DNA of 64,000 nt from a virus. Below are positions 1 through 64,000 of the stretch, one piece after another. The position numbers and the translations under genes are program-made. The notes under the pieces are model-generated. The model saw only the letters and a list, made by a program, of their open reading frames with translations. It was not told the DNA's origin and did not search any database. The number at the start of each line of letters is the position of its first letter. Within the stretch, counting starts at the first letter, position 1. Location: the IMG/VR virus record IMGVR_UViG_3300042484_002006; one strand, written 5' to 3'.

Positions 1-161
1 GGTTCCGCTAATCAAGTTGTCTACAAAGATGGGTCAAACATTGCGGCCGGCAGTGCAAACCTTACATTTAACGGCACAACATTGTCGGTGAGTTCCGTGA
101 GTGTAGCAACTGTAAACAATGTGAGAGACAATATGATGAAATTTATAATGGAGGTTATGTA

Positions 162-530
162 ATGCCCTTAACACAGAAAAGACTTGTCGGACCAGCAGCA
201 TTTGCTACGTCTGCAGGAGATATATACACCGTCCCATATAATGTTGGATACGTAACGACGGTTGTAATTAAAGAAATTATTTTATGCAACACGTCTGCTT
301 CCGCACAAACAGTAACGCTATATCTAAAGCCATACGGAGTAACTGTAGCAAGTTCGCACATTTTTATTAACTCGCTAACACTTGCAGCTAACGAAACAGT
401 GACATTGTCAACTTCAATGGTATTAACAAATAATAATAATACTGCTGGAGATACATATTCAGATAAAATACGAGGACTAGCAAGCGCAGTAACGGTCAAC
501 TATATTTTGAATGGATACGAGGAATACTAA
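162..530 (+). CDS. hypothetical virion-associated protein
   Basis: 122-aa beta-rich ORF heading the + strand block of Gly-rich proteins. Confidence 0.7.
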   Translation: MPLTQKRLVGPAAFATSAGDIYTVPYNVGYVTTVVIKEIILCNTSASAQTVTLYLKPYGVTVASSHIFINSLTLAANETVTLSTSMVLTNNNNTAGDTYSDKIRGLASAVTVNYILNGYEEY

Positions 531-531
531 A

Positions 532-1305
532 ATGGGAAAGTTCATTTTTACGAATGGAGGTGGTCTGAGCGTCGCCTCTGGACCATCAACAACGTCAAAA
601 GCGAACTCCAACCTCACTGGTTTCCTTGATGCACCAGACCCAGTTTATGGTTCAGGCGCAGACGGCTCTGCTACCTTGGATGGATCAGCGACAGTTCTGA
701 GCATGGCACCATTGTCTTCCGTCTATACAGCAACAAGAGATTTATTCTTTTATAATCTAATAATTGCAGACAACGTTAGATTAAATCCCGCAGGGTATAG
801 AATTTTTGTTCAAAATGTTTTAACGCTTGGTAATGGTTCAATCATTGGCCACACCGCAGGATTTTCAACTACTGGTTCAGTTCAACAGGGCGGAGCTGCA
901 AATAGCGGGGCATTGACGCATAGTCTTGGCGGCTCGAGTGCAACGGCAGGAGTTACTGCACCAACTGCAGGAACAGGCGGGACCGACTACTATAAACAGC
1001 CTTTCCAAGCAATTAAAGGGTATTCCATTACGGGAACATCGACTACTGTAACTCCCTTACGTGGTGGCGCTGGCGGCACTGTTGGAGTGGGCGGTGGAGT
1101 AGTTATTCTTGCAGCAAGATACATCGGTCTTTCTAGCGGTACGGCAAGCATCAAGGCACCAGGAACTGCTGGTGCAAACGGCGGTGGCGGTGGAGTGGTG
1201 ATTATTATTTCTTCCGCTGGAGTTCTGACTTCTGGCGTATCAACCGATGTCACTGGTGGAACTAGCTGTAGCGCGGGTACTGTTATTTATTCGCAGGTAG
1301 TATGA
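532..1305 (+). CDS. Gly-rich tail fibre/virion structural-like protein
   Basis: GGxGG-rich; N- and C-terminal segments align by eye with the next ORF; start set at ATG 532. Confidence 0.65.
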   Translation: MGKFIFTNGGGLSVASGPSTTSKANSNLTGFLDAPDPVYGSGADGSATLDGSATVLSMAPLSSVYTATRDLFFYNLIIADNVRLNPAGYRIFVQNVLTLGNGSIIGHTAGFSTTGSVQQGGAANSGALTHSLGGSSATAGVTAPTAGTGGTDYYKQPFQAIKGYSITGTSTTVTPLRGGAGGTVGVGGGVVILAARYIGLSSGTASIKAPGTAGANGGGGGVVIIISSAGVLTSGVSTDVTGGTSCSAGTVIYSQVV

Positions 1306-1306
1306 A

Positions 1307-3055
1307 ATGGCAATTAGAAGAGTAAATAAACCCATTGTCCAAAGAGAAGGTGGAGACGCCATCTTTGGCGAAGGTACTGATGGCGCAGCTACATTTGACG
1401 GCACAGCTACAGTAATTTCATTAGCTCCAACTTCAAATGTTTATAAATTAGTAAAAGACATATACTGTACTAATCTTACGGTTAATAGTGGTGTTACATT
1501 ATTTACAAATGGATTCCGCGTTTTTGTCAATGGAACTTTCACAAATAACGGAACAGTTGGTATGCCCGCCGCAGTTACTCACTCTGTAGCAGATGGAAGC
1601 GGAACAATTGCCGGAAGACAAACTTCCCTCAATCCATCTAAAGCTTGGGGTACAAGTACAGATCCAATATCTGTAACAGATCTTTATGATCTAGATGACG
1701 CGGTATCTGGATTTTTTATTACCGGCGCAGGAGTTGTCACAAAGATCGCTGGAGGTTCATTAGGGGTAGTTGGCTCTAACGGTACAACCACTGCAGCTAC
1801 TGGACCATTTGCTGGAAACGCTGGGAGCTATCCTGGAGCCAATGTAGGGCAGGCTGGCGGTGCAGGAAATGCAGGAACCGCTGGCAACCCAGCAACTGCG
1901 GGAACTGGTGGAGCTGGTGGTCTTGGTGGTGGATTAGTTATTATTTTTGCCAAGACAATTGCAGGTAGTGGGACTTTAGTGAGTTATGGAGTAGCTGGAA
2001 CGGCGGGAACTCCATCTACGCCTGGCGCTGCTGGGCCAGCAGGAAACCCTGCTCCTAACATAACGTCGTATCATACTACAGGCACATACCATCATCCCGC
2101 TGGTTCAACTGGACCTAACCCCGGCGCTGGTACACCACATCCAGCTGGTCATAACTCTGGCACTCATCCAACTTCTCATCACCACCCCGCTGGTTCGACT
2201 GGACCAAACCCTGGCGCTGGTACACCACATCCTTCTGGGCATCATGATGGATATTATCACCATCCAGCTAATTCACTTCTTGCTATAAGTCCACACCATG
2301 CTACAGTATATCCAGCTGGACACAATCCCGGTAACCCACACGCCGCTGGACATAACTCTGGAACAGGATATCATCATCATCCTGCTGGAAATACTCATGG
2401 ATCTCATCCATCAAATGGTCCTAGAAATTTTACCAACCACAATGCAACGGTTTCTGGAAAAAACCACAATGCGGGACATGGATATCATCATCATGGTTCT
2501 GGTACTCCGCATGGACATCATCCAGCGGGCGGACCCCACAATGCATTCAGTCATCATAACGGCACATATCACGGCGCTGGTCACAACTCAACTTATCATC
2601 CCTCTGGTCATAATTCTGGAAATCATAATCATCCAGCTAACGCCCCACATTCTGGTAAGCCAAGCCATAACGCAACAGTTTATAATGCAAGTCATAATGC
2701 TGGTACACACCCGACTACTCATCACCACCCTGCGGGATCAACTGGACCTAATCCTGGCGCAGGAACACCACACCCATCTGGCCACAACTCCGGAACACAC
2801 CCGCACACCGCAGCTACCCTTAATGTCACAACAGGAGCGGTAACTAGCAACAGATCTGCCGCCCCTAGTCATAGTGCTCCTACTCTTAACTACAGCGGAG
2901 GAGCTGGAGGTGCAGCTGGTGCAGCTGGTACAGCTAATCCTGGGGCAACAGGAGCTACAGGCTCAACTGGTGGAATAGTTGTTGTTACTAGAAACGCTGG
3001 AAATGTTGCAAGTCAAATAGGCCATTCAAATTATAGCAAAGTAATTGATATCTAA
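1307..3055 (+). CDS. Gly/His-rich repeat protein, probable tail fibre/virion protein
   Basis: 582 aa; paralog of the upstream ORF with collagen-like GxxGxxG stretches flanking a His/Gly/Pro/Asn-rich insert. Confidence 0.7.
   Translation: MAIRRVNKPIVQREGGDAIFGEGTDGAATFDGTATVISLAPTSNVYKLVKDIYCTNLTVNSGVTLFTNGFRVFVNGTFTNNGTVGMPAAVTHSVADGSGTIAGRQTSLNPSKAWGTSTDPISVTDLYDLDDAVSGFFITGAGVVTKIAGGSLGVVGSNGTTTAATGPFAGNAGSYPGANVGQAGGAGNAGTAGNPATAGTGGAGGLGGGLVIIFAKTIAGSGTLVSYGVAGTAGTPSTPGAAGPAGNPAPNITSYHTTGTYHHPAGSTGPNPGAGTPHPAGHNSGTHPTSHHHPAGSTGPNPGAGTPHPSGHHDGYYHHPANSLLAISPHHATVYPAGHNPGNPHAAGHNSGTGYHHHPAGNTHGSHPSNGPRNFTNHNATVSGKNHNAGHGYHHHGSGTPHGHHPAGGPHNAFSHHNGTYHGAGHNSTYHPSGHNSGNHNHPANAPHSGKPSHNATVYNASHNAGTHPTTHHHPAGSTGPNPGAGTPHPSGHNSGTHPHTAATLNVTTGAVTSNRSAAPSHSAPTLNYSGGAGGAAGAAGTANPGATGATGSTGGIVVVTRNAGNVASQIGHSNYSKVIDI
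2088..2800 (+). repeat. intragenic repeat HHPAGSTGPNPGAGTPHP(A/S)GH, 3 copies, in a His-rich low-complexity tract
   Basis: copies near 2090, 2180 and 2720, with synonymous differences in the DNA. Confidence 0.9.
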
Positions 3056-3115
3056 ATCAACTTGAAAAAACAATAATTATACACTATAATATTAACAAAC
3101 AAAAAAGGAAGAAAA

Positions 3116-3364
3116 ATGAATTTTTTTAACTCTTTAAGTAATGAAAGAAAGCTTCAAGCTATAGATTCTAGAATTGATGGATTGAAAGAACAAATGTACG
3201 GCATGCTTGTCGCATCTGGTGTAAATCCAGAAGAAATTGACATATTAACTTTTGATCCCCAATCTGAAATTGACGCTCCATTCCAGGGCTACGTATCTGA
3301 ATTGCAACGCCTATTAGATTTATGTAAAACAGTTATTGCTATCCGTGAACAGGTGGCAGCATAA
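3116..3364 (+). CDS. small protein, GxNPEE family (paralog of 7368..7607)
   Basis: LVASGVNPEEI vs ILAGINPEEL; SD AAGGAAG upstream. Confidence 0.75.
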   Translation: MNFFNSLSNERKLQAIDSRIDGLKEQMYGMLVASGVNPEEIDILTFDPQSEIDAPFQGYVSELQRLLDLCKTVIAIREQVAA

Positions 3365-3366
3365 AA

Positions 3367-3957
3367 ATGAAAATGATAGAACATGCCCCCTGCATTGTGC
3401 AGTATGATAATGTTTTCGATCCAGGAAATTTTATTCATCTTCTTGAAGAAGAGTGTAGTCAGGCATGGGGATATCTTCATTGGGAACGCTCAACTGTTGG
3501 GTCAGGAGTTGTTGCTCCGATAAGAACATCAATGAGTTGTGAACTAGGTCCTATTGGTAGTGAAGACATTTCAGTAGAAAGAGTCTTACCACTTGCTCAA
3601 GAATGGGTAAGAATCTGGCAATCAATAGATCCATATGTTTGGGACTATAGAAATACTTTCGAAATTGATCTAGAGGCCGACGAGGGGTATCGTGTATTAA
3701 AATACGGTGGCGGCGCATCATATCATGCTCACCACGATCATTGGCGAGACAATTCAAGAACACTAAGCTTAGTTGCGTTCTTGAATGATGGTTACTCAGG
3801 TGGAAATTTAACTTTTCCAAAATTTGATATATCAATTACGCCTAAAACTGGTAGTGTTATTCTGTTTCCCTCCAACTTTCCATATACCCATATAGCAGAA
3901 CCTGTAGGTTTCAATGATGAAACAATTAAATATTCTTTAGTGACGTGGTTTAGATGA
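3367..3957 (+). CDS. 2OG-Fe(II) oxygenase, prolyl-4-hydroxylase-like
   Basis: YHAHHD (HxD), FLNDGYSGGNLTFP, distal His in HIAEPV, KYSLVTW. Confidence 0.9.
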   Translation: MKMIEHAPCIVQYDNVFDPGNFIHLLEEECSQAWGYLHWERSTVGSGVVAPIRTSMSCELGPIGSEDISVERVLPLAQEWVRIWQSIDPYVWDYRNTFEIDLEADEGYRVLKYGGGASYHAHHDHWRDNSRTLSLVAFLNDGYSGGNLTFPKFDISITPKTGSVILFPSNFPYTHIAEPVGFNDETIKYSLVTWFR

Positions 3958-4130
3958 GTCCAGAGCAGCCTCCGCAAGATTCAAATGTAGATGAAGGTAT
4001 TAACGAAGTTTATTTTGATACTACTGATGGAAGATATAAGAGAGTTGGGCAGGCTGAAACTACATGCGACATATATGTCGATGTACCAGTGCTCTTTGAT
4101 TTAGATGAAAAGGAAAAATATGACCTATAA
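3954..4130 (+). CDS. small acidic hypothetical protein (58 aa, not in the ORF track)
   Basis: ATG overlaps the upstream stop (ATGA); fills the gap exactly. Confidence 0.55.
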   Translation: MSPEQPPQDSNVDEGINEVYFDTTDGRYKRVGQAETTCDIYVDVPVLFDLDEKEKYDL

Positions 4131-4389
4131 TATTGAAAAAGATTTTTTATATATTCAAAACAATTTGTTTGCCACGATAGAATCGATTGGTTTAGATTGT
4201 GATAACATTGATTCCTACACTTTAGTGCAATTACTGGAGCAGTGCGCCGTCATATATGGTTCTTCTTCTTACGATGAAGAATCTCCAGCAGAATGCGAAA
4301 GATACGCCTCACTCCGTAGGTCTCAAATGAACATTCGTAGATTCTGGTACTATTACACACTTTTAAAATGGAGAATAGAAAATGCTTAA
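4120..4389 (+). CDS. small hypothetical protein, possible distant GxNPEE paralog
   Basis: FATIESIGLDCDNID has a similar pattern; ATG 4120. Confidence 0.6.
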   Translation: MTYNIEKDFLYIQNNLFATIESIGLDCDNIDSYTLVQLLEQCAVIYGSSSYDEESPAECERYASLRRSQMNIRRFWYYYTLLKWRIENA

Positions 4390-5104
4390 GAAGAATCCTA
4401 GCTTATATGATATTAGCTTGCTAAGTCGGCAGCTAAGCAATAGTCCCGGAGCTAATTATAACGCTGAAGAAATAGCAGATTTTTGTCAACGTTCATTATC
4501 AGAAGAATTAGAAGCTGGCGTAGATAGAAGTCGTCAGGCAATTGGATTTATAACTACTCTAAATTATTTAGAATTCCTATCTCCACCAACTAGCCCTTCA
4601 CATGAAGTAGCCGCAATTAACTTCTTGATGGTTGAAATGCTCGTAGCCTTACAGAAGCCTTCAAAAATATTGTTAGCCCCCTTTGGTTATAGAGGTCTTG
4701 ACATAAATTATCCTCTTTTCAAGGAGAATAATGTTTCAGAAATTCACGTAATGAATTTACCACTTCTAGACTATGTTGAGCGCCTTTGGAATATTAATAT
4801 TGCAGATGAGCACACTATAGGTATGCAGGATATCCAAGATGGAAACTTTGACAATGACTACAATCTTATTGTGGCGTATTTAGAAAACCTTTGTCACGAC
4901 GATCAAATGCTAAATGGTATGGTCGATCACTTGTCTAGTGGTGGCTCATTATTGTTGATGGCTACAAATGATCTAGGCGGCCTCTATGTTAATCAAGAAG
5001 CCCACCCCTATTACCACCCCCATCAAATGCTCTGTCAGAGAGAAGATGTAATAACTTTCCACCTACCTTTTGCGCTTGGATATACATTGGTCATTAAAAA
5101 ATGA
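4382..5104 (+). CDS. SAM-dependent methyltransferase-like protein
   Basis: C-terminal YNLIVAY...DHLSSGGSLLL resembles class I MTase strands; motif I degenerate. Confidence 0.45.
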   Translation: MLKKNPSLYDISLLSRQLSNSPGANYNAEEIADFCQRSLSEELEAGVDRSRQAIGFITTLNYLEFLSPPTSPSHEVAAINFLMVEMLVALQKPSKILLAPFGYRGLDINYPLFKENNVSEIHVMNLPLLDYVERLWNINIADEHTIGMQDIQDGNFDNDYNLIVAYLENLCHDDQMLNGMVDHLSSGGSLLLMATNDLGGLYVNQEAHPYYHPHQMLCQREDVITFHLPFALGYTLVIKK

Positions 5105-6576
5105 ATGAAAAAAAAATTGCTATTATTGGTTCAGGAACAGCAGGACTAATTGCTGCGCTTATAATTAAATCTCTTTTTGAAAGTTACACAGTAACAGTAG
5201 TTTCTTCTAGTAAAAAGGGAATCATAGGAGTCGGGGAAGGCTCAACAGAGCACTGGAGAATCTTTCAGGATCTTGTTGGAATTAGAGCTGACGATATGGT
5301 TAAGAACGCTGACATTACCCATAAGTACGGGATACGTTATGAGAATTGGACAAACCATACTCCAGATTATTTTCACAGTGTAGGTGGAACGGGATTAAAC
5401 GTTAATACTTTTTTTGGAAGCTACGCCTATGCCTTAGAAAATGAATTATTGTTAACTAATACTTTTTCATGGAAAGGTTTAGTAGATGATAAGATAGTAG
5501 ACCTAGGAAATGATACACATCTAGGATGTAATCAATATCATTTTGATACATTTAAATTAAATTCATTTCTTACCAATATTGCAAGAAGTAAAAAAATAGT
5601 ATTCATAGATGATGAAGTATCAGATCTAAAAATAGATGAAGATGGTTACATTGAAAGTATTTATTTAAATAATAATAAAAAATACTTAGAGGCGGATTTC
5701 TTTGTTGATGCTACAGGGTTCAATCGTGAAATTTTAAGTAAGATTTCTGATCAAACATTTATACCCTATCGTAAATACTTACCATGTGATAAGGCTATAG
5801 CATTCCCTACGGAGTCAGATCCATCAGGAAGAATAAGACCTTATACTAGAGCCAGAGCTTTAAGTAATGGGTGGATGTGGGAAATTCCTACTCAAATGCG
5901 AAGAGGCAATGGGTATGTGTTTGCTTCTGATTTTTGCACTGTTGATCAGGCAATAGAAGAAGCTTCAAAAGTTCATGGATTTGAAGTAAAGCCAGCTAAG
6001 GTTATAGATTTTAATTCTGGTTATTTTAAAACAACTTGGAAAAATAATTGTGTAGCAGTTGGTTTATCGGCAGCTTTTGTAGAGCCATTAGAGGCTACTT
6101 CCATTTCAACAACAATCCAACAAGTAAGAATACTATGCTCGTACCTGCCAACATTCTCAAAAGAAAAGACGTACGGCATCAAAGAGTATCATCGAATTAT
6201 GGATTCAGTCATGGAAAATATTTTGTGCATGATCGCCCTTCATTATGTATCGGATAGATCAGACTCAGAAATGTGGAGAGCTCAACAAGAAGCTGAAAAA
6301 CCCGAACTTTTACAACATCTATTAGAAGTTTGGAATGTCCATTCTCCCGAGATTCATGATGTTCCTTCCACCGGATTTGAATTGTTTGCCGCAGCACACC
6401 TTTGGCATGTTGCTCAAGGTCAAGGAGTTCTAAATAAAGAAGTAGCATCTATCGAACTTGATGCCTATAATTCTCGTAAAGTCATTAGAGAAGACTTATC
6501 AAATATATCAAAGAATCTTTTAAAACAGAAACTGGTCGATCATGCGGAAGCGCTCGCAAAAACTAAAAATAGTTAG
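5101..6576 (+). CDS. tryptophan halogenase-family flavoprotein
   Basis: GSGTAG, GVGEGS, YHFD, FFVDATG, GWMWEIP, FVEPLEATSI. Confidence 0.9.
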   Translation: MNEKKIAIIGSGTAGLIAALIIKSLFESYTVTVVSSSKKGIIGVGEGSTEHWRIFQDLVGIRADDMVKNADITHKYGIRYENWTNHTPDYFHSVGGTGLNVNTFFGSYAYALENELLLTNTFSWKGLVDDKIVDLGNDTHLGCNQYHFDTFKLNSFLTNIARSKKIVFIDDEVSDLKIDEDGYIESIYLNNNKKYLEADFFVDATGFNREILSKISDQTFIPYRKYLPCDKAIAFPTESDPSGRIRPYTRARALSNGWMWEIPTQMRRGNGYVFASDFCTVDQAIEEASKVHGFEVKPAKVIDFNSGYFKTTWKNNCVAVGLSAAFVEPLEATSISTTIQQVRILCSYLPTFSKEKTYGIKEYHRIMDSVMENILCMIALHYVSDRSDSEMWRAQQEAEKPELLQHLLEVWNVHSPEIHDVPSTGFELFAAAHLWHVAQGQGVLNKEVASIELDAYNSRKVIREDLSNISKNLLKQKLVDHAEALAKTKNS

Positions 6577-7357
6577 TCCTCGTATATTTAATGAGATACC
6601 TAAATTAAAGGGTGGAGAGGTATTCATTACTCCTCAATCTAAATTCCTTATGGATGATTCTTGTCGCCCATATAAGAATAATGGAAATTGGCCTGAATGG
6701 TGGAAGAATCTAAGCGGCAATGAAGGAAGCGTCAAGAGATGCTCTGGTACATCTGACTATTTGGCTTCTGGTTTTACTATTCCACTTTGGGCTAGCCTTA
6801 TGTTTAGACCATCGATAAACGGAAAAATGTGGGAAGTTAAATTTGACTTGACCAATGAAGTAGGGGATTTTGGAATAGAGGGATTTAGTTATGACCAAAC
6901 TGGAGAGTGTCCAGTAAGTCAAATCAGAAAACTGCCCCAAGCAAACTATGTTAAAGTAATTAATCCTTGGCTAATTAAAACTGCACCAGGATGGTCGTGC
7001 CTGTTCCTGCCTACGCTCTGGGATCCAAATCCTAATTATACAATGCTTCCAGCAATAGTTAATACGGATTACTATCATAATGCTCACATGGTAATGAATA
7101 TCTTAACGGATGAACCATTTGAGCTAGAAGCTGGTAAAGCAATCTGGCACGTTATTCCTTTTAAAAGAGAGAAAGATATTAAAATCACGTGGGGCGACGA
7201 AATTGCGTACACTCTTCTTAGATGGCGTGGATTTGGTGGCGCTTTTATGGCTAAAAGACAAAAGAGTAAGTACAAGAGAATGCAGAGAGAAGCAGATGCA
7301 GAAGTTCAAGTGAACAACAAATCTCTTTTTAGTAAAATATTTAAATCTAAGAATTAG
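6542..7357 (+). CDS. conserved phage hypothetical protein
   Basis: 271-aa ORF with PWLIKTAPGWSCLF; start uncertain. Confidence 0.7.
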   Translation: MRKRSQKLKIVSPRIFNEIPKLKGGEVFITPQSKFLMDDSCRPYKNNGNWPEWWKNLSGNEGSVKRCSGTSDYLASGFTIPLWASLMFRPSINGKMWEVKFDLTNEVGDFGIEGFSYDQTGECPVSQIRKLPQANYVKVINPWLIKTAPGWSCLFLPTLWDPNPNYTMLPAIVNTDYYHNAHMVMNILTDEPFELEAGKAIWHVIPFKREKDIKITWGDEIAYTLLRWRGFGGAFMAKRQKSKYKRMQREADAEVQVNNKSLFSKIFKSKN

Positions 7358-7367
7358 GAGAAATTTA

Positions 7368-7607
7368 ATGGAATTTATATTGTCTCAGAATCAAAAGGCA
7401 TTAGCTATACAAACTGCGCGTACACGCTTGGAGTCGGAACTATTTGCATGTGCAATATTAGCCGGTATTAATCCAGAAGAGCTAGAGTTTACTAATGGAG
7501 CTTTTACGTGGCAGCCGACAGTAACAAATTCTTCCTGGAAAGACCCCGCCGAATCAAGATTAAGAGATATACTGGATGTATATGAAAGACTATTGTCACG
7601 CAATTAG
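7368..7607 (+). CDS. small protein, GxNPEE family
   Basis: paralog of 3116..3364; SD AGGAG. Confidence 0.75.
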   Translation: MEFILSQNQKALAIQTARTRLESELFACAILAGINPEELEFTNGAFTWQPTVTNSSWKDPAESRLRDILDVYERLLSRN

Positions 7608-7619
7608 GAAGATCATTAA

Positions 7620-8306
7620 ATGAATAGCAAAACAAAATTTGATTGGCCATTAGGTAAACCTTCTGCCATCATGGTAGCGGATTCAATTATAGATGAAAAA
7701 GTTTGTTCTAATATTATTACGGAAGTAAGTAAATATTATGAAACTTTGTTTACTCCTGGTCCAGTTTTCTCTGGGGTAATTCCAACTATAAAATCTAGTA
7801 TGGATATGAATTTTGCTAAAGGAGAATTAGAAGCCCTAAATATTCCCACTAATCCATTGGCTGAATATGAAAAAATTGTCGTTGATGCGCTTTTTGGAGC
7901 AATAGGATATTACGCAGAATCTTTTAGATGGTTGTGGGAATGGCCTGGATTATCTGATTCGGGTTTTAGATTGCAGCACTATGTCAAAAACAATGGATAT
8001 TATAGAGAACATATTGATGGTGGACCAGGACCTATCAAAGCTAGAAATAGAATGTTAGGTGCGGTTATTTATCTTAATACAGTAGAAGTGGGAGGAGAAA
8101 CATTCTTTCCAGAGCACGATCTGAAGATACCCGCACGCGCTGGATCCATAGCCCTTTTTCCCGCATATTGGACACACCCTCATCAGGGGTGCGTGCCACT
8201 CTCTGAAGACAAATGGATCATAAGCACTTTTATTACTAAAGACATAGAACAAGAAGTAATAAATGTTACTCCTATGCAACAGGTAGTTAATGAAGAAATT
8301 TTATGA
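7620..8306 (+). CDS. 2OG-Fe(II) oxygenase, P4H-like
   Basis: YYREHID, YLNTVEVGGETFF, HPHQG, KWIIS. Confidence 0.9.
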   Translation: MNSKTKFDWPLGKPSAIMVADSIIDEKVCSNIITEVSKYYETLFTPGPVFSGVIPTIKSSMDMNFAKGELEALNIPTNPLAEYEKIVVDALFGAIGYYAESFRWLWEWPGLSDSGFRLQHYVKNNGYYREHIDGGPGPIKARNRMLGAVIYLNTVEVGGETFFPEHDLKIPARAGSIALFPAYWTHPHQGCVPLSEDKWIISTFITKDIEQEVINVTPMQQVVNEEIL

Positions 8307-8913
8307 TCAATTATCTGGAAGAACTCTCTGCTCTCGTCCTGATCCCCAAGTAATTTCTAACGTATTTGAAGAGGAATATTTTTCTTATCTAATTGATACG
8401 TTTAAAAATATTAGAGAAACAAATATTTTAAAATATACAGATTTCTTAGGCAGATACTATGTAAGTACTTTAGATTCTAATATTGACAATCCTTTATTGC
8501 AATCCTTTGATCATATTATTGATCGAGCAAAGATTTTGTTTGGGGATTACATCAAGCCCACGTATGCAGTTTGGGGACTCTACAGAGGATTTAAAGCCGC
8601 TCTCCCAAAGCATATAGATGATAATGCCTGTACCTATACTATGGATGTATGCCTTAGTCAGATCCAAAAGTGGCCAATTTATGTTGAAGATAAAGAATAT
8701 ATACTTGAGCCCAATCAGGCACTGTGTTATTATGGGGAGGATCAATATCATTGGAGAAACCAATTTCCAGAACCAGCTACAAATGAAGTACAAATGATAT
8801 TTTTTCACTTTGCCGAACCAAATCACTGGTTCTTTACTAAGGGTCCAAAATATCAACAAGAGATAGTAAGGTTAAGATGGGAACACGTAAAAAAGAATGG
8901 AATTATAATATGA
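8290..8913 (+). CDS. 2OG-Fe(II) oxygenase-like protein
   Basis: LPKHID, WPIYV, GEDQYHWR, QMIFFHF. Confidence 0.75.
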   Translation: MKKFYDQLSGRTLCSRPDPQVISNVFEEEYFSYLIDTFKNIRETNILKYTDFLGRYYVSTLDSNIDNPLLQSFDHIIDRAKILFGDYIKPTYAVWGLYRGFKAALPKHIDDNACTYTMDVCLSQIQKWPIYVEDKEYILEPNQALCYYGEDQYHWRNQFPEPATNEVQMIFFHFAEPNHWFFTKGPKYQQEIVRLRWEHVKKNGIII

Positions 8914-9197
8914 AATCATTTGCTCAAAAAATTATTAATTCTATTAAGACGATGAGCTCTAAGGCCTATTGGAATAGGATAAATACAGTAGAGGCGTGGG
9001 GATTCGCAACAAAGATTGGAATTATATTCCCGGGACTCTTGTTTGGCTATCAGTGGTGGTGGCTGTATATATTCGCCATCATATCAAGTCTATCTTTAAT
9101 CTGGACATCAACGGAGAAGACTCTACCCACTATTATAATATTCAATGTACTGTGGGTTATACTTGCTAGCTTATCAATAGCTAAACATTTTATTTAA
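8910..9197 (+). CDS. small membrane protein
   Basis: three hydrophobic segments; ATG overlaps the upstream stop. Confidence 0.65.
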   Translation: MKSFAQKIINSIKTMSSKAYWNRINTVEAWGFATKIGIIFPGLLFGYQWWWLYIFAIISSLSLIWTSTEKTLPTIIIFNVLWVILASLSIAKHFI

Positions 9198-9274
9198 TTC
9201 CAGATTTGCAAGTTTTTGCCAAAACGAATTTGGCCCTCAAAATTTTTTTTCAAATTCACCCTATATAGGGTTTT

Positions 9275-9547
9275 TTAATTTTTATCCTTATAGCCATATT
9301 CTTTTTGAAAAGAACTTAAGTGGCTTAATTCTATCTTTCTCCACATGGATGGAGAATGTGACTCTTCTATAGCCTCAGCGTGTTCGGGGCTCTCATAGAG
9401 GCGTATAATGTGGATACAGGGGTCATCTCCACCCCATATCATCTCTGACTCATCCTCTGTAAGGGGTAGGCTATCGTGAGTCTCACAAATCGCCGGACCA
9501 CACCATCTATTATTAATACCGATTTGCAGCCATTCATTAAATGTCAT
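9275..9547 (-). CDS. hypothetical protein
   Basis: last gene of the - strand block; WCGPAICETHD. Confidence 0.7.
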   Translation of the reverse strand: MTFNEWLQIGINNRWCGPAICETHDSLPLTEDESEMIWGGDDPCIHIIRLYESPEHAEAIEESHSPSMWRKIELSHLSSFQKEYGYKDKN

Positions 9548-9897
9548 TTGTTTAAATCCTCTACTTTGTATTTGATATCCACTATTATACCATCTGTGAA
9601 CTTCGCAAAGTAATTAATAAAGTATCTATTTCCACTAGCTAAGACAGCTGAAGAATAGAAGTGTAAGATTCCATGAAATTCAGTATCCTTATATGCGGAC
9701 AATTCAAGATCGCGCTTGCCAGACCAAGTACCTTCTCGGTACAATAGTTTACCTACACTAGATATCAAATAGCTATCTAGCATACAGTGCATGTCTTTCG
9801 TCTGGAACTCATGTCCCGGGAAAAATGAGACTTCCTGGTCTTCTAATAAGATCTCTGGAAGATCATATTCAACATATACTGAATCAAACATTCCCAT
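9544..9897 (-). CDS. hypothetical protein
   Basis: MGMFD...FQTKD phage-type ORF; ATGA-coupled to the next gene. Confidence 0.75.
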   Translation of the reverse strand: MGMFDSVYVEYDLPEILLEDQEVSFFPGHEFQTKDMHCMLDSYLISSVGKLLYREGTWSGKRDLELSAYKDTEFHGILHFYSSAVLASGNRYFINYFAKFTDGIIVDIKYKVEDLNK

Positions 9898-10053
9898 TGG
9901 GGCCCCGATCTAAGGTCTATATTAAAAAAAAGTCTTTTTGTATGTACAATAAAAAAATTAATCTCTACCAAAAAATATCCAAGGAATAAAGATTACCATT
10001 GTTGCCAAGAATAGGCCAAATATAAAATCACCCATTATTTATCCTCACTTTTA

Positions 10054-10557
10054 TTATCTGTTGTACGGAGTCGATTTCCAAGTCTCAGGTCCACCAGCAT
10101 TTGATGCCGGCAAACTTTCCCAACGGGCGTGATTCTCAGGGCATTCTTTTCTTGTTTGGTCTGGGCAATTGCCATTTATGTCATAGGCTAAGAAAAAACC
10201 TTGACCGTCCATAGGATTTTGTCCATCTTGTCTGCTTCCATCATCATTAAGAAGATGTCCCCATCCGTCTGTGTGGCACCCTGCTATCAAATTCACTTTT
10301 AACTGAAATTCTTCGGCACTTAACGGAGGAATGCCAAGAAGGCCATCATGGAATTGAATTAACCAAGTCAAATCTTCTGACTTAAAATTCCAATCATATT
10401 TGTGGATGATATCTATTTGCCAGTCCGCTAATGCCCATTTGCCGCATGCGGTTCCATCCATATCACCACCACCACCGTATAGTCGTACGTATCCAGAACC
10501 GCAATCTGAGCGGTGGTAGACAAGTCCATCACCATGTTTTTCTGATGTAATTTTCAT
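10054..10557 (-). CDS. hypothetical Cys-containing protein
   Basis: 167-aa ORF with SD GGAGG. Confidence 0.7.
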   Translation of the reverse strand: MKITSEKHGDGLVYHRSDCGSGYVRLYGGGGDMDGTACGKWALADWQIDIIHKYDWNFKSEDLTWLIQFHDGLLGIPPLSAEEFQLKVNLIAGCHTDGWGHLLNDDGSRQDGQNPMDGQGFFLAYDINGNCPDQTRKECPENHARWESLPASNAGGPETWKSTPYNR

Positions 10558-10673
10558 AATTTATCCTCCGGGTCGTTAGGGAAAAATTTAGATATAAATT
10601 TAATGACAAGCCAGCTGGCTAGCATTATTTCCATACCTGTAAATAGTCCTCTAAAAAATTCTGAATGCATGAG

Positions 10674-11009
10674 TTATATTATATCATACTTTTGTTGAAG
10701 TTGATGAGTTTTACGTGTCTTGGAAATATATTTTGGCGGTAATGAATATCCCAGTTTTTCTCTATCCATTTCAGATTCTCCACCCCAGACTCCAAATTCA
10801 TGATTACTTCTAGCGTAGTCTCTGCATTGAATTTTAACTGGACATTGTGCACAGATAAGCTTTGCTTCAGTTTCTCTTCTTTTGCGAGCTTCAGGTCTTT
10901 CTGCTAATTTTGGGAAAAACAAAGAAGTTTTATTCTTACATATTGCTTCGTCCATCCAAGTTAAAATAATTGGATGAATGGTGGAGTCTGTAGTTGAGAT
11001 AGTAAACAC
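10674..11009 (-). CDS. whiB: WhiB-family transcription factor
   Basis: W..A.C, FFP, CxxC, C, GVWGG turn. Confidence 0.92.
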   Translation of the reverse strand: MFTISTTDSTIHPIILTWMDEAICKNKTSLFFPKLAERPEARKRRETEAKLICAQCPVKIQCRDYARSNHEFGVWGGESEMDREKLGYSLPPKYISKTRKTHQLQQKYDII

Positions 11010-11177
11010 CTTCTAAAACGTCAGGATAAGAAGTGGCGTAGAGCGCAATAGTATTTGCTTCTTCTGCACTTTGCGCTTCTACGCACACAGTTCTTGTAAC
11101 TTCTATGTAATATTTTTCCAAGGTACACCTTCCTTAATTTAAGGATTCAATGAAGATAGTAACCTTGAAAAATGATA

Positions 11178-11519
11178 TCAGCTAAGTATAATCCAGAGAT
11201 CAAACATTTTTGTCGCCTCGTTGAAAAGGGAAGTTGTTGAAAGAGTCAAATTATCTTTTAGTGCTCGGCTGCTCAAAGAGGCACGGAGTGAAGCGAGCTG
11301 CTGCTTTGATGTAACAGGAATGTTTACGTGGAACCATTCGTTACGATTAGTGATGAGCTCATTGTAAATAGCCGTAATGATAGGATTGCGACGGCGACCC
11401 TTACCACTATTCATGGGCGGTTCACCCTTAATCTTGGTAAGCAGCTTTGTTGGCTCTGCGAGAGCGTACTTCCTCGGGTTTGACTGGATCAAGCTTTCAA
11501 CACTGAGTTGAATGGACAT
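11178..11519 (-). CDS. hypothetical protein
   Basis: ORF with SD AGGAG. Confidence 0.7.
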   Translation of the reverse strand: MSIQLSVESLIQSNPRKYALAEPTKLLTKIKGEPPMNSGKGRRRNPIITAIYNELITNRNEWFHVNIPVTSKQQLASLRASLSSRALKDNLTLSTTSLFNEATKMFDLWIILS

Positions 11520-11765
11520 GGTAATATCTCCTATGTAGATGGATTTTTCTTTATATTTGCTTGTACAATAAAATAATTATATTTTTTTAAGATGCGTAAT
11601 TAATTCCTGTAAAAGAACTTTAATATCTGAAACATCTGCGCATATCTTGGCAAGGCTGGCAGCTTGAGATGAAGACTTAATAGCTTCGCCTCGAAGGCGC
11701 ATTTCTTCATTTGAAATCTTGGCGTTTTCGGCACCAATGTCTCTCCATGTTTTCATGGTACACTC

Positions 11766-11966
11766 CTAAGTTTTATTTATAGCTTCAGCGTACAACTCAT
11801 TATACTGCTTAGCGAGTTTATTAATTAGTTCTTGAGGCGCATTGCCTTCAACTGCCATTGCTAGACGAGAACCAAGTACACCAATAGTCTGCCATTTTAT
11901 AATTAAATACTCAGCAGTGACAGATTTTGGTTTTTCATATTTGGTAGGATATTTACCGTAAGCCAT
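11766..11966 (-). CDS. hypothetical protein
   Basis: abuts the upstream gene. Confidence 0.6.
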   Translation of the reverse strand: MAYGKYPTKYEKPKSVTAEYLIIKWQTIGVLGSRLAMAVEGNAPQELINKLAKQYNELYAEAINKT

Positions 11967-12185
11967 TTAGTCTTGCTCAAATGTTTCTTTATAGAATGTA
12001 GACATTTCATGATCTACCTGTTCATCGGCAACCATGGTTCCGCTAATATCGTTGTACCACATTCTGAAATATTCTTCAGCAACTATTCTCCAACGATGAG
12101 CTTCTCTCTCCCAATATTTTGAATCTTCTTGAGCCCGGGAAACTGAAACATAAAGATCTTGAATGATAGCGTGAGATTCATCCAT
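11967..12185 (-). CDS. hypothetical protein
   Basis: co-oriented, abutting ORF. Confidence 0.6.
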   Translation of the reverse strand: MDESHAIIQDLYVSVSRAQEDSKYWEREAHRWRIVAEEYFRMWYNDISGTMVADEQVDHEMSTFYKETFEQD

Positions 12186-12451
12186 TATTTATCCTTGCCT
12201 AAAAAATGTTTAATAACAAGAACATTAGAAAGTATTAAGGTTGTAGCAAAAAAGAATCCTGTGAAAAAGTTCATGTTAACTCCTAATCTGAATAATACGT
12301 GCGATATTTTGCGTCTTCCCGAACAGTACATGGGCGACACCAAGGTTTGTAATCTAAACCAAATTTTTCTTTACATCTTTCGTATTCAGTAATAGATATC
12401 TGCAGGACTGTTTTGCAATTATTAAAACGTTTACACTCTAGTTCAATAAAT

Positions 12452-12694
12452 TCATCGTGTTCCATTAAAAGCCTCCAGATAAGAATTCATTGCAGGAATG
12501 CACTTTTCTCGATACTGCCGAGGCATGTCTATTCTAGCCATAGCCATATAAAGATCATGAGATATTTTTTTAAATAGATCACGTTCTTTAATTAACGCAT
12601 CACGTTCATCAAGAAGAGTGTAAACAACATCTTCTGCGGAAGAAATTGAATCTTCTTGGTCAGGTTCTTCAAATGGCTCACGAAACATTATCAC
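12452..12694 (-). CDS. hypothetical coiled-coil protein
   Basis: SD AGGAG; co-oriented. Confidence 0.6.
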   Translation of the reverse strand: MIMFREPFEEPDQEDSISSAEDVVYTLLDERDALIKERDLFKKISHDLYMAMARIDMPRQYREKCIPAMNSYLEAFNGTR

Positions 12695-12703
12695 TCCTAT
12701 GTA

Positions 12704-12982
12704 TTATACTGGAGATGATTCTACCAGACGTATGGAGACTGTGCAATCATATCTTTTAGATTGATCATAAGGAGCTCTCCACTTGGCTTCCCAAATCTCT
12801 CCTGGACGAACGCCAGCAAGATCTACTGATTCTGGTCTTTTATGGGCACAGCGGATATCTGAGGCTAACTGACGCGCAGTACGCATGCTGTAGCGTCTAG
12901 GTATTGTCATCCAGCCGTCAGCGCTTCTAGCTTCACTTAGGGTGCGCGTCCAAAAGGAACCAGTCTTAGGGCGGTTTCTCAT
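12704..12982 (-). CDS. hypothetical basic protein
   Basis: co-oriented, 1 nt from the upstream gene. Confidence 0.65.
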   Translation of the reverse strand: MRNRPKTGSFWTRTLSEARSADGWMTIPRRYSMRTARQLASDIRCAHKRPESVDLAGVRPGEIWEAKWRAPYDQSKRYDCTVSIRLVESSPV

Positions 12983-12983
12983 A

Positions 12984-13268
12984 TTAAATCCTCATGTATT
13001 TATAAATAGATACTCTGGTAGTGGGAAGTATTCTAGCTACTGTATTAACAGAATCTCTTAATAGAAAAAGACGATGACTATCTAAAAATTTAACTATTTC
13101 TGCGCATTCAGTATTTGTAAGCATATATGGGGGAGCATTATAAAGTTCACATATTTCAATGGTAATTCTTTCGAGTGCGCCATCTAATCCTAATAAAAGA
13201 TTAGATTGTACAATATCTTTAATTAAATCTTTATTGACAGTCGTCGCAGCATTCTGCATTATGATCAT
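12984..13268 (-). CDS. HTH protein, YheO/DauR C-terminal (HTH_22)-like
   Basis: LFLLRDSVNTVARILPTTRVSIYKYM. Confidence 0.65.
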   Translation of the reverse strand: MIIMQNAATTVNKDLIKDIVQSNLLLGLDGALERITIEICELYNAPPYMLTNTECAEIVKFLDSHRLFLLRDSVNTVARILPTTRVSIYKYMRI

Positions 13269-13476
13269 TCCAAATCTTTAAAACATCTTGAGCATATTCC
13301 AAATCATCACTAGTCTGTTTTCCAGAAAGAAGAATCTTTAAACATTCCGCTAAGCAGTTGCCAACTAAAACAGTATCATCATTAAGGTTGGATAAATATT
13401 TATTATTATTTTCAAGTTGTATAACTTGCTGTTGAAGAGCATTGACCATAGCCTGCTTCGTAGCAAGGTAGTCCAT
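13231..13476 (-). CDS. hypothetical coiled-coil protein
   Basis: co-oriented ORF. Confidence 0.55.
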   Translation of the reverse strand: MDYLATKQAMVNALQQQVIQLENNNKYLSNLNDDTVLVGNCLAECLKILLSGKQTSDDLEYAQDVLKIWNDHNAECCDDCQ

Positions 13477-13566
13477 CAGTAATTTTTAACTTTACGGTAG
13501 ATAGCTCTACTTAAAGTAGCTACAGCTAAAAAGATAAATGATATGTACACAACTAATGGCATATCT

Positions 13567-13827
13567 TTAAACGACTTTCTTTTCATTTTTTTCCTCCAAA
13601 TGAATTCTTTCGAGCCAGCGAAAGCGGGCATCTGCCGTGTACTTATGATCATAGCGACTAATAGGCCATTGATCTCTAGCAATAAGGGCTACTACAGCTT
13701 CTTCTGTCCCGCAATCTGAACAAATCTCTTCATCAACTATACGAGAAAGAGCACCTATATATCGTCCAGGAGTAACATTGTTAGGGATATATCCTAAACA
13801 TCTTGGACATACCGGATTATTTAACAT
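13567..13827 (-). CDS. Zn-ribbon protein
   Basis: CPRC...GALSR...ICSDCG. Confidence 0.7.
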   Translation of the reverse strand: MLNNPVCPRCLGYIPNNVTPGRYIGALSRIVDEEICSDCGTEEAVVALIARDQWPISRYDHKYTADARFRWLERIHLEEKNEKKVV

Positions 13828-14318
13828 ATCTGAAAACCTCCACAGTCAATTAAAAATTCTGCAAAGTTTTGAATGTTCTCTATATCTATATGATAATTAG
13901 CATTCCAGTTACGCTGCATTCCTGAGCCGTTGCAGGTGTGGCATTCAGGATTAGGTTTTTTATTACCTGATGACTTTGGAAATGCAATATCTCCTGAGAT
14001 AGTAAATATTTCCATTAAAGATTCTTTGACGCAAAAACATGGTTCGTCAGGAAGAGTAGCCGTATCTTTATTATATAAATCAACATATTCCTGAGCTGCG
14101 CCAGTGGTGATTGATTCTTGAATGATAAAACCTAATCTGCGGGAATCAACTGCATCCAATCCATCTCCAGAATTATCATGACCACTTTCAACTTTATTGG
14201 CTAACTCTGGACAAGTATAACAACAATATGTCCATAAAGGATGCCACCACCAAACATTGTTTCTAAAGTATTCTCCTTTAGAAGTCTTAGGCTTTACACC
14301 ATAAACATCCATACCCAT
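13821..14318 (-). CDS. conserved phage protein with a DnaJ-like CxxCxGxG motif
   Basis: FRNNVWWWHPLW; CHTCNGSG. Confidence 0.7.
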   Translation of the reverse strand: MGMDVYGVKPKTSKGEYFRNNVWWWHPLWTYCCYTCPELANKVESGHDNSGDGLDAVDSRRLGFIIQESITTGAAQEYVDLYNKDTATLPDEPCFCVKESLMEIFTISGDIAFPKSSGNKKPNPECHTCNGSGMQRNWNANYHIDIENIQNFAEFLIDCGGFQIC

Positions 14319-14482
14319 GATAACTCCTAAATTATAGGTAATTTTTTTCTAGTAAAATAGAAAAATATTAAAGAGACTAAAGCCTCTAAAAGTTTAAATA
14401 AATCTTGAAAATTTTTAATAGATTTAATAACACGCTTTAAGAATAAAATAATCTTATTAGTGTGCCTTTTGTGCATGAGTCC

Positions 14483-14776
14483 TCATTCAACTTTTTGAGC
14501 GGATGGATTAACTGCGGCAAAATCATAAATAAAAGCAATACCTTTAGATGTTATTTTCCAAGTATTATCCACATTTAAATCAATGAGATTATCTAAATGA
14601 AGTTTTAGTAAAGATCTTTTAACGGAAGAAGAACGATTAAATTTTTTAAGATTAATAGCTTTTAGGTCATCGACACTGATGGTCTTACCATAAAACTTTG
14701 TAATTAACAATAGATCATGAGTCAAAGAACTCTTGATCATACGCACATCTGGAAAATGAGAAATTACTTTCTGCAT
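14483..14776 (-). CDS. winged-helix-like hypothetical protein
   Basis: SSVKRSLLKL...LID...TWKITSKG pattern. Confidence 0.5.
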   Translation of the reverse strand: MQKVISHFPDVRMIKSSLTHDLLLITKFYGKTISVDDLKAINLKKFNRSSSVKRSLLKLHLDNLIDLNVDNTWKITSKGIAFIYDFAAVNPSAQKVE

Positions 14777-14777
14777 A

Positions 14778-15206
14778 CTATTTTATTCTCTCCATAAGTT
14801 TTGCTGAGACCATATTGGGAGTGCATCGATGAGTTGGTATATCATTAATCGCAAGAAAGACTTCAGTGACACTTTTACATGATGGACACTGCCATACAGA
14901 TCCATTCCTAGTAGACTCAGCTAATTGAGCGGAGTCATGTCTTTTAGGATTTAATGAACTGATAACCTGTGATGCGGTAAGATCTGATTTTGTCTTTGAT
15001 TGTACAGGCATCTTGTGTTCTTCAATTTGAAGAGACTGTTGTTTAGCTACTGGGTTAACCTTAATTTTACGAGGGTTAACTTCTTTAGCAGTAGTTTCCT
15101 GTAATTGCAATTTAACACACTTGGGACAAAAGTGAGGTTTTCTACCACGACTTTTATCACGTTTCCATGTTGCACCACATCCTGTGCAAGTAAGCGATTC
15201 TTTCAT
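14778..15206 (-). CDS. Zn-finger protein
   Basis: CTGC, CPKC, CPSC, HRC. Confidence 0.7.
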   Translation of the reverse strand: MKESLTCTGCGATWKRDKSRGRKPHFCPKCVKLQLQETTAKEVNPRKIKVNPVAKQQSLQIEEHKMPVQSKTKSDLTASQVISSLNPKRHDSAQLAESTRNGSVWQCPSCKSVTEVFLAINDIPTHRCTPNMVSAKLMERIK

Positions 15207-15249
15207 TATATTCCCCTAAGATTGACTAAGAATATTTATATAGTAGATA

Positions 15250-15570
15250 TTAAATAATAATTCGTTGTTTTGATATAACCATAGCTTTTGGAATATTTAT
15301 TAAACAACAATAATAATCATCGCAAGTTAAGGTGGAAGCAATAGTATAATAGTTTTTCTTAGGATTTGGTTCGATTAAATAACCAATAGTTTGACAAATG
15401 TAATCTTCAGTATCCATAGATTGAACATCATGCCATTCATCTACTTCAGAAAAGGCATCTCTCCAAATAATTTTATAGATTTTTTTCTTAGAAGATGTTG
15501 AATCTTTTTTATTCTTTTTTATTGGTACTTTTGGTAAGTTAGAATTAACGCTTTGTTCCACAATCAACAC
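15250..15570 (-). CDS. hypothetical protein
   Basis: IIWRDA...CQTIGYL pattern. Confidence 0.6.
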   Translation of the reverse strand: MLIVEQSVNSNLPKVPIKKNKKDSTSSKKKIYKIIWRDAFSEVDEWHDVQSMDTEDYICQTIGYLIEPNPKKNYYTIASTLTCDDYYCCLINIPKAMVISKQRIII

Positions 15571-15745
15571 ACTCCTAAGTAAAGTTAGAAGACATTATAC
15601 CATAGATATGAGATCTTCGTAACTAATATAGTAAGATTTTCCAAAAATATCTTTAGCTATAGCGTGTATCTGATGGGGGGAAACATCTTGTATATCAAAT
15701 ATTGATACATAAGAATTATAATTATAATTATAGGATCTACTTTTT

Positions 15746-16021
15746 TTATTGTTTTTCTTCGCCAAAAGATATTTCCTTAATAGTCGAAAATTCTTGAGGG
15801 CTTATTATCTTATGGGAATCAAATGTATTGCGAATATTTTTATTAAAGAAGTATCCCATAGAATCTGAAGTAATAAAAGAATTATAGAATTCTTCAGAGA
15901 TGTTGTAGTAAGCCCAAACTGTCAATGATTGAAATTGAACAATTAAAGTATTGTCTTCAGAATCCCAGCCTACCATTTTAATAACTGAGCTGTCTGCGGG
16001 CTTATGGGTTAAAACGGTCAT
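15746..16021 (-). CDS. KTSC-domain protein
   Basis: SSVIKMVGWD..TLIVQF...Y.Y...SDSMGYFFNKNIR. Confidence 0.85.
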   Translation of the reverse strand: MTVLTHKPADSSVIKMVGWDSEDNTLIVQFQSLTVWAYYNISEEFYNSFITSDSMGYFFNKNIRNTFDSHKIISPQEFSTIKEISFGEEKQ

Positions 16022-16030
16022 AGAATTTCC

Positions 16031-16477
16031 TTATGAGTAGTTATACATCGTTTTTGTTAAAGAATCAATAACAAGAACAATTTGATATATTTCAAATTCT
16101 TCTTTTTTGTCTTCTCGAACTTGATAGACAAGTCCATTAGACCACTGTAAACCTTCTACAATATATCCTGGTTTTCTTCGCACAGTATAGTATGGAGAAA
16201 AATTTCCATCAGCTAATAAAACAAATCTGAATATATTTAAAGGTATAGTTGAAGAATATAATTTATCAGTTTTTAAATCTTTTATTTTAGCGTAAAAAAA
16301 ACAAAAATTAGAAACATAAGTATCAATTAATTCTCTATTGAGATTAGGATATTCATATCTGTGATAAAGAGATTTTTGAATATTATATTCTTTAAGAAAT
16401 ATAAAAGAATCTTCTTCATCTAAAGTGGAATCTAAAGTATGTAGATTATGCAATGAATGAATAAGAGAAGATTCCAT
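16031..16477 (-). CDS. hypothetical protein
   Basis: co-oriented ORF. Confidence 0.65.
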   Translation of the reverse strand: MESSLIHSLHNLHTLDSTLDEEDSFIFLKEYNIQKSLYHRYEYPNLNRELIDTYVSNFCFFYAKIKDLKTDKLYSSTIPLNIFRFVLLADGNFSPYYTVRRKPGYIVEGLQWSNGLVYQVREDKKEEFEIYQIVLVIDSLTKTMYNYS

Positions 16478-16479
16478 AT

Positions 16480-16863
16480 TTAATCACAATCTTGTTCTTC
16501 GATAAGAAGCTTAACATAAAGGCTCTTACGTTCAATAGCTGTCAAGAATTTCATAGCATTGCTGCGCCAGCGTTGTTCATCAAAATTAAGATTTTCTAAT
16601 TCCTCTTTGGAAGCGTAATTATCTTTTAGTTGTTTAATATTAACTTTAAGATTAGATTTATGATTAGATAATTGAAGCTCAATATCTCTACGGATAACTC
16701 TTAGAGAATATAACCATAAGTCTAAGTTATTATTAAGAATTGTTTTTTCTTCATCAGAAGAAAATTTATTTTTAACGTCCTTAAGAACTATATCTTGAAA
16801 GTTTTTAATATCATCTTCAGATAATTCTTTGATAAGTGATGATGTCCAAATGTCTGTTGTCAT
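16480..16863 (-). CDS. hypothetical coiled-coil protein
   Basis: co-oriented ORF. Confidence 0.7.
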   Translation of the reverse strand: MTTDIWTSSLIKELSEDDIKNFQDIVLKDVKNKFSSDEEKTILNNNLDLWLYSLRVIRRDIELQLSNHKSNLKVNIKQLKDNYASKEELENLNFDEQRWRSNAMKFLTAIERKSLYVKLLIEEQDCD

Positions 16864-16867
16864 TTTT

Positions 16868-17635
16868 TTACTCTTCGTTCTTTTTCTTATTGTATAAGAA
16901 ATTATAAGCGTTTAATATATCATTTTGAAAATGTTCAGCTATTGAGTTTTGATCAAATGATGAGGATTTCAATACATACATTGGAGAATATGTCGTAATA
17001 ATTGGCCAATAGCCCAACCAAGTTACAGCGCCACGAACATCTTTCATTTTAATGCTAGTGCCAAAAATAACTGAAGAAGGAAGTCCACCTAAACAAAGAA
17101 TAAGTTTAGGATTAAGAAGCTGTAGCTCTAAATGTAAATAAGGAGAACAGTTAATAATCTCTTGATTCTCGTATTTTCTACGGACTGGACATCTATTAAC
17201 GTAAGTAAGACACAGCTGTTGAGAACTTAATCCAGCTTTCTTGAAAGCGTCGACCATTAAGGTGATTGCTTCAGGCGGTATGGAGGGAGATTCTATAACA
17301 ATAACTATGTCTGGATTTTCAACGTTCCACTTTGGAAGCTCAGAGTTAGAATCAACTGTACATTTACGACAATTTTTTGTTACTGTATGTAGATCTTTTA
17401 GATTAGTTGATATTTTTCTTGATAAGATATCAATTCTAGAATCTCGAAATATATCATTTACTTCAGATTCAATAAGTCTTTTAGAAAATCTTTCATGAAG
17501 CGAAGATAAAAGGTCTGTTTCAGCTAAACCTAAATAAGATCCTGATCCACCAAATGTATGTTGCTTTTCAGTGTTTTGAGAGAGAGCTTCATCAATTAGC
17601 TTTTGAAGCTCTCCCTCATCAAACTGTTCCATCAA
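16868..17635 (-). CDS. uracil-DNA glycosylase family 4-like protein
   Basis: CRKC, TYVNRC, NCSPYL, LCLG; active-site motifs diverged (IESPS, TYSP). Confidence 0.8.
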   Translation of the reverse strand: MMEQFDEGELQKLIDEALSQNTEKQHTFGGSGSYLGLAETDLLSSLHERFSKRLIESEVNDIFRDSRIDILSRKISTNLKDLHTVTKNCRKCTVDSNSELPKWNVENPDIVIVIESPSIPPEAITLMVDAFKKAGLSSQQLCLTYVNRCPVRRKYENQEIINCSPYLHLELQLLNPKLILCLGGLPSSVIFGTSIKMKDVRGAVTWLGYWPIITTYSPMYVLKSSSFDQNSIAEHFQNDILNAYNFLYNKKKNEE

Positions 17636-18072
17636 AAGCTAGATGGAATTGAAGACTGTGCAGCGGGAGCTGGAGTAGTCCCTGTTGAATCTGTTGTTGT
17701 AGCAGTCTTTGAACCAGCAGCGCGCTGACCATAAGTAAGGTGCTCGGCAACAATAACAACTCGTGAGCGGTTCTTGTCGTCTTGCTTCCAACGCTCTTGA
17801 ACAAGACGTCCAACTATGGAAACTGAAGTACCTTTCTTCATCTTTCCTGCTTCAACTTGAGTGGCAACGAAGGAAGCGTTTTTGCCAGCAAATGCACCAG
17901 TTGCGTCCTTCAAATAAAAGACTACATCAAAATATCCAGATGTATTTTCTGTATTTTTATCTGATCCAGCATAGTCGACGGCAAGCGATGTTTTGAAAAT
18001 CTTACCATTGATTATTTCTGGATCTGATACAAGACCACCAGAGATTGTAACTAAGTTTTGTGGATCTAACAT
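17632..18072 (-). CDS. ssb: single-stranded DNA-binding protein
   Basis: OB-fold pattern KGTSVSIVGRLVQERW; flexible tail ending in PSSF. Confidence 0.9.
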   Translation of the reverse strand: MLDPQNLVTISGGLVSDPEIINGKIFKTSLAVDYAGSDKNTENTSGYFDVVFYLKDATGAFAGKNASFVATQVEAGKMKKGTSVSIVGRLVQERWKQDDKNRSRVVIVAEHLTYGQRAAGSKTATTTDSTGTTPAPAAQSSIPSSF

Positions 18073-18296
18073 TATTCTTGCTCCTGTTCAGGTTGTATTG
18101 CTTTTTTAAAATTATATACTATTTCTTCAAGAAAATCAATTGATAACTTTACAGCCATTTCTGGCCCATGGTAAAGGACTTGATTGTTTATTAGATTAAC
18201 AAAAAGATTATAAATTCCAGTTTTTAAATCTGAGATAATATCAGTTGATGTATTTTCAGGAACTGTATCTACTAATGATGGATCTTCATTATTCAT
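18072..18296 (-). CDS. hypothetical protein
   Basis: translationally coupled ORF. Confidence 0.6.
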   Translation of the reverse strand: MNNEDPSLVDTVPENTSTDIISDLKTGIYNLFVNLINNQVLYHGPEMAVKLSIDFLEEIVYNFKKAIQPEQEQE

Positions 18297-18297
18297 A

Positions 18298-18594
18298 TCA
18301 GCTCATTCTTTTTGATAGTGCGGAATCAATCATCTGTCCAAGAGCCTTAATGTCTTCATATCCCTTGTCATACAATATGGATATAATAGGCTTTGGATCG
18401 ATGGCATTGTATGTAATTAATTGGAGATTAAATACATCGTTCAGTGAATAAATTCTATAATTATTTAGATCTCTTTTAGGAGAAGGATACTTGTTATTCT
18501 TCTCTCTGTTCGAAACTGTTAATGTAGTGACATTAAGAATTTGAGCTACTTCAGATCTTGTAAAAATAGGTTCTTGATGAGTTATTCTAGTCAA
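18298..18594 (-). CDS. MerR-type HTH DNA-binding protein
   Basis: FTRSEVAQILNVTTLTVSNRE...PKRDLNNYRIYS. Confidence 0.85.
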   Translation of the reverse strand: MTRITHQEPIFTRSEVAQILNVTTLTVSNREKNNKYPSPKRDLNNYRIYSLNDVFNLQLITYNAIDPKPIISILYDKGYEDIKALGQMIDSALSKRMS

Positions 18595-18653
18595 ATTTTT
18601 CTACCTTTATTTACGTTTATATGAATATATAGTAGCATAAAAATATCTTTGAG

Positions 18654-19847
18654 TCAAGACATTAGCACTTGATCTTCAATATTTCGTATATGGCGAAGTA
18701 ATGAATAATGACTAATTGCAGAATCTTCTTGCATAAAAGATGCCAAGGCCTCCAAGTAAGTAAAACCCTTAGGTGGCCAAACTCCAGCAAAGGCATAGAA
18801 GGCATCGTAATCTATAGGAGTTTCAGGAATATGACATTCACATTCACAGTCTTCACTGTTTATGTATTCATCTTGTTCATCATCATACTCACTGCATGAA
18901 TCGCAGCAATCTAGATTTCTGTGCGTTTGACTGCTTTGATCTATGCTTTGTAAATATTCACCAATCAAGTTAGTTCGAGCATTACTGAAGTCTGAATAAA
19001 AACGAGGATTTTGAGAATTTTTTACCCAGTTTATATTACTAATTTCATGAAGATCAATTGATTCCCAAGCTTTAAATAAAGCTGCAACATAACTATCACT
19101 TATGTAATAATTTTCTTTACCTATTTCATGAGTAAAAGGTACGGCAAATTTTTCTAAAATAGTATTCTCTGGTTTATATTGATAAAAAGAATAGTACTTT
19201 GCAACAGTTTCAGTCAAATCTAAATTAGTTCCAGAGTTCCATACCCAATCATAAGCAGACTGAATAACGCCAGCAAAATCTTTAGAATACTTTTCTACAT
19301 CATCCATATCAGAAAAGAATGGACGACACAAATCGCCATTAGAATAGAAATTAGGAATTGGAACCATGAACATTTCTTGATCAGGATGCATCAAAGAGGT
19401 TTTCATAAAATACATGCGGACATCAGTGGTGTAATACTCAATCTGATTTTCATTTTTTATTTCATGATATTTAACAATATATAACTGCCAAGGAAGTGGG
19501 ATGCGATAAATGCTTTCTTCGTCACAATCATAGTCTATGTTATCAACTTGTTTGTAAATAATGGAAACATTTTCATAGCAAGGCGGTTTTTCAAAAACTA
19601 AATATTTTTTAGTAGCATATAGAAGCCCTGGGGGCATGATGCCAGTATCTTTTACGATGTAATTATTCTTTGTAAATGAAGAAACAAAATCGGTTACTGG
19701 AACAACTCGATCAAGTTCTCCAGCAATTTGCTGTAAATCATTGGAATAATTATTGTAAACAAAAGAACTTATATAAGAAGAATCTTGATTGTAATTAACT
19801 TTAACAGAAACATTATTAGCATTTGAAGTTAGTATAGAAATAGCCAT
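18654..19847 (-). CDS. prokaryotic E2 (Prok-E2_D-like) protein with a C-terminal Cys cluster
   Basis: YRIPLPWQLYIV...VPIPNFYSNGDLC; CCDSC...CECEC. Confidence 0.6.
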   Translation of the reverse strand: MAISILTSNANNVSVKVNYNQDSSYISSFVYNNYSNDLQQIAGELDRVVPVTDFVSSFTKNNYIVKDTGIMPPGLLYATKKYLVFEKPPCYENVSIIYKQVDNIDYDCDEESIYRIPLPWQLYIVKYHEIKNENQIEYYTTDVRMYFMKTSLMHPDQEMFMVPIPNFYSNGDLCRPFFSDMDDVEKYSKDFAGVIQSAYDWVWNSGTNLDLTETVAKYYSFYQYKPENTILEKFAVPFTHEIGKENYYISDSYVAALFKAWESIDLHEISNINWVKNSQNPRFYSDFSNARTNLIGEYLQSIDQSSQTHRNLDCCDSCSEYDDEQDEYINSEDCECECHIPETPIDYDAFYAFAGVWPPKGFTYLEALASFMQEDSAISHYSLLRHIRNIEDQVLMS

Positions 19848-21328
19848 TAGACAAGGGACTCCTGAACACTAGAGTTAGAAGAAGTATAGGCAGTCTTTGC
19901 AAAAAGATCATTCTTGAAACTGATATAAGATTCAAAAGATTCATAGGGAGCACCGATTTTACTTTTAAGAAAATCATAATAATCAGTGGTAACAATTTTT
20001 TGAATATCTACAACTGAAAATTTACTGGTGACATAATCAAGTAGATAGATTTTATTTTTTGATGGATTATTCATATAGTGATCTAATACTTCATGAAGAG
20101 ATGAAAGATCGAAATAATGCCTTAATCTAAAAGAACTACTCAAATTTGTAGAATCAATATTATAAACAATGACAGGAAAAGATTCATATAAAAAGAAAGA
20201 TTGATCTAATTTAGAATTTTGTGCGAGAATATCTTGAACAGTTGAAGAAAAGTTTTCGTAAGAAGAAACAGTAGTTATCATAGAGTTTTTCTTTATTATG
20301 TTAACAAGTTCTTCAAAACTATAAGTACACTTATGATAACGAATATTACTAGGAAATTCTGAAATTTCTTTATAAAATTCTAAGGTTTCATCAAGACTAA
20401 ATGTAGATAATTGAGTAAAGAAATAATTAAATACAGAACCGTACGAACGAGTAGATGCCTGGAAGTTAAAATTTTCTAACTGTCTAGTAGTCATCTTAGG
20501 ATATTTTTTTTTCAAAAGAATTTTATCAGGATTAAGAAATTTAGATAAAATAGGATGATCTTCTGAAGGTTGATACTGTTGAAAGAATCTATAAAGATTT
20601 GGAGTTAAATCTAAATTCCATCCACCATTCATAAATTCATTAAAAACAATAGAATAGATATAACGAATATCTTTTTTATCTATGTTTTCAACAGAAAGTT
20701 GACTAAGACTGGAAGCAAAACAAATTCTACCATCCATGTAAGAGTTAGGAAGAAATGAAGGAGAATAAACATCTTCCATGGAAGAAAGAGATTTATGAGA
20801 AAACATAATTTTTACGTCACTCAAATCATGAGGATTCAAAATTGTAAGAGTCCAAGGAATCCAAACTTTATATGGATTCATCTTTTTGCGATTATCAGAA
20901 TACCTATTCTTAGTGATGTACAAATCTACTTCAACTTGAAAAGGAGGACGCTCTATAAAATAATAGCCTTCAGGAGTAATATAGCGAGTAGCTATTGGAA
21001 GTAAAGAGGGATCTACTTTTGGATAAATCATTTGCTTATGAGCATAAACAACATCTTCAGTTTTTCCAGAAAAGATAGAAGAAACATCTACTGTCAATAA
21101 TGTAGGAACTTGTTTAGTATCATACCAATATCCACCAAGAAAATCATTAACAACTTGATCATCAGTAGAAGATTGAGCTAAGGAAAGAGGATAGTTAGGA
21201 TAGTTGTAATAAGAACTTGTTAATGCAGAATGAACTACGGTTGAAGCAGAATCTAAATTAACATTAATAAGATAAGAACTAGTTGCTTCCCTAGGATCAA
21301 TGTTAGTAAATTTTCCAGATAAAGACAT
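19847..21328 (-). CDS. prokaryotic E2 (Prok-E2_D-like) protein
   Basis: YKVWIPWTLTIL...LPNSYMDGRICF. Confidence 0.6.
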   Translation of the reverse strand: MSLSGKFTNIDPREATSSYLINVNLDSASTVVHSALTSSYYNYPNYPLSLAQSSTDDQVVNDFLGGYWYDTKQVPTLLTVDVSSIFSGKTEDVVYAHKQMIYPKVDPSLLPIATRYITPEGYYFIERPPFQVEVDLYITKNRYSDNRKKMNPYKVWIPWTLTILNPHDLSDVKIMFSHKSLSSMEDVYSPSFLPNSYMDGRICFASSLSQLSVENIDKKDIRYIYSIVFNEFMNGGWNLDLTPNLYRFFQQYQPSEDHPILSKFLNPDKILLKKKYPKMTTRQLENFNFQASTRSYGSVFNYFFTQLSTFSLDETLEFYKEISEFPSNIRYHKCTYSFEELVNIIKKNSMITTVSSYENFSSTVQDILAQNSKLDQSFFLYESFPVIVYNIDSTNLSSSFRLRHYFDLSSLHEVLDHYMNNPSKNKIYLLDYVTSKFSVVDIQKIVTTDYYDFLKSKIGAPYESFESYISFKNDLFAKTAYTSSNSSVQESLV

Positions 21329-21331
21329 TAT

Positions 21332-22516
21332 TTAAGCTCCAATAAGAGTTTGTATATAGCTAACTTTGTTAACAGAAATTTTTTCCTGTTCTATGTTTTT
21401 ATCTTCAAGCGTATGCGCATCGTAGCACGATATAAACTCTTCAAAGATATTATTAGCTTCTAGGAGAACTTCGTCGTAGTTAGATTCTTTGTCATAGTTT
21501 AAAGTAGTTAACGTAGCGTTATCTGTTATGTTTTGTATAACAAAAGAATGATCTCCAGTTAAAGTTGCGCTATATCGCATTTGAATATTGATTATGTTTT
21601 CACTATTCAAAGGAGTAACTGTAGTTGTTTTAATAATAGTTGAAAGAGCAACATAGTGAGGGCAGTGCTTATCTATTCTGCCTAAATGAAAAGATGAACA
21701 TAAAGTCATTGATGATTTAGAAGAAAGAACAGGGGAAGAACATAGCGCAATGTTTGGGGGAACATTAGCAAATGCATAATCTGCAGAAGTAATTTTGGTA
21801 TCATTAGCATGATATGTTAGGTACTGACAAGGAGCAGGAGATATAACTTTCTTTTTGTCTTTAACTTCAGAAGATGATACAGTGTTGAAGAAAGTATTAA
21901 TGCCGAATTTCCAAGCATATACTGGACTAGAAGTGTGTGGATCTACTGAAGGAGAAAGGCAGGAAACTACATGGCCACTAGGAGAATATCCGGTACAACC
22001 AGGGTGTTCCTTGAGTTTTCCTGTAGGAGAAACTATATGATTCTTGTAAACATTAAAGAATGTTTTAGCGACTGAAGTAATATAGATATTCTCAGGAATA
22101 TTTAAGTATACCTCACCGGAAGCAAAGTAGTCATAAACAAATTCTCCTTCTTCACAACCAGTTTGTCCAGGATACTTTGCTGCATGAATTGGATTAAGCC
22201 AAAAACGAGTAGTATAGTCTGTGTCTGGAGTTGGTAAATCAAAATAGTATTGAGAAGTATCTAAATCAAAAATAACAGGAACATTATTAGATTCACTCTC
22301 TGAAGAATGATTATTATTAGGTATAATATTAAGATCGTGCATTTCTGACTCCGATGTATTAGTTAAGTTAAGTGCAGGGTTAGATTCAAATATATCTAAT
22401 GGAGTTTTAATTTTTAGTTTTTTATAAGCTTTTTCTAATACATTAGAAAATTCTTCTGGAACAATCATCTTAGTCAGAAGTTCTTCAAGAGTAATTGGTT
22501 TATTTATGTTAGACAT
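21332..22516 (-). CDS. Cys/His-containing hypothetical protein
   Basis: 394 aa; several Cys in residues ~120-290. Confidence 0.7.
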   Translation of the reverse strand: MSNINKPITLEELLTKMIVPEEFSNVLEKAYKKLKIKTPLDIFESNPALNLTNTSESEMHDLNIIPNNNHSSESESNNVPVIFDLDTSQYYFDLPTPDTDYTTRFWLNPIHAAKYPGQTGCEEGEFVYDYFASGEVYLNIPENIYITSVAKTFFNVYKNHIVSPTGKLKEHPGCTGYSPSGHVVSCLSPSVDPHTSSPVYAWKFGINTFFNTVSSSEVKDKKKVISPAPCQYLTYHANDTKITSADYAFANVPPNIALCSSPVLSSKSSMTLCSSFHLGRIDKHCPHYVALSTIIKTTTVTPLNSENIINIQMRYSATLTGDHSFVIQNITDNATLTTLNYDKESNYDEVLLEANNIFEEFISCYDAHTLEDKNIEQEKISVNKVSYIQTLIGA

Positions 22517-22517
22517 A

Positions 22518-23081
22518 TTAATACCAAGTGCTTATAGTTTTGTTATATAGATCTTCTCTGGCCTTAGAAGTTAGATGAAGAAGTTCTTCAGCTTGTTTCT
22601 CGAGTTGATTAATATAATCAACATAATATTTAACATCTTTTTCTAAGTCATTAACTTGCTCAATAAGAGAAGAAATAAGCTTAGATGCTTGAGTGGTATC
22701 TATTGTTAGATTAATAGAATCTAAAATAGTTTGTGAAAGATCTGTTTTTTTTAAAATCACATAGGCACCAGTAGCAGCAATAATAATTAGATCATCACGA
22801 AGAGCATTGTAATACTTTTCGTAAAGTGACGTTGGGATATTAGAATAATATTCTTTTCTAAAGTCTGTTTTAGAACCTAAGTATATATATATTTCTTGAT
22901 ATATATCTGGATTAATATTTAGGCTTAAAAGAGATAAAATAGATTGTTTCCGAGATTCGTCTAAACTTGCTGCAACAACATCAACTGTATCAACAGTAAT
23001 TTTCGTGATGTATGGAGAATCAAAAAGTTTATTAAAAACTTCATTCAGATGTTCCAAAGATTGGAACTTGTTTATGATCAT
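22518..23081 (-). CDS. hypothetical protein with a C-terminal coiled coil
   Basis: heptad pattern. Confidence 0.7.
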   Translation of the reverse strand: MIINKFQSLEHLNEVFNKLFDSPYITKITVDTVDVVAASLDESRKQSILSLLSLNINPDIYQEIYIYLGSKTDFRKEYYSNIPTSLYEKYYNALRDDLIIIAATGAYVILKKTDLSQTILDSINLTIDTTQASKLISSLIEQVNDLEKDVKYYVDYINQLEKQAEELLHLTSKAREDLYNKTISTWY

Positions 23082-23272
23082 TATTATTTACCTCAACTGA
23101 ATAGACTTCTATTTTTCCTGTCTTTATAAATTCTTGAAAAGACGTACTAGAAATAAATAAAGATGTAACATCAGGATATATAGATTGAACAATAGGATAT
23201 ATGCTAGATAGATAAGATAAATTATGAAGTAATTCTAAAGTAGAATTATCAACTAGTAATAAACAAGATAGA

Positions 23273-23662
23273 TCAGGAGTCTGTATTAGACAGCTCTGAG
23301 TCAACCATGTCTGCAACGGCTGTGGCAAGATTTTGATCTTGGTCAGCCAGGATTCCCTTTGATGCATGTTGCATAACCTCAAGCATTTCTCTGCGAGACT
23401 TGGAAACATCGTTATGGAAAGCAGCACGGGCTTCATCTGTAGAATATGCTATTTGAGCAACTAAGGCTTCCATAAATACAGCCTGCTCTCCATAACCGAG
23501 AATAAGAGAAGCTATTTGTTTTTCAATAGATTCAATAGATTTTTCTACTGCTTGAATTCTTTGCTCAACTTGAGCATGAATTCCTGTCATTACTTCTTGA
23601 AAAAGATTAGTAATAAACTCTGCAGTAACTGAGTCAAGTGATGGAATATTTTCTTCTGTCAT
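23273..23662 (-). CDS. hypothetical coiled-coil protein
   Basis: ATGA-coupled. Confidence 0.7.
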   Translation of the reverse strand: MTEENIPSLDSVTAEFITNLFQEVMTGIHAQVEQRIQAVEKSIESIEKQIASLILGYGEQAVFMEALVAQIAYSTDEARAAFHNDVSKSRREMLEVMQHASKGILADQDQNLATAVADMVDSELSNTDS

Positions 23663-24309
23663 TGTTCATACCAGTCTTGATTGTTGGTAACATATGATAC
23701 CATAGAAAGATCCATTAAGTATGAGATAGAGCAAATATCTTGACGACTAACTTTAATCTGGTCAACAGACAGAGGAGTCTTCATATCAGGAATAAATGCA
23801 CCACTGTCGGACTTACGCGCAGCAAAATGTCCACACTTCCAAACAAATGAAGTAGTATCTACTGAATCAGATGTTTGCCAGTAATGAGCTTTAAAGATTC
23901 GAGAAATAGGCTTGCCATCAAGAGTTGTTCCACCGTATGAAACAAAACCTTCATTAGTAGGAACGCCCATTCTTTCATTAGCGGGATAGTTTATAGAAGC
24001 TGTTTGATTCGCTATTGAACGAAGATAGGCAGCAAAGTCAATAGTATCAACAAAGACTGCAGTACTGCTTTGAAGTTTACCTTCAGAAGAAGTCTTACCA
24101 ATATCAATCTTCATTTTAAGTGCTTCATTCCAAGGACGAATAGCTAAGAAGCCACTCTGTGTCTTTGATCTAAACCACTTTTTATAAAGATCTTGCTGGT
24201 AGTCTTTAGTATCAGTTTTAACTGGATCCTTTATTCCTTCCAAAGAAGAAAGAAATTCTTCTGCATTATCAAATGTATCGCTCATAATATTCCTATCTAT
24301 TATTGCCAA
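23659..24309 (-). CDS. hypothetical protein
   Basis: 216 aa; overlaps the end of the AAA gene. Confidence 0.75.
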   Translation of the reverse strand: MAIIDRNIMSDTFDNAEEFLSSLEGIKDPVKTDTKDYQQDLYKKWFRSKTQSGFLAIRPWNEALKMKIDIGKTSSEGKLQSSTAVFVDTIDFAAYLRSIANQTASINYPANERMGVPTNEGFVSYGGTTLDGKPISRIFKAHYWQTSDSVDTTSFVWKCGHFAARKSDSGAFIPDMKTPLSVDQIKVSRQDICSISYLMDLSMVSYVTNNQDWYEQ

Positions 24310-25913
24310 ATAAGTTTGGACTCTGATTTTACAGGAGACTTTTTACCTAGTATCATTTTAGCATCTTCCATCTGAGATGTCGAGGCCCAATCCCACTGCT
24401 CAAGAGCATACTGATACATGGACATAACCATGTCATTGTGCTTGAGCCAAATGGTATTCTTGGTACGAGGAATGAAATGTAGAATATCTTTAGTTTCAAT
24501 TGGTCTGAAAGATTCAGAAGTTACATAAAACTTTGTTTCACGAATCAAAGAAACAATTTCTGCACCAGTCATATATACAGCAGCGTCAGCTAATGCATCA
24601 TAATTATAATTGTGGTCAGTATCAATCTTGCTCAAATGAATATGAAAGATATGCTTGCGTTCTTCAAATGAAGGAAGGCCAACAAACATAATTTTGTCGA
24701 AACGATCTGCGCGCAACATCTCAGGGCGCAAAGCTTCAAGTTGATTAGCTGCACATAGTAAGAATGTTTCTTCAGGAAGCTCTTGAAGACCAGTAAGGAA
24801 TTCACCATGAACACGATCAGTGGTTCCGCCATCTACATGAGAAGAACTTGATCCACCAGAAAGATCACGACCAAACTCGTCAATCCACACACATAGTGGA
24901 GACATGAGTTTGATTTGCTTAAAGACAGCACGCATGTTAGCTTCTGATTGACCAATAAAGGAATTCATAACTTGGCTAATACCAGTGCGAGCCAAGTCTA
25001 GTCCAAGTTCATTGGCAGTGGCTTGACAGATAGCTGACTTACCAGTGCCAGGAATTCCGACCATAAGCATTCTGCGAATAGGAGTAATGCCGAAAGACTT
25101 TGCGCGTTCTGGATCATTCCACAAAACTGCTGTTCTACGAATAATGTCTTTGATATTATCAAGACCACCAATATCTGCAAAGCTCATTGTAGGCTTAATA
25201 ATTTCAAGAATGCCATTCTTTTTAATAGTTGACATTTTTTGATCATAAACAAACTTAGGATTAAGTTGTCCAGTATTAACAACGGATGTCAAACAAAGAT
25301 CAATGAATTGAGATTCAGTAAGACCGATTCCAGCATTAACAAGTTCTTTAATGTTGTCTTGTTCAATGAGACGGTCATGTGCAGAAGCATTGATATGCGT
25401 AGCAATAGAATGAAGTTCAGAAAGACCAGGAATAAGATCTTCTATAACAGTAAAGTACTGAGCATATTCTTCAGATACAGCTTGTGAACTCAAGAAAATT
25501 AATTGAAGAGGCATTAAAGAAAGATCATCATTCCAGAAAGCTTTACGATATGATGATTTAAAGTGGGCAATGTATGGAGACATCGGCATGATTGCCGCGT
25601 TAAGATCGCCAATAACATTAATGAAATAAGTAGCTGGCTTAGTAAACGTGGGAGCATTTTCCAAAAGATAGGACATAGCAATCGATGGATCATAAGTGAC
25701 CACTAATTCAGGTCCACCAGTCATTTCAGCCAAAGGATTTGGAACTAGTACGCTCTTCCATTGGCCTTCGCAGTACTTAGAAAATCCAGATAGAAAATCA
25801 ATAATATAATAATCTCTATCAATTGTAGAAGTAATAACATCTACAATTCTGGAAGAGTCAGAATCTTTAATCCAAATATTTGGATAGTTGAGTTTAATAG
25901 AATCAAATAACAT
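24300..25913 (-). CDS. AAA+ ATPase (Ycf46/SpoVK/Cdc48-like)
   Basis: GIPGTGKS, VWIDE, AANQ, RADRFD; degenerate N-terminal module; start set at ATG 25913. Confidence 0.9.
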   Translation of the reverse strand: MLFDSIKLNYPNIWIKDSDSSRIVDVITSTIDRDYYIIDFLSGFSKYCEGQWKSVLVPNPLAEMTGGPELVVTYDPSIAMSYLLENAPTFTKPATYFINVIGDLNAAIMPMSPYIAHFKSSYRKAFWNDDLSLMPLQLIFLSSQAVSEEYAQYFTVIEDLIPGLSELHSIATHINASAHDRLIEQDNIKELVNAGIGLTESQFIDLCLTSVVNTGQLNPKFVYDQKMSTIKKNGILEIIKPTMSFADIGGLDNIKDIIRRTAVLWNDPERAKSFGITPIRRMLMVGIPGTGKSAICQATANELGLDLARTGISQVMNSFIGQSEANMRAVFKQIKLMSPLCVWIDEFGRDLSGGSSSSHVDGGTTDRVHGEFLTGLQELPEETFLLCAANQLEALRPEMLRADRFDKIMFVGLPSFEERKHIFHIHLSKIDTDHNYNYDALADAAVYMTGAEIVSLIRETKFYVTSESFRPIETKDILHFIPRTKNTIWLKHNDMVMSMYQYALEQWDWASTSQMEDAKMILGKKSPVKSESKLIWQ

Positions 25914-25955
25914 ATATATCACCAAACGTACTAGGTGTTGCCTTTTCAAAAAATA

Positions 25956-26007
25956 GGGGGAGGATCGATACATTTATCTAATGAAGAATGTACTCAGATC
26001 CTCCCCC
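25956..26007 (-). terminator. intrinsic terminator-like hairpin after the Ubl gene
   Basis: GGGGGAGGATC...GATCCTCCCCC followed by a T-rich run on the - strand. Confidence 0.65.
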
Positions 26008-26020
26008 GTAGGTGTGCTAA

Positions 26021-26275
26021 TCAGCCCTTTTCGCCTGCACGGCGGTGGAACTCAATGTTCTGGCCGGGCTGAATAACAGCGTTCTCATCAAGTTTGTCCT
26101 TGCCACAGTAGGCAATAGCATCATTGGGAATGCCCCAGATCTTAGCGAACTGTTGACGAACTTCATTGATGGACTTTCCAGCAATGTTGCTCGGCTGATT
26201 GTAAACTCCATAGCGGAGATTAGCCATTCCATTAGCGCGATTCGGCTGAGCTGCCGATGAACTTGTATTTTCCAT
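26021..26275 (-). CDS. ubiquitin-like modifier (Prok-Ub/PRTRC protein C-like)
   Basis: 84 aa ending IEFHRRAGEKG; directly after E1. Confidence 0.8.
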   Translation of the reverse strand: MENTSSSAAQPNRANGMANLRYGVYNQPSNIAGKSINEVRQQFAKIWGIPNDAIAYCGKDKLDENAVIQPGQNIEFHRRAGEKG

Positions 26276-26289
26276 TTTAATTTCTCCTA

Positions 26290-27048
26290 TTATACTGTAA
26301 TTGGTTCTTCTACAGAAGAATGCATTCTGTTGTATGGTTCAGATTTACCGAGTCCAAGATCAAAGAAAATTTCTGTTTCTTCAGGGCTTTGATTGGACAC
26401 TATTGTTTTTTGGACACGACCAAGAATAAAGGACGCTACTGCCATATTAGTGGCGAGTAGTTGAGTGCCTCCTTCAATCTGGGCGCGATCTTGACAAGAC
26501 AATTCACCAGGATTCTTATCTGGCGGATTGTTGTATTCTGGATGATATTCAGCGGGATGAGCAGTAATTTCTACGCCATCTCGTTTTTGATAATGATAAA
26601 TAGAACCAAAAAGGTCATCATCATTACCTCCAGTAAAAACATCAACATTATTTAATTTAGAAGCGGCATCGAAGATAATTTTTCTAGCAGCAAAGTTATC
26701 AACAACTGCAAAAACAACGTCACCTTCACGAATGAGTTGAGAAGCAGTTATCTTAGGACTTTCATCATCGGTAACGCCAGCAAAGTTATCATCAACAACC
26801 CACTTAGCTAATGGAATAATTGTAGTATTAGGGAACTGAGGAACAAGTTCAGCAGCTTTAACTACAGCTTTATTTCCAAGCTTAGTGAAATCTTGACGTT
26901 CTTTATTCTTTTCCTCAAAGGTATCACCATCAACAATGATGAGAGCGGATCCTGGGAATTTCCATTCAAGAAGTCTGACAAGACCTGCTGCAAGCCAAGT
27001 GCCAATGCCACCTGCTCCAACTAAAATAAAACGTCTTTCAGTGCTCAT
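26290..27048 (-). CDS. ThiF/E1-like activating enzyme
   Basis: GAGGIG, DGDTFEEKNKERQ, GNKA, VDNFAAR, ELSC. Confidence 0.92.
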   Translation of the reverse strand: MSTERRFILVGAGGIGTWLAAGLVRLLEWKFPGSALIIVDGDTFEEKNKERQDFTKLGNKAVVKAAELVPQFPNTTIIPLAKWVVDDNFAGVTDDESPKITASQLIREGDVVFAVVDNFAARKIIFDAASKLNNVDVFTGGNDDDLFGSIYHYQKRDGVEITAHPAEYHPEYNNPPDKNPGELSCQDRAQIEGGTQLLATNMAVASFILGRVQKTIVSNQSPEETEIFFDLGLGKSEPYNRMHSSVEEPITV

Positions 27049-28709
27049 TATGCCTCCAAGGGGTTATATATATTTGCACTATAGGGCAGATAGCTATTGC
27101 ATTCTTGAATAGAAATTGCTTCTTCAAATGAATAAATATCTGTAGACCTATTAGTTACAAATTTTTCTATAAGTTTTATATATTCTGGACAGTGTGTATC
27201 ATAAAAGAATTCACAATTAGCACATCCGGTAGACAAATCATAAACTTGAATTGTTTTGGTTTCTTCTTCAAAATCTACAAAATCAGATGTAAGAATCTGC
27301 ACTTTGCAATAGCAAAGTTGTTCGGCATCGCGCAGTGTTCTTCCGCAGCATACAGTAAAGATGTCATCATCAACTGTAGATTGTACAGTATCTTCTAAAA
27401 TTGTATAAGAATCATCTAGATAAGGATCTGTAAAAATGGAGTTGAGAAGAGTTGTAGGAGTTAAACGAATAATGAAATCTAAATCGTTAGCATCTCTACA
27501 CCACAAGTAAGCGGGAACCTTTTTATCAATACCATTTCTGGTGCAGTAGTAGGCAAGATTGTCGATAAGAGTTGCTACGTTTGTGTTCTTTTCAGCAATG
27601 GGTACGTCACAAACACAGCAGCTACCGTCAAAAATATCATACTCGTCAAGAGATGTTTGGCAAGATGGGCATGTAAAGAGTTTGTTTTTTTCATCATCTA
27701 ATTCTGCTACAATGATGGCATTGTCTTCAAGATTGAATTCTGGAATACATCTAAAAGATAATGCTTGCTTCTTTCTGTGATCAGTTATACCAGCCTGCGT
27801 ACCCGCCTGATGGGTTCCATTTACTGGAGTGAGTGATCCCCCCACCGTACTGGGGGGGAGTGCTTTTTTTACTTTACCGGTCCAAGCTACAACTTCTGGA
27901 TCTGGTGCTTTTTCGACAACATAATCTTCAAAGACATCCTCGATATCAAGTTTATATGCTTGTCCTGACATCTGCATTTCAGCATAGTATTGAGTCGCTC
28001 CATTTTGAACAGACTTCTGCCAGCCAAATGTAATGTGAATACCATCGAAATCAGCTTGATCTTTATGGTCTGTTCCAGAAGCATAGGCGCTCATTCCAGG
28101 ATGGCTGTGAACAGAGCCAACAATCATAACATTATCGGGCTTAACTTCGGCAATGCTATTGGGATCATAGTTACAATGGACTGAAGTATTAGTTTGATCT
28201 GGAACAAGAATGCCCCAACCTTCAGATCCTTCTTTTTCAAGATCATAGGTAAGCATGACAATAGATTCAGATCCATGTTGTGCATCGACAAGTCTAAAGA
28301 ACTGATCGAGTTTATCAACAAGAACGTGAGGAATGGGTGGCATATTATAAGTAGCTTCTTCTTGCACCGCAATAAACTGAGGATCAAATGATTCGGTAGA
28401 AAAAGTGACAGTACGGCCAATAAAGTTATTGACAACTTTGAATAACTGCATGTTAGATGTCGTTACTGTAACTGATGGAGCAGGAGTAGGGGGCTTATAG
28501 CCATTGTAGCCTGCACCAGTCGCATTGGATGGTGGAGTAGTTTTTGTTGTTTTTTCGATATTACCAAGAAGATAATAAATATTAAAACCAAAATATTCTA
28601 CAACTTCACAGATATCTTCACGATTAGCCATGAATACTGGAAGACCATTGGACATCCAGTAATAATCTAAATCGTCAAGAGTAAGTTCTTGTTCAATTTC
28701 TTCAGACAT
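27048..28709 (-). CDS. JAB/MPN metalloprotease with a C-terminal Cys-rich region
   Basis: E...GSVHSHPGMSAYASGTD; CPSC, CCVC. Confidence 0.9.
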   Translation of the reverse strand: MSEEIEQELTLDDLDYYWMSNGLPVFMANREDICEVVEYFGFNIYYLLGNIEKTTKTTPPSNATGAGYNGYKPPTPAPSVTVTTSNMQLFKVVNNFIGRTVTFSTESFDPQFIAVQEEATYNMPPIPHVLVDKLDQFFRLVDAQHGSESIVMLTYDLEKEGSEGWGILVPDQTNTSVHCNYDPNSIAEVKPDNVMIVGSVHSHPGMSAYASGTDHKDQADFDGIHITFGWQKSVQNGATQYYAEMQMSGQAYKLDIEDVFEDYVVEKAPDPEVVAWTGKVKKALPPSTVGGSLTPVNGTHQAGTQAGITDHRKKQALSFRCIPEFNLEDNAIIVAELDDEKNKLFTCPSCQTSLDEYDIFDGSCCVCDVPIAEKNTNVATLIDNLAYYCTRNGIDKKVPAYLWCRDANDLDFIIRLTPTTLLNSIFTDPYLDDSYTILEDTVQSTVDDDIFTVCCGRTLRDAEQLCYCKVQILTSDFVDFEEETKTIQVYDLSTGCANCEFFYDTHCPEYIKLIEKFVTNRSTDIYSFEEAISIQECNSYLPYSANIYNPLEA

Positions 28710-28717
28710 ATATTCTC

Positions 28718-30697
28718 CTAAAATATTTCAGCTTTCTGAATGTGCAATCCAGAAATGGTTTCGAAGCTTTGATTGTTATCATGTAGTTTTTGGAAAAGAT
28801 CTGCAACATTAGGTTTAATTTGGTTATAATAATACCCAGCATCCTGAGAATATTGTGACCAACAAGTTGAGCATAACTTATCAACAGATACGTCATAGAT
28901 AAAAACTTCGTTATTGTCATCCCAATCAATTCCAGTTGGATTTGTAACTAATGTTGGATGAGCATTAATGATGTCTGCAGTTGTACTTTTTGCAGTGAAT
29001 AAAAATGAAGGATGAGAAATTTTGAGAGAATCTAAATCAAGAAATGTGCTATTTTCAACACCACAAATACATAAATGAATAGATTCTTCAACAGTCTGTT
29101 CAGAATGGTTCCACTCAATTTTATTAGTTAAATCAATATTGAGAGGTACATCCATAAGCTTCATTCTTAAAGCGCATGTAGTGCAAAGAGGGCGCTGTAA
29201 TCCTTCTCCGTCGGTGCGATAATAAACAGAGAAAATTGAAGTAGCCAAATTGGGAACATTTGTATCACAGTTTGAGCACTTGCATGAATTATAAGGTATA
29301 CCTTCAGATACATAAATGTATTGATCGATACATTCAGTGCATCGATCTGGAGCAAAAGAACTATTAGAATGCCAAATGTTTAGATTTTCTTTATTGAATG
29401 CCATACCTGGATCGTAGATATGTAGATGATCACAGGTGGGGCAACTGATATGGTAAGGCCATTCAGGCAGATAATAATGACGAGCAAGAGTTTCATCGTA
29501 GTATAACTCTTCATGATCATCATCTATGTAATTTTTAATATGAGAAACATACGTATATGAATTAGAAACACATGTCGTACAAATTAATTCACCATTATAA
29601 ACTTCAATAACGTCACCTGGAGGATACCAAGATTCACATTGTTGGCACATATGAGTTTCTTCATCATCGTCTTCATCCTCTTCTTCATCTTCATCTTGAT
29701 TAGGAACGAATACAGCAGCTGCTTGAGACAAAGCTTCACGAACAGTTGTACTTGAATTGAAAGTATCAATAGTTGTATTATTTTCAGATGACGCATTATA
29801 TGATTGTTTAAACCATCTAAAAACAGAAGTAGGATCTAAAGTAAGATCATCTCTGGAGATAGCATTAATAGGCTTTGGAATAAGTGAATCTGTATAGTAT
29901 GCTTGGTAATTACCAAACAAGGCGTCAACGAAAGTAAGTGCTTGGCCACCAGCGTAATGCTGATCCTGATGATCAATGTCTTGGACTAAGATAGGAATCC
30001 ATACTTCAGGATCAAGAGTCCATTCATATCCATTCTTATCTGAATAATCTTCCCAATCTTGTGGATTAGTGAGATGCGCGGGCTTATTATTGTCACGATA
30101 AAAACGAGGACCATCGGTCTCACTCATATTGTTGTCATTGTAAGCTTCAGTTCCTGAACAACGATCAAGAATTTTAGCGAGCTTTTCATTGAATGGATAC
30201 TGAGAAATGTCTTCTGTATGATATAAACAAATCCAACCTACAGCATTTCCCCGATAGCCCTTGCAGTTAATGTTGGGAACATTAATATGATATAAAGGAG
30301 CTTGAGGATAGGTAATGGGAATAGGAGAATAGAATGTTCTAGCTCCTAGAATATTATCATTGAGAAGGTCAGCAATAACTATTCTATAAGGCTGAGCAAC
30401 ATAGTACTTCTTTGCTTCAGCATCTCTTTCATATCTACCCCAGTTAATGTAGTACATGCCAGGCTTATGCTGATAAGCAATCTGAGTATGATTACCAGCT
30501 GATCTAATGGCCAAAAGACCAGAACCATCTACTGGTAGTAAGCCGGTATCAAGATAAGCATTGGATGAAAACTTCGTATAGAAAGAAGTAAGATCTTTAT
30601 CAGTAACATGATCCAGGCCAAATGAATTAACAGTTGATCTAAATACTATATTTCCATTGCTATCTTGATCAGTAAAAGAATAGTTAACATTACTCAT
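28718..30697 (-). CDS. Prok-E2_D-like protein fused to multiple Zn fingers
   Basis: APLYHINVPNIN...GWICL; CQQC, CTTC, CPTC, CSNC, CTTC, CSTC. Confidence 0.7.
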   Translation of the reverse strand: MSNVNYSFTDQDSNGNIVFRSTVNSFGLDHVTDKDLTSFYTKFSSNAYLDTGLLPVDGSGLLAIRSAGNHTQIAYQHKPGMYYINWGRYERDAEAKKYYVAQPYRIVIADLLNDNILGARTFYSPIPITYPQAPLYHINVPNINCKGYRGNAVGWICLYHTEDISQYPFNEKLAKILDRCSGTEAYNDNNMSETDGPRFYRDNNKPAHLTNPQDWEDYSDKNGYEWTLDPEVWIPILVQDIDHQDQHYAGGQALTFVDALFGNYQAYYTDSLIPKPINAISRDDLTLDPTSVFRWFKQSYNASSENNTTIDTFNSSTTVREALSQAAAVFVPNQDEDEEEDEDDDEETHMCQQCESWYPPGDVIEVYNGELICTTCVSNSYTYVSHIKNYIDDDHEELYYDETLARHYYLPEWPYHISCPTCDHLHIYDPGMAFNKENLNIWHSNSSFAPDRCTECIDQYIYVSEGIPYNSCKCSNCDTNVPNLATSIFSVYYRTDGEGLQRPLCTTCALRMKLMDVPLNIDLTNKIEWNHSEQTVEESIHLCICGVENSTFLDLDSLKISHPSFLFTAKSTTADIINAHPTLVTNPTGIDWDDNNEVFIYDVSVDKLCSTCWSQYSQDAGYYYNQIKPNVADLFQKLHDNNQSFETISGLHIQKAEIF

Positions 30698-30718
30698 ATG
30701 TATAATCCCTTATTATAG

Positions 30719-31108
30719 TTAATCTGTAGTATTAAAAAGTTGTTCAATATCTTGGTCGATTTCTTGTGTGAAATCCCCAAAAGTCCAAGCAAACCAGTTT
30801 GGATCTTTTTGAACAGCTTCAATAACGGAAAGTTTAGATTGAGCTTCTTCATATACTTCGATAAGATCTGCCAATCGATCCATAGCTTTAGCTAGTTTTT
30901 TAAGATCAGATTTTTTAGGTTGAAGCATAAGTATATTTTTTAAGACTGGAAAACCATTAACATAAAATTTTTCAGAATCAGTAATATTAGAGATTCTTTC
31001 TTCAAGAGTAGAATATTCAGATTGAATATCGACCTTAGCTTTATTTGCAAGAGCAAATGAGAAATTAAAATTATTCATTTTTGAAGATGAATTTTCATGA
31101 TTAGTCAT
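30719..31108 (-). CDS. hypothetical protein
   Basis: co-oriented ORF. Confidence 0.65.
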   Translation of the reverse strand: MTNHENSSSKMNNFNFSFALANKAKVDIQSEYSTLEERISNITDSEKFYVNGFPVLKNILMLQPKKSDLKKLAKAMDRLADLIEVYEEAQSKLSVIEAVQKDPNWFAWTFGDFTQEIDQDIEQLFNTTD

Positions 31109-31332
31109 AACTTATTCTTTCTGTGTAGAGTTATGAATTCTTTTACTTCCAGTAAAGACCACCAAACAGTTGCTGATCCTACTGCTAATTTTGTAAGAAC
31201 TCTAGCAAGATAAGCTTCATCTAGAGAACCCATACCAGGTGAAAGACCTTGTATGTCTAAATAGTTATCTTCAAGAAAATTATTAATTTTTAACTGTAGT
31301 TCTTGTTTCCGGCTTGAATAATCCTTTTTCAT
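31105..31332 (-). CDS. hypothetical protein
   Basis: ATGA-coupled. Confidence 0.55.
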   Translation of the reverse strand: MKKDYSSRKQELQLKINNFLEDNYLDIQGLSPGMGSLDEAYLARVLTKLAVGSATVWWSLLEVKEFITLHRKNKL

Positions 31333-31503
31333 CTGTTAAAGATCCCCATATTTCGGTTGAGTTTAATTGGTCTTCAAATGTTTTCAAAATATATTCAATT
31401 TCAGTTTCTTGATTTGAATGTTCAATAACAGTATTTTCATTCTTTCGGAACTTATTGTTTTTAATTTTAGCAGTAAGTCCAGCAATAATAAATGGAAACA
31501 TAA

Positions 31504-31956
31504 TTAGATACATGAGTAAGTACTCCTCTTGGCTTTTCGGTATTTGGCACCATCGGATCCAAAATAATTTAGAACTGTTTCTGTAAATAACAAAAACAAT
31601 AACGGTGCGTAGGGCATAAAGTTAAAGATACCATTAAGTAAGATTAAGAATAATGTAGTAAGAAACCCAACAAATGGACCGTAGAAGGCAACATTCTTTT
31701 GGGCACGTGGTGCTAGCTTGGATATCCTAGTTAAACCTATAACAAAAAATGGTAAAGGTATAAATATAGGAAGCTTTGGTTTAGCGTTGTGTTTTTTAGC
31801 TACAAAATAATGACCTAATTCGTGAGCTAAAAGAACCATTAAAAATATAAATACTATAGAACTATGTATAATAGAATAGTTAACTGCAGCAACTGCTGCT
31901 AAACTAAAGATTGTATAAAATGATTGTGGAATCTTTTTAAAGAATTTATTTTTCAT
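31504..31956 (-). CDS. M50/site-2 protease-like membrane protein
   Basis: HELGH in a TM segment; VAFYGP. Confidence 0.7.
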   Translation of the reverse strand: MKNKFFKKIPQSFYTIFSLAAVAAVNYSIIHSSIVFIFLMVLLAHELGHYFVAKKHNAKPKLPIFIPLPFFVIGLTRISKLAPRAQKNVAFYGPFVGFLTTLFLILLNGIFNFMPYAPLLFLLFTETVLNYFGSDGAKYRKAKRSTYSCI

Positions 31957-32704
31957 TTGTTTTTCTATATACAACAGGAGTAGAAAACTCTTTGGCAAGT
32001 AGATCAGCTAAACTAGAGTTTGCTAACATGTTGTTAATGTTAGAAGTAATGTCTCTCATGAAATCTGAATAATAAATATCATGATCATCTTCATCTTGTA
32101 AGTCTGATGGATTAGCAAATAAAAATTCTCTAACAGGAAGATCTAATTTTTCTGCAAGTATTCTATAAGTTGCACGATCTAAAATAAGAGCGTGATTACA
32201 AATAGACATAGATGATGTAAAACAAGAGCGGACATAAAGATCATTAAAGTCTAAATTCAGAATGTCAATCAACGCTTTGCTGAATGTATCTGATATTTCA
32301 CCTTCAGCAAATATGTCATTGAACAAAGAAAGAAAAGTCATTCTTCTAGAGATGCGCATTTCTGTCTTGTAAAAAAGATTTAATAAAGAATAGTTTCCTT
32401 CAGTAACAGAGTCTAATGCTACGATCATGGACTTCATAGCAGCTTGGGGGATTACATCCTGCAAGAAATTATTAGTAGCTTCATGGAAACCTATAGCTAA
32501 TTTAACTTTACCGCCATCAAGAGAACCATTTGTAGAATCTTTAAAGTGAGACTGAATGTCTTTAAGTAAACGATATTCACGAGTGGAATAATCATTTGCA
32601 TTTAGAATATCATCAGAGTCATTTGAGGCGTAGGGAGTTTTAGTTTCTTGATCTGGATCATAATCAAATAGATCATTATCATTATCAGAAATATGACTAG
32701 ACAT
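31946..32704 (-). CDS. hypothetical protein
   Basis: 252-aa ORF. Confidence 0.75.
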   Translation of the reverse strand: MSSHISDNDNDLFDYDPDQETKTPYASNDSDDILNANDYSTREYRLLKDIQSHFKDSTNGSLDGGKVKLAIGFHEATNNFLQDVIPQAAMKSMIVALDSVTEGNYSLLNLFYKTEMRISRRMTFLSLFNDIFAEGEISDTFSKALIDILNLDFNDLYVRSCFTSSMSICNHALILDRATYRILAEKLDLPVREFLFANPSDLQDEDDHDIYYSDFMRDITSNINNMLANSSLADLLAKEFSTPVVYRKTNEK

Positions 32705-32706
32705 AA

Positions 32707-33183
32707 TTATATATCCTTATCGTTAGAAGAATCTGACTGTGTCTTTGATGATTCTTCTGTAGGTTCATAAATAATTTTAGAGTTATTTCTTTTGACATAA
32801 ATTTTAGTGGGAGCAATACCTCTACGACATAAATCATCAACAAAGATTTTAGTTTGTTCTCGAGTTAAAGATTCTAAATTATTGTGAAGTACATGTCTCA
32901 CATAACTCTGGCGCTGTTTAGCTGTACTACGAGCCCAGATGCCATCGTATTCTCGGAGCAGGGCTTCGTGCATGCAATCTACGATAACAGGACATCTTTC
33001 GCATAAAGAATAAATTCTTGTTGTTTCATCTATATTTGCTTTAGTGATAGCAATTGGAAAAAATGAATCTATTGATTCCCCTTTGCACGCTGCTTTTTCT
33101 CGCCATTGAGTATTAATAGGAATATTATTTTCTTCAGTCATTCGAAGGGATCCTTTAGGTTTAGGATATCTTGTAGTAGCCAC
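32707..33183 (-). CDS. whiB: WhiB-family transcription factor
   Basis: WREKAACKG, FFP, CERCPVIVDC, GIWA. Confidence 0.85.
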   Translation of the reverse strand: MATTRYPKPKGSLRMTEENNIPINTQWREKAACKGESIDSFFPIAITKANIDETTRIYSLCERCPVIVDCMHEALLREYDGIWARSTAKQRQSYVRHVLHNNLESLTREQTKIFVDDLCRRGIAPTKIYVKRNNSKIIYEPTEESSKTQSDSSNDKDI

Positions 33184-33191
33184 TGCTAACC

Positions 33192-33464
33192 TTATTTGTT
33201 TTTAATGTTATGAATAATATTGTAAGAAGACTCAACTGTTGTTAATAAATCTCCGCAGTTGTGCATGAACTCTTCAAGTAATCTGAGAGCTTTGTTAATA
33301 TTTTCTATGGATAATTCTTTATTATCCAACAAAGAGAAAACATCTTGTTGTAAGTTAGAAAACTTAACATAACTATCTTTTGATTGTAAAAATAAAGAAT
33401 TTATTTCACTAATAGAATTATTTAAATTCTGATATTCTTCATCAAAGTATTCAAGTGGATCCAT
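33192..33464 (-). CDS. hypothetical protein
   Basis: SD AAGGAG. Confidence 0.65.
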   Translation of the reverse strand: MDPLEYFDEEYQNLNNSISEINSLFLQSKDSYVKFSNLQQDVFSLLDNKELSIENINKALRLLEEFMHNCGDLLTTVESSYNIIHNIKNK

Positions 33465-33476
33465 GATTATTTCTCC

Positions 33477-33770
33477 TTAAACTTGACTATTGTAAGTAAT
33501 ATTGTACTTAGGTTTTTGACGAGCAATTATTCTTTTCTCTGCTCGAAGAGCTGATGTTCTAGAGGGATATTTTTTAATCCAATGTCTAGATACTTTATTC
33601 CACCATGACTGATTATTTGCATGATTCTTAAATCTAACTTTATAGTCAGTAGTTATACCGATATAAAGTAATTTATTATTTTGATCATATAACTTGTAAA
33701 GATAAGTTGGAATAAGAAAGATATCAAAGTCATCAATCTTGTCGTCATAATCAATAGATGAATAAGACAT
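33477..33770 (-). CDS. GIY-YIG nuclease-domain protein
   Basis: LYKLY..LLYIGIT..RF..H; AE; PKYN. Confidence 0.85.
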   Translation of the reverse strand: MSYSSIDYDDKIDDFDIFLIPTYLYKLYDQNNKLLYIGITTDYKVRFKNHANNQSWWNKVSRHWIKKYPSRTSALRAEKRIIARQKPKYNITYNSQV

Positions 33771-33775
33771 ATGTG

Positions 33776-33850
33776 TGGTACCCCCGCGGAGAATTGAACT
33801 CCGTTAAACACTTTATAAGAGTGTTGTCTTAACCAGTAGACGACGAGGGC
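33776..33850 (-). tRNA. trnI: tRNA-Ile(UAU)
   Basis: cloverleaf; anticodon loop CTTATAA; encoded CCA. Confidence 0.85.
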
Positions 33851-33859
33851 TAGAAGAGT

Positions 33860-34120
33860 TTAGATTTCTTCTAGCCCACGTATTCGATTGAATGTAATAG
33901 ATTGAACATCAGAGACTTCAATTCCCATCATAGTAGGAACTGAATTCGAGTCATAAGAAAACAAAAGATAAAAGGGTCCAACATGTTCAGGCCACTCTGC
34001 GTTATCTTGTGCGTAGTCAAGATTATCAAAAAAATGAGCTAATCCTTTTTGATCAAATAAAAATCCAGATCGATTCTTACCTAAGATCATAGGATCATCA
34101 TTAGCTAAATCAATAATCAT
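33860..34120 (-). CDS. hypothetical protein
   Basis: co-oriented ORF. Confidence 0.6.
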   Translation of the reverse strand: MIIDLANDDPMILGKNRSGFLFDQKGLAHFFDNLDYAQDNAEWPEHVGPFYLLFSYDSNSVPTMMGIEVSDVQSITFNRIRGLEEI

Positions 34121-34122
34121 TA

Positions 34123-34599
34123 TTATTCCTCGGGAAGAAAAGATCTAAGTGCGATCTCTTCAGACTTATGGGATTGGCTGGGACAAAGCTCTAGTATAGC
34201 AGCATTTACAATTGAAAAGTGCATACGAGCATCGTCGTTATCAATGGCGCCTTCATGGATTCTACTGATAACATCATCAGGTTGCATACCATCAATTAAT
34301 AAATCACACCACTGTTCACCGAATTCCATAATGACTTGATCAGAAACTGGTGGAGTTCCCTGATAAAAGAATTCAACAGTTTGAATATAAGTATTATTGA
34401 CTGTTCCAGAAAATGATGGAATAATTTGTGGATCAGTAATAACTACAGTAACATTGGTGGGGCGCATAGGTTTCAAGGTAGTAGTTGTATCACTTTGAGT
34501 AACTGCGCAACCAGTTAAAAGTATAATAGCTGCTATAAGAAAAAATAAAACAGCAACAGCATAAAGAACTTTATTTAAAATAGAATCAATCTTGTTCAC
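34123..34599 (-). CDS. DUF732-like lipoprotein
   Basis: lipobox LTGC; G..WC.LL..G...AAILELCP. Confidence 0.65.
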   Translation of the reverse strand: MNKIDSILNKVLYAVAVLFFLIAAIILLTGCAVTQSDTTTTLKPMRPTNVTVVITDPQIIPSFSGTVNNTYIQTVEFFYQGTPPVSDQVIMEFGEQWCDLLIDGMQPDDVISRIHEGAIDNDDARMHFSIVNAAILELCPSQSHKSEEIALRSFLPEE

Positions 34600-35050
34600 T
34601 GTAAACTTCCTTAGCTAAGTATTTTTTCATTTTGTGGATGGCAATAATGATGCTATCAATAATAGCACCTTCGGGTTCAGCTTCAACTTCTTCAATAGGT
34701 TTGCCCATAATCTGATATGAATTTAAAATATTTTCACCACTGAGATAAGTGAAAGAACGAACTCGCATTCTCTCAGGATGCTTAGATGGACGAGTGGGTT
34801 CTCCATATTCATCATATTCATATTCATTATAGGGAGCTGCCCATCCATGAACTACAAACATAGCTGCACCATGGTAGCCATGGACGACGAGCGTTGGGAT
34901 TAAATCATATGGATCCTGATAAGATTCTTCAATAGAATTCCATTGAGAAGAATCGTAATCCCAGAACCAAACGGAAGCGGGACTATCCCACCCATTTGTT
35001 TTGGTATATTCTGACAAAAAAGAATTAAAGATATCTAATAACGGATCCAT
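34586..35050 (-). CDS. hypothetical protein
   Basis: GWDSPA...HGWAAP. Confidence 0.7.
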   Translation of the reverse strand: MDPLLDIFNSFLSEYTKTNGWDSPASVWFWDYDSSQWNSIEESYQDPYDLIPTLVVHGYHGAAMFVVHGWAAPYNEYEYDEYGEPTRPSKHPERMRVRSFTYLSGENILNSYQIMGKPIEEVEAEPEGAIIDSIIIAIHKMKKYLAKEVYSEQD

Positions 35051-35054
35051 ATAA

Positions 35055-35276
35055 TTATCCTCTAGGGTGTTGAGCTTTAATGTCTATATTCAAAATTGAA
35101 TCATTGACAGGCATTAAGTTAGAGTCGCTATTGTGGAACAAGCATTTTTCAGCATCGATCACTGCATCAATTAAGGTATTGATTTGAATGTTTATTCCAG
35201 TAAGGGGCTGGTTTTGTTCTTGTTCATAGGATAAAATATCATAAGTATCTCTAGTGGTCATTGCAAAATCTCTCAT
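35055..35276 (-). CDS. hypothetical protein
   Basis: ATGA-coupled. Confidence 0.5.
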   Translation of the reverse strand: MRDFAMTTRDTYDILSYEQEQNQPLTGINIQINTLIDAVIDAEKCLFHNSDSNLMPVNDSILNIDIKAQHPRG

Positions 35277-35701
35277 TCATTAAATTTATATTCTTGTTCG
35301 GGACAGAAGTTAATGACGGCGGATGCTGTAACATTAATAAGGAGTTCTTCTACTGCAGCATCACCTTCAGATGATGAAACAATTGCGTTAAGGGCATCGT
35401 AGCCAGTCATGCCACTACGCAATCCTTCGCAAACTGCATAGCCAGTTTCAATTAGATCTTGGTCTTCAAGATAAATGGGGCCAGTGTTTTGGTTGTAGAT
35501 GTCTGCAATGAACTCGTCTTCGTCTGTCCATGTGACTGGCGGAGCATAAGTGTCGATTGGTGAGGTGGCAATTGGTGCGTCAGTTGTTTTGGTGACTTTG
35601 ACTGTTGTCTCAGGTGCTTCAGTGCTAGTGACGTATACGGTCTTGCTTCCGCAAGCAGTAAGTGTTAGTAGAATAGATGTGGCTATAATAATTTTTTTCA
35701 T
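35273..35701 (-). CDS. DUF732-like lipoprotein
   Basis: lipobox LTAC; Thr-rich linker; GYAVCEGL...AVINFCP. Confidence 0.75.
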   Translation of the reverse strand: MKKIIIATSILLTLTACGSKTVYVTSTEAPETTVKVTKTTDAPIATSPIDTYAPPVTWTDEDEFIADIYNQNTGPIYLEDQDLIETGYAVCEGLRSGMTGYDALNAIVSSSEGDAAVEELLINVTASAVINFCPEQEYKFNE

Positions 35702-35823
35702 TTTGTTTTATCCTTTCAAGATAAAAGTAGTAGTCGTGTTGGAGATATGGGTCCACTAACATTATACACGATTTACGTTGCCCCGGCATCTATGGTAGAG
35801 TACTGGATGTTAGCTACTACTAG

Positions 35824-35895
35824 AGCCGGATCTCAGGATTGAACTGAGGACCTACGCATTACAAGTGCGTTGCTCTACCACTGAGCTAATCCGGC
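35824..35895 (-). tRNA. trnT: tRNA-Thr(UGU)
   Basis: cloverleaf; loop CTTGTAA; no encoded CCA. Confidence 0.92.
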
Positions 35896-36127
35896 TAAGA
35901 ATTATTTGTCTTCATCTTTTGGTTGTTCAGTATCTTCTGGCTTTGGTTCTGGATCTTTAGGTTTAACAGGGTAGTCAACTTCGTGATTACCTTTAAAGAT
36001 TTTACGAAACTTAGCTAAAGACATTTTATCTCCTTAATAAAAAAGTGGATATTAATGCGATACGAATGGGATGTGTCCGTAGTTGATTTAACCATTCTTA
36101 TTTTTAGGGTTTCACATTAATATCCAG

Positions 36128-36201
36128 TGGGGCGTGAGGGACTTGAACCCCCGACCCAGGCATTATGAGTGCCTTGCTCTAACCAACTGAGCTAACGCCC
36201 C
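36128..36201 (-). tRNA. tRNA with CAU anticodon (Ile2/lysidine type, or elongator Met)
   Basis: cloverleaf; loop CTCATAA; lacks initiator features. Confidence 0.88.
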
Positions 36202-36297
36202 GTGTCGTCTCTCCGACTGTCACGTCTTAGTAGGGCCACTTCACTTGACGTTAGCTACTGCATGGAGGTCTCTTCCAAACCTACCTCTGCCCTAGTT

Positions 36298-36480
36298 CTA
36301 TGAATCTAAAAGATCATTTAAAGATTGTGATTCTTGATCAAATGTTTTGATATTAGATAGAAGATGTTGTCTTACATGTGGGGGCAATCTATTTAAAGCG
36401 TTGCTAATGTTTTGTAATATATCTTGAACTTCCGCAATGATATTTGCTTCTTCTTGGGTAAAATTAGAATCAGATGACAT
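36298..36480 (-). CDS. hypothetical protein
   Basis: SD AAGGAG. Confidence 0.55.
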   Translation of the reverse strand: MSSDSNFTQEEANIIAEVQDILQNISNALNRLPPHVRQHLLSNIKTFDQESQSLNDLLDS

Positions 36481-36543
36481 AATGCTCCTTATGAAAATGG
36501 TGTGGATTTCATATCTCTGTATGGAATTAATCCGAAAAATTTG

Positions 36544-36867
36544 TTAATCAAACAAAGCTAGTTGATCAACACTTAATCTATCTGGATGATCTAGTGGAAT
36601 ATACCACCAATCTTCAGGATTAGAGTATGGTGAAATAAGAACTTCGATTGAGTTCTTAACTTGAGCTGCATGACGATTGGTTCTATACCATTGTTCAACT
36701 TCTGTCATATTTTTAAATGGGCCAAAGAATACACGATCAGTAGCTCGTGTATGATGAAGGATAATATGATAATCAGGTTGTTTAATCTGAGGCTCTATGT
36801 TTATTTTTTTTAAGTTGTAAGCCTGAAGGCATATAAGTAAAAGTAATAATATAACAATATAAATCAT
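36544..36867 (-). CDS. membrane-anchored hypothetical protein
   Basis: N-terminal TM segment. Confidence 0.65.
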   Translation of the reverse strand: MIYIVILLLLLICLQAYNLKKINIEPQIKQPDYHIILHHTRATDRVFFGPFKNMTEVEQWYRTNRHAAQVKNSIEVLISPYSNPEDWWYIPLDHPDRLSVDQLALFD

Positions 36868-36902
36868 ATTTACTCCAATATAATATAGTGATAGCGGAAG
36901 GA

Positions 36903-37064
36903 CTAATATGATGGAGAAGTAAGTTCTTCATCCATCATAATATGCAATCTAATATCTAGAAGTAAGTCTGTCATTTCTGCGGTAGAGACAATCTCTCTAC
37001 CTGAAATTTCATTAAGAGCTTTATCGACTAAATCGGTAACAAGTTTAATAGTTTCTTTGTTCAT
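36903..37064 (-). CDS. hypothetical 53-aa protein (not in the ORF track)
   Basis: ATG shares its A with the tRNA-Lys CCA; MNKETIKLVTDLVDKAL... Confidence 0.5.
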   Translation of the reverse strand: MNKETIKLVTDLVDKALNEISGREIVSTAEMTDLLLDIRLHIMMDEELTSPSY

Positions 37065-37140
37065 GGTGCCTCCTCAGGGATTCGAACCCTGGACCAACGG
37101 ATTAAAAGTCCGCTGCTCTAACCAGCTGAGCTAAAGAGGC
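37064..37140 (-). tRNA. trnK: tRNA-Lys(UUU)
   Basis: cloverleaf; loop CTTTTAA; encoded CCA. Confidence 0.95.
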
Positions 37141-37190
37141 GGACGGATGACCCAGAGTCAGAAAGGGGTAAACACTCTGGGCCATCCTAG

Positions 37191-37276
37191 TGCCCAAGAT
37201 GGGACTTGAACCCATACTCCTTTGGTAAGGAAGGGGGGTTTAAGCCCCCCGCGTCTGCCTATTCCGCCACCTGGGC
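37191..37276 (-). tRNA. trnL: tRNA-Leu(UAA)
   Basis: cloverleaf with a long variable arm; loop CTTAAAC. Confidence 0.93.
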
Positions 37277-37290
37277 TTGATGGATAGATA

Positions 37291-37542
37291 TTAGATCATA
37301 TTGGAATTAGATTCCTCATATGAAAAGAGACTAGGATCTACAAGTATATTGACAATGCCTGTGTACCAGTCAATGAGATTGTCGATATCTTGTGACTCCA
37401 AAGTCTCAAACGAAGAAGAACTTTCTGTAGTGGAAATAGTATTTTCAGATTCAATGGACTGAACATACTTAAGTATAGATATGGTGTTCTGAATGTTGTT
37501 GATATCCTGAACATCGTTTCCGATAGCAATAGCTACTGACAT
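37291..37542 (-). CDS. hypothetical protein
   Basis: SD AAGGA. Confidence 0.55.
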   Translation of the reverse strand: MSVAIAIGNDVQDINNIQNTISILKYVQSIESENTISTTESSSSFETLESQDIDNLIDWYTGIVNILVDPSLFSYEESNSNMI

Positions 37543-37740
37543 ATTTTTATCCTTTAATTTGTTGTTATTTTATTTACCCCCTTTGCCATATTTTTGTTTC
37601 AACTATTATTTTTTAAGTGAGTTAATAATCTCATTTTTAAACAATCTAAACATAAGTTAGATTGAAATCTATTAGAAAAATATATTTCTTTGGACAGCAA
37701 ATCACAATCAGAACAGTTCTTCTTACGAGGTATGGATCTT

Positions 37741-38178
37741 TTAGGAATAGGATTTGATGTCATAAATTTTAATAATTTCTTCTACAATATGATATGGGAC
37801 TGAATGATCTTTTCCATCTATTTTATTAGTGACTAAATTAAGTGTACCAAAAATAAGAACGTCTCCAGTAATAGAATCAAAAGATTCTTTTCCATAATTA
37901 TTTCTATAACAATTTCTTAAATAGAATGTCATAGGATAATTAACATGTCGCTTAGACCACTGCATATACGGATCAACATAGATGTGAAACATATCTTTAA
38001 AAAATAAACATTTAGGTTTAAGATCCGGGAAAAATAATGCAATAGCATTAGCGGGTGTGTCAGTGACAATTTGAGGAGAACTATCTTTATTGGAAGATAG
38101 ATATAAAGCTTTAACAACCTCATTGGGTTGCAATGGATATCTTTTATAATATTCTGGAGTGATAACAGGATGAATCAT
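37741..38178 (-). CDS. hypothetical protein
   Basis: ITGDVLIFG pattern. Confidence 0.65.
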   Translation of the reverse strand: MIHPVITPEYYKRYPLQPNEVVKALYLSSNKDSSPQIVTDTPANAIALFFPDLKPKCLFFKDMFHIYVDPYMQWSKRHVNYPMTFYLRNCYRNNYGKESFDSITGDVLIFGTLNLVTNKIDGKDHSVPYHIVEEIIKIYDIKSYS

Positions 38179-38198
38179 GTAAGCTCCATTATATCAGA

Positions 38199-39875
38199 TT
38201 ACCATTTATTGCGTGATCGTTTGACCTTGTTATCTAGCCATGCTGGCCGAGGATTAGCTTCATAATATTTGCTAATGATTTGACTAGCAGTTCCCTTAGT
38301 CATATCAGAAGTAACAGGTACACCGATACGCTTCAATAGTTTTCTTTGGGCATCAGATGGTCCATCAGATCGCCATGCAGCGTCTGATTCTATTAACTTA
38401 CTGTCGAAGTTATTTGTTATCCAACGATCTGCACGAACAAAAGATTCACGCATATCTTCAGGATAACCTAGAATGTGTGTTTCATTTTTAGTTTGTGAAC
38501 GATAACGAAATTCAACCAGCCATCTACCAAGGGCATCAACATAAATTCTTAAAGAATTATTATTATCGATACCAAGGTGGAAGTCGTTTTCAGCAACTTC
38601 TGCCCATACATATCTAGAATATTGTTGAACAAATTCATTTGGAGGGGGTGGCATAAAGAGATTAATTCTCTTGTAAGCTAACTCTATATCATTAGGATCT
38701 AATACACGAACGGCTTCGCCTGGACAATAGTCCTCGAGCTCCTTATATTTTTTAGCTACCTCAATTAGATCTTGTCCCTGTAAATCGAATTCGGGAGGAA
38801 GACCTAAAAGAGAAGGAAGGCCAATAGGCTTCTTTCCTTTTGTGGTATCTACAAAGTCTAGAATAGTACAATGTGGTTTTCCTTCGTAAAGTCTAGTACC
38901 TCGACCAACAATTTGTGTATACAATAGAGTAGATCTAGTTGGTCTAGCTAGAATGATAGATTGAATACTGGGTTCATCGAAGCCTTCGGTGAGAACACCA
39001 ACATTAACTAGAACTCTGGTTTTACCAGATTTAAAGCGAGCAAGAATATGCTCGCGATCTTGAGTTGAAGTATCGCCTAGAATTACTTCAGTCGGTACTT
39101 GCGTTGCGCTAAAGGATGAGGCCAAGTTGTTCGCGTGTTTGACACCCGCGCAGAATACAATTGCTTTGGATTCTGGAACCAGACTATGATAAGCAGCAAC
39201 AATGTGAGCATTACGCTCAGGGGTATCAATAACATCTTCCAGCTGAGATGCAACGTAATCGCCTTCATTAGTTGCAACTCCAGATATATCTGTTTCTGTT
39301 TTGATTCGATAACCGACTAAAGAACATAAGTAACCATCCTCGATAAGATCTTGTATTGTTTTATAATATACTATCTCATCAAAGACATCTGTCAAGCGGG
39401 TGTTGTCAGATCTTTGAGGAGTAGCTGTGACTCCAAGTAAGAGTGATGGATTAAAGTAATCCAGAATACGTCTATATGTTGGAGCAGCAGCGTGGTGAGC
39501 TTCGTCAATTACTATAGTCTTAAAATAATTTTTAGGATATTTTAAGATACGTTCTGATTCTGCTCGTCCCAAAGTTGGGACTGACGCAACGACAACATCA
39601 CAGTGACCTGCAACATTGTCTGCTTGCTCGATTTGAATGTCAAGTTCAGGATTGGACCAACCAATTTTTTCCTTAGCTTGATATAGAAGTTCTGCACGAT
39701 GTGCTAGAACTAGCATAGGTAGACTGTCATTTTTTGTCTGTGGAAGATGTGAAAAAATAACAGTCTTACCTGCGCCAGTAGGAAGTACAACTAGCTGACG
39801 ATTAATACCTTTATCGGAGAATGCATTGACTGCATCAAGTGCTTCTTGTTGATATGGTCTTAATTGAATAGTCAT
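38199..39875 (-). CDS. SF2 DEAD/DEAH-box helicase (Irc3/type III Res-like)
   Basis: LRPYQ, PTGAGKT, DEAHH, TATP, LTEGFD, QIVGRGTR. Confidence 0.95.
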   Translation of the reverse strand: MTIQLRPYQQEALDAVNAFSDKGINRQLVVLPTGAGKTVIFSHLPQTKNDSLPMLVLAHRAELLYQAKEKIGWSNPELDIQIEQADNVAGHCDVVVASVPTLGRAESERILKYPKNYFKTIVIDEAHHAAAPTYRRILDYFNPSLLLGVTATPQRSDNTRLTDVFDEIVYYKTIQDLIEDGYLCSLVGYRIKTETDISGVATNEGDYVASQLEDVIDTPERNAHIVAAYHSLVPESKAIVFCAGVKHANNLASSFSATQVPTEVILGDTSTQDREHILARFKSGKTRVLVNVGVLTEGFDEPSIQSIILARPTRSTLLYTQIVGRGTRLYEGKPHCTILDFVDTTKGKKPIGLPSLLGLPPEFDLQGQDLIEVAKKYKELEDYCPGEAVRVLDPNDIELAYKRINLFMPPPPNEFVQQYSRYVWAEVAENDFHLGIDNNNSLRIYVDALGRWLVEFRYRSQTKNETHILGYPEDMRESFVRADRWITNNFDSKLIESDAAWRSDGPSDAQRKLLKRIGVPVTSDMTKGTASQIISKYYEANPRPAWLDNKVKRSRNKW

Positions 39876-40061
39876 AAGTTCCTTAATTAAAAATAGTTAA
39901 GTTCTCCGTACAATGATTCTGAAGACATCATTTTATTAATGATGTCTTCGAATTCATCTTCGTTAAGAACGGAGGCTTTAATAAAATATTTATTTTTATC
40001 GTCTGAATAAGAGTGAACAATTTTATCATTGTTGTTTTTATTTTTATTCATTATAGATTAC

Positions 40062-40652
40062 CTAACTTTGATTGGACATATCATAATATCCAATTTCATG
40101 ACCTTCGCAAAGATGAACTGTTGCTCCAGTAGTAGTTAAGTATGAAAGTATTTCTGGTGCAGTATAAGCTTGATTGTCTAAGTGCGTTAAGAAATACAGC
40201 ATGGATATCATTTCTTTCATAGGTCCATCGTATTGAGCATCGTCAATATTTAGGATCTCCGATAGATTATCATACCATACAACTGAGTTGTTTTGGAGTA
40301 GATAGGGCAGGGTGATTACCCAGCCTTTGGAATCTGTTAATGCAAACAGATTTAATGTTTCATAAATAGTATTGTCATGATTCATTTTTGCTGTCATAAC
40401 AACAATAGCGGCACTAGAATTAATAGCGCCATATAGATGCATGACTTCTGAAAATTTGACAATAGTATCTTCTAAAGAATCAGGCTTTAGAAATCCAACA
40501 ATTGCAGATTTATTGTCATCATCTTGAAAGAAGACGACAAGTGGATCAACAGTATTATTATTTGTTACTGAAGATTCTACTACACTTTTAAGTATAGAGA
40601 TTTCAGTAGTGATTGGTTTAATGTATTTAATTATTTCTGTATAGTCTATCAT
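40062..40652 (-). CDS. hypothetical protein
   Basis: 196-aa ORF. Confidence 0.7.
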   Translation of the reverse strand: MIDYTEIIKYIKPITTEISILKSVVESSVTNNNTVDPLVVFFQDDDNKSAIVGFLKPDSLEDTIVKFSEVMHLYGAINSSAAIVVMTAKMNHDNTIYETLNLFALTDSKGWVITLPYLLQNNSVVWYDNLSEILNIDDAQYDGPMKEMISMLYFLTHLDNQAYTAPEILSYLTTTGATVHLCEGHEIGYYDMSNQS

Positions 40653-40653
40653 A

Positions 40654-40992
40654 TCAGTACGTGACTAACGCCATGATGGCTGAGAAGATAGCATATGTTT
40701 CGAATAAGTACCATCCGGTAATGAGCATAATCATTGGTACAGATGATACAGCGAAAGTAGCAGCAATAAAAATAAGAGTTTCTACAGACCAGTGGGCTAC
40801 TAAGGCTGAGACTTTTGTTTCAGACTTTTTAAGAAATCTGGAAGTTTTTCCAACAGCTCTACCAACCTTGACAAAAATCCCATTACTGGTTGGCTGACTA
40901 TAAGTGCGAATAGGAGCGGCATTAAAAGTAGAATCATAATTTTTTAAAATTTCCATGAAGTCTATATGGTTAATAGTTAGGGGCATTGACAT
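40654..40992 (-). CDS. membrane protein
   Basis: two C-terminal TM segments; SD AAGGAG. Confidence 0.7.
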   Translation of the reverse strand: MSMPLTINHIDFMEILKNYDSTFNAAPIRTYSQPTSNGIFVKVGRAVGKTSRFLKKSETKVSALVAHWSVETLIFIAATFAVSSVPMIMLITGWYLFETYAIFSAIMALVTY

Positions 40993-41193
40993 TTTATTAT
41001 CTCCTTAATAAAGTTAAAAGATTTTCTTTTTGTATGTACAAGTATTTATTCACATGTCTTACGAGATGTGATAACTATTTCATTTTCGGGAAGCCATCCG
41101 AGCCAATTACTTTTTGTACTCTTAACTAAGATTGATCCTGGTCTATTTTGATTTTCAATAAATTGAAATTCAGGACCATTATCATTAACCCTA

Positions 41194-41670
41194 TTACGAG
41201 TACGGAGGGAAGCTGTCTGGCCATTCTTTTTGATTGTCAAAATTATCATTTATAATTTCCTTAAATTTATTACGTTGTTCCTTTTTATCGTCTAGCATAT
41301 TTGAAATGTCAGACCATAGTTCTTGTAGATCTATTTGAAGATCATCAGGAATTTGTAAATCAGAATCAGATTCACATTCTTTGATGAACTCTTTTAATTC
41401 ATCTTTATCCATGTTAATCATACGATCATATTCGTCAATCCACATACCAATCATGATTGCTTCTGAAAGATCTTCATCAGTCATTCCTGTTTCTTGTTGA
41501 AGTTTTTCATAAGCGCGAATAAAAGGCTTTTTATTTTTAAAATCTTCTGGATTAGTTAAATCACATTGCGATAATAGATCGCCAGTAATTTGATGTTTTC
41601 TGCGAAAAATATATAAATATTTAAAGGCATGGAGTTTTTTTCGTTCAAAGTCTTGTGGACTATAGTTCAT
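41194..41670 (-). CDS. acidic hypothetical protein
   Basis: 158-aa ORF. Confidence 0.65.
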   Translation of the reverse strand: MNYSPQDFERKKLHAFKYLYIFRRKHQITGDLLSQCDLTNPEDFKNKKPFIRAYEKLQQETGMTDEDLSEAIMIGMWIDEYDRMINMDKDELKEFIKECESDSDLQIPDDLQIDLQELWSDISNMLDDKKEQRNKFKEIINDNFDNQKEWPDSFPPYS

Positions 41671-41694
41671 AAGAGTCTATCCTTAAATAAAGAA

Positions 41695-41724
41695 GGGAGT
41701 GACGCCATTGCTGACGCCACTCCC
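41695..41724 (-). terminator. intrinsic terminator after the 849-aa gene
   Basis: GGGAGTG-GCGTCA-GCAA-TGGCGT-CACTCCC then TTCTTTATTT. Confidence 0.8.
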
Positions 41725-41739
41725 ATCTGTGTGAGTAAA

Positions 41740-44289
41740 CTAAATAATTGACTTCGTCAACGTCATAGGACGTGTCGGAGGCATAGTGAATATTACTGGA
41801 GAATTTTCAGAATGAGCATTTTGAAAATCAATAGCCTTAGTATAACGCTGGTTAATACCATTGCTGTCTGGCCAATACCATTCGTCATTCTTCATAATCT
41901 GAATCTTGACTTGACCACTAGTATTGTTATACACAGGGATATTGGCTACGCCATAATACTGTAAAGCTGCTTCCAAATAAGGATAAACAAATCGATTCAT
42001 AACGATTTGATCTGTAACCTTACCATACGAAGTTGGAATTTGGATAGTAGCAGAATACAACGCAAGAACAAAATCAAATCTATCTTGAATTCGTTCATAT
42101 GAATTGATAGTATCTACAATATTTTGGTAGAGATTTTCCCAACTATTGCGCTGGATAACTCCAGTGCTGATAGTTTGTTCAGTGCTGTTGTTGTTGAACA
42201 GTTTCATTCTGAAATCACGTAGTACTGGAATTGCAAAGCAATACATGCGACTACCTAAAGTGTGAATGATTTCAACTGGACGTGCGTTTTCTTGAGACCA
42301 AGCACGAATCTGTTGGACATACTCATTGTAAAATGTACTACACAAGTTAATAAGTTGTGCAATTTTACCTTCATAAAGTTCAACAGTTTCATCATGCTTA
42401 AGAAAGCGAGCAAGCCCACGATCATACCAGATGTATTCATCGATAGGTTTACCTGAGTCAATAACTTCGCGCATCATAACATTAGCTTCGTTATCGATAG
42501 CCATAACATCCTGAGCATCGTCAGGATTAATACATTTATCGATAGCATCTTCCATGGAACAAAGTTGTAGTGGACGATGCTTAGCGATTACCATGGAGTG
42601 AGCCATAGATGCGTTTACAAAACCGCCTACATTGCCACCAGCCATAGCAATCGTGATATCACGAAGAACATCATCTTGAGTATATGGACCAGAACGATTT
42701 ACTTTTGGTTTAGATGCAGAAGGCAAACCTGAGTAAACAACCTGCTTAGCAAGAATAGCTTCGCTTAGACGCTTAGGCCAGTTGCGACCATTAACTTTAG
42801 GAAACTTAACTTGAGTTCCATCAGCTTTGTACCAGCTCGGTGACCATGATCCTTCAACATAACGGAACATAGTATACTCGCCATAGCCATTTGGAGATCT
42901 GACTGCGATAACCATTTTCTCGCCGTCGTTATCTCCGCCTTCTATTTCACGATAGAAGACTTTAAAGAAGTCATCTTGATCGTGACCGCCATGAGATTCA
43001 TACATCTCAAGCCAGTCAATATCATTGACGACATGAACTCCAAGTTCATTGATACGAATAATCGTACCTTCTTCAACTTCTACATCATGACCAGCCATGC
43101 GGACGAGCGATTCCGGAACAATCTGTTCATAGACTGAACAAGGAATTGGAATACGTTCGAGCAGTGGTTTAGCGTGAGAGATGGATACAGTTTCAAAAAG
43201 CCACGGAGATTCCGTAATTTTAAATCCTGCAGCAGTCCAACGATAACCAACATAAGCCATGCGAGCACGTGCTTCGTTATCATTGAGATCATCTTTATCA
43301 CGCCAAGTGCGCTGATAGATATACTTCCAGTTAGTTAACAAGTTGCCACTAGTAGCATCTGCATACATTTTCTTGTATTCTTCCGTGAGCCACATTGTCA
43401 TGTCGCTCTTGCGGAATAGTTTAGGAAAGTTGAGAACAGTCTGATCATCGGTGATGACACGAGACTTTGGTCCTTGAGGTTCTGCTAGAAAACGAAATCC
43501 TTCAGTATATCGGATTTCCTTCTTGACATTAGTACGTGAAGTAATAATATCAATTCCCTCAGGGAGATCTGCAACGAATGCATTGCCTTTAATGAATCCA
43601 TCTGCAAAGATAATGCGAGCATTAAAGACAGATGAATCCAGTAGATCCTTCACAAGATTCTTGCGAATGTGAGGATCATAGTAGTAATCTTGACTATCAG
43701 TAGAATTATCAGGATTATATGTAGGTAGATTCTTTACAGATTCCTGAACGATTCTACGACTAATAACGAAACCGCCATCAAGTAATCTTTCGATTACTTC
43801 AGGATTGCGGAATTCGGATGATACGCCCCAATCATCATTTTTATCTACAAAATTATAACGTGAGAAGTCAGTAGGTTCCACGAATTTAATATTGAGATGG
43901 GTAAAATGAGCATTGAGGAGAGTTGGACGATGAAGCGACTTAAGTCTTTTATTGGTCTTAGGACCAGACATAACTTCATAGCCAAGCTTATCAATAATAC
44001 TCATCCAGCCAGGGCTGTCTTCGATAACTACGAAAACAATCTTGTTCTTATCCACAAGAGCATACTGCACTTTAGGATCATTTACAAGATCTTTCGCACG
44101 ATTGAACTCTTGTTGATTTTGAGGAATCGGAAGAGTATAAACTTTATAACCTCCAGAACCTACGGTATCTAGAGCTTGACGCAGGATACCTGCATCATAG
44201 AATCCAAACTGATAGAATTCACCACCACGAAGCGGTCCACCAAGCAGAGCTTGTAACCGCAGGTTGTGCTCATATATTCGACTTGCCAT
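41740..44289 (-). CDS. putative single-chain two-barrel RNA polymerase (YonO/QDE-1-like), paralog A
   Basis: KRL, DGGFVISRRIV, ARIIFADGFIKGNAFV, GGHDQDDFFKV, RSPNGYGEY; collinear with 56030..58429. Confidence 0.7.
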   Translation of the reverse strand: MASRIYEHNLRLQALLGGPLRGGEFYQFGFYDAGILRQALDTVGSGGYKVYTLPIPQNQQEFNRAKDLVNDPKVQYALVDKNKIVFVVIEDSPGWMSIIDKLGYEVMSGPKTNKRLKSLHRPTLLNAHFTHLNIKFVEPTDFSRYNFVDKNDDWGVSSEFRNPEVIERLLDGGFVISRRIVQESVKNLPTYNPDNSTDSQDYYYDPHIRKNLVKDLLDSSVFNARIIFADGFIKGNAFVADLPEGIDIITSRTNVKKEIRYTEGFRFLAEPQGPKSRVITDDQTVLNFPKLFRKSDMTMWLTEEYKKMYADATSGNLLTNWKYIYQRTWRDKDDLNDNEARARMAYVGYRWTAAGFKITESPWLFETVSISHAKPLLERIPIPCSVYEQIVPESLVRMAGHDVEVEEGTIIRINELGVHVVNDIDWLEMYESHGGHDQDDFFKVFYREIEGGDNDGEKMVIAVRSPNGYGEYTMFRYVEGSWSPSWYKADGTQVKFPKVNGRNWPKRLSEAILAKQVVYSGLPSASKPKVNRSGPYTQDDVLRDITIAMAGGNVGGFVNASMAHSMVIAKHRPLQLCSMEDAIDKCINPDDAQDVMAIDNEANVMMREVIDSGKPIDEYIWYDRGLARFLKHDETVELYEGKIAQLINLCSTFYNEYVQQIRAWSQENARPVEIIHTLGSRMYCFAIPVLRDFRMKLFNNNSTEQTISTGVIQRNSWENLYQNIVDTINSYERIQDRFDFVLALYSATIQIPTSYGKVTDQIVMNRFVYPYLEAALQYYGVANIPVYNNTSGQVKIQIMKNDEWYWPDSNGINQRYTKAIDFQNAHSENSPVIFTMPPTRPMTLTKSII

Positions 44290-44360
44290 TATTGCCTCCT
44301 AATATATTTGTATTTTGTTTGTATTGATAAGTTGTTTTTTTGTATGTATAATAAAAAAAA

Positions 44361-44388
44361 GGACTGCCCGAGTTTCCTCGAGCAGTCC
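44361..44388 (-). terminator. intrinsic terminator
   Basis: GGACTGC...GCAGTCC with a T8 tail on the - strand. Confidence 0.8.
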
Positions 44389-44420
44389 CTTCTTTTGAAT
44401 GAACTAAATTATACTTAAAT

Positions 44421-44933
44421 TTACTTACATCTAGTTGCCCATGGTCTCCATCCGCAACGATTATGTTCCTGACTATATTGCCACATAGCCCACCCTGCAC
44501 GCAGGTTAGTTAGTGGATCAAATAGATCGTCACATGTGTTGAGAATGGATTTGGCTTGCAGCCAACCAGTAGGATTATATTTGTTCTTTTTGCACCAGTA
44601 TCCATTGATTTGGATAAGGCCACGACTACCTCCATTAGGGTCTGACTTATTGAAGGATAGTGTATTGCAGCGGGATTCACGATACATGACTTTACTCAGT
44701 GTAGACCACTGAGATTCTGGCCATCCTGCTTGGATAGCAAGGTCGTGATACTCGCCACATCTACCATAAATAAGTCTACCTAATTCTGTCCAGTTAACTT
44801 GAGAAAAGTCAATTGGGGGATTAGTAGTCTGAACGGCTTGGGCATTAGATGTATTAGTGTTGGTGATTAGAATACCAGCAGATAATAATATTGCTGTTAT
44901 GATTGAGACTATTTTATTGATAGTCATAATCAA
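44421..44933 (-). CDS. secreted SLT/lysozyme-like transglycosylase
   Basis: signal peptide; YRESRC, GLIQIN, LFDPLTNLRAG. Confidence 0.8.
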   Translation of the reverse strand: MIMTINKIVSIITAILLSAGILITNTNTSNAQAVQTTNPPIDFSQVNWTELGRLIYGRCGEYHDLAIQAGWPESQWSTLSKVMYRESRCNTLSFNKSDPNGGSRGLIQINGYWCKKNKYNPTGWLQAKSILNTCDDLFDPLTNLRAGWAMWQYSQEHNRCGWRPWATRCK

Positions 44934-45499
44934 TCACCAAACGTTGATCCAGAGAATCTCCATGGCTTCCAGCCTGAAGCGCTCCATAAGCGGAAAGCAA
45001 ATGTAAGATTATATTCTGGATTGAACATATCTTCAGGGTGAGTCCATCCCATGTCAGATAACCACTCAGAGTGGACCTGATTAATTTGGGTTAAACCACC
45101 ATCATGACCGTTCCATGCATCAGCTTGACATCTGCTTTCGCGATAGATGACCTGCTGAAGATGTTTCCATTCCTCTTCAGGCCAGCCAACTGAGATAGCA
45201 AGATCGTGCCATTCGCCACACTTGCCATAAGTAGCTCTAGCAAGAGCTACCCAATCAACACCAGATAAATCTGGGATTGTTGTAGTTGATGCTGAAGTAT
45301 TTTCAGGAACGGGAACCGTTGTAACAACTGGAACAGTTGTAGTGACAGTTACTGTTATTGGTGGTTGACTACTTTCTACTTTGTTTCCACAAGATGTCAA
45401 CAGAGTAATCAGTAGTATGGTTAGGACACTTAAGAAAGCGACAAGAGTAGTCTTATCATTTCTTAACTGCTTTAGTGTATTAATGAACCTAAATTGCAT
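44930..45499 (-). CDS. lipoprotein SLT/lysozyme-like transglycosylase (paralog)
   Basis: lipobox LTSC; Thr-rich linker; YRESRC, GLTQIN, FNPEYNL. Confidence 0.8.
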   Translation of the reverse strand: MQFRFINTLKQLRNDKTTLVAFLSVLTILLITLLTSCGNKVESSQPPITVTVTTTVPVVTTVPVPENTSASTTTIPDLSGVDWVALARATYGKCGEWHDLAISVGWPEEEWKHLQQVIYRESRCQADAWNGHDGGLTQINQVHSEWLSDMGWTHPEDMFNPEYNLTFAFRLWSASGWKPWRFSGSTFGD

Positions 45500-45671
45500 T
45501 GGTTCGCTCCTTTCGGTAAGCACTTCTTGGAATTTCCAAGTAGTGTATATCGCAGGTTGCGAAACAAGGACTACATGCCTTATGTGGCAGCGGTAAGTTT
45601 TTCCTCATTTCACAAGTTGCCTTGTTACATGTGGGAATTAGTATCCCGTGCCCGTGTGGGGCATGTACTTA

Positions 45672-45857
45672 TTATAGCATAGTTTTTGATGGTGTAACAA
45701 ATTCAGTGGACTTCTCCTTGTTAGGGTCCACAGTAATAGATTCTCGAATTGAACGAACTTCAATAGTAAGTTCTTCGATCCTCTTGGAAACTAATAAGAT
45801 TGACTTTAACAGATTGTTAAAATCTCTTTGGAATCCGTTAGATTCAAAATAGTTCAT
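45672..45857 (-). CDS. small coiled-coil protein
   Basis: SD AAGGAG. Confidence 0.55.
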   Translation of the reverse strand: MNYFESNGFQRDFNNLLKSILLVSKRIEELTIEVRSIRESITVDPNKEKSTEFVTPSKTML

Positions 45858-45981
45858 ATTGTCTCCTTCACTGGGACAGTTACAACGGAGTGCTCAAGCG
45901 TCCGCACGCTTACCTTTTCGCATAGCCACTCCTGCAACCTTATTACTAAGGTAGCATAATAGTACCAAATAATCTTTATTA

Positions 45982-46197
45982 TCACCCTTGTGGGTGAGTA
46001 ATTGTATCAAAATTATTTGTTTCTGCTTTGATAGTGTATTTGCCACGACCAACTTTTTCAAAACGGTTGGCGTTATTTTTTATGTATGTTAAGATAGTAG
46101 GCAACGTACAGTTACAAGAAGCACAGAGTGCTTTGGTAGTTACTGTAGCTCCTACTATTGTGTTGATATATGTTGAAATATTAGTGTGTTTTGACAT
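45982..46197 (-). CDS. small HTH-like protein
   Basis: LPTILTYIK...FEKVGRGKY. Confidence 0.5.
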   Translation of the reverse strand: MSKHTNISTYINTIVGATVTTKALCASCNCTLPTILTYIKNNANRFEKVGRGKYTIKAETNNFDTITHPQG

Positions 46198-46540
46198 TAT
46201 TTTATCCTTACGTTTGTATATAAAGGTGTATAAAACGATGATAAAAATAAAATATTTATAGGGTATTTAATGTGTTTATATGTTTATATGGTTACAAACA
46301 TTATATATATTATGTATGGTTAACCCTGAACTTATATAAATTCAGGGGTATAACATTTTTAGAGTAGTTGATCAACCTCTGCTCAATGGCAGATATTGAA
46401 TACTCCTAGTTAAAAGGAGGCTAAAACTAGAAGCACGGCGAGCTTCTGGGGGCAGTATGCTACAGCTCACAGAGGTTAACCAACGAAGTTAGAAGAATCC
46501 TTTATAGATTCTTCTCTTCAATTTTTTATATGTACCTTTG

Positions 46541-46613
46541 CTCCGAGAGCAGGGCTCGAACCTGCGACCCGCTGATTAACAGTCAGCTGCTCTGCCTACT
46601 GAGCTATCTCGGA
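46541..46613 (-). tRNA. trnN: tRNA-Asn(GUU)
   Basis: cloverleaf; loop CTGTTAA. Confidence 0.93.
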
Positions 46614-46620
46614 TAGATCC

Positions 46621-46905
46621 TTACATAGCTTGATCGTAAGCTTCGGCCAACTTGTTAGGTGGGTTAACGCAGTCATGTGTCGTGATAAGTACATCATGAT
46701 GAGGTTGTTGTGGAGGACATTCCATGCACTCGATAGTAGTGATGTTGTGCTGTGGAATTTCAATAACTAGGGCTAAAGCACATTCGTATATTGGATAGTC
46801 ATTGGGCAAGTTAAACTTGTCCACTTCCTTCATCCATTCACGAATGTCTCCTAGTCTTACTTCAGTAGTATTTTCAATAGCAATGTCTAAGTGTATAAGT
46901 GTCAT
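46621..46905 (-). CDS. hypothetical protein
   Basis: starts 3 nt after tRNA-Arg. Confidence 0.6.
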   Translation of the reverse strand: MTLIHLDIAIENTTEVRLGDIREWMKEVDKFNLPNDYPIYECALALVIEIPQHNITTIECMECPPQQPHHDVLITTHDCVNPPNKLAEAYDQAM

Positions 46906-46908
46906 AAG

Positions 46909-46982
46909 CGCTCCCGGTACGATTCGAACGTACGACCTGCGGATTAGAAGTCCGATGCTCTATCCTGCTGAGCTACGGAAGC
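46909..46982 (-). tRNA. trnR: tRNA-Arg(UCU)
   Basis: cloverleaf; loop CTTCTAA. Confidence 0.93.
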
Positions 46983-46998
46983 ATTGGACTACAGTATA

Positions 46999-47286
46999 TC
47001 AGATAGGGTCGATAACTTCAAGGTCATGAGCATGAATATCCTTCATACTATCTTCAATCCAGTTTTTCAGGTCTATTACGTTTTCTTTGCGGGAACCATA
47101 ACAGGTGTCGCAAATAAGAATACGACCATAGTCGCCATCATGGTCGGAGCCATAACCAGCGTTTAGCCTAAGGCTAATGCCGTTTTTGACATCTTCCCAG
47201 GGTTCGTATGAAGGCTCAGTATTTAGACCCTCAGGCCATTGCTGGCTGAGGTGATTACTGCAGATGAAGCAGTGAGCTTGTTTCAT
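46999..47286 (-). CDS. Zn-ribbon protein
   Basis: CFIC...CDTC; SD GGAGG. Confidence 0.6.
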   Translation of the reverse strand: MKQAHCFICSNHLSQQWPEGLNTEPSYEPWEDVKNGISLRLNAGYGSDHDGDYGRILICDTCYGSRKENVIDLKNWIEDSMKDIHAHDLEVIDPI

Positions 47287-47297
47287 TGTTATCCTCC

Positions 47298-47534
47298 TTA
47301 TTTTAGTGGAAACATTTCCTCCCAGCATTCAGGATGAATGCCAGTTTGAATAATTTCTCTTTGTTGATAATTTAAGTTAGGGAATACATTTTGAATGAGT
47401 TCGCGATTACGCCAATTGGCTAATGCGACTGCATCCAAAGTTATTTGATTAGCTTCTCCACAGTGTATGCAGGTGTTATTAAGAATAACCTGCTTAACGA
47501 TGGAATCAGTAGATGAGAAGTTATATTTCTTCAT
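47298..47534 (-). CDS. Zn-ribbon-like protein
   Basis: CIHC...HPEC. Confidence 0.65.
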   Translation of the reverse strand: MKKYNFSSTDSIVKQVILNNTCIHCGEANQITLDAVALANWRNRELIQNVFPNLNYQQREIIQTGIHPECWEEMFPLK

Positions 47535-47911
47535 TAGTCACAAATGCAGATTCTGTCGAATTGATTGGTTAGACTTTTCAAGTTTGCAATGAATTCTTGA
47601 AGTTGGTCATCAGTATGAATGAAGTAGTTAGACTCACCTTGATTTGTCTGAATTCTAAAGACATGAAAGTTTAAGTTGTCAGTCTCAATACCATCTTTGT
47701 CTTTGACATAGTGTGTAGTGATGTTTACTTGTGGGATTTCTTGGGAATCCAAGTGATAACTTGTATTGATACTAGGCATGAGATGCCTCCTTATTAGTAG
47801 GGTTTGTAGAGGTTTTTTGGTACGAACATTCTTGATTATCCCTGGTGGGAGAGTGTCTGATATCGCAGTTAACACAGCGATAATCATCCTCATCAAGAAT
47901 GACCCATACAT
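47534..47911 (-). CDS. hypothetical protein (start may be 47779)
   Basis: co-oriented ORF. Confidence 0.5.
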   Translation of the reverse strand: MYGSFLMRMIIAVLTAISDTLPPGIIKNVRTKKPLQTLLIRRHLMPSINTSYHLDSQEIPQVNITTHYVKDKDGIETDNLNFHVFRIQTNQGESNYFIHTDDQLQEFIANLKSLTNQFDRICICD

Positions 47912-48115
47912 GATTGTTATTTTGTGTCATATCTGTTCTTTGTTTCTACTGTGAAATTGTGTTATTATTTTTACGAATAATGTCACGTGCACCTTGATAT
48001 GTTAAACTATATTTCCGGGAAATCTTAATAATAGATTCCCCAGAAATATAGTCATTAATAATGTGCATATTTCTGACAGTACGATCCTGAACTTTTAGAT
48101 AAGTTCTAGGCATGA

Positions 48116-48337
48116 TCAGTCTCCTACGTACCACCATAGGGAGCCATACTGCTCGCCAGCAAAGTCATACATTACCTTGGTAATGATTCCTGCATGTAGA
48201 GCTAGGCCCCAGTAGGTAGCACGGGAGTTGTAGTTGTACGCATCAGGCTCATTGGTTCGAGCCCAAGTATCGACACGATTCTTGGTTTCTTCCCAGTAAG
48301 CTTTCTGATGAAGTGATAGTTGTTTGGTTTTAGTCAT
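48116..48337 (-). CDS. hypothetical protein
   Basis: ATGA-coupled. Confidence 0.6.
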   Translation of the reverse strand: MTKTKQLSLHQKAYWEETKNRVDTWARTNEPDAYNYNSRATYWGLALHAGIITKVMYDFAGEQYGSLWWYVGD

Positions 48338-48657
48338 TCGTCTTCGTCTCCTTCAAGTAAACTTGCGATGTCTAAGCCTGAACCCATGTTTTCAATGATA
48401 GCCATATTGGATTCAATAACAGATTTCATCATGTTCTGAATACCGTCCATCTGAAGTTTAACAACTTCTTCTGGGGTTTCCATAGAGAACATTTTGTAGC
48501 CCCAAGAAGTATAAATAGCTGTCATGGGGATTTCGATGCCGTCTTCAGGTTCATAGGTATCCCTTCTCATCATAGTGATGAAGGCAGGATTGAGTTCGAC
48601 CTTGTCCCCATCGGGGTCGGTCAGTGTGATAAAGTTAACCATATTGTTTTGTGACAT
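48334..48657 (-). CDS. FlbD-like small protein
   Basis: FITLT..DG..V.LN...I...ETPEEV pattern. Confidence 0.5.
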   Translation of the reverse strand: MSQNNMVNFITLTDPDGDKVELNPAFITMMRRDTYEPEDGIEIPMTAIYTSWGYKMFSMETPEEVVKLQMDGIQNMMKSVIESNMAIIENMGSGLDIASLLEGDEDE

Positions 48658-48670
48658 TAGAGTGCCTCCT

Positions 48671-49102
48671 TTAGGCTTTTGTGTGTTTAGCTTTGATTGC
48701 ATTAAACTTATTTACTGCATTACGAGTTGCCCAAATGGGCAATGTGATGATGCGGATAACTTTGTAGGTTAGTTGTGCGAGATCAGCAAGTGCTTGCTTC
48801 CATCGCTTGTTGTAGTATTCAATCTGATTTCCTCCACGCTTTTGAGCTTGAGGTGAATCATATGCCCATTCGAGAAAGGCATAACCTGGGATTGAAAATA
48901 CGGTAGACATCATGCCTGCTGACATGGCGATAAGACCGCCGGCACCAAACATGATACCTAATACAAATGATAATAGAATAGATATAATCATATTGATAGT
49001 TTTGTTCTTCTTAGCAGCTTTTCTCCATACTGGAAATTTCGCAGCTAATGACATTTCAATGATAGTTGATGCTAAAGCTAGCATAATAGCTAGAGTGAAC
49101 AT
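48671..49102 (-). CDS. membrane protein
   Basis: three hydrophobic segments; SD AAGGAG. Confidence 0.7.
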   Translation of the reverse strand: MFTLAIMLALASTIIEMSLAAKFPVWRKAAKKNKTINMIISILLSFVLGIMFGAGGLIAMSAGMMSTVFSIPGYAFLEWAYDSPQAQKRGGNQIEYYNKRWKQALADLAQLTYKVIRIITLPIWATRNAVNKFNAIKAKHTKA

Positions 49103-49212
49103 AGTTTCTCCTTTTATGTTGGTTTAGAGTTTTGTGGGATTCGCCCGCAAAACATTTTTCTATTGATATATATATAGAAGTATTTAATATAGAGATAGAT
49201 ATAGAGGGAGTA

Positions 49213-49235
49213 CCCCCCACTGCGTGGGGCCCCCC
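49213..49235 (-). other. G/C-run-flanked GNA-triloop hairpin (copy 1)
   Basis: - strand G6-CCCCAC-GCA-GTGGGG-GG-TAC. Confidence 0.6.
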
Positions 49236-49486
49236 TTGATGGTGTAGTTACCCTTCTTTTGTATGTACCCATAGAGGACTATAGGTATAAAAAAAGTGGA
49301 TACCACATAGTTTTACATGCTTAATAGTCATGTATTGTATGGGTACCCACGTGAAAGGGGTCGTTGAACACTGTTTGTCCAACAAAAATCCTACTATTAT
49401 AATCTGTGATAGGATGGATATGTACAAGGATAGTGGTAGAACCACCACCTAGTTCTACCACTTATCCCTGCTGAAAGTATTATCTC

Positions 49487-49702
49487 CTATATAGGGAGTT
49501 GTATATCATACAGACGTTTAAAGTCTCTTCTCATTGGATGGAGTGCGGATTCCGTCCCATGAGTATTGTATATGGGTCCGTCTACATCGGAGGGAGGGAT
49601 GATGGTATACGAACCGGACTTCTTATGGTTGACAGTGAATCCAAGTCTTTCGATCTCTCTTAAGACTTGCTTCATTGCTTTTGATTGATGCTGTTTGGGC
49701 AT
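49487..49702 (-). CDS. HicA-like (dsRBD-fold) protein
   Basis: LREIERLGFTV..KKSGSY; the usual HicA His is not evident. Confidence 0.45.
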   Translation of the reverse strand: MPKQHQSKAMKQVLREIERLGFTVNHKKSGSYTIIPPSDVDGPIYNTHGTESALHPMRRDFKRLYDIQLPI

Positions 49703-49963
49703 CTCGTCTATACTCCTTGTTTATGTAGGGGTACTTACTTTCGTAGGTATATTATAGCATAAGCAGTAGTGTTATGCTGGGATTTGGAAATATTTTTTGG
49801 GGAAAATAGTTTCTAGTTGGACTAGGATATTTGGCCTGTGGACAGGCCGGCGAAACATCAAGACTAAAAATCTATACTAAATTTTTTTTATGTTGTATTA
49901 TTCCCTATATATAGAGAATAGTATAACTGACGTTATGATGTTCTGATAATATCCTGTAGGGTA

Positions 49964-49990
49964 CCCCCCCGCTTCGCGGGGCCCCCCCCC
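49964..49990 (-). other. G/C-run-flanked GNA-triloop hairpin (copy 2)
   Basis: - strand G9-CCCCGC-GAA-GCGGGG-GGG-TAC. Confidence 0.6.
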
Positions 49991-50062
49991 TTATAGAGGT
50001 CTATTTGTAAAAAAAGAAAGTAACTCAGTAGGAGGAATCAAAACCTACTGAGTTACCGATCT

Positions 50063-50290
50063 TTATACGTTGTTAGGGTGTTTATCCCAATCAACTGGTA
50101 CGCCGTTCTCATTTAACTCGAGAGTTTGAAGATACTTGGCATATGCGGAATATCCGCGGACTGATGAGCCTTCATCTGGACTGTGTGTGAAGCAGTAGGG
50201 TTCATCGTCGTAATTGACGAAGTAACCACAACTAGGGTTTTCACACCTGTGTCGCCAGATTCCGTTTTCTGGATCATTTTCTAATGACAT
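50063..50290 (-). CDS. Cys-containing hypothetical protein
   Basis: CENPSC...CFTH; SD AAGGA. Confidence 0.55.
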   Translation of the reverse strand: MSLENDPENGIWRHRCENPSCGYFVNYDDEPYCFTHSPDEGSSVRGYSAYAKYLQTLELNENGVPVDWDKHPNNV

Positions 50291-50292
50291 GT

Positions 50293-50454
50293 TTATTCCT
50301 TTTCTTTTTGAAACATTGGATCGTTTAAGTGTTTTTCGCAGGCATACCAATGTCCGCCCGAACCAAGGTTAAAACCTTGAACGTTTGGGACAATTAGTTT
50401 GCCACCTGATTCTTGCCAGCATAGGCTGCAAGGATATCTTTCTTGATCTGACAT
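50293..50454 (-). CDS. small Zn-ribbon-like protein
   Basis: CSLC...CEKH; SD AAGGAG. Confidence 0.5.
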   Translation of the reverse strand: MSDQERYPCSLCWQESGGKLIVPNVQGFNLGSGGHWYACEKHLNDPMFQKEKE

Positions 50455-50596
50455 ATTGCTCCTTTTCTGTTTTGTTTGTACTAAAATTTTTTTTATTAGA
50501 AAGGTGTTTGCGCCACGAGTCTTACGTGGATATGCGCATTCAACTCGAAAATTGTTGAATACAGCTGACAAATTTGCCGATCAGCTTCCGCAAACA

Positions 50597-50730
50597 TGGC
50601 GGAGCTTGAAGGAATCGAACCTTCCTGAAATGGCGTTGCACGAAGACATGATGTCCATAATATACAATGTGATCTAAAGATTAGACTATTGCATTATGCT
50701 TTAAACCAGATACTTGTAACCATTAGCCCC
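50597..50730 (-). ncRNA. tRNA-like structured RNA (about 134 nt) ending in CCA
   Basis: T-arm GAAGG-TTCGATT-CCTTC, 3' AAGCTCCGCCA; candidate 5' end GGGGCTAATGG. Confidence 0.5.
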
Positions 50731-51104
50731 AAGGGGGTGGTATATTGGTAGCCATGTGGCTCGCATATACCAGACGAGACATAGTAAGCAGGTCGCTACC
50801 AATCCTGACGCTTCACTAAAGACAAGCGTAGCCTATCTGATCTAGCATTTCTCGGATACTTTTTCAATCAGACTTTACTAGAGTATCTTAACTTGTACTT
50901 TCCAATGGGATACCTTCTCTCCAAGTTAGATAGGGTAAACGTCTACTTTTTTGTAGAGTATAGACAAACTCCAACTGTTCATTTTACCAGGGCTTACAGT
51001 CATCCCTGTAACCATATTGTATATCTGGGACAATTCCTTTAGGTTTTGGCTCCGCTATACAATTAGGGGTGTCCGTTTTTGAATGGAACGGACAAACCAT
51101 TGAG

Positions 51105-52151
51105 TCATTCGAACCCAGTTTTGCCATCAAGAATTGAAGTTTCAGTTCCAACTGTTGATGTATTTGCATTTGCTGAATTACTCCACAAGTCAACATCAAC
51201 AGGATTGTTGTTGACGAGCATAGTGAAGCGACCGCAAGGTGCACTTACTGGATCAAACTGATCTTTTGCTTCAAGTTTTCCATTAGGAAGTTGAACGATA
51301 CGCTGTTGCGCACCACCCCAGTTTGAGGTGTATTGCGTAGCCATATCTTCAAATTTCTTGATTTGTGTTTGAGCAGCTTTGATCTGTGTTTGCGACCAAG
51401 TGCTTGTGTTCTTTTCGATTTCACTCTTAAGAACACTTGCTTCTTTGGTGAACTTGACGACGCGAAGGAAGTTTTCGAACAAAGCATCTCCGAGATCGAT
51501 AAAGCCTTGGTTGGCATAATCTTTACGCACAGATGCGCTACGATCAACTGTTCCGACTTCGAATGATGTTACGTCAACACCTTCCTTATGAGCATAAGCA
51601 ACACGAATGTTTCCTACTTTCATGTTTGCTTTAACCATGCGCTCTAAGTCGTCGGTTGCACCTGCTTCTTTGAATGCTTGGACAGCAGAGTTAAATGCTT
51701 CAAAGTTTGCACCAAATTGCTGGAAGAACAAAGGCATTCCGTCAGTGAAGTTCATGCCCATGTTACGAAGGTCACGAACAAACTGCTCACGAGAATGATC
51801 TTGCTTACCAGAAGATTCTTTCACAATGGTGTGAAGAAGATCGATGATGTTCATGCGGTTGCCATCAATCAAGAGATCAATGTTCATTTTTACAGGTTTG
51901 AACATACCAGTAGCGAGCCAATACGAACGCTTGTTGCGAGTATTTTGCTCAATAAGCGAAAGACGAGTAAGTTTAGCAGATTCAAGTGTGACATACGCAG
52001 GAATTTTCTTTCCAGCAATAGTGACATTATAGGCTACTTCTTTGCCCGCAATGAGCTTGGTAGTTTTACCTTTGTTTTCAAATAATTCTGGACTTTCAGC
52101 AACAATACTGAAATCGTTGGCTTCTAAGCCAAACATGTTAAGGATACTCAT
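51105..52151 (-). CDS. hypothetical protein
   Basis: 348-aa ORF. Confidence 0.85.
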   Translation of the reverse strand: MSILNMFGLEANDFSIVAESPELFENKGKTTKLIAGKEVAYNVTIAGKKIPAYVTLESAKLTRLSLIEQNTRNKRSYWLATGMFKPVKMNIDLLIDGNRMNIIDLLHTIVKESSGKQDHSREQFVRDLRNMGMNFTDGMPLFFQQFGANFEAFNSAVQAFKEAGATDDLERMVKANMKVGNIRVAYAHKEGVDVTSFEVGTVDRSASVRKDYANQGFIDLGDALFENFLRVVKFTKEASVLKSEIEKNTSTWSQTQIKAAQTQIKKFEDMATQYTSNWGGAQQRIVQLPNGKLEAKDQFDPVSAPCGRFTMLVNNNPVDVDLWSNSANANTSTVGTETSILDGKTGFE

Positions 52152-52321
52152 AAGTGTAACTTTCTGTTAGGTGTTTAATAGGGATGTATTTACTTTTGTG
52201 TGCTGGGGCTATGACATTTGTCAAGTCCCTTCTTTTTTATGTTCACAATAGTTTAGAATACTATTGTAAATTTTTTTGTTGAGAGCATAGCGACGTTGCT
52301 ATACTCCCAACAAAGGTTTTA

Positions 52322-52525
52322 TTACTTGATGTCAATGACTTCAGAGTCTGAACTCCGTTGTGCACCTTGATTGAAGCCGGCGATCAAGTCATCTTTTGCA
52401 TTTACAAGAGCCTTCTTGGTCTTTGAGGATGCAGCTTTGCTGACTTTGACAGTCTTTGAAGGCGCATTCTTACTGACGGCTACGGTTTTGCCGAAGAGTT
52501 TTCCGGCTGTTTGTACGATTTTCAT
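52322..52525 (-). CDS. small basic protein
   Basis: ATGA-coupled. Confidence 0.55.
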   Translation of the reverse strand: MKIVQTAGKLFGKTVAVSKNAPSKTVKVSKAASSKTKKALVNAKDDLIAGFNQGAQRSSDSEVIDIK

Positions 52526-52704
52526 GACACTTTCTCTTTCTGTTTGTTGTTGTAGTGGTTGACTAGATTTTGGAATTCAATTGATGGTGTATATTTGATT
52601 TCCATTTTTTGTTTTTGCATTTCTGTGCTGAATGCGTAGATGAATCCAGCAAGGAATGATCCGGCATATACTGCCAGCATTACTTTTAGTGTAATTTTAT
52701 TCAT
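52522..52704 (-). CDS. small membrane protein
   Basis: N-terminal TM segment; SD AAGGAG. Confidence 0.55.
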   Translation of the reverse strand: MNKITLKVMLAVYAGSFLAGFIYAFSTEMQKQKMEIKYTPSIEFQNLVNHYNNKQKEKVS

Positions 52705-53022
52705 TTTTCTCCTTTTGTTAACCCTTCTTTTTGGAAGAGATCTATTTTTTTAAAAAAAAGTTATTACCAAAGATCTATAAACTCCCTCAGGGAGCATCCT
52801 TACCATACGAAAGGGGGGTATATGGCAAGGACGCTCAACCTGGGAGGGAAGATTGGTTGCTGGGAAAGGATCATATGATCCAATCCCTTGATTCCTTCTG
52901 AGAGGAATAGCCCGCAAGAAGGCTAACCAAGAATTTACGCTCTTGGAAACGAGGATTTAATGTATCCGTATATTGCAGCACCGATAATGCCGGATACGAT
53001 TGCACCGATAAAGAATAGCATG

Positions 53023-53352
53023 TTAGGCTACTCTTGGAATTGATGTTTGCTTAGGACTTTCAGCTTGTTGCTTTAGCATTTCATCAAGATGAGCTTTGCG
53101 ACATGCTGAGATTGCATCCTTACGTTCGTAGAACGATGTAGGATTCAATGGTCCAAAGCCTTTTGTTGTGAAGAAATACTTCTTAACGCCGTGATAACGA
53201 CAAACTGAAATATGTCCAATGACTTCGCCTTCAAAACGGACTTTCTGTCCATAGTTAAGACGAGCAACTGCTTTACTGACAATGAAATTAGTTAGATACA
53301 GCATAGCTATACCTAAGGCCATTCCGATAAGTAGGATACCTACTGTGTGCAT
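53023..53352 (-). CDS. membrane-anchored hypothetical protein
   Basis: TM segment; SD AAGGAGG. Confidence 0.65.
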   Translation of the reverse strand: MHTVGILLIGMALGIAMLYLTNFIVSKAVARLNYGQKVRFEGEVIGHISVCRYHGVKKYFFTTKGFGPLNPTSFYERKDAISACRKAHLDEMLKQQAESPKQTSIPRVA

Positions 53353-53572
53353 TTGTGCCTCCTTAGGGCGTTTGTTGGTGGGATTACTCCCCTTCTTTTT
53401 TGTTTGAACAATAGATTAATCTACTATTCTATTTTAAAAATTTAGAATAGATACCTAGGATCTAGGTTCTATTACTAAAAAAGATATGACTTCACCATAT
53501 TGGCGAAGCCCGCACTGGCTCAGCGATCCCGAGCGAAGCGAGGGGTCCTGAGACAGGGCGTTAAAAAATAAG

Positions 53573-53608
53573 GCGAGCCCACCCCAGATTTCTCTGAGGT
53601 GAGCCCGC
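53573..53608 (-). terminator. intrinsic terminator
   Basis: 15-bp stem with G-U pairs on the - strand, then CTTATTTTT. Confidence 0.8.
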
Positions 53609-53633
53609 AAACGGACAGGACTTGGGACGAGAG

Positions 53634-54050
53634 TCAGAACGACTCAACATCCATTTCAACGCTGGCAGGACGTGACTTAGCAAGCCAAGTTCCCATAAGG
53701 GACTCGACTTCATTGTCAACGGTACCGCGGGCAACAACAGTCAACTGTTCCAACCACTCAGCAAGGAAATCCTTGGTGATGGTAACAGTGAACTTGGGCT
53801 TACCAGCGTTATCACCTTTAGCGATGATACCACTGACCAACATTGCCTTCGGGAGATCCCAAAGGATGTTATTGGTAGCCTTGCCATCGGCACCTTTCGC
53901 CAACATGACCAACAAGCCCTCACGGACACCATTGGGAACATTGACAAAGACTGGGCAATCCCAATCTGCGCCATCGCGACGGGCAACTCGAACTGCCAAG
54001 TCACCCGCATTGACGAATACAGGTATAAACCTGCTTGTGGACTTACTCAT
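53634..54050 (-). CDS. hypothetical protein
   Basis: 138-aa ORF between an SD-like sequence and the terminator. Confidence 0.7.
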   Translation of the reverse strand: MSKSTSRFIPVFVNAGDLAVRVARRDGADWDCPVFVNVPNGVREGLLVMLAKGADGKATNNILWDLPKAMLVSGIIAKGDNAGKPKFTVTITKDFLAEWLEQLTVVARGTVDNEVESLMGTWLAKSRPASVEMDVESF

Positions 54051-54389
54051 AACAGACCCCTTTCAAAGGTCTCAAGGGAAGGCACGGTGCCAACCCTTCT
54101 TTTTCTCAGTGGACGACTGAGCGCGTTTGGGACTACTCCCTTCTTTTCACAGAAGGAAACAACCCCTTCTTTTCACCGATATGCTCCCAGAGGGATTTAG
54201 AATGTCAGTGAAGAGACTTGACTAGGAACCTATCCTTGGTCGCGGAGGGATTTAGAATAAGTACCTATCATAAAAAAAGAATTTGAGTGTAATGGTCTAT
54301 GATAAAAAAAGAACTAATATTCTATTATAAAAAAGGAAGTCCCCGAGGATTTCTCCCCGGGAACAACCTTTCGATAACTTACTAAACTA

Positions 54390-54953
54390 CTAACTAAGCA
54401 GCTCAGTAGGGTTGATTACAACCATGGGCTTTTGCTTGTTGCGAGCATAACCCACACAGTTTCCCGTGCCACCAGACGTGCCATCCCAAATAGCAACCAC
54501 ACTGTCAGCGTGATCTACCATCCAGATGTTCCTGTCTTGCATGACCTTTGCTGTGGTGTATTCACCATTGTAGACGTATACAACACCGTCTTCAATAGTT
54601 TCACCGTCGCTAGCAAGAGTACGAGCTAGATCTGCATCTGCAAATCCGCACATCTTCTTGTAGGTCAACTTGCTTTCAGCAGGCCATTTAATGTCCTGAT
54701 TTCGGCAAGGTGCTGCAATCATGAACCGAAGACCCATCTTATGAGCCTCCCGTGCTGCATCGGTATCAACGCCAAGAGCGCCTCCACTGATGACAACCAC
54801 TTCATGTGTCTCACCATACTTGGCCACTGCTCGTGCAAGAGCGTTGTTAATGGCTTCAGTAACAGCAACACGCATTGGTGTCTTTGCATTGTATCCCCCA
54901 ATTTTATTGGGACGATGACCCGTAAAGGCTACTTTATACAATGGTTTGTTCAT
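54390..54953 (-). CDS. SLOG-family protein (YspA/DUF1273-like)
   Basis: VAFTGHRP, SGGALGVD, RNIWMVD, WDGTSGGT. Confidence 0.88.
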   Translation of the reverse strand: MNKPLYKVAFTGHRPNKIGGYNAKTPMRVAVTEAINNALARAVAKYGETHEVVVISGGALGVDTDAAREAHKMGLRFMIAAPCRNQDIKWPAESKLTYKKMCGFADADLARTLASDGETIEDGVVYVYNGEYTTAKVMQDRNIWMVDHADSVVAIWDGTSGGTGNCVGYARNKQKPMVVINPTELLS

Positions 54954-55054
54954 AGCACTTTCCTTTCTTTTTTGGACTGACCCGAATGGTCTATCCTCAA
55001 AGAAAGAAGTCCCTCCTACACTGGTTATGTAGTGGGACTTCAGTCTTCTTCAGC

Positions 55055-55285
55055 TCACTCCTGGTCGAAGAGTGTGGGCTGGCTGTCTCGAAGGTTCTTG
55101 AGATTGCGTTTGTCAGACGCTTTCTTCTTTCCCTGCTCATTGCGCTTCAACCACGTCTCGTAACAGACGGGGCAGAGCGTCATCCTGTAAGGGTAGGCGA
55201 CGAATCGACCAGTACCCTTGGGGATGAAACGCTCACACCCATCTGCCTTGAGTGCGCAGACCGTGTTGTGATGGTTATAGGCCAT
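55055..55285 (-). CDS. small Cys-containing protein
   Basis: ATGA-coupled; CPVC. Confidence 0.55.
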   Translation of the reverse strand: MAYNHHNTVCALKADGCERFIPKGTGRFVAYPYRMTLCPVCYETWLKRNEQGKKKASDKRNLKNLRDSQPTLFDQE

Positions 55286-55656
55286 CAGGAACGATGCTGC
55301 TCGCAGGTGTTGCGGAATGCAATGGCATCGGCCTTGGTCATCTCGACCTTGTGGCTGTTCTTGCCCCAACCGCAGGTAACCATGACTTTCTTGTCAAGGT
55401 CATTGATTACTGCAGTAGGACGAGCTGTCCACTTGGTGTTGACGACGGTCACGCCAAAGCATGCGCGCACTTCTTGAACAGTGCTGTGCTTGCCACTGCA
55501 ATTACCGCAGGCGATGCCCTTGGTCTGTGCTGGCGTTGGTGCCGGTGCCATCTCGACGACAGGCTTCACCACGGGCTTTGAACCCTTGATGAAGACTGCC
55601 TTGCCATTGATGACCGTGTACTGACGGCCATCCTTTGCTGTCTTGATTGCTTCCAT
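55285..55656 (-). CDS. Zn-finger-like protein
   Basis: CGNC..KH...VRAC; SD AAGGAGG. Confidence 0.65.
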   Translation of the reverse strand: MEAIKTAKDGRQYTVINGKAVFIKGSKPVVKPVVEMAPAPTPAQTKGIACGNCSGKHSTVQEVRACFGVTVVNTKWTARPTAVINDLDKKVMVTCGWGKNSHKVEMTKADAIAFRNTCEQHRS

Positions 55657-56029
55657 TTTTGTGCCTCCTTGGCTGATTCCATTTGTCAAGGTTGGAATTC
55701 CTGTCAGGCATTAGCTCCTGCTGCGTCACCCATATTTTCTAATAACTACTATTAAGCGCTCAGGTTCTGCGCTTGAGGCCAATGAACTATCCTCAAAAAA
55801 AGGAGGTTGCCAGGAATTTCTTCCCAACAACCTCCTCATTTAGCGGTCTTTTTAATCCTACAGGTACTGCTTTCAATGTCGCAGACGAGAGCTACCTCGT
55901 TCATAGCAAATTAATTTTATAAGGGTAGCCCCCAGGAAACAGTATTTCTACTGAATCCCAGGGGCATCCTTCTTCCAGTTAGTTATGTAAACCTAACTAG
56001 GATGTTCTCCTATCTCAAGGAGTACTGCG

Positions 56030-58429
56030 TCAGCTCCCTATGTCCTTAATAATCGGACTTGCTGATGCGGGCAACCATGAATAGGTTCCGTCTTGAACAC
56101 GCTTCAAAGCACGTACATAGAACATGTACGGTTGCATTTCGCTCTTAGCGTTGAACGAGAACAGCCACTGATCATGGTTTGCTCCTGGCATTTGAGCCTT
56201 CGCGAGGATAGCTTGGTGAGCTAAGCACAAGATCTTACGATCAGTACGTTCTTCACCATGCTCTTCATCGCTCTTGGTCATCAGCTCTACGAAGTAATCA
56301 CACCAGGTGAGACTACTGTTTCGAGCTGCTTGATGAACCTCTTTAATCTTAACCAGTTTCTTCCAAGCGTTTGCGCGCTCTTCTGGAGTCCAGTTGATGT
56401 TCGCCAGCACTTCGGGCATAACGACTTGACTATTCAGCCAATCCGTCATTTCCTTAATGTACTGACGCACAAGGTTCTCACGCTCCTTATGGAGTGTGAC
56501 CCAAGGCGATGCTTCCTCGGATGAGGTTTCCCATAACTCTGCCAACGGTGCTGGCATCCGGGTCATGAACCAGAAGCGGTCCATTTCCCAGTTGAGCTTT
56601 TCGCCCATCGTGGTGAATGTGTTGTCGATCCATTGCTTGATCAACTGCACATCCTCCAGAGAAGCTTGCCCCTGCTGAAGAACATCAACGATGTCTTCGT
56701 TAGTTGCAACCAACTCCTCAATGGGCTTCCCGAACTGAGCGTACCAGATCATCTTTGGGATGACCGTTCCGCCCATTCCTGGTGGAAAAGCTTGTGATGC
56801 AAGCCGAACAGCCGACTCATCCTCCAGCGAGAACACGTCACCACGCTTACGTGGATTAGTGATCGCCGGAAGTGAACCGATGTTCAGATGCTTCTTCAGC
56901 TTTGTGAACTGCGGAACCTTACTAGATAGTTCCTGCAGATCCACCAGCGGGGGCTCAGCACCATAGTCGTGGAATACCGGTCCGGTCTCCTTAATCGGAA
57001 TCATCGCATACTCACCGAAATCATTCGGATTGCGCATGACAATTCCCATCAACTTGACCTTGCCCTTACTATCTAACACACGGCGCACATGCACCTTAAC
57101 TGTGTCATCTAGGTCCGGGCCTCCCCAGTTCTCAAAGTTATCCTTCAAGAACTGGCCAGGCACCACGAAGCTGTGGGTAGCCTCATGAAAGAAGCCTTCG
57201 TTACCAGCGGGCATCTTAAACCCACCGATTTCGAGGACTTCCTTGGTATAGATGTGAGCGGCATAAGCCCACGACACTGGAAACCAGTGACGAGACTTGT
57301 CCATCCACACCTCACCCTGACGATTGTCGCCCAACAGCTGCTTTCGCAAACCATTAACCGACAGGAACATCAAGGTTTGACTGGCATTCAGGGGTACACC
57401 CAACTTGCTAAGTTGAGCAACCGCATGCTGAATCTTGCCAACTAGGCCACGATCCTTTGCATACTTTACCTCCGACTCTTCATGTAGGATAGACCCACTG
57501 CTTTCAGCGAGTTTCTCCATCCATTCAGAGCGTTTGCCAGCCACCAAGTCCTCCTTGAATTGCTTCAAAGAGGATTCCAAGGTAGCCAGGAGTGAGTCGT
57601 GGTCATACAACCCTTTCACATCCCAGTAAATGGAATGTGTCAGATCGTCAGACTTCACAGGAATCGTCCCGTAAGACGGCTCCAGTGTGACCCATTGCCA
57701 CCCGCTTGTTCGGATCTCAGCCTTGATATTCGGAGCAAACGTCCGAACTTCGTAGCCTTTCATCTGCTTACGAGGAGTGATCACGGCATTGCCTTTGATC
57801 TCTCCAAGCGCGCAGAGCATCCGGAACTGCACAACGACAAGACTGCCATTGCGAATGTTCCAGATCATCCGAGCCCGCCAAGCACGCGTAGCCGAAGTAT
57901 TCGACTTCACGCACTTGATTGCGAGCCCACGGGTGATGAACGTCGCACCGTCCACATATTCGTCAGGCATGCCCAACGCTTTGTGATCGATAACGTCGAC
58001 CTCAAGAGCCTTGTCCTCGGGGATGTAGAGCCACATGCACGACATGCGCACGAGCTCTACAAGCCTCTTCGACATCTTCTTGGAATTCCCGATCAGAAGA
58101 CCGATTTCCTTGAATGCCGAGAGCCAGCCATTGTTGCCCTTAATGCGCAACATGTACTGATCCGAGGAGTTACTCCAACGAATTACTTCGCTAGAGAATA
58201 GCTCCTTATTGGTCACCGCAGGTGCGCTTTCCACCGATCCAACCTTACGGCTGAACAGCTTACGCACCTCGACGCGGTACTTCCCACCCCAGAAGTGCTC
58301 CAGGAACGCTGGGACGTATTGTCCTCCCTGAAACTCTTCTTTGATGTTGGTACCCGGGACGTGAGCCGCACCAGTCAGCAGCCGAAGCCACCTTCCAGCG
58401 AGGACCACAATGCCATGGAAATACGGCAT
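56030..58429 (-). CDS. putative single-chain two-barrel RNA polymerase (YonO/QDE-1-like), paralog B
   Basis: KMSKRL, DGATFITRGLA, VQFRMLCALGEIKGNAVI, GGPDLDDTVKVHV, RNPNDFGEY; start set at ATG 58429 after a GGGAG SD. Confidence 0.7.
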   Translation of the reverse strand: MPYFHGIVVLAGRWLRLLTGAAHVPGTNIKEEFQGGQYVPAFLEHFWGGKYRVEVRKLFSRKVGSVESAPAVTNKELFSSEVIRWSNSSDQYMLRIKGNNGWLSAFKEIGLLIGNSKKMSKRLVELVRMSCMWLYIPEDKALEVDVIDHKALGMPDEYVDGATFITRGLAIKCVKSNTSATRAWRARMIWNIRNGSLVVVQFRMLCALGEIKGNAVITPRKQMKGYEVRTFAPNIKAEIRTSGWQWVTLEPSYGTIPVKSDDLTHSIYWDVKGLYDHDSLLATLESSLKQFKEDLVAGKRSEWMEKLAESSGSILHEESEVKYAKDRGLVGKIQHAVAQLSKLGVPLNASQTLMFLSVNGLRKQLLGDNRQGEVWMDKSRHWFPVSWAYAAHIYTKEVLEIGGFKMPAGNEGFFHEATHSFVVPGQFLKDNFENWGGPDLDDTVKVHVRRVLDSKGKVKLMGIVMRNPNDFGEYAMIPIKETGPVFHDYGAEPPLVDLQELSSKVPQFTKLKKHLNIGSLPAITNPRKRGDVFSLEDESAVRLASQAFPPGMGGTVIPKMIWYAQFGKPIEELVATNEDIVDVLQQGQASLEDVQLIKQWIDNTFTTMGEKLNWEMDRFWFMTRMPAPLAELWETSSEEASPWVTLHKERENLVRQYIKEMTDWLNSQVVMPEVLANINWTPEERANAWKKLVKIKEVHQAARNSSLTWCDYFVELMTKSDEEHGEERTDRKILCLAHQAILAKAQMPGANHDQWLFSFNAKSEMQPYMFYVRALKRVQDGTYSWLPASASPIIKDIGS

Positions 58430-58722
58430 CTCTCCCTCCCTTTCTGTGTGCTTTTCTACAGAGCACATACTGTTGGCCCTGGCGTGGAACCTTACGTGTG
58501 ACTAAAGGCCAATGGCCTATCGTCAAAAAAAGGAATCTAAGGTCAGTAAGCAATACTCTTAGGTGAAGGGTCTATTATTACTAAATTAAGCAATTGAGTA
58601 TCAACAATGATATTCATTACATTTCTACCTCCTGTTTAAGGGCCAACGATCTATTGGCAAAAAAAGGAAGTCCCCAGGGATTTCTCCCTAGGGACAACCT
58701 TTTACTTATTTATTGACTATTA

Positions 58723-58941
58723 CTATTGTGCGTCGTTGATATTTTGTTCGCACACTGGACAAATCATCCAGTTTCCAACAAACGAATAGCAGATTTCACT
58801 GCCTTGGGCGACTAAAGCCCTAGTGCATTCAACACATGCAATTTTATCCATCTGATAGTCTAAGACATTGAAATGCCCTAAACTGTGTGGGACTTTGGGG
58901 TACAAAACTGTATCCCAATTTGTTGAATATTTCTTCTTCAT
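58723..58941 (-). CDS. small Zn-ribbon protein
   Basis: CVEC...CPVC; SD GGAGG. Confidence 0.7.
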   Translation of the reverse strand: MKKKYSTNWDTVLYPKVPHSLGHFNVLDYQMDKIACVECTRALVAQGSEICYSFVGNWMICPVCEQNINDAQ

Positions 58942-59059
58942 AGTTTGCTGACCTCCATCAGCTAGTGATCTAGACCACTTTGGTCTATCTCAAAAAAAGG
59001 AAGTTCCCGGGAAATATCTCCCGAGAACCTCCTTCTTTCACTTACTTAATTTTTCTTAC

Positions 59060-59335
59060 TTACTTACTTGGTTTGCCGTATTCCCTTCTCTTTCTTTCAG
59101 CTTCCTCTTCTTGTTGGCGCATGTACTGCTCTTGAAGTTCAAAGCGTGCCAAGTCATACTCCGCTTGCGCTTCAGCCTCCGCCATCAATATAGAAACGGT
59201 GTGCTTCCATTCTTCCAGTTCAGCTTCCAGTTCTTGACACTTCAAACATTTAGGGACTACCTGCCTAGTAAGCTCCGAATCTTCAAGATCTGGAACCCAC
59301 ATAGGATCTTCATCCCATGGTCCATTAACTGACAT
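59060..59335 (-). CDS. coiled-coil hypothetical protein
   Basis: CLKC; directly after a repeat and SD. Confidence 0.7.
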   Translation of the reverse strand: MSVNGPWDEDPMWVPDLEDSELTRQVVPKCLKCQELEAELEEWKHTVSILMAEAEAQAEYDLARFELQEQYMRQQEEEAERKRREYGKPSK

Positions 59336-59451
59336 GATTTCCTTTCTTGGACTGGCCCCAGTGGCCTATCCTCAAAAAAAGGGTAGGGTCCTTACCCCAG
59401 AGATCCTAAGATCCCCAGGGTAAGGAGCGGTTTCATGGACAACGAGGTTTG

Positions 59452-59616
59452 TCAGTCCTCGCTTTTTGCTGCGATCCAACCGCCAATAACGCAATAACCC
59501 GTTATGACAGTCAGCATAAACACAATGAACCAGCCTGGGCTAGCCATTGTAATTACACCGAACATCGCCAAGAACAAGGCGATGTGGATAGCAACCATGG
59601 TTTTGTTAAGAGCCAT
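59452..59616 (-). CDS. 54-aa two-TM membrane protein (not in the ORF track)
   Basis: MALNKTMVAI...; paralog of 59733..59897. Confidence 0.75.
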   Translation of the reverse strand: MALNKTMVAIHIALFLAMFGVITMASPGWFIVFMLTVITGYCVIGGWIAAKSED

Positions 59617-59732
59617 GGTTTCCTTTCCTGGACTGGCCTGGATGGCCTATCCTCAAAAAAAAGGGTAGGGTCCTTACCCCAGGGATCCGAAGATCCCCAG
59701 GGTAAGGAACGGTTTCATGGACAGAGAGAGAA

Positions 59733-59897
59733 CTAGTCCCTCTCTATGCTGCTCAGCACGGTGCCGACTATAGCGTAAGCTATAATCACACTGGGGAGAC
59801 CAACAATGATCCACCCGAAGGTGGCCTTTGCTAGTAGGCCCCACATTGCCGCTGCTACGACAATGGTGATGGCAACCATGGTTTTGTAAAAAGCCAT
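59733..59897 (-). CDS. 54-aa two-TM membrane protein
   Basis: MAFYKTMVAI...; true start after the repeat SD. Confidence 0.75.
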   Translation of the reverse strand: MAFYKTMVAITIVVAAAMWGLLAKATFGWIIVGLPSVIIAYAIVGTVLSSIERD

Positions 59898-59982
59898 GGC
59901 TTCCTTTCTGGACTGGCCCGAGTGGCCTATCCTCAAAAAAAGGAAGTTCCCAGGGATTTCTCCCCAGGAACAACCTTCTTTG

Positions 59983-60360
59983 TTAGGCTTCCCACCTTTC
60001 TCTCATGCGCTGCACCATTTCAGGTGAAACGCCGTGGATGTTACCGTACGACCCGGTACACACGATTACCTCGTGATCTGCACCAAGCTCTTGTGCTAAG
60101 TTAATATACTTAGCAAACTCCCACGTCCGGGTGAACGTGTTAGCTACGGCTACCACTGGGGTACCCATAACAAGAGCTTCTCGCACTGCCTCAAAGCACT
60201 TTTCGTGCACTTCAGCAAGGCGAGAGGGGTCAAATTCGTACTTACCCGAAGCGTCTACCATATAGGTATCTGCTTCAAAGCACGCATTGGGTGCCATCTC
60301 GGCAGCCAACGTACTTTTACCCGAACCGGGTAAGCCACGAATGATTAGGAGCTTTGTCAT
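59983..60360 (-). CDS. P-loop kinase (AAA_33/PNK/N4BP2-like)
   Basis: IIRGLPGSGKST, EAD, NTF, HGV. Confidence 0.85.
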   Translation of the reverse strand: MTKLLIIRGLPGSGKSTLAAEMAPNACFEADTYMVDASGKYEFDPSRLAEVHEKCFEAVREALVMGTPVVAVANTFTRTWEFAKYINLAQELGADHEVIVCTGSYGNIHGVSPEMVQRMRERWEA

Positions 60361-60539
60361 TGCTCCCTCTCCTTTCTTGGACTGGCCTGGATGGCCTATC
60401 CTCAAAAAAAAGGTAGGGTCTCTACCCTAGGGATCCGAAGATCCCCAGGGTAGGGACGAGTTGTCTCCATTCTGTTCCCAGGGTAGGAGTGTTCACCCCG
60501 GCTACTCTCTTTCAAGTAGCGGCTTGTGGGACGAGGTTC

Positions 60540-60716
60540 TCAGAGAGAATCGATACACTGCCCGTGAACGAGCGGCATAGATTCATCCCTGGTCCGGTGA
60601 ACCGTTGTTCCAAGTTCCCCTGTAGGGAGCTTGTACCAGTGATCCACCACCTCTTCTACAGTTATGTCCTGTCCGCAAAGCGAACAAACACCAACCGAGT
60701 CCCAGGTGGGAGCCAT
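60540..60716 (-). CDS. small Zn-binding-like protein
   Basis: CSLC...HGQC; SD GAAAGGAGGT. Confidence 0.65.
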   Translation of the reverse strand: MAPTWDSVGVCSLCGQDITVEEVVDHWYKLPTGELGTTVHRTRDESMPLVHGQCIDSL

Positions 60717-60853
60717 TATTTCACCTCCTTTCGTTGGTGAGTTGTGGACTGACCCCAATGGTCTATCCTCAAAAAAAAGGAGTTCCCTCCTACGCTGGAT
60801 GCGTAAGAGAGAACTCCAATTCTTTTGTTAAGCTGGACTCATCAGCTTAGTTG

Positions 60854-61300
60854 TCAGATTACAGTTTGAGCGCGTACAACTCGCCCAAATTGATCCTCCA
60901 ACCTGTCACCTAACAGATTGATTTCACTCTCTGAAATCTGATTACTGATGGTGATTGTGGGCAAGCTGTTTACCTGCCATTCAACTACGTAAAGGGCAGA
61001 ATCAATCTGCTCAATGTCATAGCCCATTTGGCATCCGATGTGGAATTGGTTGCCGTGATTTTCCACTCGTTCAGCTTCATTAACGATTGTCCAATCCCAG
61101 TACGAGATATTGGACATTGCATTCCACCACTGATTGGTGGGGTTGGGCTGGTGGTGGCAATCACGACCACCCATGCGCACCGTGGTTGAGACGAGACCGT
61201 CAACAACGATCACCTCTGATGCGAGCATGGTGATGCCATTGCTCATGATGATATTTCCCAAAATCCTGAGCATCAGGATTCTGATTTGCATTTCGTTCAT
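60854..61300 (-). CDS. hypothetical protein
   Basis: SD AGGAGG; start uncertain. Confidence 0.55.
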   Translation of the reverse strand: MNEMQIRILMLRILGNIIMSNGITMLASEVIVVDGLVSTTVRMGGRDCHHQPNPTNQWWNAMSNISYWDWTIVNEAERVENHGNQFHIGCQMGYDIEQIDSALYVVEWQVNSLPTITISNQISESEINLLGDRLEDQFGRVVRAQTVI

Positions 61301-61579
61301 AATTCCTCCTAGGAATCATAATACGCAGTTAAGGCTCGCGTAGTCTCCTAGTCTTTTAAATTGCAGGTGTTCTATAGTCTGCAACGCTAACAATGTGACA
61401 AACATCGCCTGGTTTTATACTAAACAGATACCAGATTTAAGGACAATGGTCTATCCTCAAAAAAGGAAGTTTCCTCCAGGATTCGAAAATCCCAGAGGAA
61501 ACAACCTCTTTAGCGCTTCTGTTCCCAAGTTGCGCCAACTCGGCCACTCTCTTACAAGTGGCGGTGTCCAATCGCCTGA

Positions 61580-61819
61580 TTATTCCCAGGAGATCGAGGA
61601 TCCAGACCTCAGGGACTCAATAGCAATTTCTGCTATCAATCCCCGATCATCTGCATTCACAATCTTATGAAGATTCTGAACGAGATGTTCTGGGTCCATC
61701 GATCCAGTCCAATCGGATTCCTCTGCGCTAGGAAGACCTAGTTGGCAGAGGACATAGTCAAAATGACTATATGTCCAAGAGGCTCGATCCTCGTTTCCGA
61801 GGAAGATGGAGACACCCAT
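61580..61819 (-). CDS. hypothetical protein
   Basis: SD GAAAGGAGGT. Confidence 0.7.
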   Translation of the reverse strand: MGVSIFLGNEDRASWTYSHFDYVLCQLGLPSAEESDWTGSMDPEHLVQNLHKIVNADDRGLIAEIAIESLRSGSSISWE

Positions 61820-61990
61820 GTTTTCACCTCCTTTCTGGGGTGATATAGGGAGGCCGAATGCCTATCCCAAAAAAAGGAAGTTTCCCCAGGATCCGAAGAT
61901 CCCAGGGAAACAACCTCTTTAGTGATTTTTCTGTTCCCAAGAGTCACTACTTCTTGGCCACCCGTGTCGTGGCAGCTTGGTTGATTGTGA

Positions 61991-62272
61991 TCAGTCCTTT
62001 GTCAAAAGAATCAACTGACCAGCGTAAACCTTCGTTCCGTAGATACCGGTAACAAAGTATCTTGCGGAAGTCAGATCGCCTTCACAGTGATCTTCTAACA
62101 AAGTCCAGATTGAATCCCCCTGCTCTACGAACGCCGCAGACACATCACATGTGTAAGCGGGCTCTGTTGCTTCACGGTGGATTCCGCGAGCAACAAAGAA
62201 CAGAAGAACAACAATCAACGCAACGAGAATACGCCTTGCGACGTAGACTCGCCTTGCTGGCTTTGCCTTCAT
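61991..62272 (-). CDS. membrane-anchored LysM-domain protein (YneA/ChiZ-like architecture)
   Basis: basic N-terminus, TM segment, VEQGDSIW...VYAGQLILL. Confidence 0.7.
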   Translation of the reverse strand: MKAKPARRVYVARRILVALIVVLLFFVARGIHREATEPAYTCDVSAAFVEQGDSIWTLLEDHCEGDLTSARYFVTGIYGTKVYAGQLILLTKD

Positions 62273-62423
62273 TGTTTCACCTCCTTTCCGAGGTATTATG
62301 GACGGGCTTGTTGCCTATCCTCAAAAAAAGAAGTTCCCCGGAATCCGAAGATCCCGAGGAACAACTTTCTTCTATAGTGTGTCTTTGCTAGTGCGCAAGG
62401 TAAGACACTACCCTCCCACTACC

Positions 62424-62714
62424 TCAAATAAAGGTAGTGTTCTTTATGATCTCATTGGGATCAGTTCCCAAGAGATGCATAAAGACAGGGTTGAGAAGAC
62501 GAATCTCCTCGACCCTGTCACCCAAGAGGACAACTGCGTACAAAGCGAATATATCGCCTGCACAAGCAATGTGCTCAAAGGTGACTCCATCGGCCTGGTA
62601 GCCAATGGAGCGACCATCGTGACCCTCACGGATCACGACGATCTTTCCATCAAGGGGTATTAATCCCACGATGGAATTGTTGGTGGTTGCCCACCATTGG
62701 ATATCGAGTTTCAT
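62424..62714 (-). CDS. hypothetical protein
   Basis: SD AAAGGAGG. Confidence 0.6.
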   Translation of the reverse strand: MKLDIQWWATTNNSIVGLIPLDGKIVVIREGHDGRSIGYQADGVTFEHIACAGDIFALYAVVLLGDRVEEIRLLNPVFMHLLGTDPNEIIKNTTFI

Positions 62715-62893
62715 CTCGACCTCCTTTGTCACTTTGCCGGTGTTGGCAGGGCTGTGACTCATGCCCTTGGACTGGCGCGGTTGGCCTATCCTCAAAAAAA
62801 GAAGTTCCCAGGGACCTAAATCCCCGGGAACAACTTTTTCTATAATGCGTCTTTGCTAGTATGCAAGGTAAAACGCTGCCCTTTGTCCAGTCA

Positions 62894-63133
62894 CTACCCT
62901 AAGGTAATGACTGGACGGATCGCAATGCCACGAAGGCGCTGCGATGAGAACTGGGTGAACACGATGATCGTTTGACCATCCTGCTCATCCAATTCCGGGA
63001 TGGAAATTGAGCCGTAAAATTCGACCCAATCTCCCTCGGGGTTCTCAACATGACCATAAGTCATGCTGGACCCGATTTCGACAACAAAGGTATTACCCTT
63101 TATTGTCCTGAATTTGTGGATTCCCATTTTCAT
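62894..63133 (-). CDS. hypothetical protein
   Basis: directly after a repeat and SD. Confidence 0.65.
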   Translation of the reverse strand: MKMGIHKFRTIKGNTFVVEIGSSMTYGHVENPEGDWVEFYGSISIPELDEQDGQTIIVFTQFSSQRLRGIAIRPVITLG

Positions 63134-63226
63134 GGTTACCCCCTTCTGGACTGATCCCATTGATCTATCCTCAAAAAAAAAGTTTCCCCAGGATCCGAAG
63201 ACCCCAGGGAAACAACTTTTTCTAAA

Positions 63227-63325
63227 TTACTTCTTCTTGTTATAGAAGAATAACGGCGCAATCGCCATTATGCAGCACACCACGAATATGGTGTTGCCAA
63301 TCATAAAGAACATGTTATCTGACAT
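63227..63325 (-). CDS. 32-aa single-TM peptide
   Basis: after a repeat and SD; hydrophobic core with a KKK tail. Confidence 0.55.
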   Translation of the reverse strand: MSDNMFFMIGNTIFVVCCIMAIAPLFFYNKKK

Positions 63326-63458
63326 AACAATTCCCCTTTCAAGAGAATGAGTTAGGAGCCTTTCTCCTATCCTCAAAAAAAGAAGTTTCCCCCAAGGCAA
63401 ATGCCCCAGGGGAAACAACTTCTTTCAGGCAGGATGGGTCATCATCCTACCTAATTAA

Positions 63459-63683
63459 CTAGAGGTCGTCATCCTCGTCTGACTTAAATGGGTTAAACCC
63501 ACTAAAGTCAAACTTGTTGTTGAGCTTAACACCCAACACAACGATGCCAACAAGGATCAGAAGACCCCAGTTGACAAAGCCCGATACTACACCGAGCAAC
63601 CCGAACACTACCTTACTTGTTGGTGTAAATACCAACAAGAGAACTAGTGCGAAGTACTTATTGTTCTTAATGAATTGCAACAT
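63459..63683 (-). CDS. small membrane protein
   Basis: hydrophobic hairpin; SD GGAGG. Confidence 0.65.
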   Translation of the reverse strand: MLQFIKNNKYFALVLLLVFTPTSKVVFGLLGVVSGFVNWGLLILVGIVVLGVKLNNKFDFSGFNPFKSDEDDDL

Positions 63684-64000
63684 GATTTCCTCCAAGAAAC
63701 ATGCCTTTGTTCAACTTAACGTATTGAACGTGATTATTACGAATGGTAAAACCATCTTCCATGTCTACTCTTTAACGCGAGTGAATCCGTTGGCCCATGG
63801 CGAACCTTACTAAAGGACAATGACCTATCCTCAAAAAAGGAAGTTCCCCAGAATCATAAGATCCTGAGGAACCACCTTCTCCGTACCTACCCTACTAGGT
63901 ACTGCTTATATCAGATACGGATATAGTTCTTCGTATCTTCTGACAACTTAACAGTGCGTCCACCGTTAGCTGTCAGATGCTTGAATGATGCATGTGCACC

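What the first reader, a model, noticed from the sequence alone, without database searches (positions are those of the whole stretch)
18654..25913. Two more E2-like paralogs and a Cdc48-like AAA+ ATPase extend the Ubl cluster
Seen: 19847..21328 (IPW...LPNSYMDGRIC) and 18654..19847 (LPW...IPNFYSNGDLC) repeat the P-N-x-x-x-x-G-x-x-C pattern of the first E2. An intact AAA+ ATPase follows the Ubl gene, after a terminator-like hairpin. Established: in eukaryotes p97/Cdc48 extracts ubiquitylated substrates. Inference: a multi-E2 tag-and-extract or tag-and-degrade pathway in a phage, more elaborate than the usual single-E2 prokaryotic operon.
Basis: partly seen in the sequence, partly recalled or inferred. 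Interest (0 to 1): 0.75.

Follow-up and report, generated by a model that had tools for sequence, protein, structure and literature searches.

The report
Two extra phage E2-like enzymes
An uncultured phage of about 200 kb carries its own ubiquitin-like tagging genes and, beside them, two more fast-evolving enzymes of the ubiquitin-carrier (E2) type in one gap-free gene string with a protein-unfolding motor. I found no description of this layout in phages, and whether the motor acts on tagged proteins is not shown.

Summary
ORFs 19847-21328 (E2A, 493 aa) and 18654-19847 (E2B, 397 aa) are paralogs (hhalign 98.9%). Across 46 sequences they keep an invariant Asn, a Cys 8 residues later, and ExPP, PW and WNxD motifs. 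Two independent AlphaFold models rank E2/UEV folds first (Z up to 4.9). The nearest annotated ESM Atlas clusters are Prok-E2_D (TM 0.55-0.62). No Pfam, NCBIfam, PHROG or PADLOC model reaches its cut-off.

The ATPase (true start 25913, 537 aa) is an intact single-module classical AAA protein, closest to the D2 module of VAT/Cdc48/p97. It is not a two-ring Cdc48.

A conserved terminator hairpin separates the Ubl gene from it. From the AAA gene to E2B, eight genes run without a gap, one of them a previously uncalled overlapping ORF.

The whole block is collinear in all related contigs that are long enough to show it (170-270 kb records among them). That is lineage synteny only. The same AAA family occurs in unrelated phages with no Ubl genes annotated or detected within 8 kb.

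Multi-E2 is supported. "Tag-and-extract/degrade" stays inference, with one lead: a sister subclade encodes an HslV/proteasome-beta-like protein.

This scan has already reported the same system on other, related phage DNA.

The parts
18654..19847 (-). E2B, 397 aa. The E2-like core is about residues 49-276, with Asn166 and Cys174 (codon 19326-19328). The N- and C-terminal flanks are hypervariable.
   Evidence: AF2 domain model pLDDT 86.7. The top 26 VIA rows are all E2/UEV. Atlas TM 0.62 and 0.55 to Prok-E2_D-bearing clusters. dN/dS 0.13.
19847..21328 (-). E2A, 493 aa. The E2-like core is about residues 88-322, with Asn195 and Cys203 (codon 20720-20722). In the model the extra N- and C-terminal parts form a separate domain.
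   Evidence: AF2 pLDDT 84. About 40 of the top 50 VIA rows are E2/UEV, Z 3.0-4.9. A weak Prok-E2_D HMM hit falls on the active-site stretch of an ortholog. dN/dS 0.14.
21332..22516 (-). p394, unknown. Fast-evolving, with four conserved Cys in its second half. Its end overlaps or abuts its neighbours.
   Evidence: No Pfam, NCBIfam, PHROG, PADLOC or Atlas match.
22518..23081 (-). p187, unknown and fast-evolving, with a predicted coiled-coil-like C-terminus.
23041..23367 (-). Conserved overlapping ORF of about 95-108 aa (from Met24 of the 131-aa ORF). It fills the apparent 191-nt gap between p129 and p187.
   Evidence: The peptide (..LPQPL.TWL..VLFVD..YLS.IYP..) is conserved in all related loci. 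The gene calls shown for L001, L002 and L041 do not include it.
23273..23662 (-). p129, unknown and helical. Its start overlaps the end of p216 by 4 nt.
23659..24309 (-). p216, unknown and highly conserved (58-79% identity to orthologs). The likely start is the ATG at 24285.
   Evidence: No PDB or Pfam match.
24300..25913 (-). Single-module classical AAA ATPase, 537 aa. It has an N-terminal region of about 235 residues, Walker A GIPGTGKS, pore loop NSFIGQSE, Walker B VWIDEF, and a C-terminal Hb-Trp-X tail.
25948..26007 (-). Terminator-like hairpin (GGGGGAGGATC..GATCCTCCCCC plus T-run) between the Ubl and AAA genes.
   Evidence: Conserved with compensatory changes in relatives.
26021..26275 (-). 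Ubl, 84 aa, ending ..RRAGEKG. It lies outside the finding and is the presumed cargo.
   Evidence: The C-terminal Gly is invariant in 24 sequences.
18629..18657 (-). Conserved sigma-70-like promoter with an extended -10 element (TTGACT, 17 nt, TG-n-TACTAT) directly after E2B. It marks the start of the next unit (MerR-like, SSB, UDG).

Best explanation
E2A and E2B are two very divergent Ubl-carrier (E2-type) enzymes of the prokaryotic E2 kind, nearest to Prok-E2_D. They belong to a phage-encoded ubiquitin-like conjugation system.

Shown here:
- Both have a UBC-like core.
- Both keep an invariant Asn-x7-Cys active-site signature. Across the family the conserved core sits between hypervariable flanks.
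- Both are under purifying selection.
- They are the last genes of a gap-free eight-gene string: AAA, p216, p129, an overlapping small ORF, p187, p394, E2A, E2B. This string follows the E2Zn-JAB-E1-Ubl operon after a conserved terminator.

Inferred:
- The single ThiF-type E1 adenylates the Ubl, which already ends in Gly.
- The E1 passes the Ubl to the Cys of any of three E2 paralogs: the conserved, zinc-finger-rich 659-aa protein, E2A and E2B.
- The variable flanks of E2A and E2B choose different targets, so each works as an E2/E3 hybrid. No E3 was recognised.
- The JAB peptidase trims or recycles the tag.

More weakly inferred (about 1 in 3): the co-transcribed AAA unfoldase, perhaps with p216 and p129 as cofactors, acts on the tagged proteins.
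For: - Paralogy.
- Invariant columns in 46 sequences: E, PP, PW, N, C, N-x-D, with N-to-C spacing of 8 as in HPN..C of UBC enzymes.
- Two independent AF2 models (pLDDT 84 and 87) have top structural rows that are almost only E2/UEV chains.
- Atlas structure search gives TM 0.62/0.57 and 0.55 to clusters carrying Prok-E2_D.
- The Prok-E2_D HMM weakly hits exactly the N..C stretch of an ortholog.
- The E2A/E2B profile also finds the N-domain of the 659-aa protein, and an E2-like domain directly upstream of JAB-E1-ThiS in the distant contig L047.
- dN/dS is 0.13-0.14.
- The tandem pair is kept in all relatives, including the most distant ones with E1 at 53-57% identity.
- Gene string without gaps.
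- AAA: intact motifs; nearest solved sequences are VAT/Cdc48/p97 D2, E 1e-55 to 1e-46.
Against: - Structural Z-scores are modest (at most 4.9), and Foldseek found nothing at E<=1e-3.
- No curated HMM (UQ_con, Prok-E2_B/D, NCBIfam, PADLOC) reaches its cut-off.
- The His of HPN is absent, and so is the conserved His after the Cys that Iyer et al. describe for type 6d E2s (PMC1779556).
- A conserved terminator lies between the Ubl and AAA genes.
- AAA homologs occur in unrelated phages with no Ubl genes annotated or detected within 8 kb.
- Co-occurrence is confined to one phage lineage in which everything is collinear.
Confidence: 0.5

Rival explanations
1. The E2 paralogs are real Ubl carriers, but the AAA ATPase (with p216 and p129) is functionally independent of the Ubl system. 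It would be a general phage early or remodelling ATPase that only shares the transcription unit and the lineage's fixed gene order.
For: The same AAA family (phrog_8638, 3e-65) is found in Agrobacterium phage JP1, Rhodobacter RcTiptonus and many mycobacteriophages. In JP1 and RcTiptonus it sits between lysis and replication genes, with no Ubl, E1 or E2 annotated or detected within 8 kb. There is a terminator between the Ubl and AAA genes. L046 has three genes inserted between them. SSB and UDG are just as tightly co-inherited.
Against: The AAA gene and E2A/E2B lie in one gap-free string, kept even in the most distant relatives. The AAA module is closest to the unfoldases that process Ubl-tagged proteins in archaea and eukaryotes (PMC4895103).
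Confidence: 0.3
2. E2A and E2B are counter-defence decoys. These fast-evolving E2-like proteins would intercept the host's own Ubl~E1 thioesters (Bil or type II CBASS-type defence) rather than carry the phage Ubl.
For: They evolve much faster than E1, Ubl and AAA: mean pairwise identity 0.24-0.29 against 0.63-0.67 for Ubl and p216. Their flanks are hypervariable. Bacterial Ubl conjugation is an anti-phage mechanism (PMC10097602, PMC10557695).
Against: The phage has its own conserved E1 and Ubl a few kb away. The E2A/E2B profile is related to the operon's own E2-type protein. Gene-wide dN/dS is 0.13-0.14, so there is no sign of gene-wide positive selection. No similarity to the PADLOC E2 or Cap2 models.
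Confidence: 0.1
3. E2A and E2B have a UBC-like shape but are not thioester carriers. They would be non-catalytic Ubl-binding adaptors of the UEV type, or enzymes of another chemistry that use the conserved Cys.
For: Z-scores are low. UEV and FTS chains are among the structural hits. No E2 HMM passes. The His of HPN is missing.
Against: Cys and Asn are invariant, at the canonical spacing, in 46 sequences from two paralog groups that otherwise share only 13-21% identity with each other. UEV-type proteins characteristically lack the Cys (general knowledge).
Confidence: 0.1

Closest known systems
Prokaryotic E2 family Prok-E2_D (PF14460), the E2 of operon type 6d of Iyer, Burroughs and Aravind 2006 (separate Ubl, JAB, E1 and E2 genes; PMC1779556)
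   Same: A stand-alone E2-fold domain with a conserved Cys, encoded near a ThiF-type E1, a JAB peptidase and a small Ubl ending in Gly. It is the nearest annotated structural neighbour of the E2B core (TM 0.55-0.62).
   Different: - The HMM scores only 11.6 bits against a 25-bit cut-off.
- There is no conserved His after the Cys.
- The Asn 8 residues before the Cys is kept, as in eukaryotic UBCs.
- The proteins are 400-500 aa with hypervariable flanks.
- There are two tandem copies plus a third paralog.
- They are encoded by a phage and sit in a separate unit with an AAA ATPase.
PRTRC cassette of plasmids and integrative elements (NCBIfam TIGR03736 PRTRC_ThiF, TIGR03735 PRTRC_A)
   Same: These are the best NCBIfam matches of the neighbouring E1 and JAB proteins.
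   Different: The scores are far below the cut-offs (29 against 145 bits; 19 against 102 bits). No PRTRC model matches E2A, E2B or the 659-aa protein. There is no ParB, and the context is a phage.
Bacterial anti-phage Ubl conjugation: Bil (BilABCD) and type II CBASS Cap2/Cap3 (PMC10557695, PMC10097602)
   Same: The E1, E2, JAB and Ubl logic in a prokaryotic setting. Weak PADLOC E1-E2 hits fall on the E1.
   Different: Those are host defence systems with one E2 (fused to E1 in Cap2). Here the kit is a conserved part of a phage genome, with three E2 paralogs and an adjacent AAA ATPase. No PADLOC model hits the E2 paralogs.
Archaeal SAMP/UbaA/JAMM/Cdc48/20S pathway (Fu et al. 2016, PMC4895103)
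   Same: A Ubl, a ThiF-type E1, a JAMM/JAB enzyme and a Cdc48-type AAA ATPase acting together. It is the nearest functional precedent for 'tag, unfold, degrade' outside eukaryotes.
   Different: No E2 takes part in sampylation (my own knowledge). The archaeal genes are dispersed cellular genes. Here no proteasome gene is present in the window. Only a sister subclade has an HslV/proteasome-beta-like gene.
Cdc48/p97/VAT (NCBIfam TIGR01243)
   Same: The best-scoring solved sequences and the best NCBIfam family for the AAA module. An aromatic pore loop and the second region of homology are present.
   Different: One AAA module instead of D1 plus D2. 114 bits against a cut-off of 803. No CDC48_N domain was detected. 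The tail is Hb-Trp-X rather than HbYX.
Phage AAA-ATPase family phrog_8638 (for example Agrobacterium phage JP1 gp048, Rhodobacter phage RcTiptonus gp60)
   Same: Homologous from about residue 156 to the end, 32-33% identity.
   Different: In JP1 and RcTiptonus no Ubl, E1 or E2 gene is annotated or detected within 8 kb. Their downstream neighbours show no similarity to p216.

Membership tests
E2 / UBC superfamily | UBC alpha/beta core: N-terminal helix, four-stranded antiparallel sheet, active-site loop, crossover helix and C-terminal helices | tested here: met
   Two AF2 models (pLDDT 84 and 86.7) show this order of elements. About 40 of 50 and 26 of 26 top VIA rows are E2/UEV chains: Z 3.0-4.9, 120-139 residues aligned, rmsd 4-5 A. 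Atlas TM is 0.55-0.62 to Prok-E2_D clusters. The Z-scores are modest, and Foldseek alone found nothing.
E2 / UBC superfamily | Catalytic Cys in the loop between strand 4 and the crossover helix | tested here: met
   Cys is invariant in 46 sequences. In both models it lies in the loop after the last strand and before a short helix and the long helix. No residue-level superposition on a solved E2 was available.
E2 / UBC superfamily | HPN motif with Asn 8 residues before the Cys | tested here: inconclusive
   The Asn is invariant at exactly -8. Pro is common but not invariant in E2B orthologs. His is absent.
E2 / UBC superfamily | Thioester formation with a Ubl, dependent on E1 and ATP | not testable with these tools
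   Biochemical assay needed.
Pfam Prok-E2_D (PF14460) | HMM score at or above the gathering cut-off (25 bits) | tested here: not met
   The window proteins gave no match at E<=0.1 against Pfam. Six-frame search of four related phage records gave one hit of 11.6 bits (E 0.026), on the N..C stretch of an E2A ortholog.
Pfam Prok-E2_D (PF14460) | Conserved His C-terminal to the catalytic Cys (Iyer et al. 2006, type 6d) | tested here: not met
   No conserved His appears in the E2A/E2B alignment. The 659-aa paralog does have C-L-Y-H.
Pfam UQ_con (PF00179) and Prok-E2_B (PF14461) | HMM match | tested here: not met
   No match at E<=1 in four related phage records, and none in the window proteins.
Classical AAA clade (PF00004) | AAA module with Walker A, Walker B, sensor-1, Arg fingers (SRH) and AAA_lid_3 | tested here: met
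   PF00004 at 6e-23 (82 bits against a 21-bit cut-off). AAA_lid_3 scores 20 bits, below its cut-off. The motifs are conserved in 22 orthologs.
Cdc48/p97/VAT (TIGR01243) | Two tandem AAA modules (D1, D2) | tested here: not met
   There is one AAA stretch, residues about 280-480 of 537. TIGR01243 scores 114 bits against a cut-off of 803.
Cdc48/p97/VAT (TIGR01243) | N-terminal CDC48_N / double-psi barrel domain | tested here: not met
   No Pfam match to the first 235 residues. Homologs of that region were found only inside this phage group. Its fold was not modelled.
Proteasome-activating ATPases | C-terminal HbYX motif that docks on a peptidase ring | tested here: inconclusive
   The window protein ends in I-W-Q. 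A Trp or Phe within the last 1-5 residues is kept in all 22 orthologs, but its position varies and Tyr is never used.

The most novel reading that the evidence does not exclude
This clade of phages of about 200 kb runs its own ubiquitin-proteasome-like pathway. One E1 and one Ubl feed three E2/E3-hybrid carriers, whose hypervariable flanks pick host proteins, perhaps defence proteins. The co-transcribed single-ring AAA unfoldase, with its C-terminal Hb-Trp-X tail, then hands the tagged proteins to an HslV-type peptidase. That peptidase is phage-encoded in the sister subclade and would be the host's own in this one. It would be the first tag-unfold-degrade system of a virus of bacteria.
Probability: 0.15. 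Interest if true: 0.9.

Novelty: new variant of a known kind. Interest (0 to 1): 0.6.

Why it matters
Ubiquitin-like conjugation in bacteria has so far been studied as a host weapon against phages (Bil, type II CBASS), or as cassettes of unknown function on mobile elements. Here a large uncultured phage clade keeps a complete kit as part of its conserved core, and has expanded the carrier step to three paralogs. The E2A/E2B family alone has at least 1469 representatives at 50% identity.

Two of the paralogs form an unannotated family that no curated model recognises. They combine an invariant active site with hypervariable flanks. If they are charged by the phage E1, they would be a natural set of E2s with built-in target choice, and a handle on what a phage tags during infection.

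The gap-free link to an AAA unfoldase, and the HslV-like gene in the sister subclade, make the question 'do bacterial viruses use tag-and-degrade?' directly testable with recombinant proteins.

Tried and rejected
- Foldseek against the PDB gave no match at E<=1e-3 for either model.
- HMMER profiles of the family and of p216 against PDB sequences gave nothing relevant.
- Pfam, PHROGs, NCBIfam and PADLOC gave no family for E2A, E2B, p394, p187 or p216.
- tblastn of E2A against 50,697 GenBank phage records found no match. E1 gave one weak match and JAB three. blastn of the region found no match.
- I tried to bridge to named E2 families by sequence. The exhaustive profile search and the word-indexed profile search list only the best 150 or 120 hits, and all of them were in-family proteins without annotation.
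- Complex prediction with E1, Ubl and the E2B core returned 'no answer' (score 0.00). This is no evidence either way.
- The proteins downstream of the AAA gene in phages JP1 and RcTiptonus show no similarity to p216.
- The Atlas feature search gave only a weak 'Whirly' lead for p216 (0.82, below the usable level) and nothing for p394.
- A search with the AAA N-terminal region found only in-clade proteins.
- No whole genome is held for the window.
- An HslV-like gene was sought in the window and in two 92%-complete close relatives and is absent there.
- Literature searches found no paper on a phage-encoded E1/E2/JAB/Ubl kit or on these E2 paralogs.

Full report
ANATOMY

All genes of the region lie on the minus strand. 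Read in the direction of transcription, the genes are:
- an M50-like small protein
- a 659-aa protein with many CxxC pairs ('E2Zn')
- a 553-aa JAB-domain protein
- a 252-aa ThiF-type E1
- an 84-aa Ubl ending ..RRAGEKG (26021-26275)
- the AAA ATPase
- p216, p129, p187 and p394
- E2A (19847-21328) and E2B (18654-19847)
- a MerR-like protein, SSB and UDG

THE TWO ORFS ARE PARALOGS WITH AN E2-TYPE ACTIVE-SITE SIGNATURE

BLASTP gives E 1e-10. Profiles built from 23 orthologs each align with 98.9% probability, E 2e-17, over 214 columns.

I aligned the core of both groups, 46 sequences that share only 13-21% identity between the groups. Nine columns are invariant: Glu and Pro-Pro (ExPP), Pro-Trp, an Asn, a Cys exactly 8 residues later, and Asn-x-Asp after the next long helix. 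The Asn-to-Cys spacing is that of HPN..C in UBC enzymes (established knowledge). The His is missing.

The literal pattern PN-x4-G-x2-C occurs only at these two places in the six-frame translation of the window; shuffles give a mean of 0.24.

The 659-aa protein does not carry the literal pattern. Its N-domain is distantly related: hhalign 77% to E2B. The E2A/E2B profile also picks up its orthologs in three relatives.

FOLD

The full-length E2A model has pLDDT 84 and the E2B core model 86.7. Both have the order helix, antiparallel sheet, long loop holding Asn and Cys, short helix, long helix, further helices.

An all-against-all structural search over 48,161 PDB representatives put E2 or UEV chains in about 40 of the top 50 rows for E2A (Z 3.0-4.9). 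For E2B they filled all of the top 26 rows (Z 3.1-4.8; 120-139 residues aligned; rmsd 4-5 A). These Z values are modest, and Foldseek found nothing at E<=1e-3. The argument therefore rests on three things: one fold dominates the lists, the two models agree, and the motif fits.

The ESM Atlas search adds an independent point. After the family's own clusters, the nearest neighbours are:
- a 250-aa cluster with TM 0.62/0.57, 169 residues aligned, in which 11% of members carry Prok-E2_D
- a cluster in which 85% of members carry Prok-E2_D, TM 0.55

The Prok-E2_D HMM itself gives only 11.6 bits, but on exactly the N..C stretch of an E2A ortholog. UQ_con and Prok-E2_B give nothing.

I therefore read E2A and E2B as highly divergent E2-fold proteins nearest to Prok-E2_D. 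They are not members of that Pfam family.

EVOLUTION

The family is large and unannotated:
- 117 clusters at 90% identity for E2A alone
- 1469 representatives at 50% identity with E<=1e-3 for the core profile

All are from metagenomes, and where taxa are known they are viral. None is in GenBank phage records.

The flanks outside the core are essentially unconserved. Mean pairwise identity is 0.24 for E2A, 0.29 for E2B and 0.26 for p394. It is 0.67 for Ubl and 0.63 for p216. Against the window, E1 orthologs keep 70-91% identity and AAA orthologs 52-75%.

Between the window and its closest relative, dN/dS is 0.14 for E2A and 0.13 for E2B. It is 0.06 for AAA and 0.08 for E1. These are constrained, real genes that evolve two to three times faster than the core enzymes. 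There is no gene-wide positive selection.

THE ATPASE

The first ATG of the long ORF (25973) lies in the loop of the hairpin. Orthologs start at the Met corresponding to 25913, giving 537 aa.

The protein has one AAA module (PF00004, 6e-23) and an AAA lid. The following are conserved in all 22 orthologs:
- Walker A
- pore loop (..NSFIGQSE..)
- Walker B
- sensor-1
- Arg fingers

The best solved relatives by sequence are the D2 modules of Thermoplasma VAT, yeast Cdc48 and human p97 (E 1e-55 to 1e-46), followed by PAN. TIGR01243 scores 114 bits against a cut-off of 803.

It is therefore Cdc48-like in its motor module only. There is no second ring and no detectable CDC48_N domain. The C-terminus keeps an aromatic residue within the last five positions (I-W-Q in the window), which is reminiscent of, but not the same as, HbYX.

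OPERON STRUCTURE

After the Ubl stop there is a GC-rich 11-bp hairpin followed by a T-run (25948-26007; -38.8 kcal/mol, z -3.6). Relatives keep the hairpin through compensatory changes, and most keep the T-run. This is a conserved terminator or attenuator between the Ubl operon and the AAA gene.

The apparent 191-nt gap between p129 and p187 is not a gap. A peptide read in another frame is conserved in all relatives and defines an uncalled ORF of about 95-108 aa (23041-23367) that overlaps the end of p129.

From AAA to E2B, eight genes therefore follow each other with overlaps or a few bases between them.

Directly after E2B lies a strongly conserved sigma-70-like promoter with an extended -10 element, placed before the MerR-like gene.

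The two E2 paralogs are thus tied most tightly to the ATPase string, not to the Ubl operon.

CO-INHERITANCE

The following contigs show the same order wherever they are long enough:
- 34 IMG/VR loci, whose records include several of 170-268 kb and CheckV completeness of 85-100% for the four looked up
- several ENA, JGI and NCBI contigs
- phage-like contigs binned into MAGs

This includes the most distant relatives (E1 53-57% and AAA 36% identical). SSB and UDG are equally constant, so this is lineage synteny and not independent evidence of a functional link.

In L046 three unknown genes sit between the Ubl and AAA genes, while AAA-to-E2 stays contiguous.

In the distant contig L047 a 1013-aa protein with an E2A/B-like domain precedes JAB, E1 and a ThiS-like Ubl. 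No AAA gene follows within the 2 kb left on that contig.

Outside the lineage, homologs of the ATPase (phrog_8638; 32-33% identity from residue 156 onward) lie in Agrobacterium phage JP1, Rhodobacter phages and many mycobacteriophages. In JP1 and RcTiptonus no Ubl, E1 or E2 gene is annotated or detected within 8 kb.

A LEAD TOWARDS DEGRADATION

About half of the related loci form a sister subclade that encodes a 220-230-aa protein starting M-T-T-I. It has a Proteasome-family match above the cut-off (23.6-30.5 bits against 22.4) and lies 2-3 kb downstream of UDG. It is absent from the window and from two 92%-complete close relatives. The pathway cannot depend on a phage-encoded peptidase in this phage.

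COMPARISON WITH WHAT IS KNOWN

The neighbouring E1 and JAB are nearest to the PRTRC cassette models, far below cut-off. The overall kit corresponds to operon type 6d of Iyer et al. 2006 (PMC1779556).

Bil and type II CBASS are host-side analogues (PMC10557695, PMC10097602).

The archaeal SAMP pathway, which needs UbaA, a JAMM enzyme, Cdc48-type ATPases and 20S proteasomes (PMC4895103), is the closest functional precedent for the proposed coupling to an unfoldase.

I found no paper describing a phage-encoded kit of this kind or these E2 paralogs.

Earlier notes of this scan describe the same system in related phages of about 200 kb and reach similar readings. They are not independent evidence.

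VERDICT

- The multi-E2 reading is supported at the level of fold, motif and conservation.
- The ATPase is intact, sits in the same string as the two E2 paralogs, and is always present in the lineage.
- Its action on Ubl-tagged proteins is not shown and has a serious rival.

This is a new variant of a known kind of system.

Noticed in passing
window 23041-23367 (-): An ORF of about 95-108 aa overlaps the 3' end of p129 in another frame and fills the 'gap' before p187. Its peptide (..LPQPL.TWL..VLFVD..YLS.IYP..) is conserved in all related loci, yet the gene calls shown for L001, L002 and L041 do not include it. A frameshift fusion with p129 was not excluded.
   Followed up: partly
L040:17519-18181, L041:17065-17727, L002:16869-17561: A sister subclade of the phage group encodes an HslV/proteasome-beta-like protein. 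It starts M-T-T-I and scores 23.6-30.5 bits on PF00227 against a 22.4-bit cut-off. The gene lies downstream of the UDG/KTSC genes. It is absent from the window and from two 92%-complete close relatives.
   Followed up: partly
L048:11795-14689: In a distant relative the AAA gene carries an in-frame intein with a LAGLIDADG endonuclease, inserted at the Walker A region (Intein_splicing 3e-12).
   Followed up: partly
window 25913-25973 (-): The first ATG of the long AAA ORF lies inside the loop of the terminator hairpin. Orthologs show the true start is the Met at 25913, so automatic calls that use the longest ORF add 20 false residues.
   Followed up: yes
window 18595-18657 (-) and the same place in relatives: A strongly conserved sigma-70-like promoter (TTGACT, 17 nt, TG-n-TACTAT) followed by a conserved ..ATATAAAC..AAAGGTAG.. 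leader lies before the MerR-like gene. It suggests that host RNA polymerase transcribes the MerR-like/SSB/UDG unit.
   Followed up: partly
window 24300-24311 (-); orthologs in the loci: The AAA proteins end with an aromatic residue within the last five positions (I-W-Q, A-W-K, S-W-K-I and similar). This resembles the HbYX or HslU-type tails that dock on peptidase rings.
   Followed up: partly
L023 and L025 (both on IMGVR_UViG_3300042868_009074, 267,766 bp): One IMG/VR record holds two diverged copies of the whole block about 215 kb apart, and two HslV-like genes. It is probably a chimeric assembly of two related phages rather than a duplication.
   Followed up: no
L045:7393-7638 and the Ubl of L038: Two relatives have a Ubl with two extra residues after the terminal Gly (..GEKGSK, ..GEKGNI), which would need trimming, presumably by the JAB peptidase. 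All the others end at the Gly. In L045 an HNH endonuclease gene follows the Ubl.
   Followed up: no
window 21332-22516 (-): p394, just upstream of E2A, evolves as fast as the E2 paralogs but keeps four Cys and a few aromatic residues in its second half. It may be a small metal-binding module and is worth testing as an E3-like partner.
   Followed up: no
window 26017-26232 (-): The 71-aa ORF listed here is in a different frame from the Ubl gene (26021-26275) and is most likely spurious.
   Followed up: yes

Follow-up and report, generated by a model that had tools for sequence, protein, structure and literature searches.

Does a bacteriophage encode a pathway of its own for tagging proteins with a ubiquitin-like protein (Ubl)? 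The question is raised by a locus of an uncultured ~200-kb lake phage with a large, lytic-type genome, of which a stretch of 64,000 nucleotides was analysed (the window). A first-pass annotation had described four consecutive coupled genes for an E2-like protein with a Cys-rich extension (E2-Zn), a JAB protease, a ThiF-type E1 and a Ubl. All four ORFs are present on the minus strand at the following positions:

30697-26021, minus strand: E2-Zn, JAB, E1 and Ubl genes, four tightly coupled ORFs
28718..30697, minus strand: E2-Zn, 659 aa; N-domain (residues 1-330), acidic linker (~333-346), C-terminal zinc-ribbon array (predicted)
27048..28709, minus strand: JAMM/JAB metalloprotease, 553 aa; conserved N-terminal domain, Cys-rich C-terminal half
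26290..27048, minus strand: ThiF/MoeB-type E1, 252 aa; adenylation domain only (ThiF, PF00899)
26021..26275, minus strand: Ubl, 84 aa; disordered N-terminal 17 residues, beta-grasp core (predicted), tail RRAGEKG

The stop codon TAG of the E2-Zn gene lies inside the Shine-Dalgarno sequence TAGGAG, which is followed by an 8-nt gap to the JAB gene. JAB and E1 overlap by stop and start codon (TAATG) with GGAGG upstream, and a 14-nt gap with AGGAG separates E1 and Ubl. The coupling of the four genes therefore stands, but they are not the self-contained operon that had been proposed: the gap-free gene string adds a small upstream gene, an AAA+ ATPase and two further E2-like genes. Predicted sites in a promoter and terminator scan of 17.5-35.5 kb were no more numerous than in shuffled sequence and, therefore, the scan does not give the operon boundaries. 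The additional members are:

30719..31108, minus strand: small protein, 129 aa, directly upstream of the E2-Zn gene; possible fifth component
24300..25973, minus strand: Cdc48/PAN-type AAA+ ATPase, directly downstream of Ubl (NCBIfam CDC48 E 4.9e-33, Pfam AAA E 6e-23)
19847-21328, minus strand: E2b, E2-like paralog in the same gene string
18654-19847, minus strand: E2c, E2-like paralog in the same gene string

In nearly all related loci that extend far enough upstream, the small gene is found next to the E2-Zn gene and in the same direction, and its product is still recognisable in a distant locus (L071; BLASTP E 3e-4). It had no family match in an NCBIfam scan. A fifth cassette component of this kind is possible; operons of type 6d in bacteria include a "rapidly diverging alpha-helical protein" (PMC1779556). 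The AAA+ ATPase has the Walker A motif GIPGTGKS, the pore loop SFIG and the Walker B motif WIDEF. It is syntenic in all examined loci but two (L045 and L047) and is also present in distant contigs. In some relatives, a gene for an HslV/proteasome-beta-type peptidase lies on the same strand, a few kb further downstream; a search for a proteasome/HslV-like gene in the window found none, and ClpP was not found in four relatives. The surrounding genes are replication and early genes (SSB, UDG, WhiB, helicase), and general family scans gave no ParB match among about 20 neighbouring ORFs.

About 30 phage contigs share the gene order of the cassette, which is found again in distant relatives with a Ubl of only ~30% identity. 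The order small gene, E2-Zn, JAB, E1, Ubl, AAA+ was seen in 41/41 loci from ~25 distinct IMG/VR contigs, in four of five MAG contigs (the fifth, L047, matched JAB and E1 only) and in three distant ENA/Logan contigs. The IMG/VR contigs that carry the loci measure 170-270 kb, and CheckV rates four of them as 92-100% complete, which bears out the claim that the cassette is phage-borne. The catalytic residues of the cassette proteins are all invariant among the aligned relatives, and order and invariance together are far beyond chance. The kit family comprises ~190 sequence clusters at 50% identity. Megablast found no counterpart of the 4.7-kb region among the INPHARED phages, and none of the four cassette proteins matched a PHROG. 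Among related loci, identity is highest for E1 (70-91%), followed by Ubl (57-85%), E2-Zn (42-69%), JAB (37-49%) and E2b/E2c (27-41%). These rates would fit a conserved activation core combined with fast-evolving specificity parts.

The assignment of the E1 is straightforward.

26494-26496, minus strand: codon of E1 Cys185, the sole cysteine of the protein, invariant

The protein matches ThiF (PF00899) with E 1.3e-11 and 44.6 bits, above the cut-off of 28.1, and the nucleotide loop, the RQ and the ELSC cysteine noticed at first reading are all there: GAGGIG (11-16), ERQ (50-52), DNFAAR (117-122) and ELSC with Cys185. GAGGIGTW, ERQ, VVDNFAAR and GE(L/M)SCQ are invariant in 22 E1 variants; they cover the Rossmann GxGxxG loop, the Arg finger (RQ) and the Asp of DN...R expected of the superfamily. 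A PDB search with the E1 profile gave nothing usable and one with the single sequence only weak Uba4 matches. By tblastn, one unannotated match (27.6%) was found in phages; the three matches in plasmids are solitary ThiF genes whose neighbours are not annotated as E2 or JAB.

The Ubl ends as had been described, with the stop directly after Gly84.

26024-26026, minus strand: Ubl Gly84 codon GGC, TGA stop directly after

A beta-grasp fold, the lack of which would have counted against a Ubl, is predicted. The AF2 model (pLDDT 77.4) has the order beta-beta-alpha-beta-beta-beta, and its best Foldseek matches in the PDB are ubiquitin, SUMO, NEDD8 and Caldiarchaeum Ub (probability 1.00, TM about 0.6). 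The modelled protein thus has the features of a modifier, a beta-grasp fold with a flexible tail ending in Gly; no Ubl model of NCBIfam was matched. Among 20 variants the tail EFHRR(A/S)GEKG hardly changes, the proteins of distant relatives end in GEKG, GDKG or GQKG, and the C-terminal Gly is kept from 100% down to ~30% identity. In 4/24 variants two extra residues follow the conserved Gly. The earlier remark that JAB need not mature the Ubl is correct for the present phage; given these extended variants, however, the family's JAB probably retains a maturation role. Type II Bil Ubls have the same C-terminal Gly pattern and are pre-processed by their DUB (PMC10557695).

The JAB protein has the complete E...HxHx7Sx2D motif, made up of Glu148 and HSHPGMSAYASGTD at residues 201-214.

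28068..28268, minus strand: JAMM active site; Glu148 (28266-28268) and His201-x-His203-x7-Ser211-x2-Asp214 (28068-28109)

The JAMM/MPN+ zinc site is therefore intact, as the first reading had it, and its residues are invariant in 16 aligned homologues. The match to Prok-JAB (PF14464; E 4.9e-5, 23.6 bits) is slightly below the cut-off of 25, and the best PDB sequence matches are all weak and all JAMM deubiquitinases (Caldiarchaeum Rpn11-like, AMSH, Rpn11). Distant relatives have an extra gene between JAB and E1. That this gene is a split-off Cys-rich half of JAB was considered and rejected, the BLASTP matches being not significant (E 0.19-1.0).

The E2 identity of the 659-aa protein is the weak link of the cassette.

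29708..30697, minus strand: E2-like N-domain; predicted catalytic Cys157 (30227-30229) and Asn142 of the PN motif (30272-30274)
28862..29647, minus strand: Cys-rich region of E2-Zn; seven CxxC and two CxC, about four predicted C4 zinc ribbons

The candidate catalytic Cys157 sits in LPNINCKGYRGNAVGWICLYH. The domain has an invariant Cys downstream of an (H)PN-type Asn, as in E2/UBC proteins: Asn142 and Cys157 are kept in 149/149 family representatives in a loop PN...GW(I/V)C, with a spacing of 15 residues that is longer than in Prok-E2_D. E2-Zn itself had no Pfam, PHROG, NCBIfam or PADLOC match, a Pfam scan found no Prok-E2 in 37 diverse family members, and neither Prok-E2_D (PF14460) nor PRTRC_B (TIGR03737) was matched by the protein or those 37. 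At E <= 1e-3 the family forms a closed set of 218 representative clusters. PDB sequence searches with E2-domain profiles gave no usable match. An AF2 model of the N-domain (pLDDT 73.5) has the topology alpha / beta-meander / loop / helices with low pLDDT in the catalytic loop, and fold searches with it gave no clear E2 match.

A connection to Prok-E2_D is made by the paralogs. In hhalign comparisons the N-domain matches E2c with 97.0% (E 9.6e-11), E2c and E2b match each other with 98.6% in a profile-profile comparison, and E2b matches 10 bona fide Prok-E2_D/PRTRC_B proteins with 91.1% (E 1.1e-6), the Cys being aligned. Against a merged profile of E2c, E2b and Prok-E2_D, the N-domain reaches 97.2% (E 3.4e-11) in an alignment that places Cys157, behind an insertion of 7 residues, in the column of the catalytic Cys. 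The control set of 10 Bacteroidota Prok-E2_D proteins scored 108-134 bits, and all three that were scanned with NCBIfam were PRTRC_B. PF14460 is weakly matched by 3/15 E2c homologues (best E 0.014); a homologue search with the E2c profile provided no bridge, since only close, unannotated relatives were returned. The ESM-Atlas clusters nearest the E2-like domain are viral and carry PF14460 on 13-15% of their members. From these comparisons E2b and E2c appear to bridge the N-domain to Prok-E2_D, to which the 659-aa protein is related only transitively, by remote homology. The GWICL cysteine of the first-pass annotation thus holds, its Prok-E2_D label does so only in this remote sense, and its six or so CxxC pairs have become seven CxxC and two CxC. 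The C-terminal half has 17 Cys between residues 351 and 612, for which Pfam gave weak zinc-ribbon-type matches only. Since this half varies, close relatives differ in total length (359 to 679 aa); in 111 long representatives of the family, the median number of CxxC in the C-terminal part is 6 (range 0-15). The array is a candidate target-recognition module.

We put the probability that the cassette is a phage-encoded Ubl conjugation module, distantly related to the PRTRC or "6d" cassettes of bacterial mobile elements, at roughly 60%. This reading builds on the gene identities, that of the E2 by remote homology only, on the invariant catalytic residues, the predicted beta-grasp fold and the conserved linkage. 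By the chemistry of its family, the minimal E1 would bind ATP and adenylate the exposed Gly84 of the Ubl; the acyl group would then pass to Cys185 of the E1 and on to Cys157 of the E2-like N-domain. The variable zinc-ribbon array may pick the target and, therefore, the proposed mechanism would need no separate E3, as has been proposed for Bil E2s. The JAMM protease could trim extended Ubl precursors, where present, and also reverse conjugates, and the Cdc48-like AAA+ ATPase and the two E2-like paralogs probably either work on the tagged proteins or widen their range. The location of the cassette among replication and early genes makes host or early phage proteins likelier targets than virion parts. 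It is tempting to speculate that this family of large freshwater phages runs a self-contained "tag and extract" pathway of eukaryotic style that marks host proteins, such as defence or housekeeping factors, for unfolding or destruction during takeover, with one E1, one Ubl, three E2-like enzymes whose target-recognition modules evolve fast, a JAMM deconjugase, a Cdc48-like unfoldase and, in some relatives, an HslV-type peptidase; at present we regard this as a tentative idea that is rather doubtful.

The weak E2 assignment leaves room for a cassette without an E2, in which the E1 attaches the Ubl directly, JAB reverses the reaction and the 659-aa protein serves as an adaptor with zinc ribbons, as a substrate or as some other enzyme. 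The model would be archaeal SAMP/UbaA or Thermus TtuB/TtuC, and E2-independent sampylation is established in archaea. The 659-aa protein indeed has no direct family or fold match to an E2, and its N-domain aligned directly to Prok-E2_D by hhalign at 2% (E 0.025), which is not significant. However, all family representatives keep Cys157 and Asn142 (100%), in a loop PN...G-x-(I/V)-C that resembles that of Prok-E2_D, the profile chain to Prok-E2_D reaches 97% and 91%, and the gene string has three E2-like paralogs for only one E1 and one Ubl. We therefore consider direct attachment by the E1 unlikely.

Ubl-based systems directed against phages are known from hosts (PMC10097602; PMC10557695; PMC11601596), the specificity parts of the cassette evolve fast and the cassette lies in the early region. 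This would also suit a cassette whose main job is to disarm host immunity (Bil, CBASS Cap2/Cap3, Bub), with JAB cleaving the host's conjugates, a possibility raised at first reading, or Ubl, E1 and E2 competing with or mis-tagging host defence proteins, and such a role is compatible with a conjugation module. On the other hand, JAB and Ubl had no PADLOC match at E <= 0.1, and only the N-terminus of the E1 matched Cap2 "E1-E2" models, weakly (best E 1.9e-5). The cassette proteins are most closely related to those of PRTRC and not to Bil or Cap proteins, and a deconjugase alone would need less than the full set of E1, E2 and Ubl. Counter-defence is thus an improbable main function. Synthesis of a thiocarboxylate for tRNA thiolation or a cofactor by the E1 and a ThiS/MoaD-like protein, with JAB as CysO/Mec-type processing peptidase, would agree with ThiF/MoeB families among the NCBIfam matches of the E1, ThiS on 21-44% of the members of the ESM-Atlas clusters nearest the Ubl, seven phage tRNAs in the window, including Lys(UUU), and known sulfur operons of JAB, ThiS/MoaD and E1 (PMC1779556), but is very improbable given that the E1 has neither a rhodanese domain nor a CxxC zinc site, that four related phage genomes of 92-100% completeness have no rhodanese and no TtuA/NcsA/TilS-type ATP_bind_3, that the Foldseek top 50 of the Ubl are ubiquitin, SUMO and NEDD8 and not ThiS or MoaD, and that E2-like paralogs and an AAA+ ATPase play no part in sulfur transfer.

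In a literature search that included a survey of 224 jumbo-phage genomes (PMC7824862), we came across no account of a phage cassette of this type; what comes nearest is an Asgard archaeal virus for which E1-like genes, and no other parts of the kit, have been reported. As far as this search goes, comparable kits have so far been described in bacteria and their mobile elements, some of them anti-phage, and not in phages. That bacteria use Ubl conjugation against phages (CBASS Cap2/3, Bil, Bub) has come to light recently, and how this chemistry is linked to eukaryotic ubiquitin in evolution is under active study. If the conjugation module is real, a family-wide phage kit of E1, E2-like protein, JAB and Ubl would place the same chemistry on the side of the virus. 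The PRTRC/6d class, for which we found no biochemical characterisation in the literature (Prok-E2_D/PRTRC), would gain a tractable model with small proteins and clear-cut predictions (Gly84, Cys185, Cys157, JAMM site), and the three paralogous E2s would be a natural set for studying E3-independent target choice. "Tag and extract", if true, would be a phage counterpart of eukaryotic viruses that exploit the ubiquitin-proteasome system.

Compared with known systems, the cassette resembles the Ub-E1-E2-(RING)-Rpn11 operons of Caldiarchaeum and Asgard type (PMC3082918, PMC5654768) in its compact set of Ubl, E1, E2 and JAMM Rpn11-like protein, and the best PDB matches of the Ubl model and the JAB sequence include chains of Caldiarchaeum Ub and its Rpn11-like protein. 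Unlike the phage proteins, the archaeal ones are close in sequence to those of eukaryotes; a RING finger was not identified in the phage set. Type II CBASS (PMC10097602) shares the E1/E2 thioester chemistry with a JAB antagonist. Its Cap2 is a fused E1-E2, whereas E1 and E2-like protein of the phage are separate, and the phage JAB is without a PADLOC match; CBASS has no Ubl, since the C-terminus of the CD-NTase is conjugated. BilABCD (Type I / Type II, "CEHH/6C"; PMC10557695, Hor et al. 2024), a bacterial anti-phage ubiquitination system, shares with the cassette a stand-alone set of Ubl, E2, JAB DUB and E1, no E3, and a single conserved Ubl Gly that is sometimes followed by a few residues removed by the DUB (PMC10557695). 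However, the E1 of that system, BilD, is large and eukaryote-like, with a CYS domain in addition to an inactive and an active adenylation domain (PMC10557695), whereas the phage E1 is an adenylation domain of 252 aa; PADLOC gave no Bil-type match in the phage cassette, only the weak Cap2-type E1 matches. Bil is host-encoded and anti-phage, and the present cassette is phage-encoded.

The closest relatives are PRTRC-type proteins, in line with the resemblance noted at first reading. PRTRC (ParB-related, ThiF-related cassette) is operon type 6d of Iyer, Burroughs and Aravind 2006 (PMC1779556) and consists of PRTRC_A (JAB), PRTRC_B (Prok-E2_D, PF14460), PRTRC_C (Ubl) and PRTRC ThiF. By its scores the phage cassette reaches no curated PRTRC cut-off: the best NCBIfam match of the E1 is PRTRC_ThiF (TIGR03736) with only 29.3 bits versus 144.75 (E 4.9e-7), and that of JAB is PRTRC_A (TIGR03735) with only 18.9 versus 101.8 bits (E 8.8e-4). 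The phage E2 has a 7-residue loop insertion and is without the F-S-H motif that follows the Cys in Prok-E2_D, and long zinc-ribbon extensions are predicted for E2 and JAB. The phage string differs further in gene order, in its three E2 paralogs and Cdc48-like AAA+ ATPase, and in its location in a lytic-type large phage genome instead of an ICE or plasmid. Nevertheless, both cassettes are carried by mobile DNA and combine a minimal single-domain E1 and an E2-like protein with the loop PN/FN...G-x-V/I-C with a small fast-evolving protein. In both, a Ubl with C-terminal Gly is encoded beside JAB, E1 and E2, and the E2 paralogs of the phage link to PRTRC_B.

The four genes of the cassette are arranged head to tail, all on the minus strand:

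30697-28718, minus strand, E2-Zn gene, 659 aa (E2-like N-domain, residues 1-330, and a zinc-ribbon C-terminal half)
28709-27048, minus strand, JAB gene, 553 aa
27048-26290, minus strand, E1 gene, 252 aa
26275-26021, minus strand, Ubl gene, 84 aa

The E2-Zn stop codon sits within the Shine-Dalgarno sequence of the JAB gene (TAGGAG), the JAB stop overlaps the E1 start in TAATG, E1 and Ubl are separated by 14 nt, and the Ubl frame closes GGC-TGA, so that Gly84 is the final residue. Judged from the sequence, these junctions are of the translationally coupled type. The first-pass annotation had spoken of a coupled operon. The coupling holds, but a delimited operon is not apparent: in a consensus scan of the region around the cassette, promoter- and terminator-like sites were no more numerous than in shuffled sequence, and the genes are therefore regarded as part of a longer co-directional string.

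E2-Zn and 37 diverse relatives have no match in Pfam, PHROGs, NCBIfam, PADLOC or the PDB sequences. The N-domain forms a closed family; a search covering 1.84 billion representatives gave 218 clusters at E <= 1e-3, 185 of these at E <= 1e-30. Asn142 and Cys157 are kept in 149/149 family representatives. The AlphaFold model of residues 1-330 (pLDDT 73.5) runs from a helix through a beta-meander and a long loop of low confidence, which carries the cysteine (LPNIN...GWIC), to further helices; in the model, this order of elements is that of the UBC fold. Two E2-like paralogs are encoded further down the string:

19847-21328, minus strand, E2b
18654-19847, minus strand, E2c

By profile comparison (hhalign) the N-domain is homologous to both, with 97.0% for E2c (E 9.6e-11) and 78.8% for E2b (E 1.6e-5); E2b and E2c align at 98.6%. 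The comparison set was ten bona fide Prok-E2_D proteins taken from genomes of Bacteroidota; they score 108-134 bits against PF14460, and all three that were scanned with NCBIfam match PRTRC_B. Alignment with these ten gave 91.1% (E 1.1e-6) for E2b, whose Cys falls in register, 39.5% for E2c and, by direct comparison, 2% for the E2-Zn domain. Against a merged profile of E2c, E2b and Prok-E2_D, the E2-Zn domain reached 97.2% (E 3.4e-11); here Cys157, preceded by a 7-residue insertion, occupies the column of the catalytic Cys. Weak contact to PF14460 is seen in 3/15 E2c homologues, and the nearest ESM-Atlas clusters of the E2-Zn domain are viral, and 13-15% of their members carry PF14460. The conservation of Asn142 and Cys157, the chain of alignments via the paralogs, the merged profile and the traces of PF14460 together argue that E2-Zn probably belongs to the Prok-E2_D-like clade, from whose other members it has diverged strongly. 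It is possible that the Ubl system works independently of an E2, since the E2 fold of the 659-aa protein is a predicted one.

Past an acidic linker, the C-terminal half of E2-Zn has seven CxxC and two CxC motifs, equivalent to about four C4 ribbons. The number of CxxC motifs ranges from 0 to 15 across the family and total length from 359 to 679 aa in close relatives; a Pfam scan that included 37 diverse family members recognised neither a RING nor another named finger. Most close relatives (loci L002-L037) end in [D/E]-x-P-F and the window protein in EIF (28718-28735); the PF ending is found in only 12 of 150 representatives of the broader family. This C-terminal end could be a docking tail.

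The Ubl does not match any family model in Pfam, PHROGs or NCBIfam. Its AlphaFold model, built on a 16-sequence alignment, has a pLDDT of 77 and the order beta-beta-alpha-beta-beta-beta. A Foldseek search against PDB returned ubiquitin variants, SUMO1, NEDD8, ISG15 and Caldiarchaeum ubiquitin with a probability of 1.00 and a TM of ~0.6; given these matches, the beta-grasp fold on which the first-pass assignment depended is present in the model. The tail EFHRR(A/S)GEKG is nearly invariant (20 variants; S for A in one). The protein ends at the Gly in 16 variants, carries two extra residues in three (SL, SL, NI) and has SK after the conserved Gly in one distant MAG copy; copies at ~30% identity, or un-alignable by BLAST, have a terminal GEKG, GDKG or GQKG and then the stop. 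This agrees with the pattern reported for Type II Bil Ubls, in which a DUB removes the zero to nine residues that come after a universally conserved Gly (PMC10557695).

The E1 scores 44.6 bits against ThiF (PF00899), and its top NCBIfam model is PRTRC_ThiF, with 29 bits where the cut-off is 145. No other gene of the cassette evolves as slowly (70-91% identity for E1), and the motifs GAGGIGTW, ERQ, VVDNFAAR and GE(L/M)SCQ are invariant among the variants. Cys185 is its sole cysteine and a CxxC zinc site is absent; the residue lies in what we take to be the counterpart of the crossover region where Cys184 is found in E. coli ThiF and the catalytic Cys in UBA5. A role in sulfur transfer is kept alive by the ThiS annotation on 21-44% of members in some ESM-Atlas neighbour clusters of the Ubl, although such an annotation is to be expected where a beta-grasp modifier is prokaryotic. 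This reading is disfavoured: the E1 lacks a rhodanese domain, and neither a rhodanese nor a TtuA/NcsA-type enzyme is encoded in four related near-complete genomes.

The JAB protein has weak PDB sequence matches, all of them to JAMM deubiquitinases (Caldiarchaeum Rpn11-like, AMSH and Rpn11). It scores 23.6 bits against Prok-JAB, slightly below the cut-off, and E 8.8e-4 against PRTRC_A. No residue of the zinc site is missing and none varies (Glu148 and His201-x-His203-x7-Ser211-x2-Asp214); the JAB domain covers about residues 100-290, the 60-residue N-domain is conserved, and the Cys-rich C-terminal half is variable. A role in counter-defence, although compatible with conjugation, has no direct support; the PADLOC models recognise neither the JAB protein nor the Ubl. 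In two distant cassettes the JAB protein is shorter (419-508 aa) and an extra gene for 240-293 aa lies between JAB and E1:

L070, 6932-7813, extra gene
L071, 7407-8129, extra gene

The extra gene begins CxxC...CxxC, resembling the Cys-rich half of the window JAB, and this suggests a split or fusion; in BLASTP the match to that half is not significant (E 0.19-1.0).

The element that carries the cassette is a phage: the window has seven tRNAs and phage-type replication genes. Searches with E1 and the 659-aa protein gave 41 loci, spread over ~25 distinct IMG/VR contigs that reach 268 kb in length, among them IMGVR_UViG_3300027733_000030 (196,540 bp; 96-100% identity to the window), and four related phage genomes are rated 92-100% complete. 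In every locus the order small gene / E2-Zn / JAB / E1 / Ubl / AAA+ / three small genes / ... / E2b / E2c is kept. Distant ENA and Logan contigs found by profile search have small gene / E2-Zn / JAB / one extra gene / ThiF / 77-82-aa gene / one gene / AAA. Four of the five MAG contigs found share the cassette; the fifth, from Uhrbacteria, matched JAB and E1 only:

L047, 3295-8699, 1013-aa ORF, then JAB-like protein (26% identity) and ThiF E1 (33%; E 6e-10 against PRTRC_ThiF)

This arrangement is much more distant than the other loci and may represent a branch of its own within this kind of cassette.

Directly downstream of the cassette is a classical-clade AAA+ ATPase (CDC48 E 4.9e-33, PAN-type models 1.3e-30) with Walker A, pore loop SFIG and Walker B. 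Its listed ATG (25973) is ~30 nt from the sole strong Shine-Dalgarno sequence (GGGGGAGG; window 25913-26020), and homologues (528-543 aa) lack the first 20 residues; the true start may be Met21, near 25913. A conserved 129-aa protein is encoded directly upstream of the cassette, and SSB, a UDG-family protein, WhiB, a helicase and RNA polymerases further along. The neighbourhood is early/replication and not a virion module. It includes:

32707-33183, minus strand, WhiB-family gene (PF02467, E 1.5e-11), 2 kb upstream of the cassette
31504-31998, minus strand, 164-aa ORF that matches Peptidase_M50 below threshold (E 3e-5, 23.9 bits, cut-off 27.2)

The 164-aa ORF is three genes upstream of E2-Zn and kept in most related loci. 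Since WhiB genes are typical of Actinomycetota phages, the WhiB gene hints at a host of this phylum. One cassette-bearing MAG contig was binned as Iamiaceae, but others to unrelated phyla.

Two related complete phages of 216 and 268 kb (G306, G307) encode proteasome-beta/HslV-like proteins of 202-205 aa that open MTTI... (PF00227, 29.6-31.7 bits, cut-off 22.4):

L059, 3977-4588
L060, 9443-10060
L061, 2097-2705

Each phage has a copy 3.4-9 kb beyond E2c on the same strand as the cassette. Homologues of the window ORFs 15746-16021 and 14778-15206 flank this copy in the 216-kb phage; in the phage of 268 kb it is further downstream, and that genome has a second copy elsewhere. The window has no homologue, and the equivalent slot (15207-15745) is taken by a 106-aa ORF.

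In the literature, including a survey of 224 jumbo-phage genomes (PMC7824862), we found no description of a bacteriophage with a full set for Ubl conjugation; the closest published case is an Asgard virus that has only E1-like genes. Among known systems, the PRTRC/6d cassette of plasmids and ICEs comes nearest; it was predicted in 2006 (PMC1779556), and we found no biochemical or functional characterisation of it in the literature. The 6d operons include a small fast-diverging helical protein (PMC1779556), to be compared with the conserved upstream 129-aa protein of the phage cassette. The phage version falls below every curated PRTRC cut-off and is set apart by the loop insertion in the E2, the zinc-ribbon extensions, three E2 paralogs, the AAA+ partner and its residence in a phage.

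Follow-up and report, generated by a model that had tools for sequence, protein, structure and literature searches.

Promoter-early stem-loops (PeSLs) of T4-type phages are composite terminator/promoter motifs (Arbiol et al. 2010, PMC2839356; Comeau et al. 2014, PMC4122927). The repeat described here lies in a 64-kb window (the whole stretch of DNA analyzed) of the virus record IMGVR_UViG_3300042484_002006. The phage is uncultured, about 200 kb in size, and comes from a lake. Like the PeSL, its repeat is a conserved intergenic composite of about 100 bp, with a terminator stem-loop, a promoter (a candidate one here), and a Shine-Dalgarno sequence (SD). Regions of small ORFans are rich in both, each cassette has its own start and stop signals (again candidates here), and between close relatives whole cassettes have been inserted or deleted, the crossovers falling within the motif. 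A first-pass annotation of this DNA had held that the fused terminator matches no PeSL, which was mistaken, since PeSLs are defined by that very combination. The differences lie elsewhere. The PeSL promoter is a strong sigma-70-like early promoter used by the host polymerase, whereas the units in the window show no sigma-70 pattern. The PeSL stem-loop can take five positions relative to the -35/-10, but the order here is fixed: a GC hairpin, a run of six to nine T, the core, a 4-bp mini-hairpin, the SD, and the start codon. Also, the phage is not T4-like and encodes predicted two-barrel polymerases.

In the Thermus phage P23-45, cappable-seq and ChIP-seq have mapped two promoter motifs, one AT-rich and one GC-rich; there is also a conserved terminator motif, and the nvRNAP gene is among the pre-early genes (Chaban et al. 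2024, PMC10770324). More than one single-chain two-barrel RNA polymerase is encoded in each phage, and each has a block of small genes, putatively first-wave in our phage, with its own conserved promoter motif, a second-polymerase gene, and sequence-conserved terminators, followed by another promoter motif serving the next wave (polymerases and promoters being predictions in the window). In the window, terminator and candidate promoter are fused in one repeat at which cassettes are shuffled, a feature that is not known to be described for P23-45. The P23-45 signals are mapped experimentally, whereas those of the window are known in silico alone.

In coliphage N4, the early genes, which include the one for the next polymerase, lie behind promoters of a special class believed to be served by an injected enzyme. 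This injected polymerase, vRNAP, is T7-like, and its promoter hairpin (5–7-bp stem, 3-nt loop) is on the template strand upstream of the start site. The window is comparable in that an injected polymerase is supposed to read the first class and a small hairpin with a covarying stem sits beside conserved bases. However, the mini-hairpin of the window, with its 4-bp stem and loop of 5 nt, follows the conserved core on the downstream side and is free of strand bias. The start-associated sequences (SAS) of cluster K mycobacteriophages are 13-bp elements of translation initiation, situated only a few bases away from the start codon. They too are repeated upstream of many genes on one strand, but in the window the core is 29–150 nt upstream of the start codon and fused to a terminator, and each gene has a separate canonical SD.

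A repeat in front of nearly every gene

The window carries 17 units between 54979 and 63876, all on the minus strand, followed by three decayed cores at 54265–54322 (Table 1). They divide about 10 kb of small genes without known function into one-gene units. All 17 cores that the first-pass annotation listed are present on this strand, at places 10–17 nt upstream of the positions it gave, which still fall within the units. Its view that nearly every gene is its own unit holds as well: the block has 14 units for 13 small ORFs and a polymerase gene. The cargo consists of ORFans, except for one AAA_33 kinase-like gene and one SLOG/YpsA gene. The core reads GAGGATAG in 13 of the 17 units, and the T-run is 6–9 nt long, as first described, except in unit 54991 (TTTCTTT). 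The decayed copies comprise one hairpin and three tandem T-runs with AT(A/C/G)ATAG cores.

Allowing up to two mismatches, TTTTTGAGGATAG has 18 matches in the window, all on the minus strand and 12 of them exact, compared to 3.68 +/- 1.95 in shuffled sequence, and none of 100 shuffles reaches 18. Terminator-like sites are also in excess (40 observed, 9.4 +/- 2.9 expected).

Table 1. Array units and neighboring features of the window (hairpin energies in kcal/mol)
Feature	Position	Strand	G of core's TAG	Hairpin	T-run and core	Downstream of core
Unit 1 (first of array)	63813..63876	-	63825	63876-63839, -24.3, loop UUAU	T6, GAGGATAG	141-nt leader; ATG 63683; 74-aa membrane-like ORF, always first cassette in relatives
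Unit 2	63355..63416	-	63367	63416-63385, -24.5	T7, GAGGATAG	mini-hairpin GGAG/CUCC; ATG 63325
Unit 3	63153..63213	-	63165	63213-63182, cUUCGg loop	T9, GAGGATAG	mini-hairpin GAUC/GAUC; AGTCCA; ATG 63133
Unit 4	62774..62831	-	62786	62831-62804	T7, GAGGATAG	71-nt leader; ATG 62714
Unit 5	62303..62362	-	62315	62362-62333, UUCG loop	T7, GAGGATAG	ATG 62272
Unit 6	61850..61915	-	61862	61915-61876, UUCG loop	T6, TGGGATAG	ATG 61819
Unit 7	61439..61506	-	61451	61506-61465, UUCG loop	T6, GAGGATAG	150-nt leader; ATG 61300; 148-aa ORF
Unit 8	60751..60817	-	60763	60817-60779, 17 bp, -29.2	T8, GAGGATAG	mini-hairpin GACC/GGUC; AGTCCA; ATG 60716
Unit 9	60384..60457	-	60396	60457-60418, UUCG loop, -30.7	T8, GAGGATAG	mini-hairpin GGCC/GGCC; AGTCCA; ATG 60360; 125-aa AAA_33 kinase-like ORF
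Unit 10	59915..59971	-	59927	59971-59946, GAAA loop	T7, GAGGATAG	mini-hairpin GGCC/GGCC; AGTCCA; ATG 59897; 54-aa membrane-like ORF
Unit 11	59635..59708	-	59647	59708-59671, UUCG loop, -30.8	T8, GAGGATAG	mini-hairpin GGCC/GGCC; AGTCCA; ATG 59616; paralogous 54-aa ORF
Unit 12	59354..59426	-	59366	59426-59389	T7, GAGGATAG	mini-hairpin GGCC/GGCC; AGTCCA; ATG 59335
Unit 13	58973..59032	-	58985	59032-58999	T6, TGAGATAG (one base shorter)	mini-hairpin GACC/GGUC; ATG 58941
Unit 14	58639..58699	-	58651	58699-58666, GAAA loop	T7, GCCAATAG	24-codon mini-ORF 58616-58542
Unit 15	58505..58529	-	58517	no stable hairpin (-5.3)	T7, GACGATAG	87-nt leader; ATG 58429 of polymerase gene
799-aa gene	56030..58429	-				inside array; predicted single-chain two-barrel RNA polymerase
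Unit 16	55775..55837	-	55787	55837-55800, GAAA loop	T7, GAGGATAG	130-nt leader; ATG 55656
Unit 17	54979..55045	-	54991	55045-55002	TTTCTTT, GAGGATAG	mini-hairpin GACC/GGUC; AGTCCA; ATG 54953; SLOG/YpsA-family ORF
Array end	54253..54368	-	54322, 54297, 54265	54368-54335, GAAA loop; last two cores without hairpin	three tandem T-run cores about 30 nt apart: TATAATAG, TATCATAG, TATGATAG	
Second motif, three tandem copies	54094..54173	-			AAAAGAAGGG	directly after array; candidate second promoter class, not part of repeat
Second motif, five further copies	53390, 52722, 52227, 49251, 44387	-			AAAAGAAGGG	
Outlying unit-like site	41677..41725	-		present	T-rich run, AAGGATAG	ATG 41670; site just after 849-aa polymerase paralogue

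Two hairpins of different character

The first hairpin has an energy of -21 to -32 kcal/mol in 16 of the 17 units, the exception being the one before the polymerase gene. UUCG loops, which had been described as frequent, close 6 of the 17 hairpins and GAAA loops 3, with GAAA also in the hairpin of the decayed core at 54322 (10 together). The sense strand folds more stably than the antisense strand at 18 of 20 unit sites in the window, decayed copies included, and 17 of these have a hairpin of -14.8 kcal/mol or lower. Of 141 distinct family units, 133 fold more stably in the sense strand, with 265 G-U pairs on the sense strand versus 46 on the antisense strand. This asymmetry, the distribution of G-U pairs, and the common UUCG and GNRA loops mean that the hairpin acts at the level of RNA. 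Together with the T-run, it fits an intrinsic terminator.

The short inverted repeat noticed in the first-pass annotation is real. It has a 4-bp stem, beginning at the G of TAG, and a 5-nt loop. Over 35 units, pairing holds in 83.6% of cells, and in 20 cells both sides have changed, a covariation equaled by none of 500 shuffles. Because related loci are pooled, the statistics given here and below make the units look more independent than they are. A strand asymmetry of pairing was looked for in this mini-hairpin and none was seen, so it could act in DNA rather than RNA.

A predicted polymerase gene within the array and a second motif

For the 799-aa protein encoded within the array, the predicted fold is that of a single-chain two-barrel RNA polymerase. 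Its AF2 model (pLDDT 84.7) gives Foldseek matches to QDE-1 (5.5e-8), RDR2, gp64 of P23-45 (6.5e-4), and gp62 of P74-26. The sequence D-L-D-D at residues 439–442 is invariant. The protein matches gp64/gp62 by fold; its catalytic loop, reading DLDD, sets it apart from P23-45. The 849-aa ORF is a paralogue. In all relatives, the 799-aa gene is the last conserved gene of the array.

Just after the array begins a second motif, AAAAGAAGGG, identical in all clades, with 8 exact sites in the window compared to 0.23 expected. The two motifs are divided by the polymerase gene. In the window and within 10 kb on either side of the loci in relatives, 132 class I units lie upstream of the gene and 37 downstream, versus 2 and 81 for AAAGAAGGG sites. 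By analogy with P23-45 or N4, this partition may be read as a relay of two promoter classes. Neither the embedded gene nor the second motif class had been noticed in the first-pass annotation.

Conservation and exchange of cassettes

Units on the same strand lie upstream of the polymerase gene in 25 of 27 loci, and the architecture is kept down to 36% polymerase identity. Hairpin, T-run, and core have fixed spacing in all clades, while the core sequence is clade-specific and follows the polymerase clades: xGGATAG marks a derived clade, TATGGGTAG occurs widely, and the 36% clade has TATG(A/G)CTAG. Every array is preceded by a conserved non-coding element. Near-identical copies of the unit are many, and several units share hairpin sequence families.

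Close relatives differ by whole cassettes, with junctions within the repeats. For example, the polymerase genes of the window and of its near relatives L001 and L002 are 96% identical, and yet there are 13 cassette genes in the window, about 6 in L001, and about 13 in L002, in unchanged relative order. Unit spans, which make up about 29% of the sequence, hold 27 of 39 homology breakpoints. The window and L003 have one cassette in common at 96% DNA identity, with a protein identity of only 59% between their polymerases, and the unit 8 cassette has 96–98% DNA identity to cassettes in L002 and L003. The first-pass interpretation is therefore partly supported: one unit per gene and shuffling in nature stand, but the contrast with PeSLs does not, nor does the suggestion of an array extending beyond the window. 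In L001 and L002, the array opens with the homologue of unit 63825, and farther upstream come one gene, an AT-rich gap of about 480 nt, and then genes on the opposite strand.

What the units may do

The explanation we favor, at a probability of roughly 0.6, is that each unit is a composite stop/start cassette in a first-wave regulon that hands over to the second motif, with cassettes exchanged at the repeats. The long GC hairpin and U6-9 would form an intrinsic-type terminator closing the transcript of the upstream gene. The same T-run, with the 8–9-nt core ending in TAG plus a purine, would be a compact non-sigma-70 promoter, and its probable reader is a single-chain two-barrel RNA polymerase of the phage's own. 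An enzyme that arrives with the virion is the most plausible, since a further polymerase of this kind is encoded in the array. Transcription would probably start at or adjoining the G of TAG, and the mini-hairpin from that G would be the 5' end of a short leader with a strong SD.

The T-run and core also occur without a hairpin, before the polymerase gene (58517) and as tandem pairs (54297/54265 and 53469/53429), which speaks for a function of the core independent of the hairpin. In L010, L012, and L013, the first unit lacks a hairpin and stands at the end of a non-coding gap of about 450 nt that follows opposite-strand genes, so there is no upstream transcript to terminate or process. A point against the favored reading is that in the clade of the window the gene immediately upstream of unit 1 has no class I core, and another start signal must therefore exist there.

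The first alternative, an unlikely one, is that the unit is a terminator and RNA-level element only. The promoter would lie in the upstream AT-rich gap, with partial read-through, and the core would be an endoribonuclease site or leader element yielding monocistronic mRNAs with a 3' hairpin and a 5' mini-hairpin. The first hairpin is clearly an RNA structure, the conserved element before every array could hold the real promoter, and the mini-hairpin starts exactly at the last base of the core, as for a protected processed 5' end. However, hairpins this stable followed by U7-9 would leave little read-through over 14 units, the tandem hairpin-less cores with no gene between them have no obvious use in processing, and a core that changes by clade in a constant architecture is more easily reconciled with a reader encoded by the phage than with a host RNase.

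Somewhat less probable again is that the host RNA polymerase reads the core via an unrecognized host or phage sigma factor, with the phage polymerases acting only later. The terminators are of classical bacterial type, and in many large phages early transcription relies on the host polymerase, T4 with its PeSLs being an example. Against this, -35/-10 pairs are not enriched (6 sites versus 10.7 expected, by a sigma-70 consensus that may not be that of the host), the core as read from the sequence has no TAnnnT-type -10 in any register, and it differs between related phages. About 26 ORFs of the window were checked by Pfam or PHROGs, and none is a sigma-factor gene, a sample too small to count for much.

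We give slightly less weight still to the hairpin, T-run, and core being a polymerase-specific terminator, with promoters elsewhere in the leaders, such as around AGTCCA. In its favor are the spacing fixed in all clades and the 26-nt conserved motif at the left-end termination sites in the pre-early region of P23-45, which the block would resemble. But cores lacking a hairpin stand at array heads and ahead of the polymerase gene, AGTCCA is present in no more than about 10 of the 17 units, and the leaders vary widely in length. Scarcely credible is a last alternative, that of selfish REP- or MITE-like miniature repeats spread between genes without a regulatory role, as the numerous near-identical copies and shared hairpin families might suggest. 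The units keep strictly to a single orientation, stand one per gene in a constant arrangement with the SD and start codon, lack terminal inverted repeats or target duplications, and are conserved down to 36% polymerase identity, with a strand asymmetry that points to selection on RNA.

If the units are composite stop/start cassettes, the array would be a first-wave regulon whose last member is the 799-aa polymerase gene; gene order and the logic of the relay suggest that it is expressed early, and the first-pass annotation proposed a role in host takeover as well. The clade-invariant AAAAGAAGGG would take over directly after the array, much as gp96 gives way to gp64 in P23-45 and vRNAP to RNAPII in N4. 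The 25–30 identical bases of the hairpin 3' arm, T-run, and core may also serve as recombination patches, by which whole cassettes are gained, lost, and exchanged between phages. What sets these cassettes apart from PeSLs is the type of promoter and the group of phages, not the fusion of terminator and promoter.

A repeated unit in front of small genes

The minus strand of the window carries an array of 17 copies of one composite unit, most of them placed before a single small ORF. The array of hairpins and cores reported in the first-pass annotation is real and has good support; TTTTTGAGGATAG matches 18 times with up to two mismatches, always on the minus strand, compared to 3.68 +/- 1.95 matches in shuffles of the window. 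In 16 of the 17 units, a first hairpin with a stem of 11-17 pairs and a loop of 4-5 nt is followed by a T-run (T6-9). The energy of this hairpin is -21 to -32 kcal/mol, and its loop is UUCG in 6/17 units and GAAA in 3/17, with a decayed hairpin at 54322 providing a fourth GAAA. The 8-nt core that follows ends in TAG and reads GAGGATAG in 13 units and TGGGATAG, TGAGATAG, GCCAATAG, and GACGATAG in the other four. The G of the TAG, whose position serves as the coordinate of a unit, is also the first base of a mini-hairpin with a 4-bp stem and a 5-nt loop. A strong SD resembling GAAAGGAGG and then an ATG close each unit, often with AGTCCA between the mini-hairpin and the SD, and the start codon lies 29-46 nt from the TAG in 12 units and 71-150 nt from it in the other 5. 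In the window as a whole, 40 terminator-like sites are seen compared to 9.4 +/- 2.9 expected. The G+C content of the array block (54000-64000) is 46-51%, compared to 31-42% elsewhere in the window; the higher value extends to the coding parts and is not confined to the hairpins.

The array had been expected to run past the end of the window, which related IMG/VR loci show not to be the case. Homology to one of them, L002, reaches the window's final base. In both L001 and L002 the unit matching 63825 comes first; it is preceded by one gene, and further upstream an AT-rich stretch of ~480 nt, which contains a conserved element, separates that gene from genes on the opposite strand, so the array starts at about 63876. 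The conserved non-coding element, TAGGGAAAAATTTAT..GTGAGTAATAGTG..GTGTG...TTTAACG.GCCCACCCCC, is found in a ~450-nt AT-rich gap heading the array in three clades, and it might include the first promoter of all or a signal for the genome end.

Some parts are found in only a few units. A longer leader, CATTGKCCTTTAGT...AAGGTTC...GGGCCAAC, is common to units 1 and 15 only and may be a regulatory RNA element shared by the genes behind these units, the first cassette gene and that of the polymerase. Some hairpins are preceded by linkers such as TAAGTAAGTAAG that contain stops in each of the three frames, and AAGTAAGTA is found 12 times in locus L003. Three-frame stops lie within 45 nt upstream of the hairpin in 5/17 units of the window compared to 6% of random windows, an excess too weak and confounded to carry a conclusion.

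Positions of the array and associated features (window coordinates unless a related locus is named)
Feature	Position	Strand	Remarks
Array of composite units	54979-63876	minus	17 copies
Array end	54322, 54297, 54265	minus	tandem T-run/AT(A/C/G)ATAG cores; three cores behind a single hairpin
799-aa polymerase gene	56030-58429		inside array
849-aa ORF	41740-44289		paralogue of the 799-aa protein
Unit-like site	41677-41725	minus	hairpin, T-rich run, AAGGATAG, ATG 7 nt on, without a separate SD; directly after the 849-aa paralogue
AAAAGAAGGG sites	44387-54173	minus	8 exact sites
First cassette gene	63459-63683		membrane-like product
Cassette similar to one in L003	60395-60787		96% DNA identity
Adjacent cassettes for 54-aa proteins	59452-59897	minus	paralogous hydrophobic products
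24-codon mini-ORF	58542-58616	minus	after unit 14
Leader of units 1 and 15	63760-63824, 58430-58516	minus	
Stop-rich linkers	59040-59075, 58700-58725, 54375-54400	minus	
Conserved head-of-array element	L001:7320-7410, L002:3380-3450, L010:2160-2240, L012:4710-4780		non-coding

Two hairpins with different signatures

In nearly all units of the window, the first hairpin is 5-10 kcal/mol more stable on the sense strand than on the antisense strand. The same is true across the family, where the sense strand is more stable in 133/141 distinct units (Wilcoxon 6.6e-23), and G-U pairs over these 141 units number 265 on the sense strand and 46 on the antisense strand. This means that the first hairpin is selected on the RNA strand. 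Because this selection is accompanied by a U-tract and by the UUCG/GNRA loops common across family units, the first hairpin with its U-tract bears, at the level of sequence, the signature of an intrinsic (Rho-independent) terminator.

The stems of the mini-hairpin covary, taking the forms GGCC/GGCC, GACC/GGUC, GAUC/GAUC, GGAG/CUCC, and GGGG/CCCC. Over 35 units, 83.6% of cells are paired and 20 cells are altered on both sides; none of 500 shuffles matched this covariation, and slid controls were only 14-62% paired. A strand asymmetry of the mini-hairpin, sought to tell action as RNA from action as DNA, gave no signal.

The polymerase gene and its neighbors

The large ORF inside the array encodes 799 aa, counted from an SD-preceded ATG. 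It has 124 metagenomic homologues, among which D-L-D-D is invariant at residues 439-442. The AlphaFold model of the protein (pLDDT 84.7) matches single-chain two-barrel RNA polymerases, namely QDE-1 (E 5.5e-8), plant RDR2, gp64 of phage P23-45 (8f72, 6.5e-4), and gp62 of P74-26, and by its predicted fold the 799-aa protein is an enzyme of this kind. The 849-aa ORF encodes a distant paralogue with the common segment GGxDxDD...RxPNxxGEY.

Between unit 1 and the large ORF lie 13 small ORFs, of which only one, for an AAA_33 kinase-like protein, belongs to a Pfam or PHROG family; a SLOG/YpsA protein is encoded after unit 17. The first cassette gene is conserved as the first in the window, in L001-L003, and, by eye, in L010. 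Two neighboring 54-aa genes are paralogous and therefore point to a tandem cassette duplication. A 24-codon mini-ORF, the start region of which is conserved in L001, follows unit 14, with no terminator hairpin before the hairpin-less unit of the polymerase gene; it may encode a leader peptide or act as an expression coupler for that gene. Searches of INPHARED phage records gave no DNA or protein match to the window, and nothing in Rfam came close to any gathering score. A literature search with the motif strings returned chance primer matches only, and no paper on this phage family was found.

A core that drifts with the polymerase

Each of 27 IMG/VR loci (L001-L027) encodes a relative of the 799-aa protein, with identities of 36-96%. 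In 25 of these, units on the same strand lie upstream of the polymerase gene, the last of them 60-100 nt before the gene start. The order of parts is constant across loci: hairpin, T-rich run, short core with TAG and a purine at its end, small hairpin, SD. The core itself varies. The T7-GAGGATAG form is seen in the window, L001-L004, and L032/33, and only six IMG/VR contigs have this variant; TTTTCTCTT-TATGGGTAG is present in most loci, with a TATGGGTAG array in L005-L018, and the most distant clade has T6-ATG(A/G)CTAG. On a quick tree of the polymerases, the loci with an xGGATAG core form one derived clade, and L006 has intermediate forms. Because the core drifts by polymerase clade while the architecture stays constant, a reader encoded by the phage would explain the drift better than a host factor. 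Over half of the 27 contigs (L002-L007, L009, L016, L019-L022, L025-L027) stop within 10 kb of the array or the polymerase gene, which suggests that assembly tends to fail in this stretch of repeats and variable sequence.

The core as a candidate promoter

Sigma-70-like sites are not enriched in the window (6 compared to 10.7 expected), and just one overlaps a unit. Bacteroidota-type (TTTG / TAnnTTTG) and actinobacterial TAnnnT promoters were rejected by eye since their downstream boxes are absent, and so was an ECF GGAAC-type promoter, which also lacks downstream boxes and whose GGAAC is confined to some hairpin families.

Of the matches to T5+N3-5ATAG in the window, 27 lie on the minus strand and 2 on the plus strand, compared to 2.3 in shuffles. 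Some of the T-run and core pairs stand without a hairpin, as at 58517 before the polymerase gene and in the tandem pairs 54297/54265 and 53469/53429; at 50001 the hairpin is present, but the spacer is AT-rich. The core is a module of its own, apart from the hairpin, and resembles a promoter. Such a module could also be a site of RNA processing or a part of a pure terminator. In L010, L012, and L013, however, the first array unit is without a hairpin and ends a ~450-nt non-coding gap after opposite-strand genes. A start signal is favored over both alternatives because these first units have no upstream transcript to stop or cut. The unit is most likely, on the evidence of its sequence, a cassette of terminator, promoter, and leader that serves a phage polymerase and also acts as a recombination scaffold.

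A more elaborate arrangement is a coupled stop-restart signal, in which one phage polymerase would finish its transcript at the hairpin with its U-tract and, still on the DNA, begin the next one at the overlapping core. The proposal resembles the way non-segmented negative-strand RNA viruses arrange their gene junctions, with U7, intergenic bases, and a conserved gene start. The idea is improbable; if true, expression of the one-gene cassettes would be graded by position, and the units would offer the first promoter and terminator grammar for the unstudied DxDD two-barrel polymerase family, with class I and class II read by different enzymes.

A second motif and a possible relay

Besides the array units (class I), there is a second motif (class II), AAAAGAAGGG, for which 0.23 exact sites are expected in the window and eight are seen, three of them in tandem immediately behind the array. 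The motif does not vary between clades and begins right after the polymerase gene or array (L001-L027). It often has TTCTAAA before it and a hairpin beginning in its GGG after it. Over 21 non-redundant loci, 81 copies of the shorter word AAAGAAGGG lie downstream of the polymerase gene and 2 upstream, whereas class I units number 132 upstream and 37 downstream (Fisher 4e-34, a value inflated by the relatedness of the loci). AAAAGAAGGG is a candidate for a second class of promoter. Read most simply, the two classes would form a relay, in which class I would drive the cassette genes and the gene of the 799-aa polymerase, and the second class would take over immediately afterwards. We infer that class I is read by a phage polymerase.

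Phage P23-45 offers a likeness, in that the phage studied here also encodes single-chain two-barrel polymerases, as judged from the model of the 799-aa protein. P23-45 uses such a relay: its virion enzyme, gp96, transcribes pre-early genes, the gp64 gene among them, and the phage has two promoter motifs as well as a conserved motif at left-end terminators (PMC10770324).

Exchange of cassettes

The first-pass annotation regarded the genes of the array as shufflable and proposed a comparison of related genomes, with gene gain or loss and breakpoints in the repeats as the outcome to look for. This is what the comparison bears out. The window, L001, and L002, whose polymerases are 96% identical, have 13, about 6, and about 13 cassette genes, respectively, in the stretch from unit 1 to the polymerase gene. 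The three differ by whole cassettes, and the relative order of the cassette genes is kept. Of 39 internal homology breakpoints (HSP ends), 27 fall within -65 to +50 nt of a TAG, spans that cover about 29% of the sequence, and position -76, barely outside the hairpin, accounts for several others. One cassette is nearly the same in L003, the polymerase of which is only 59% identical at the protein level, and the homology begins in the hairpin 3' arm and T-run of one unit and stops at the TAG of the following one.

Comparison with known systems

The fused architecture had been thought to match neither of two known analogues, a claim that is wrong in kind, since a PeSL of a T4-type phage is by definition a composite of terminator and promoter that lies beside ORFans and allows modules to be shuffled (PMC2839356, PMC4122927). 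Like PeSLs, the units combine a conserved intergenic stem-loop with a candidate promoter, are dense among ORFans (17 units in 9 kb), and hold the junctions between close relatives more often than their share of the sequence would predict. Unlike PeSLs, they have no sigma-70-like promoter (-35, -10, upstream AT-rich region), keep a fixed order of parts, belong to another phage group, and are linked to phage-encoded two-barrel polymerases.

The start-associated sequences of mycobacteriophages, the other analogue, lie a few bases from the start codon and replace or overlap the SD, whereas the core here is 29-150 nt from the start codon and each gene has a separate SD. In promoters of the N4 type, which a T7-like vRNAP uses, a hairpin with a 5-7-bp stem and a loop of 3 nt forms on the template strand and lies upstream of the start site. 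The mini-hairpin differs in its 4-bp stem, its 5-nt loop, its place downstream of the core, and its lack of strand bias, and the polymerases are two-barrel.

Significance

Promoter maps for single-chain two-barrel phage RNA polymerases exist in very few systems, and P23-45 is the clear case in the literature consulted. The array and its relatives supply about 170 aligned natural examples of one candidate promoter, from an uncultured, widespread, freshwater group of phages. The core variants of the different clades (TATGGGTAG, xGGATAG, TATGACTAG) and the invariant AAAAGAAGGG are concrete templates for in vitro transcription with the 799-aa and 849-aa enzymes. The PeSL idea of regulatory cassettes that double as recombination linkers for the shuffling of ORFans is extended beyond T4-type phages and host-type promoters, on evidence that includes a recent transfer of a cassette between phages with polymerases only 59% identical.
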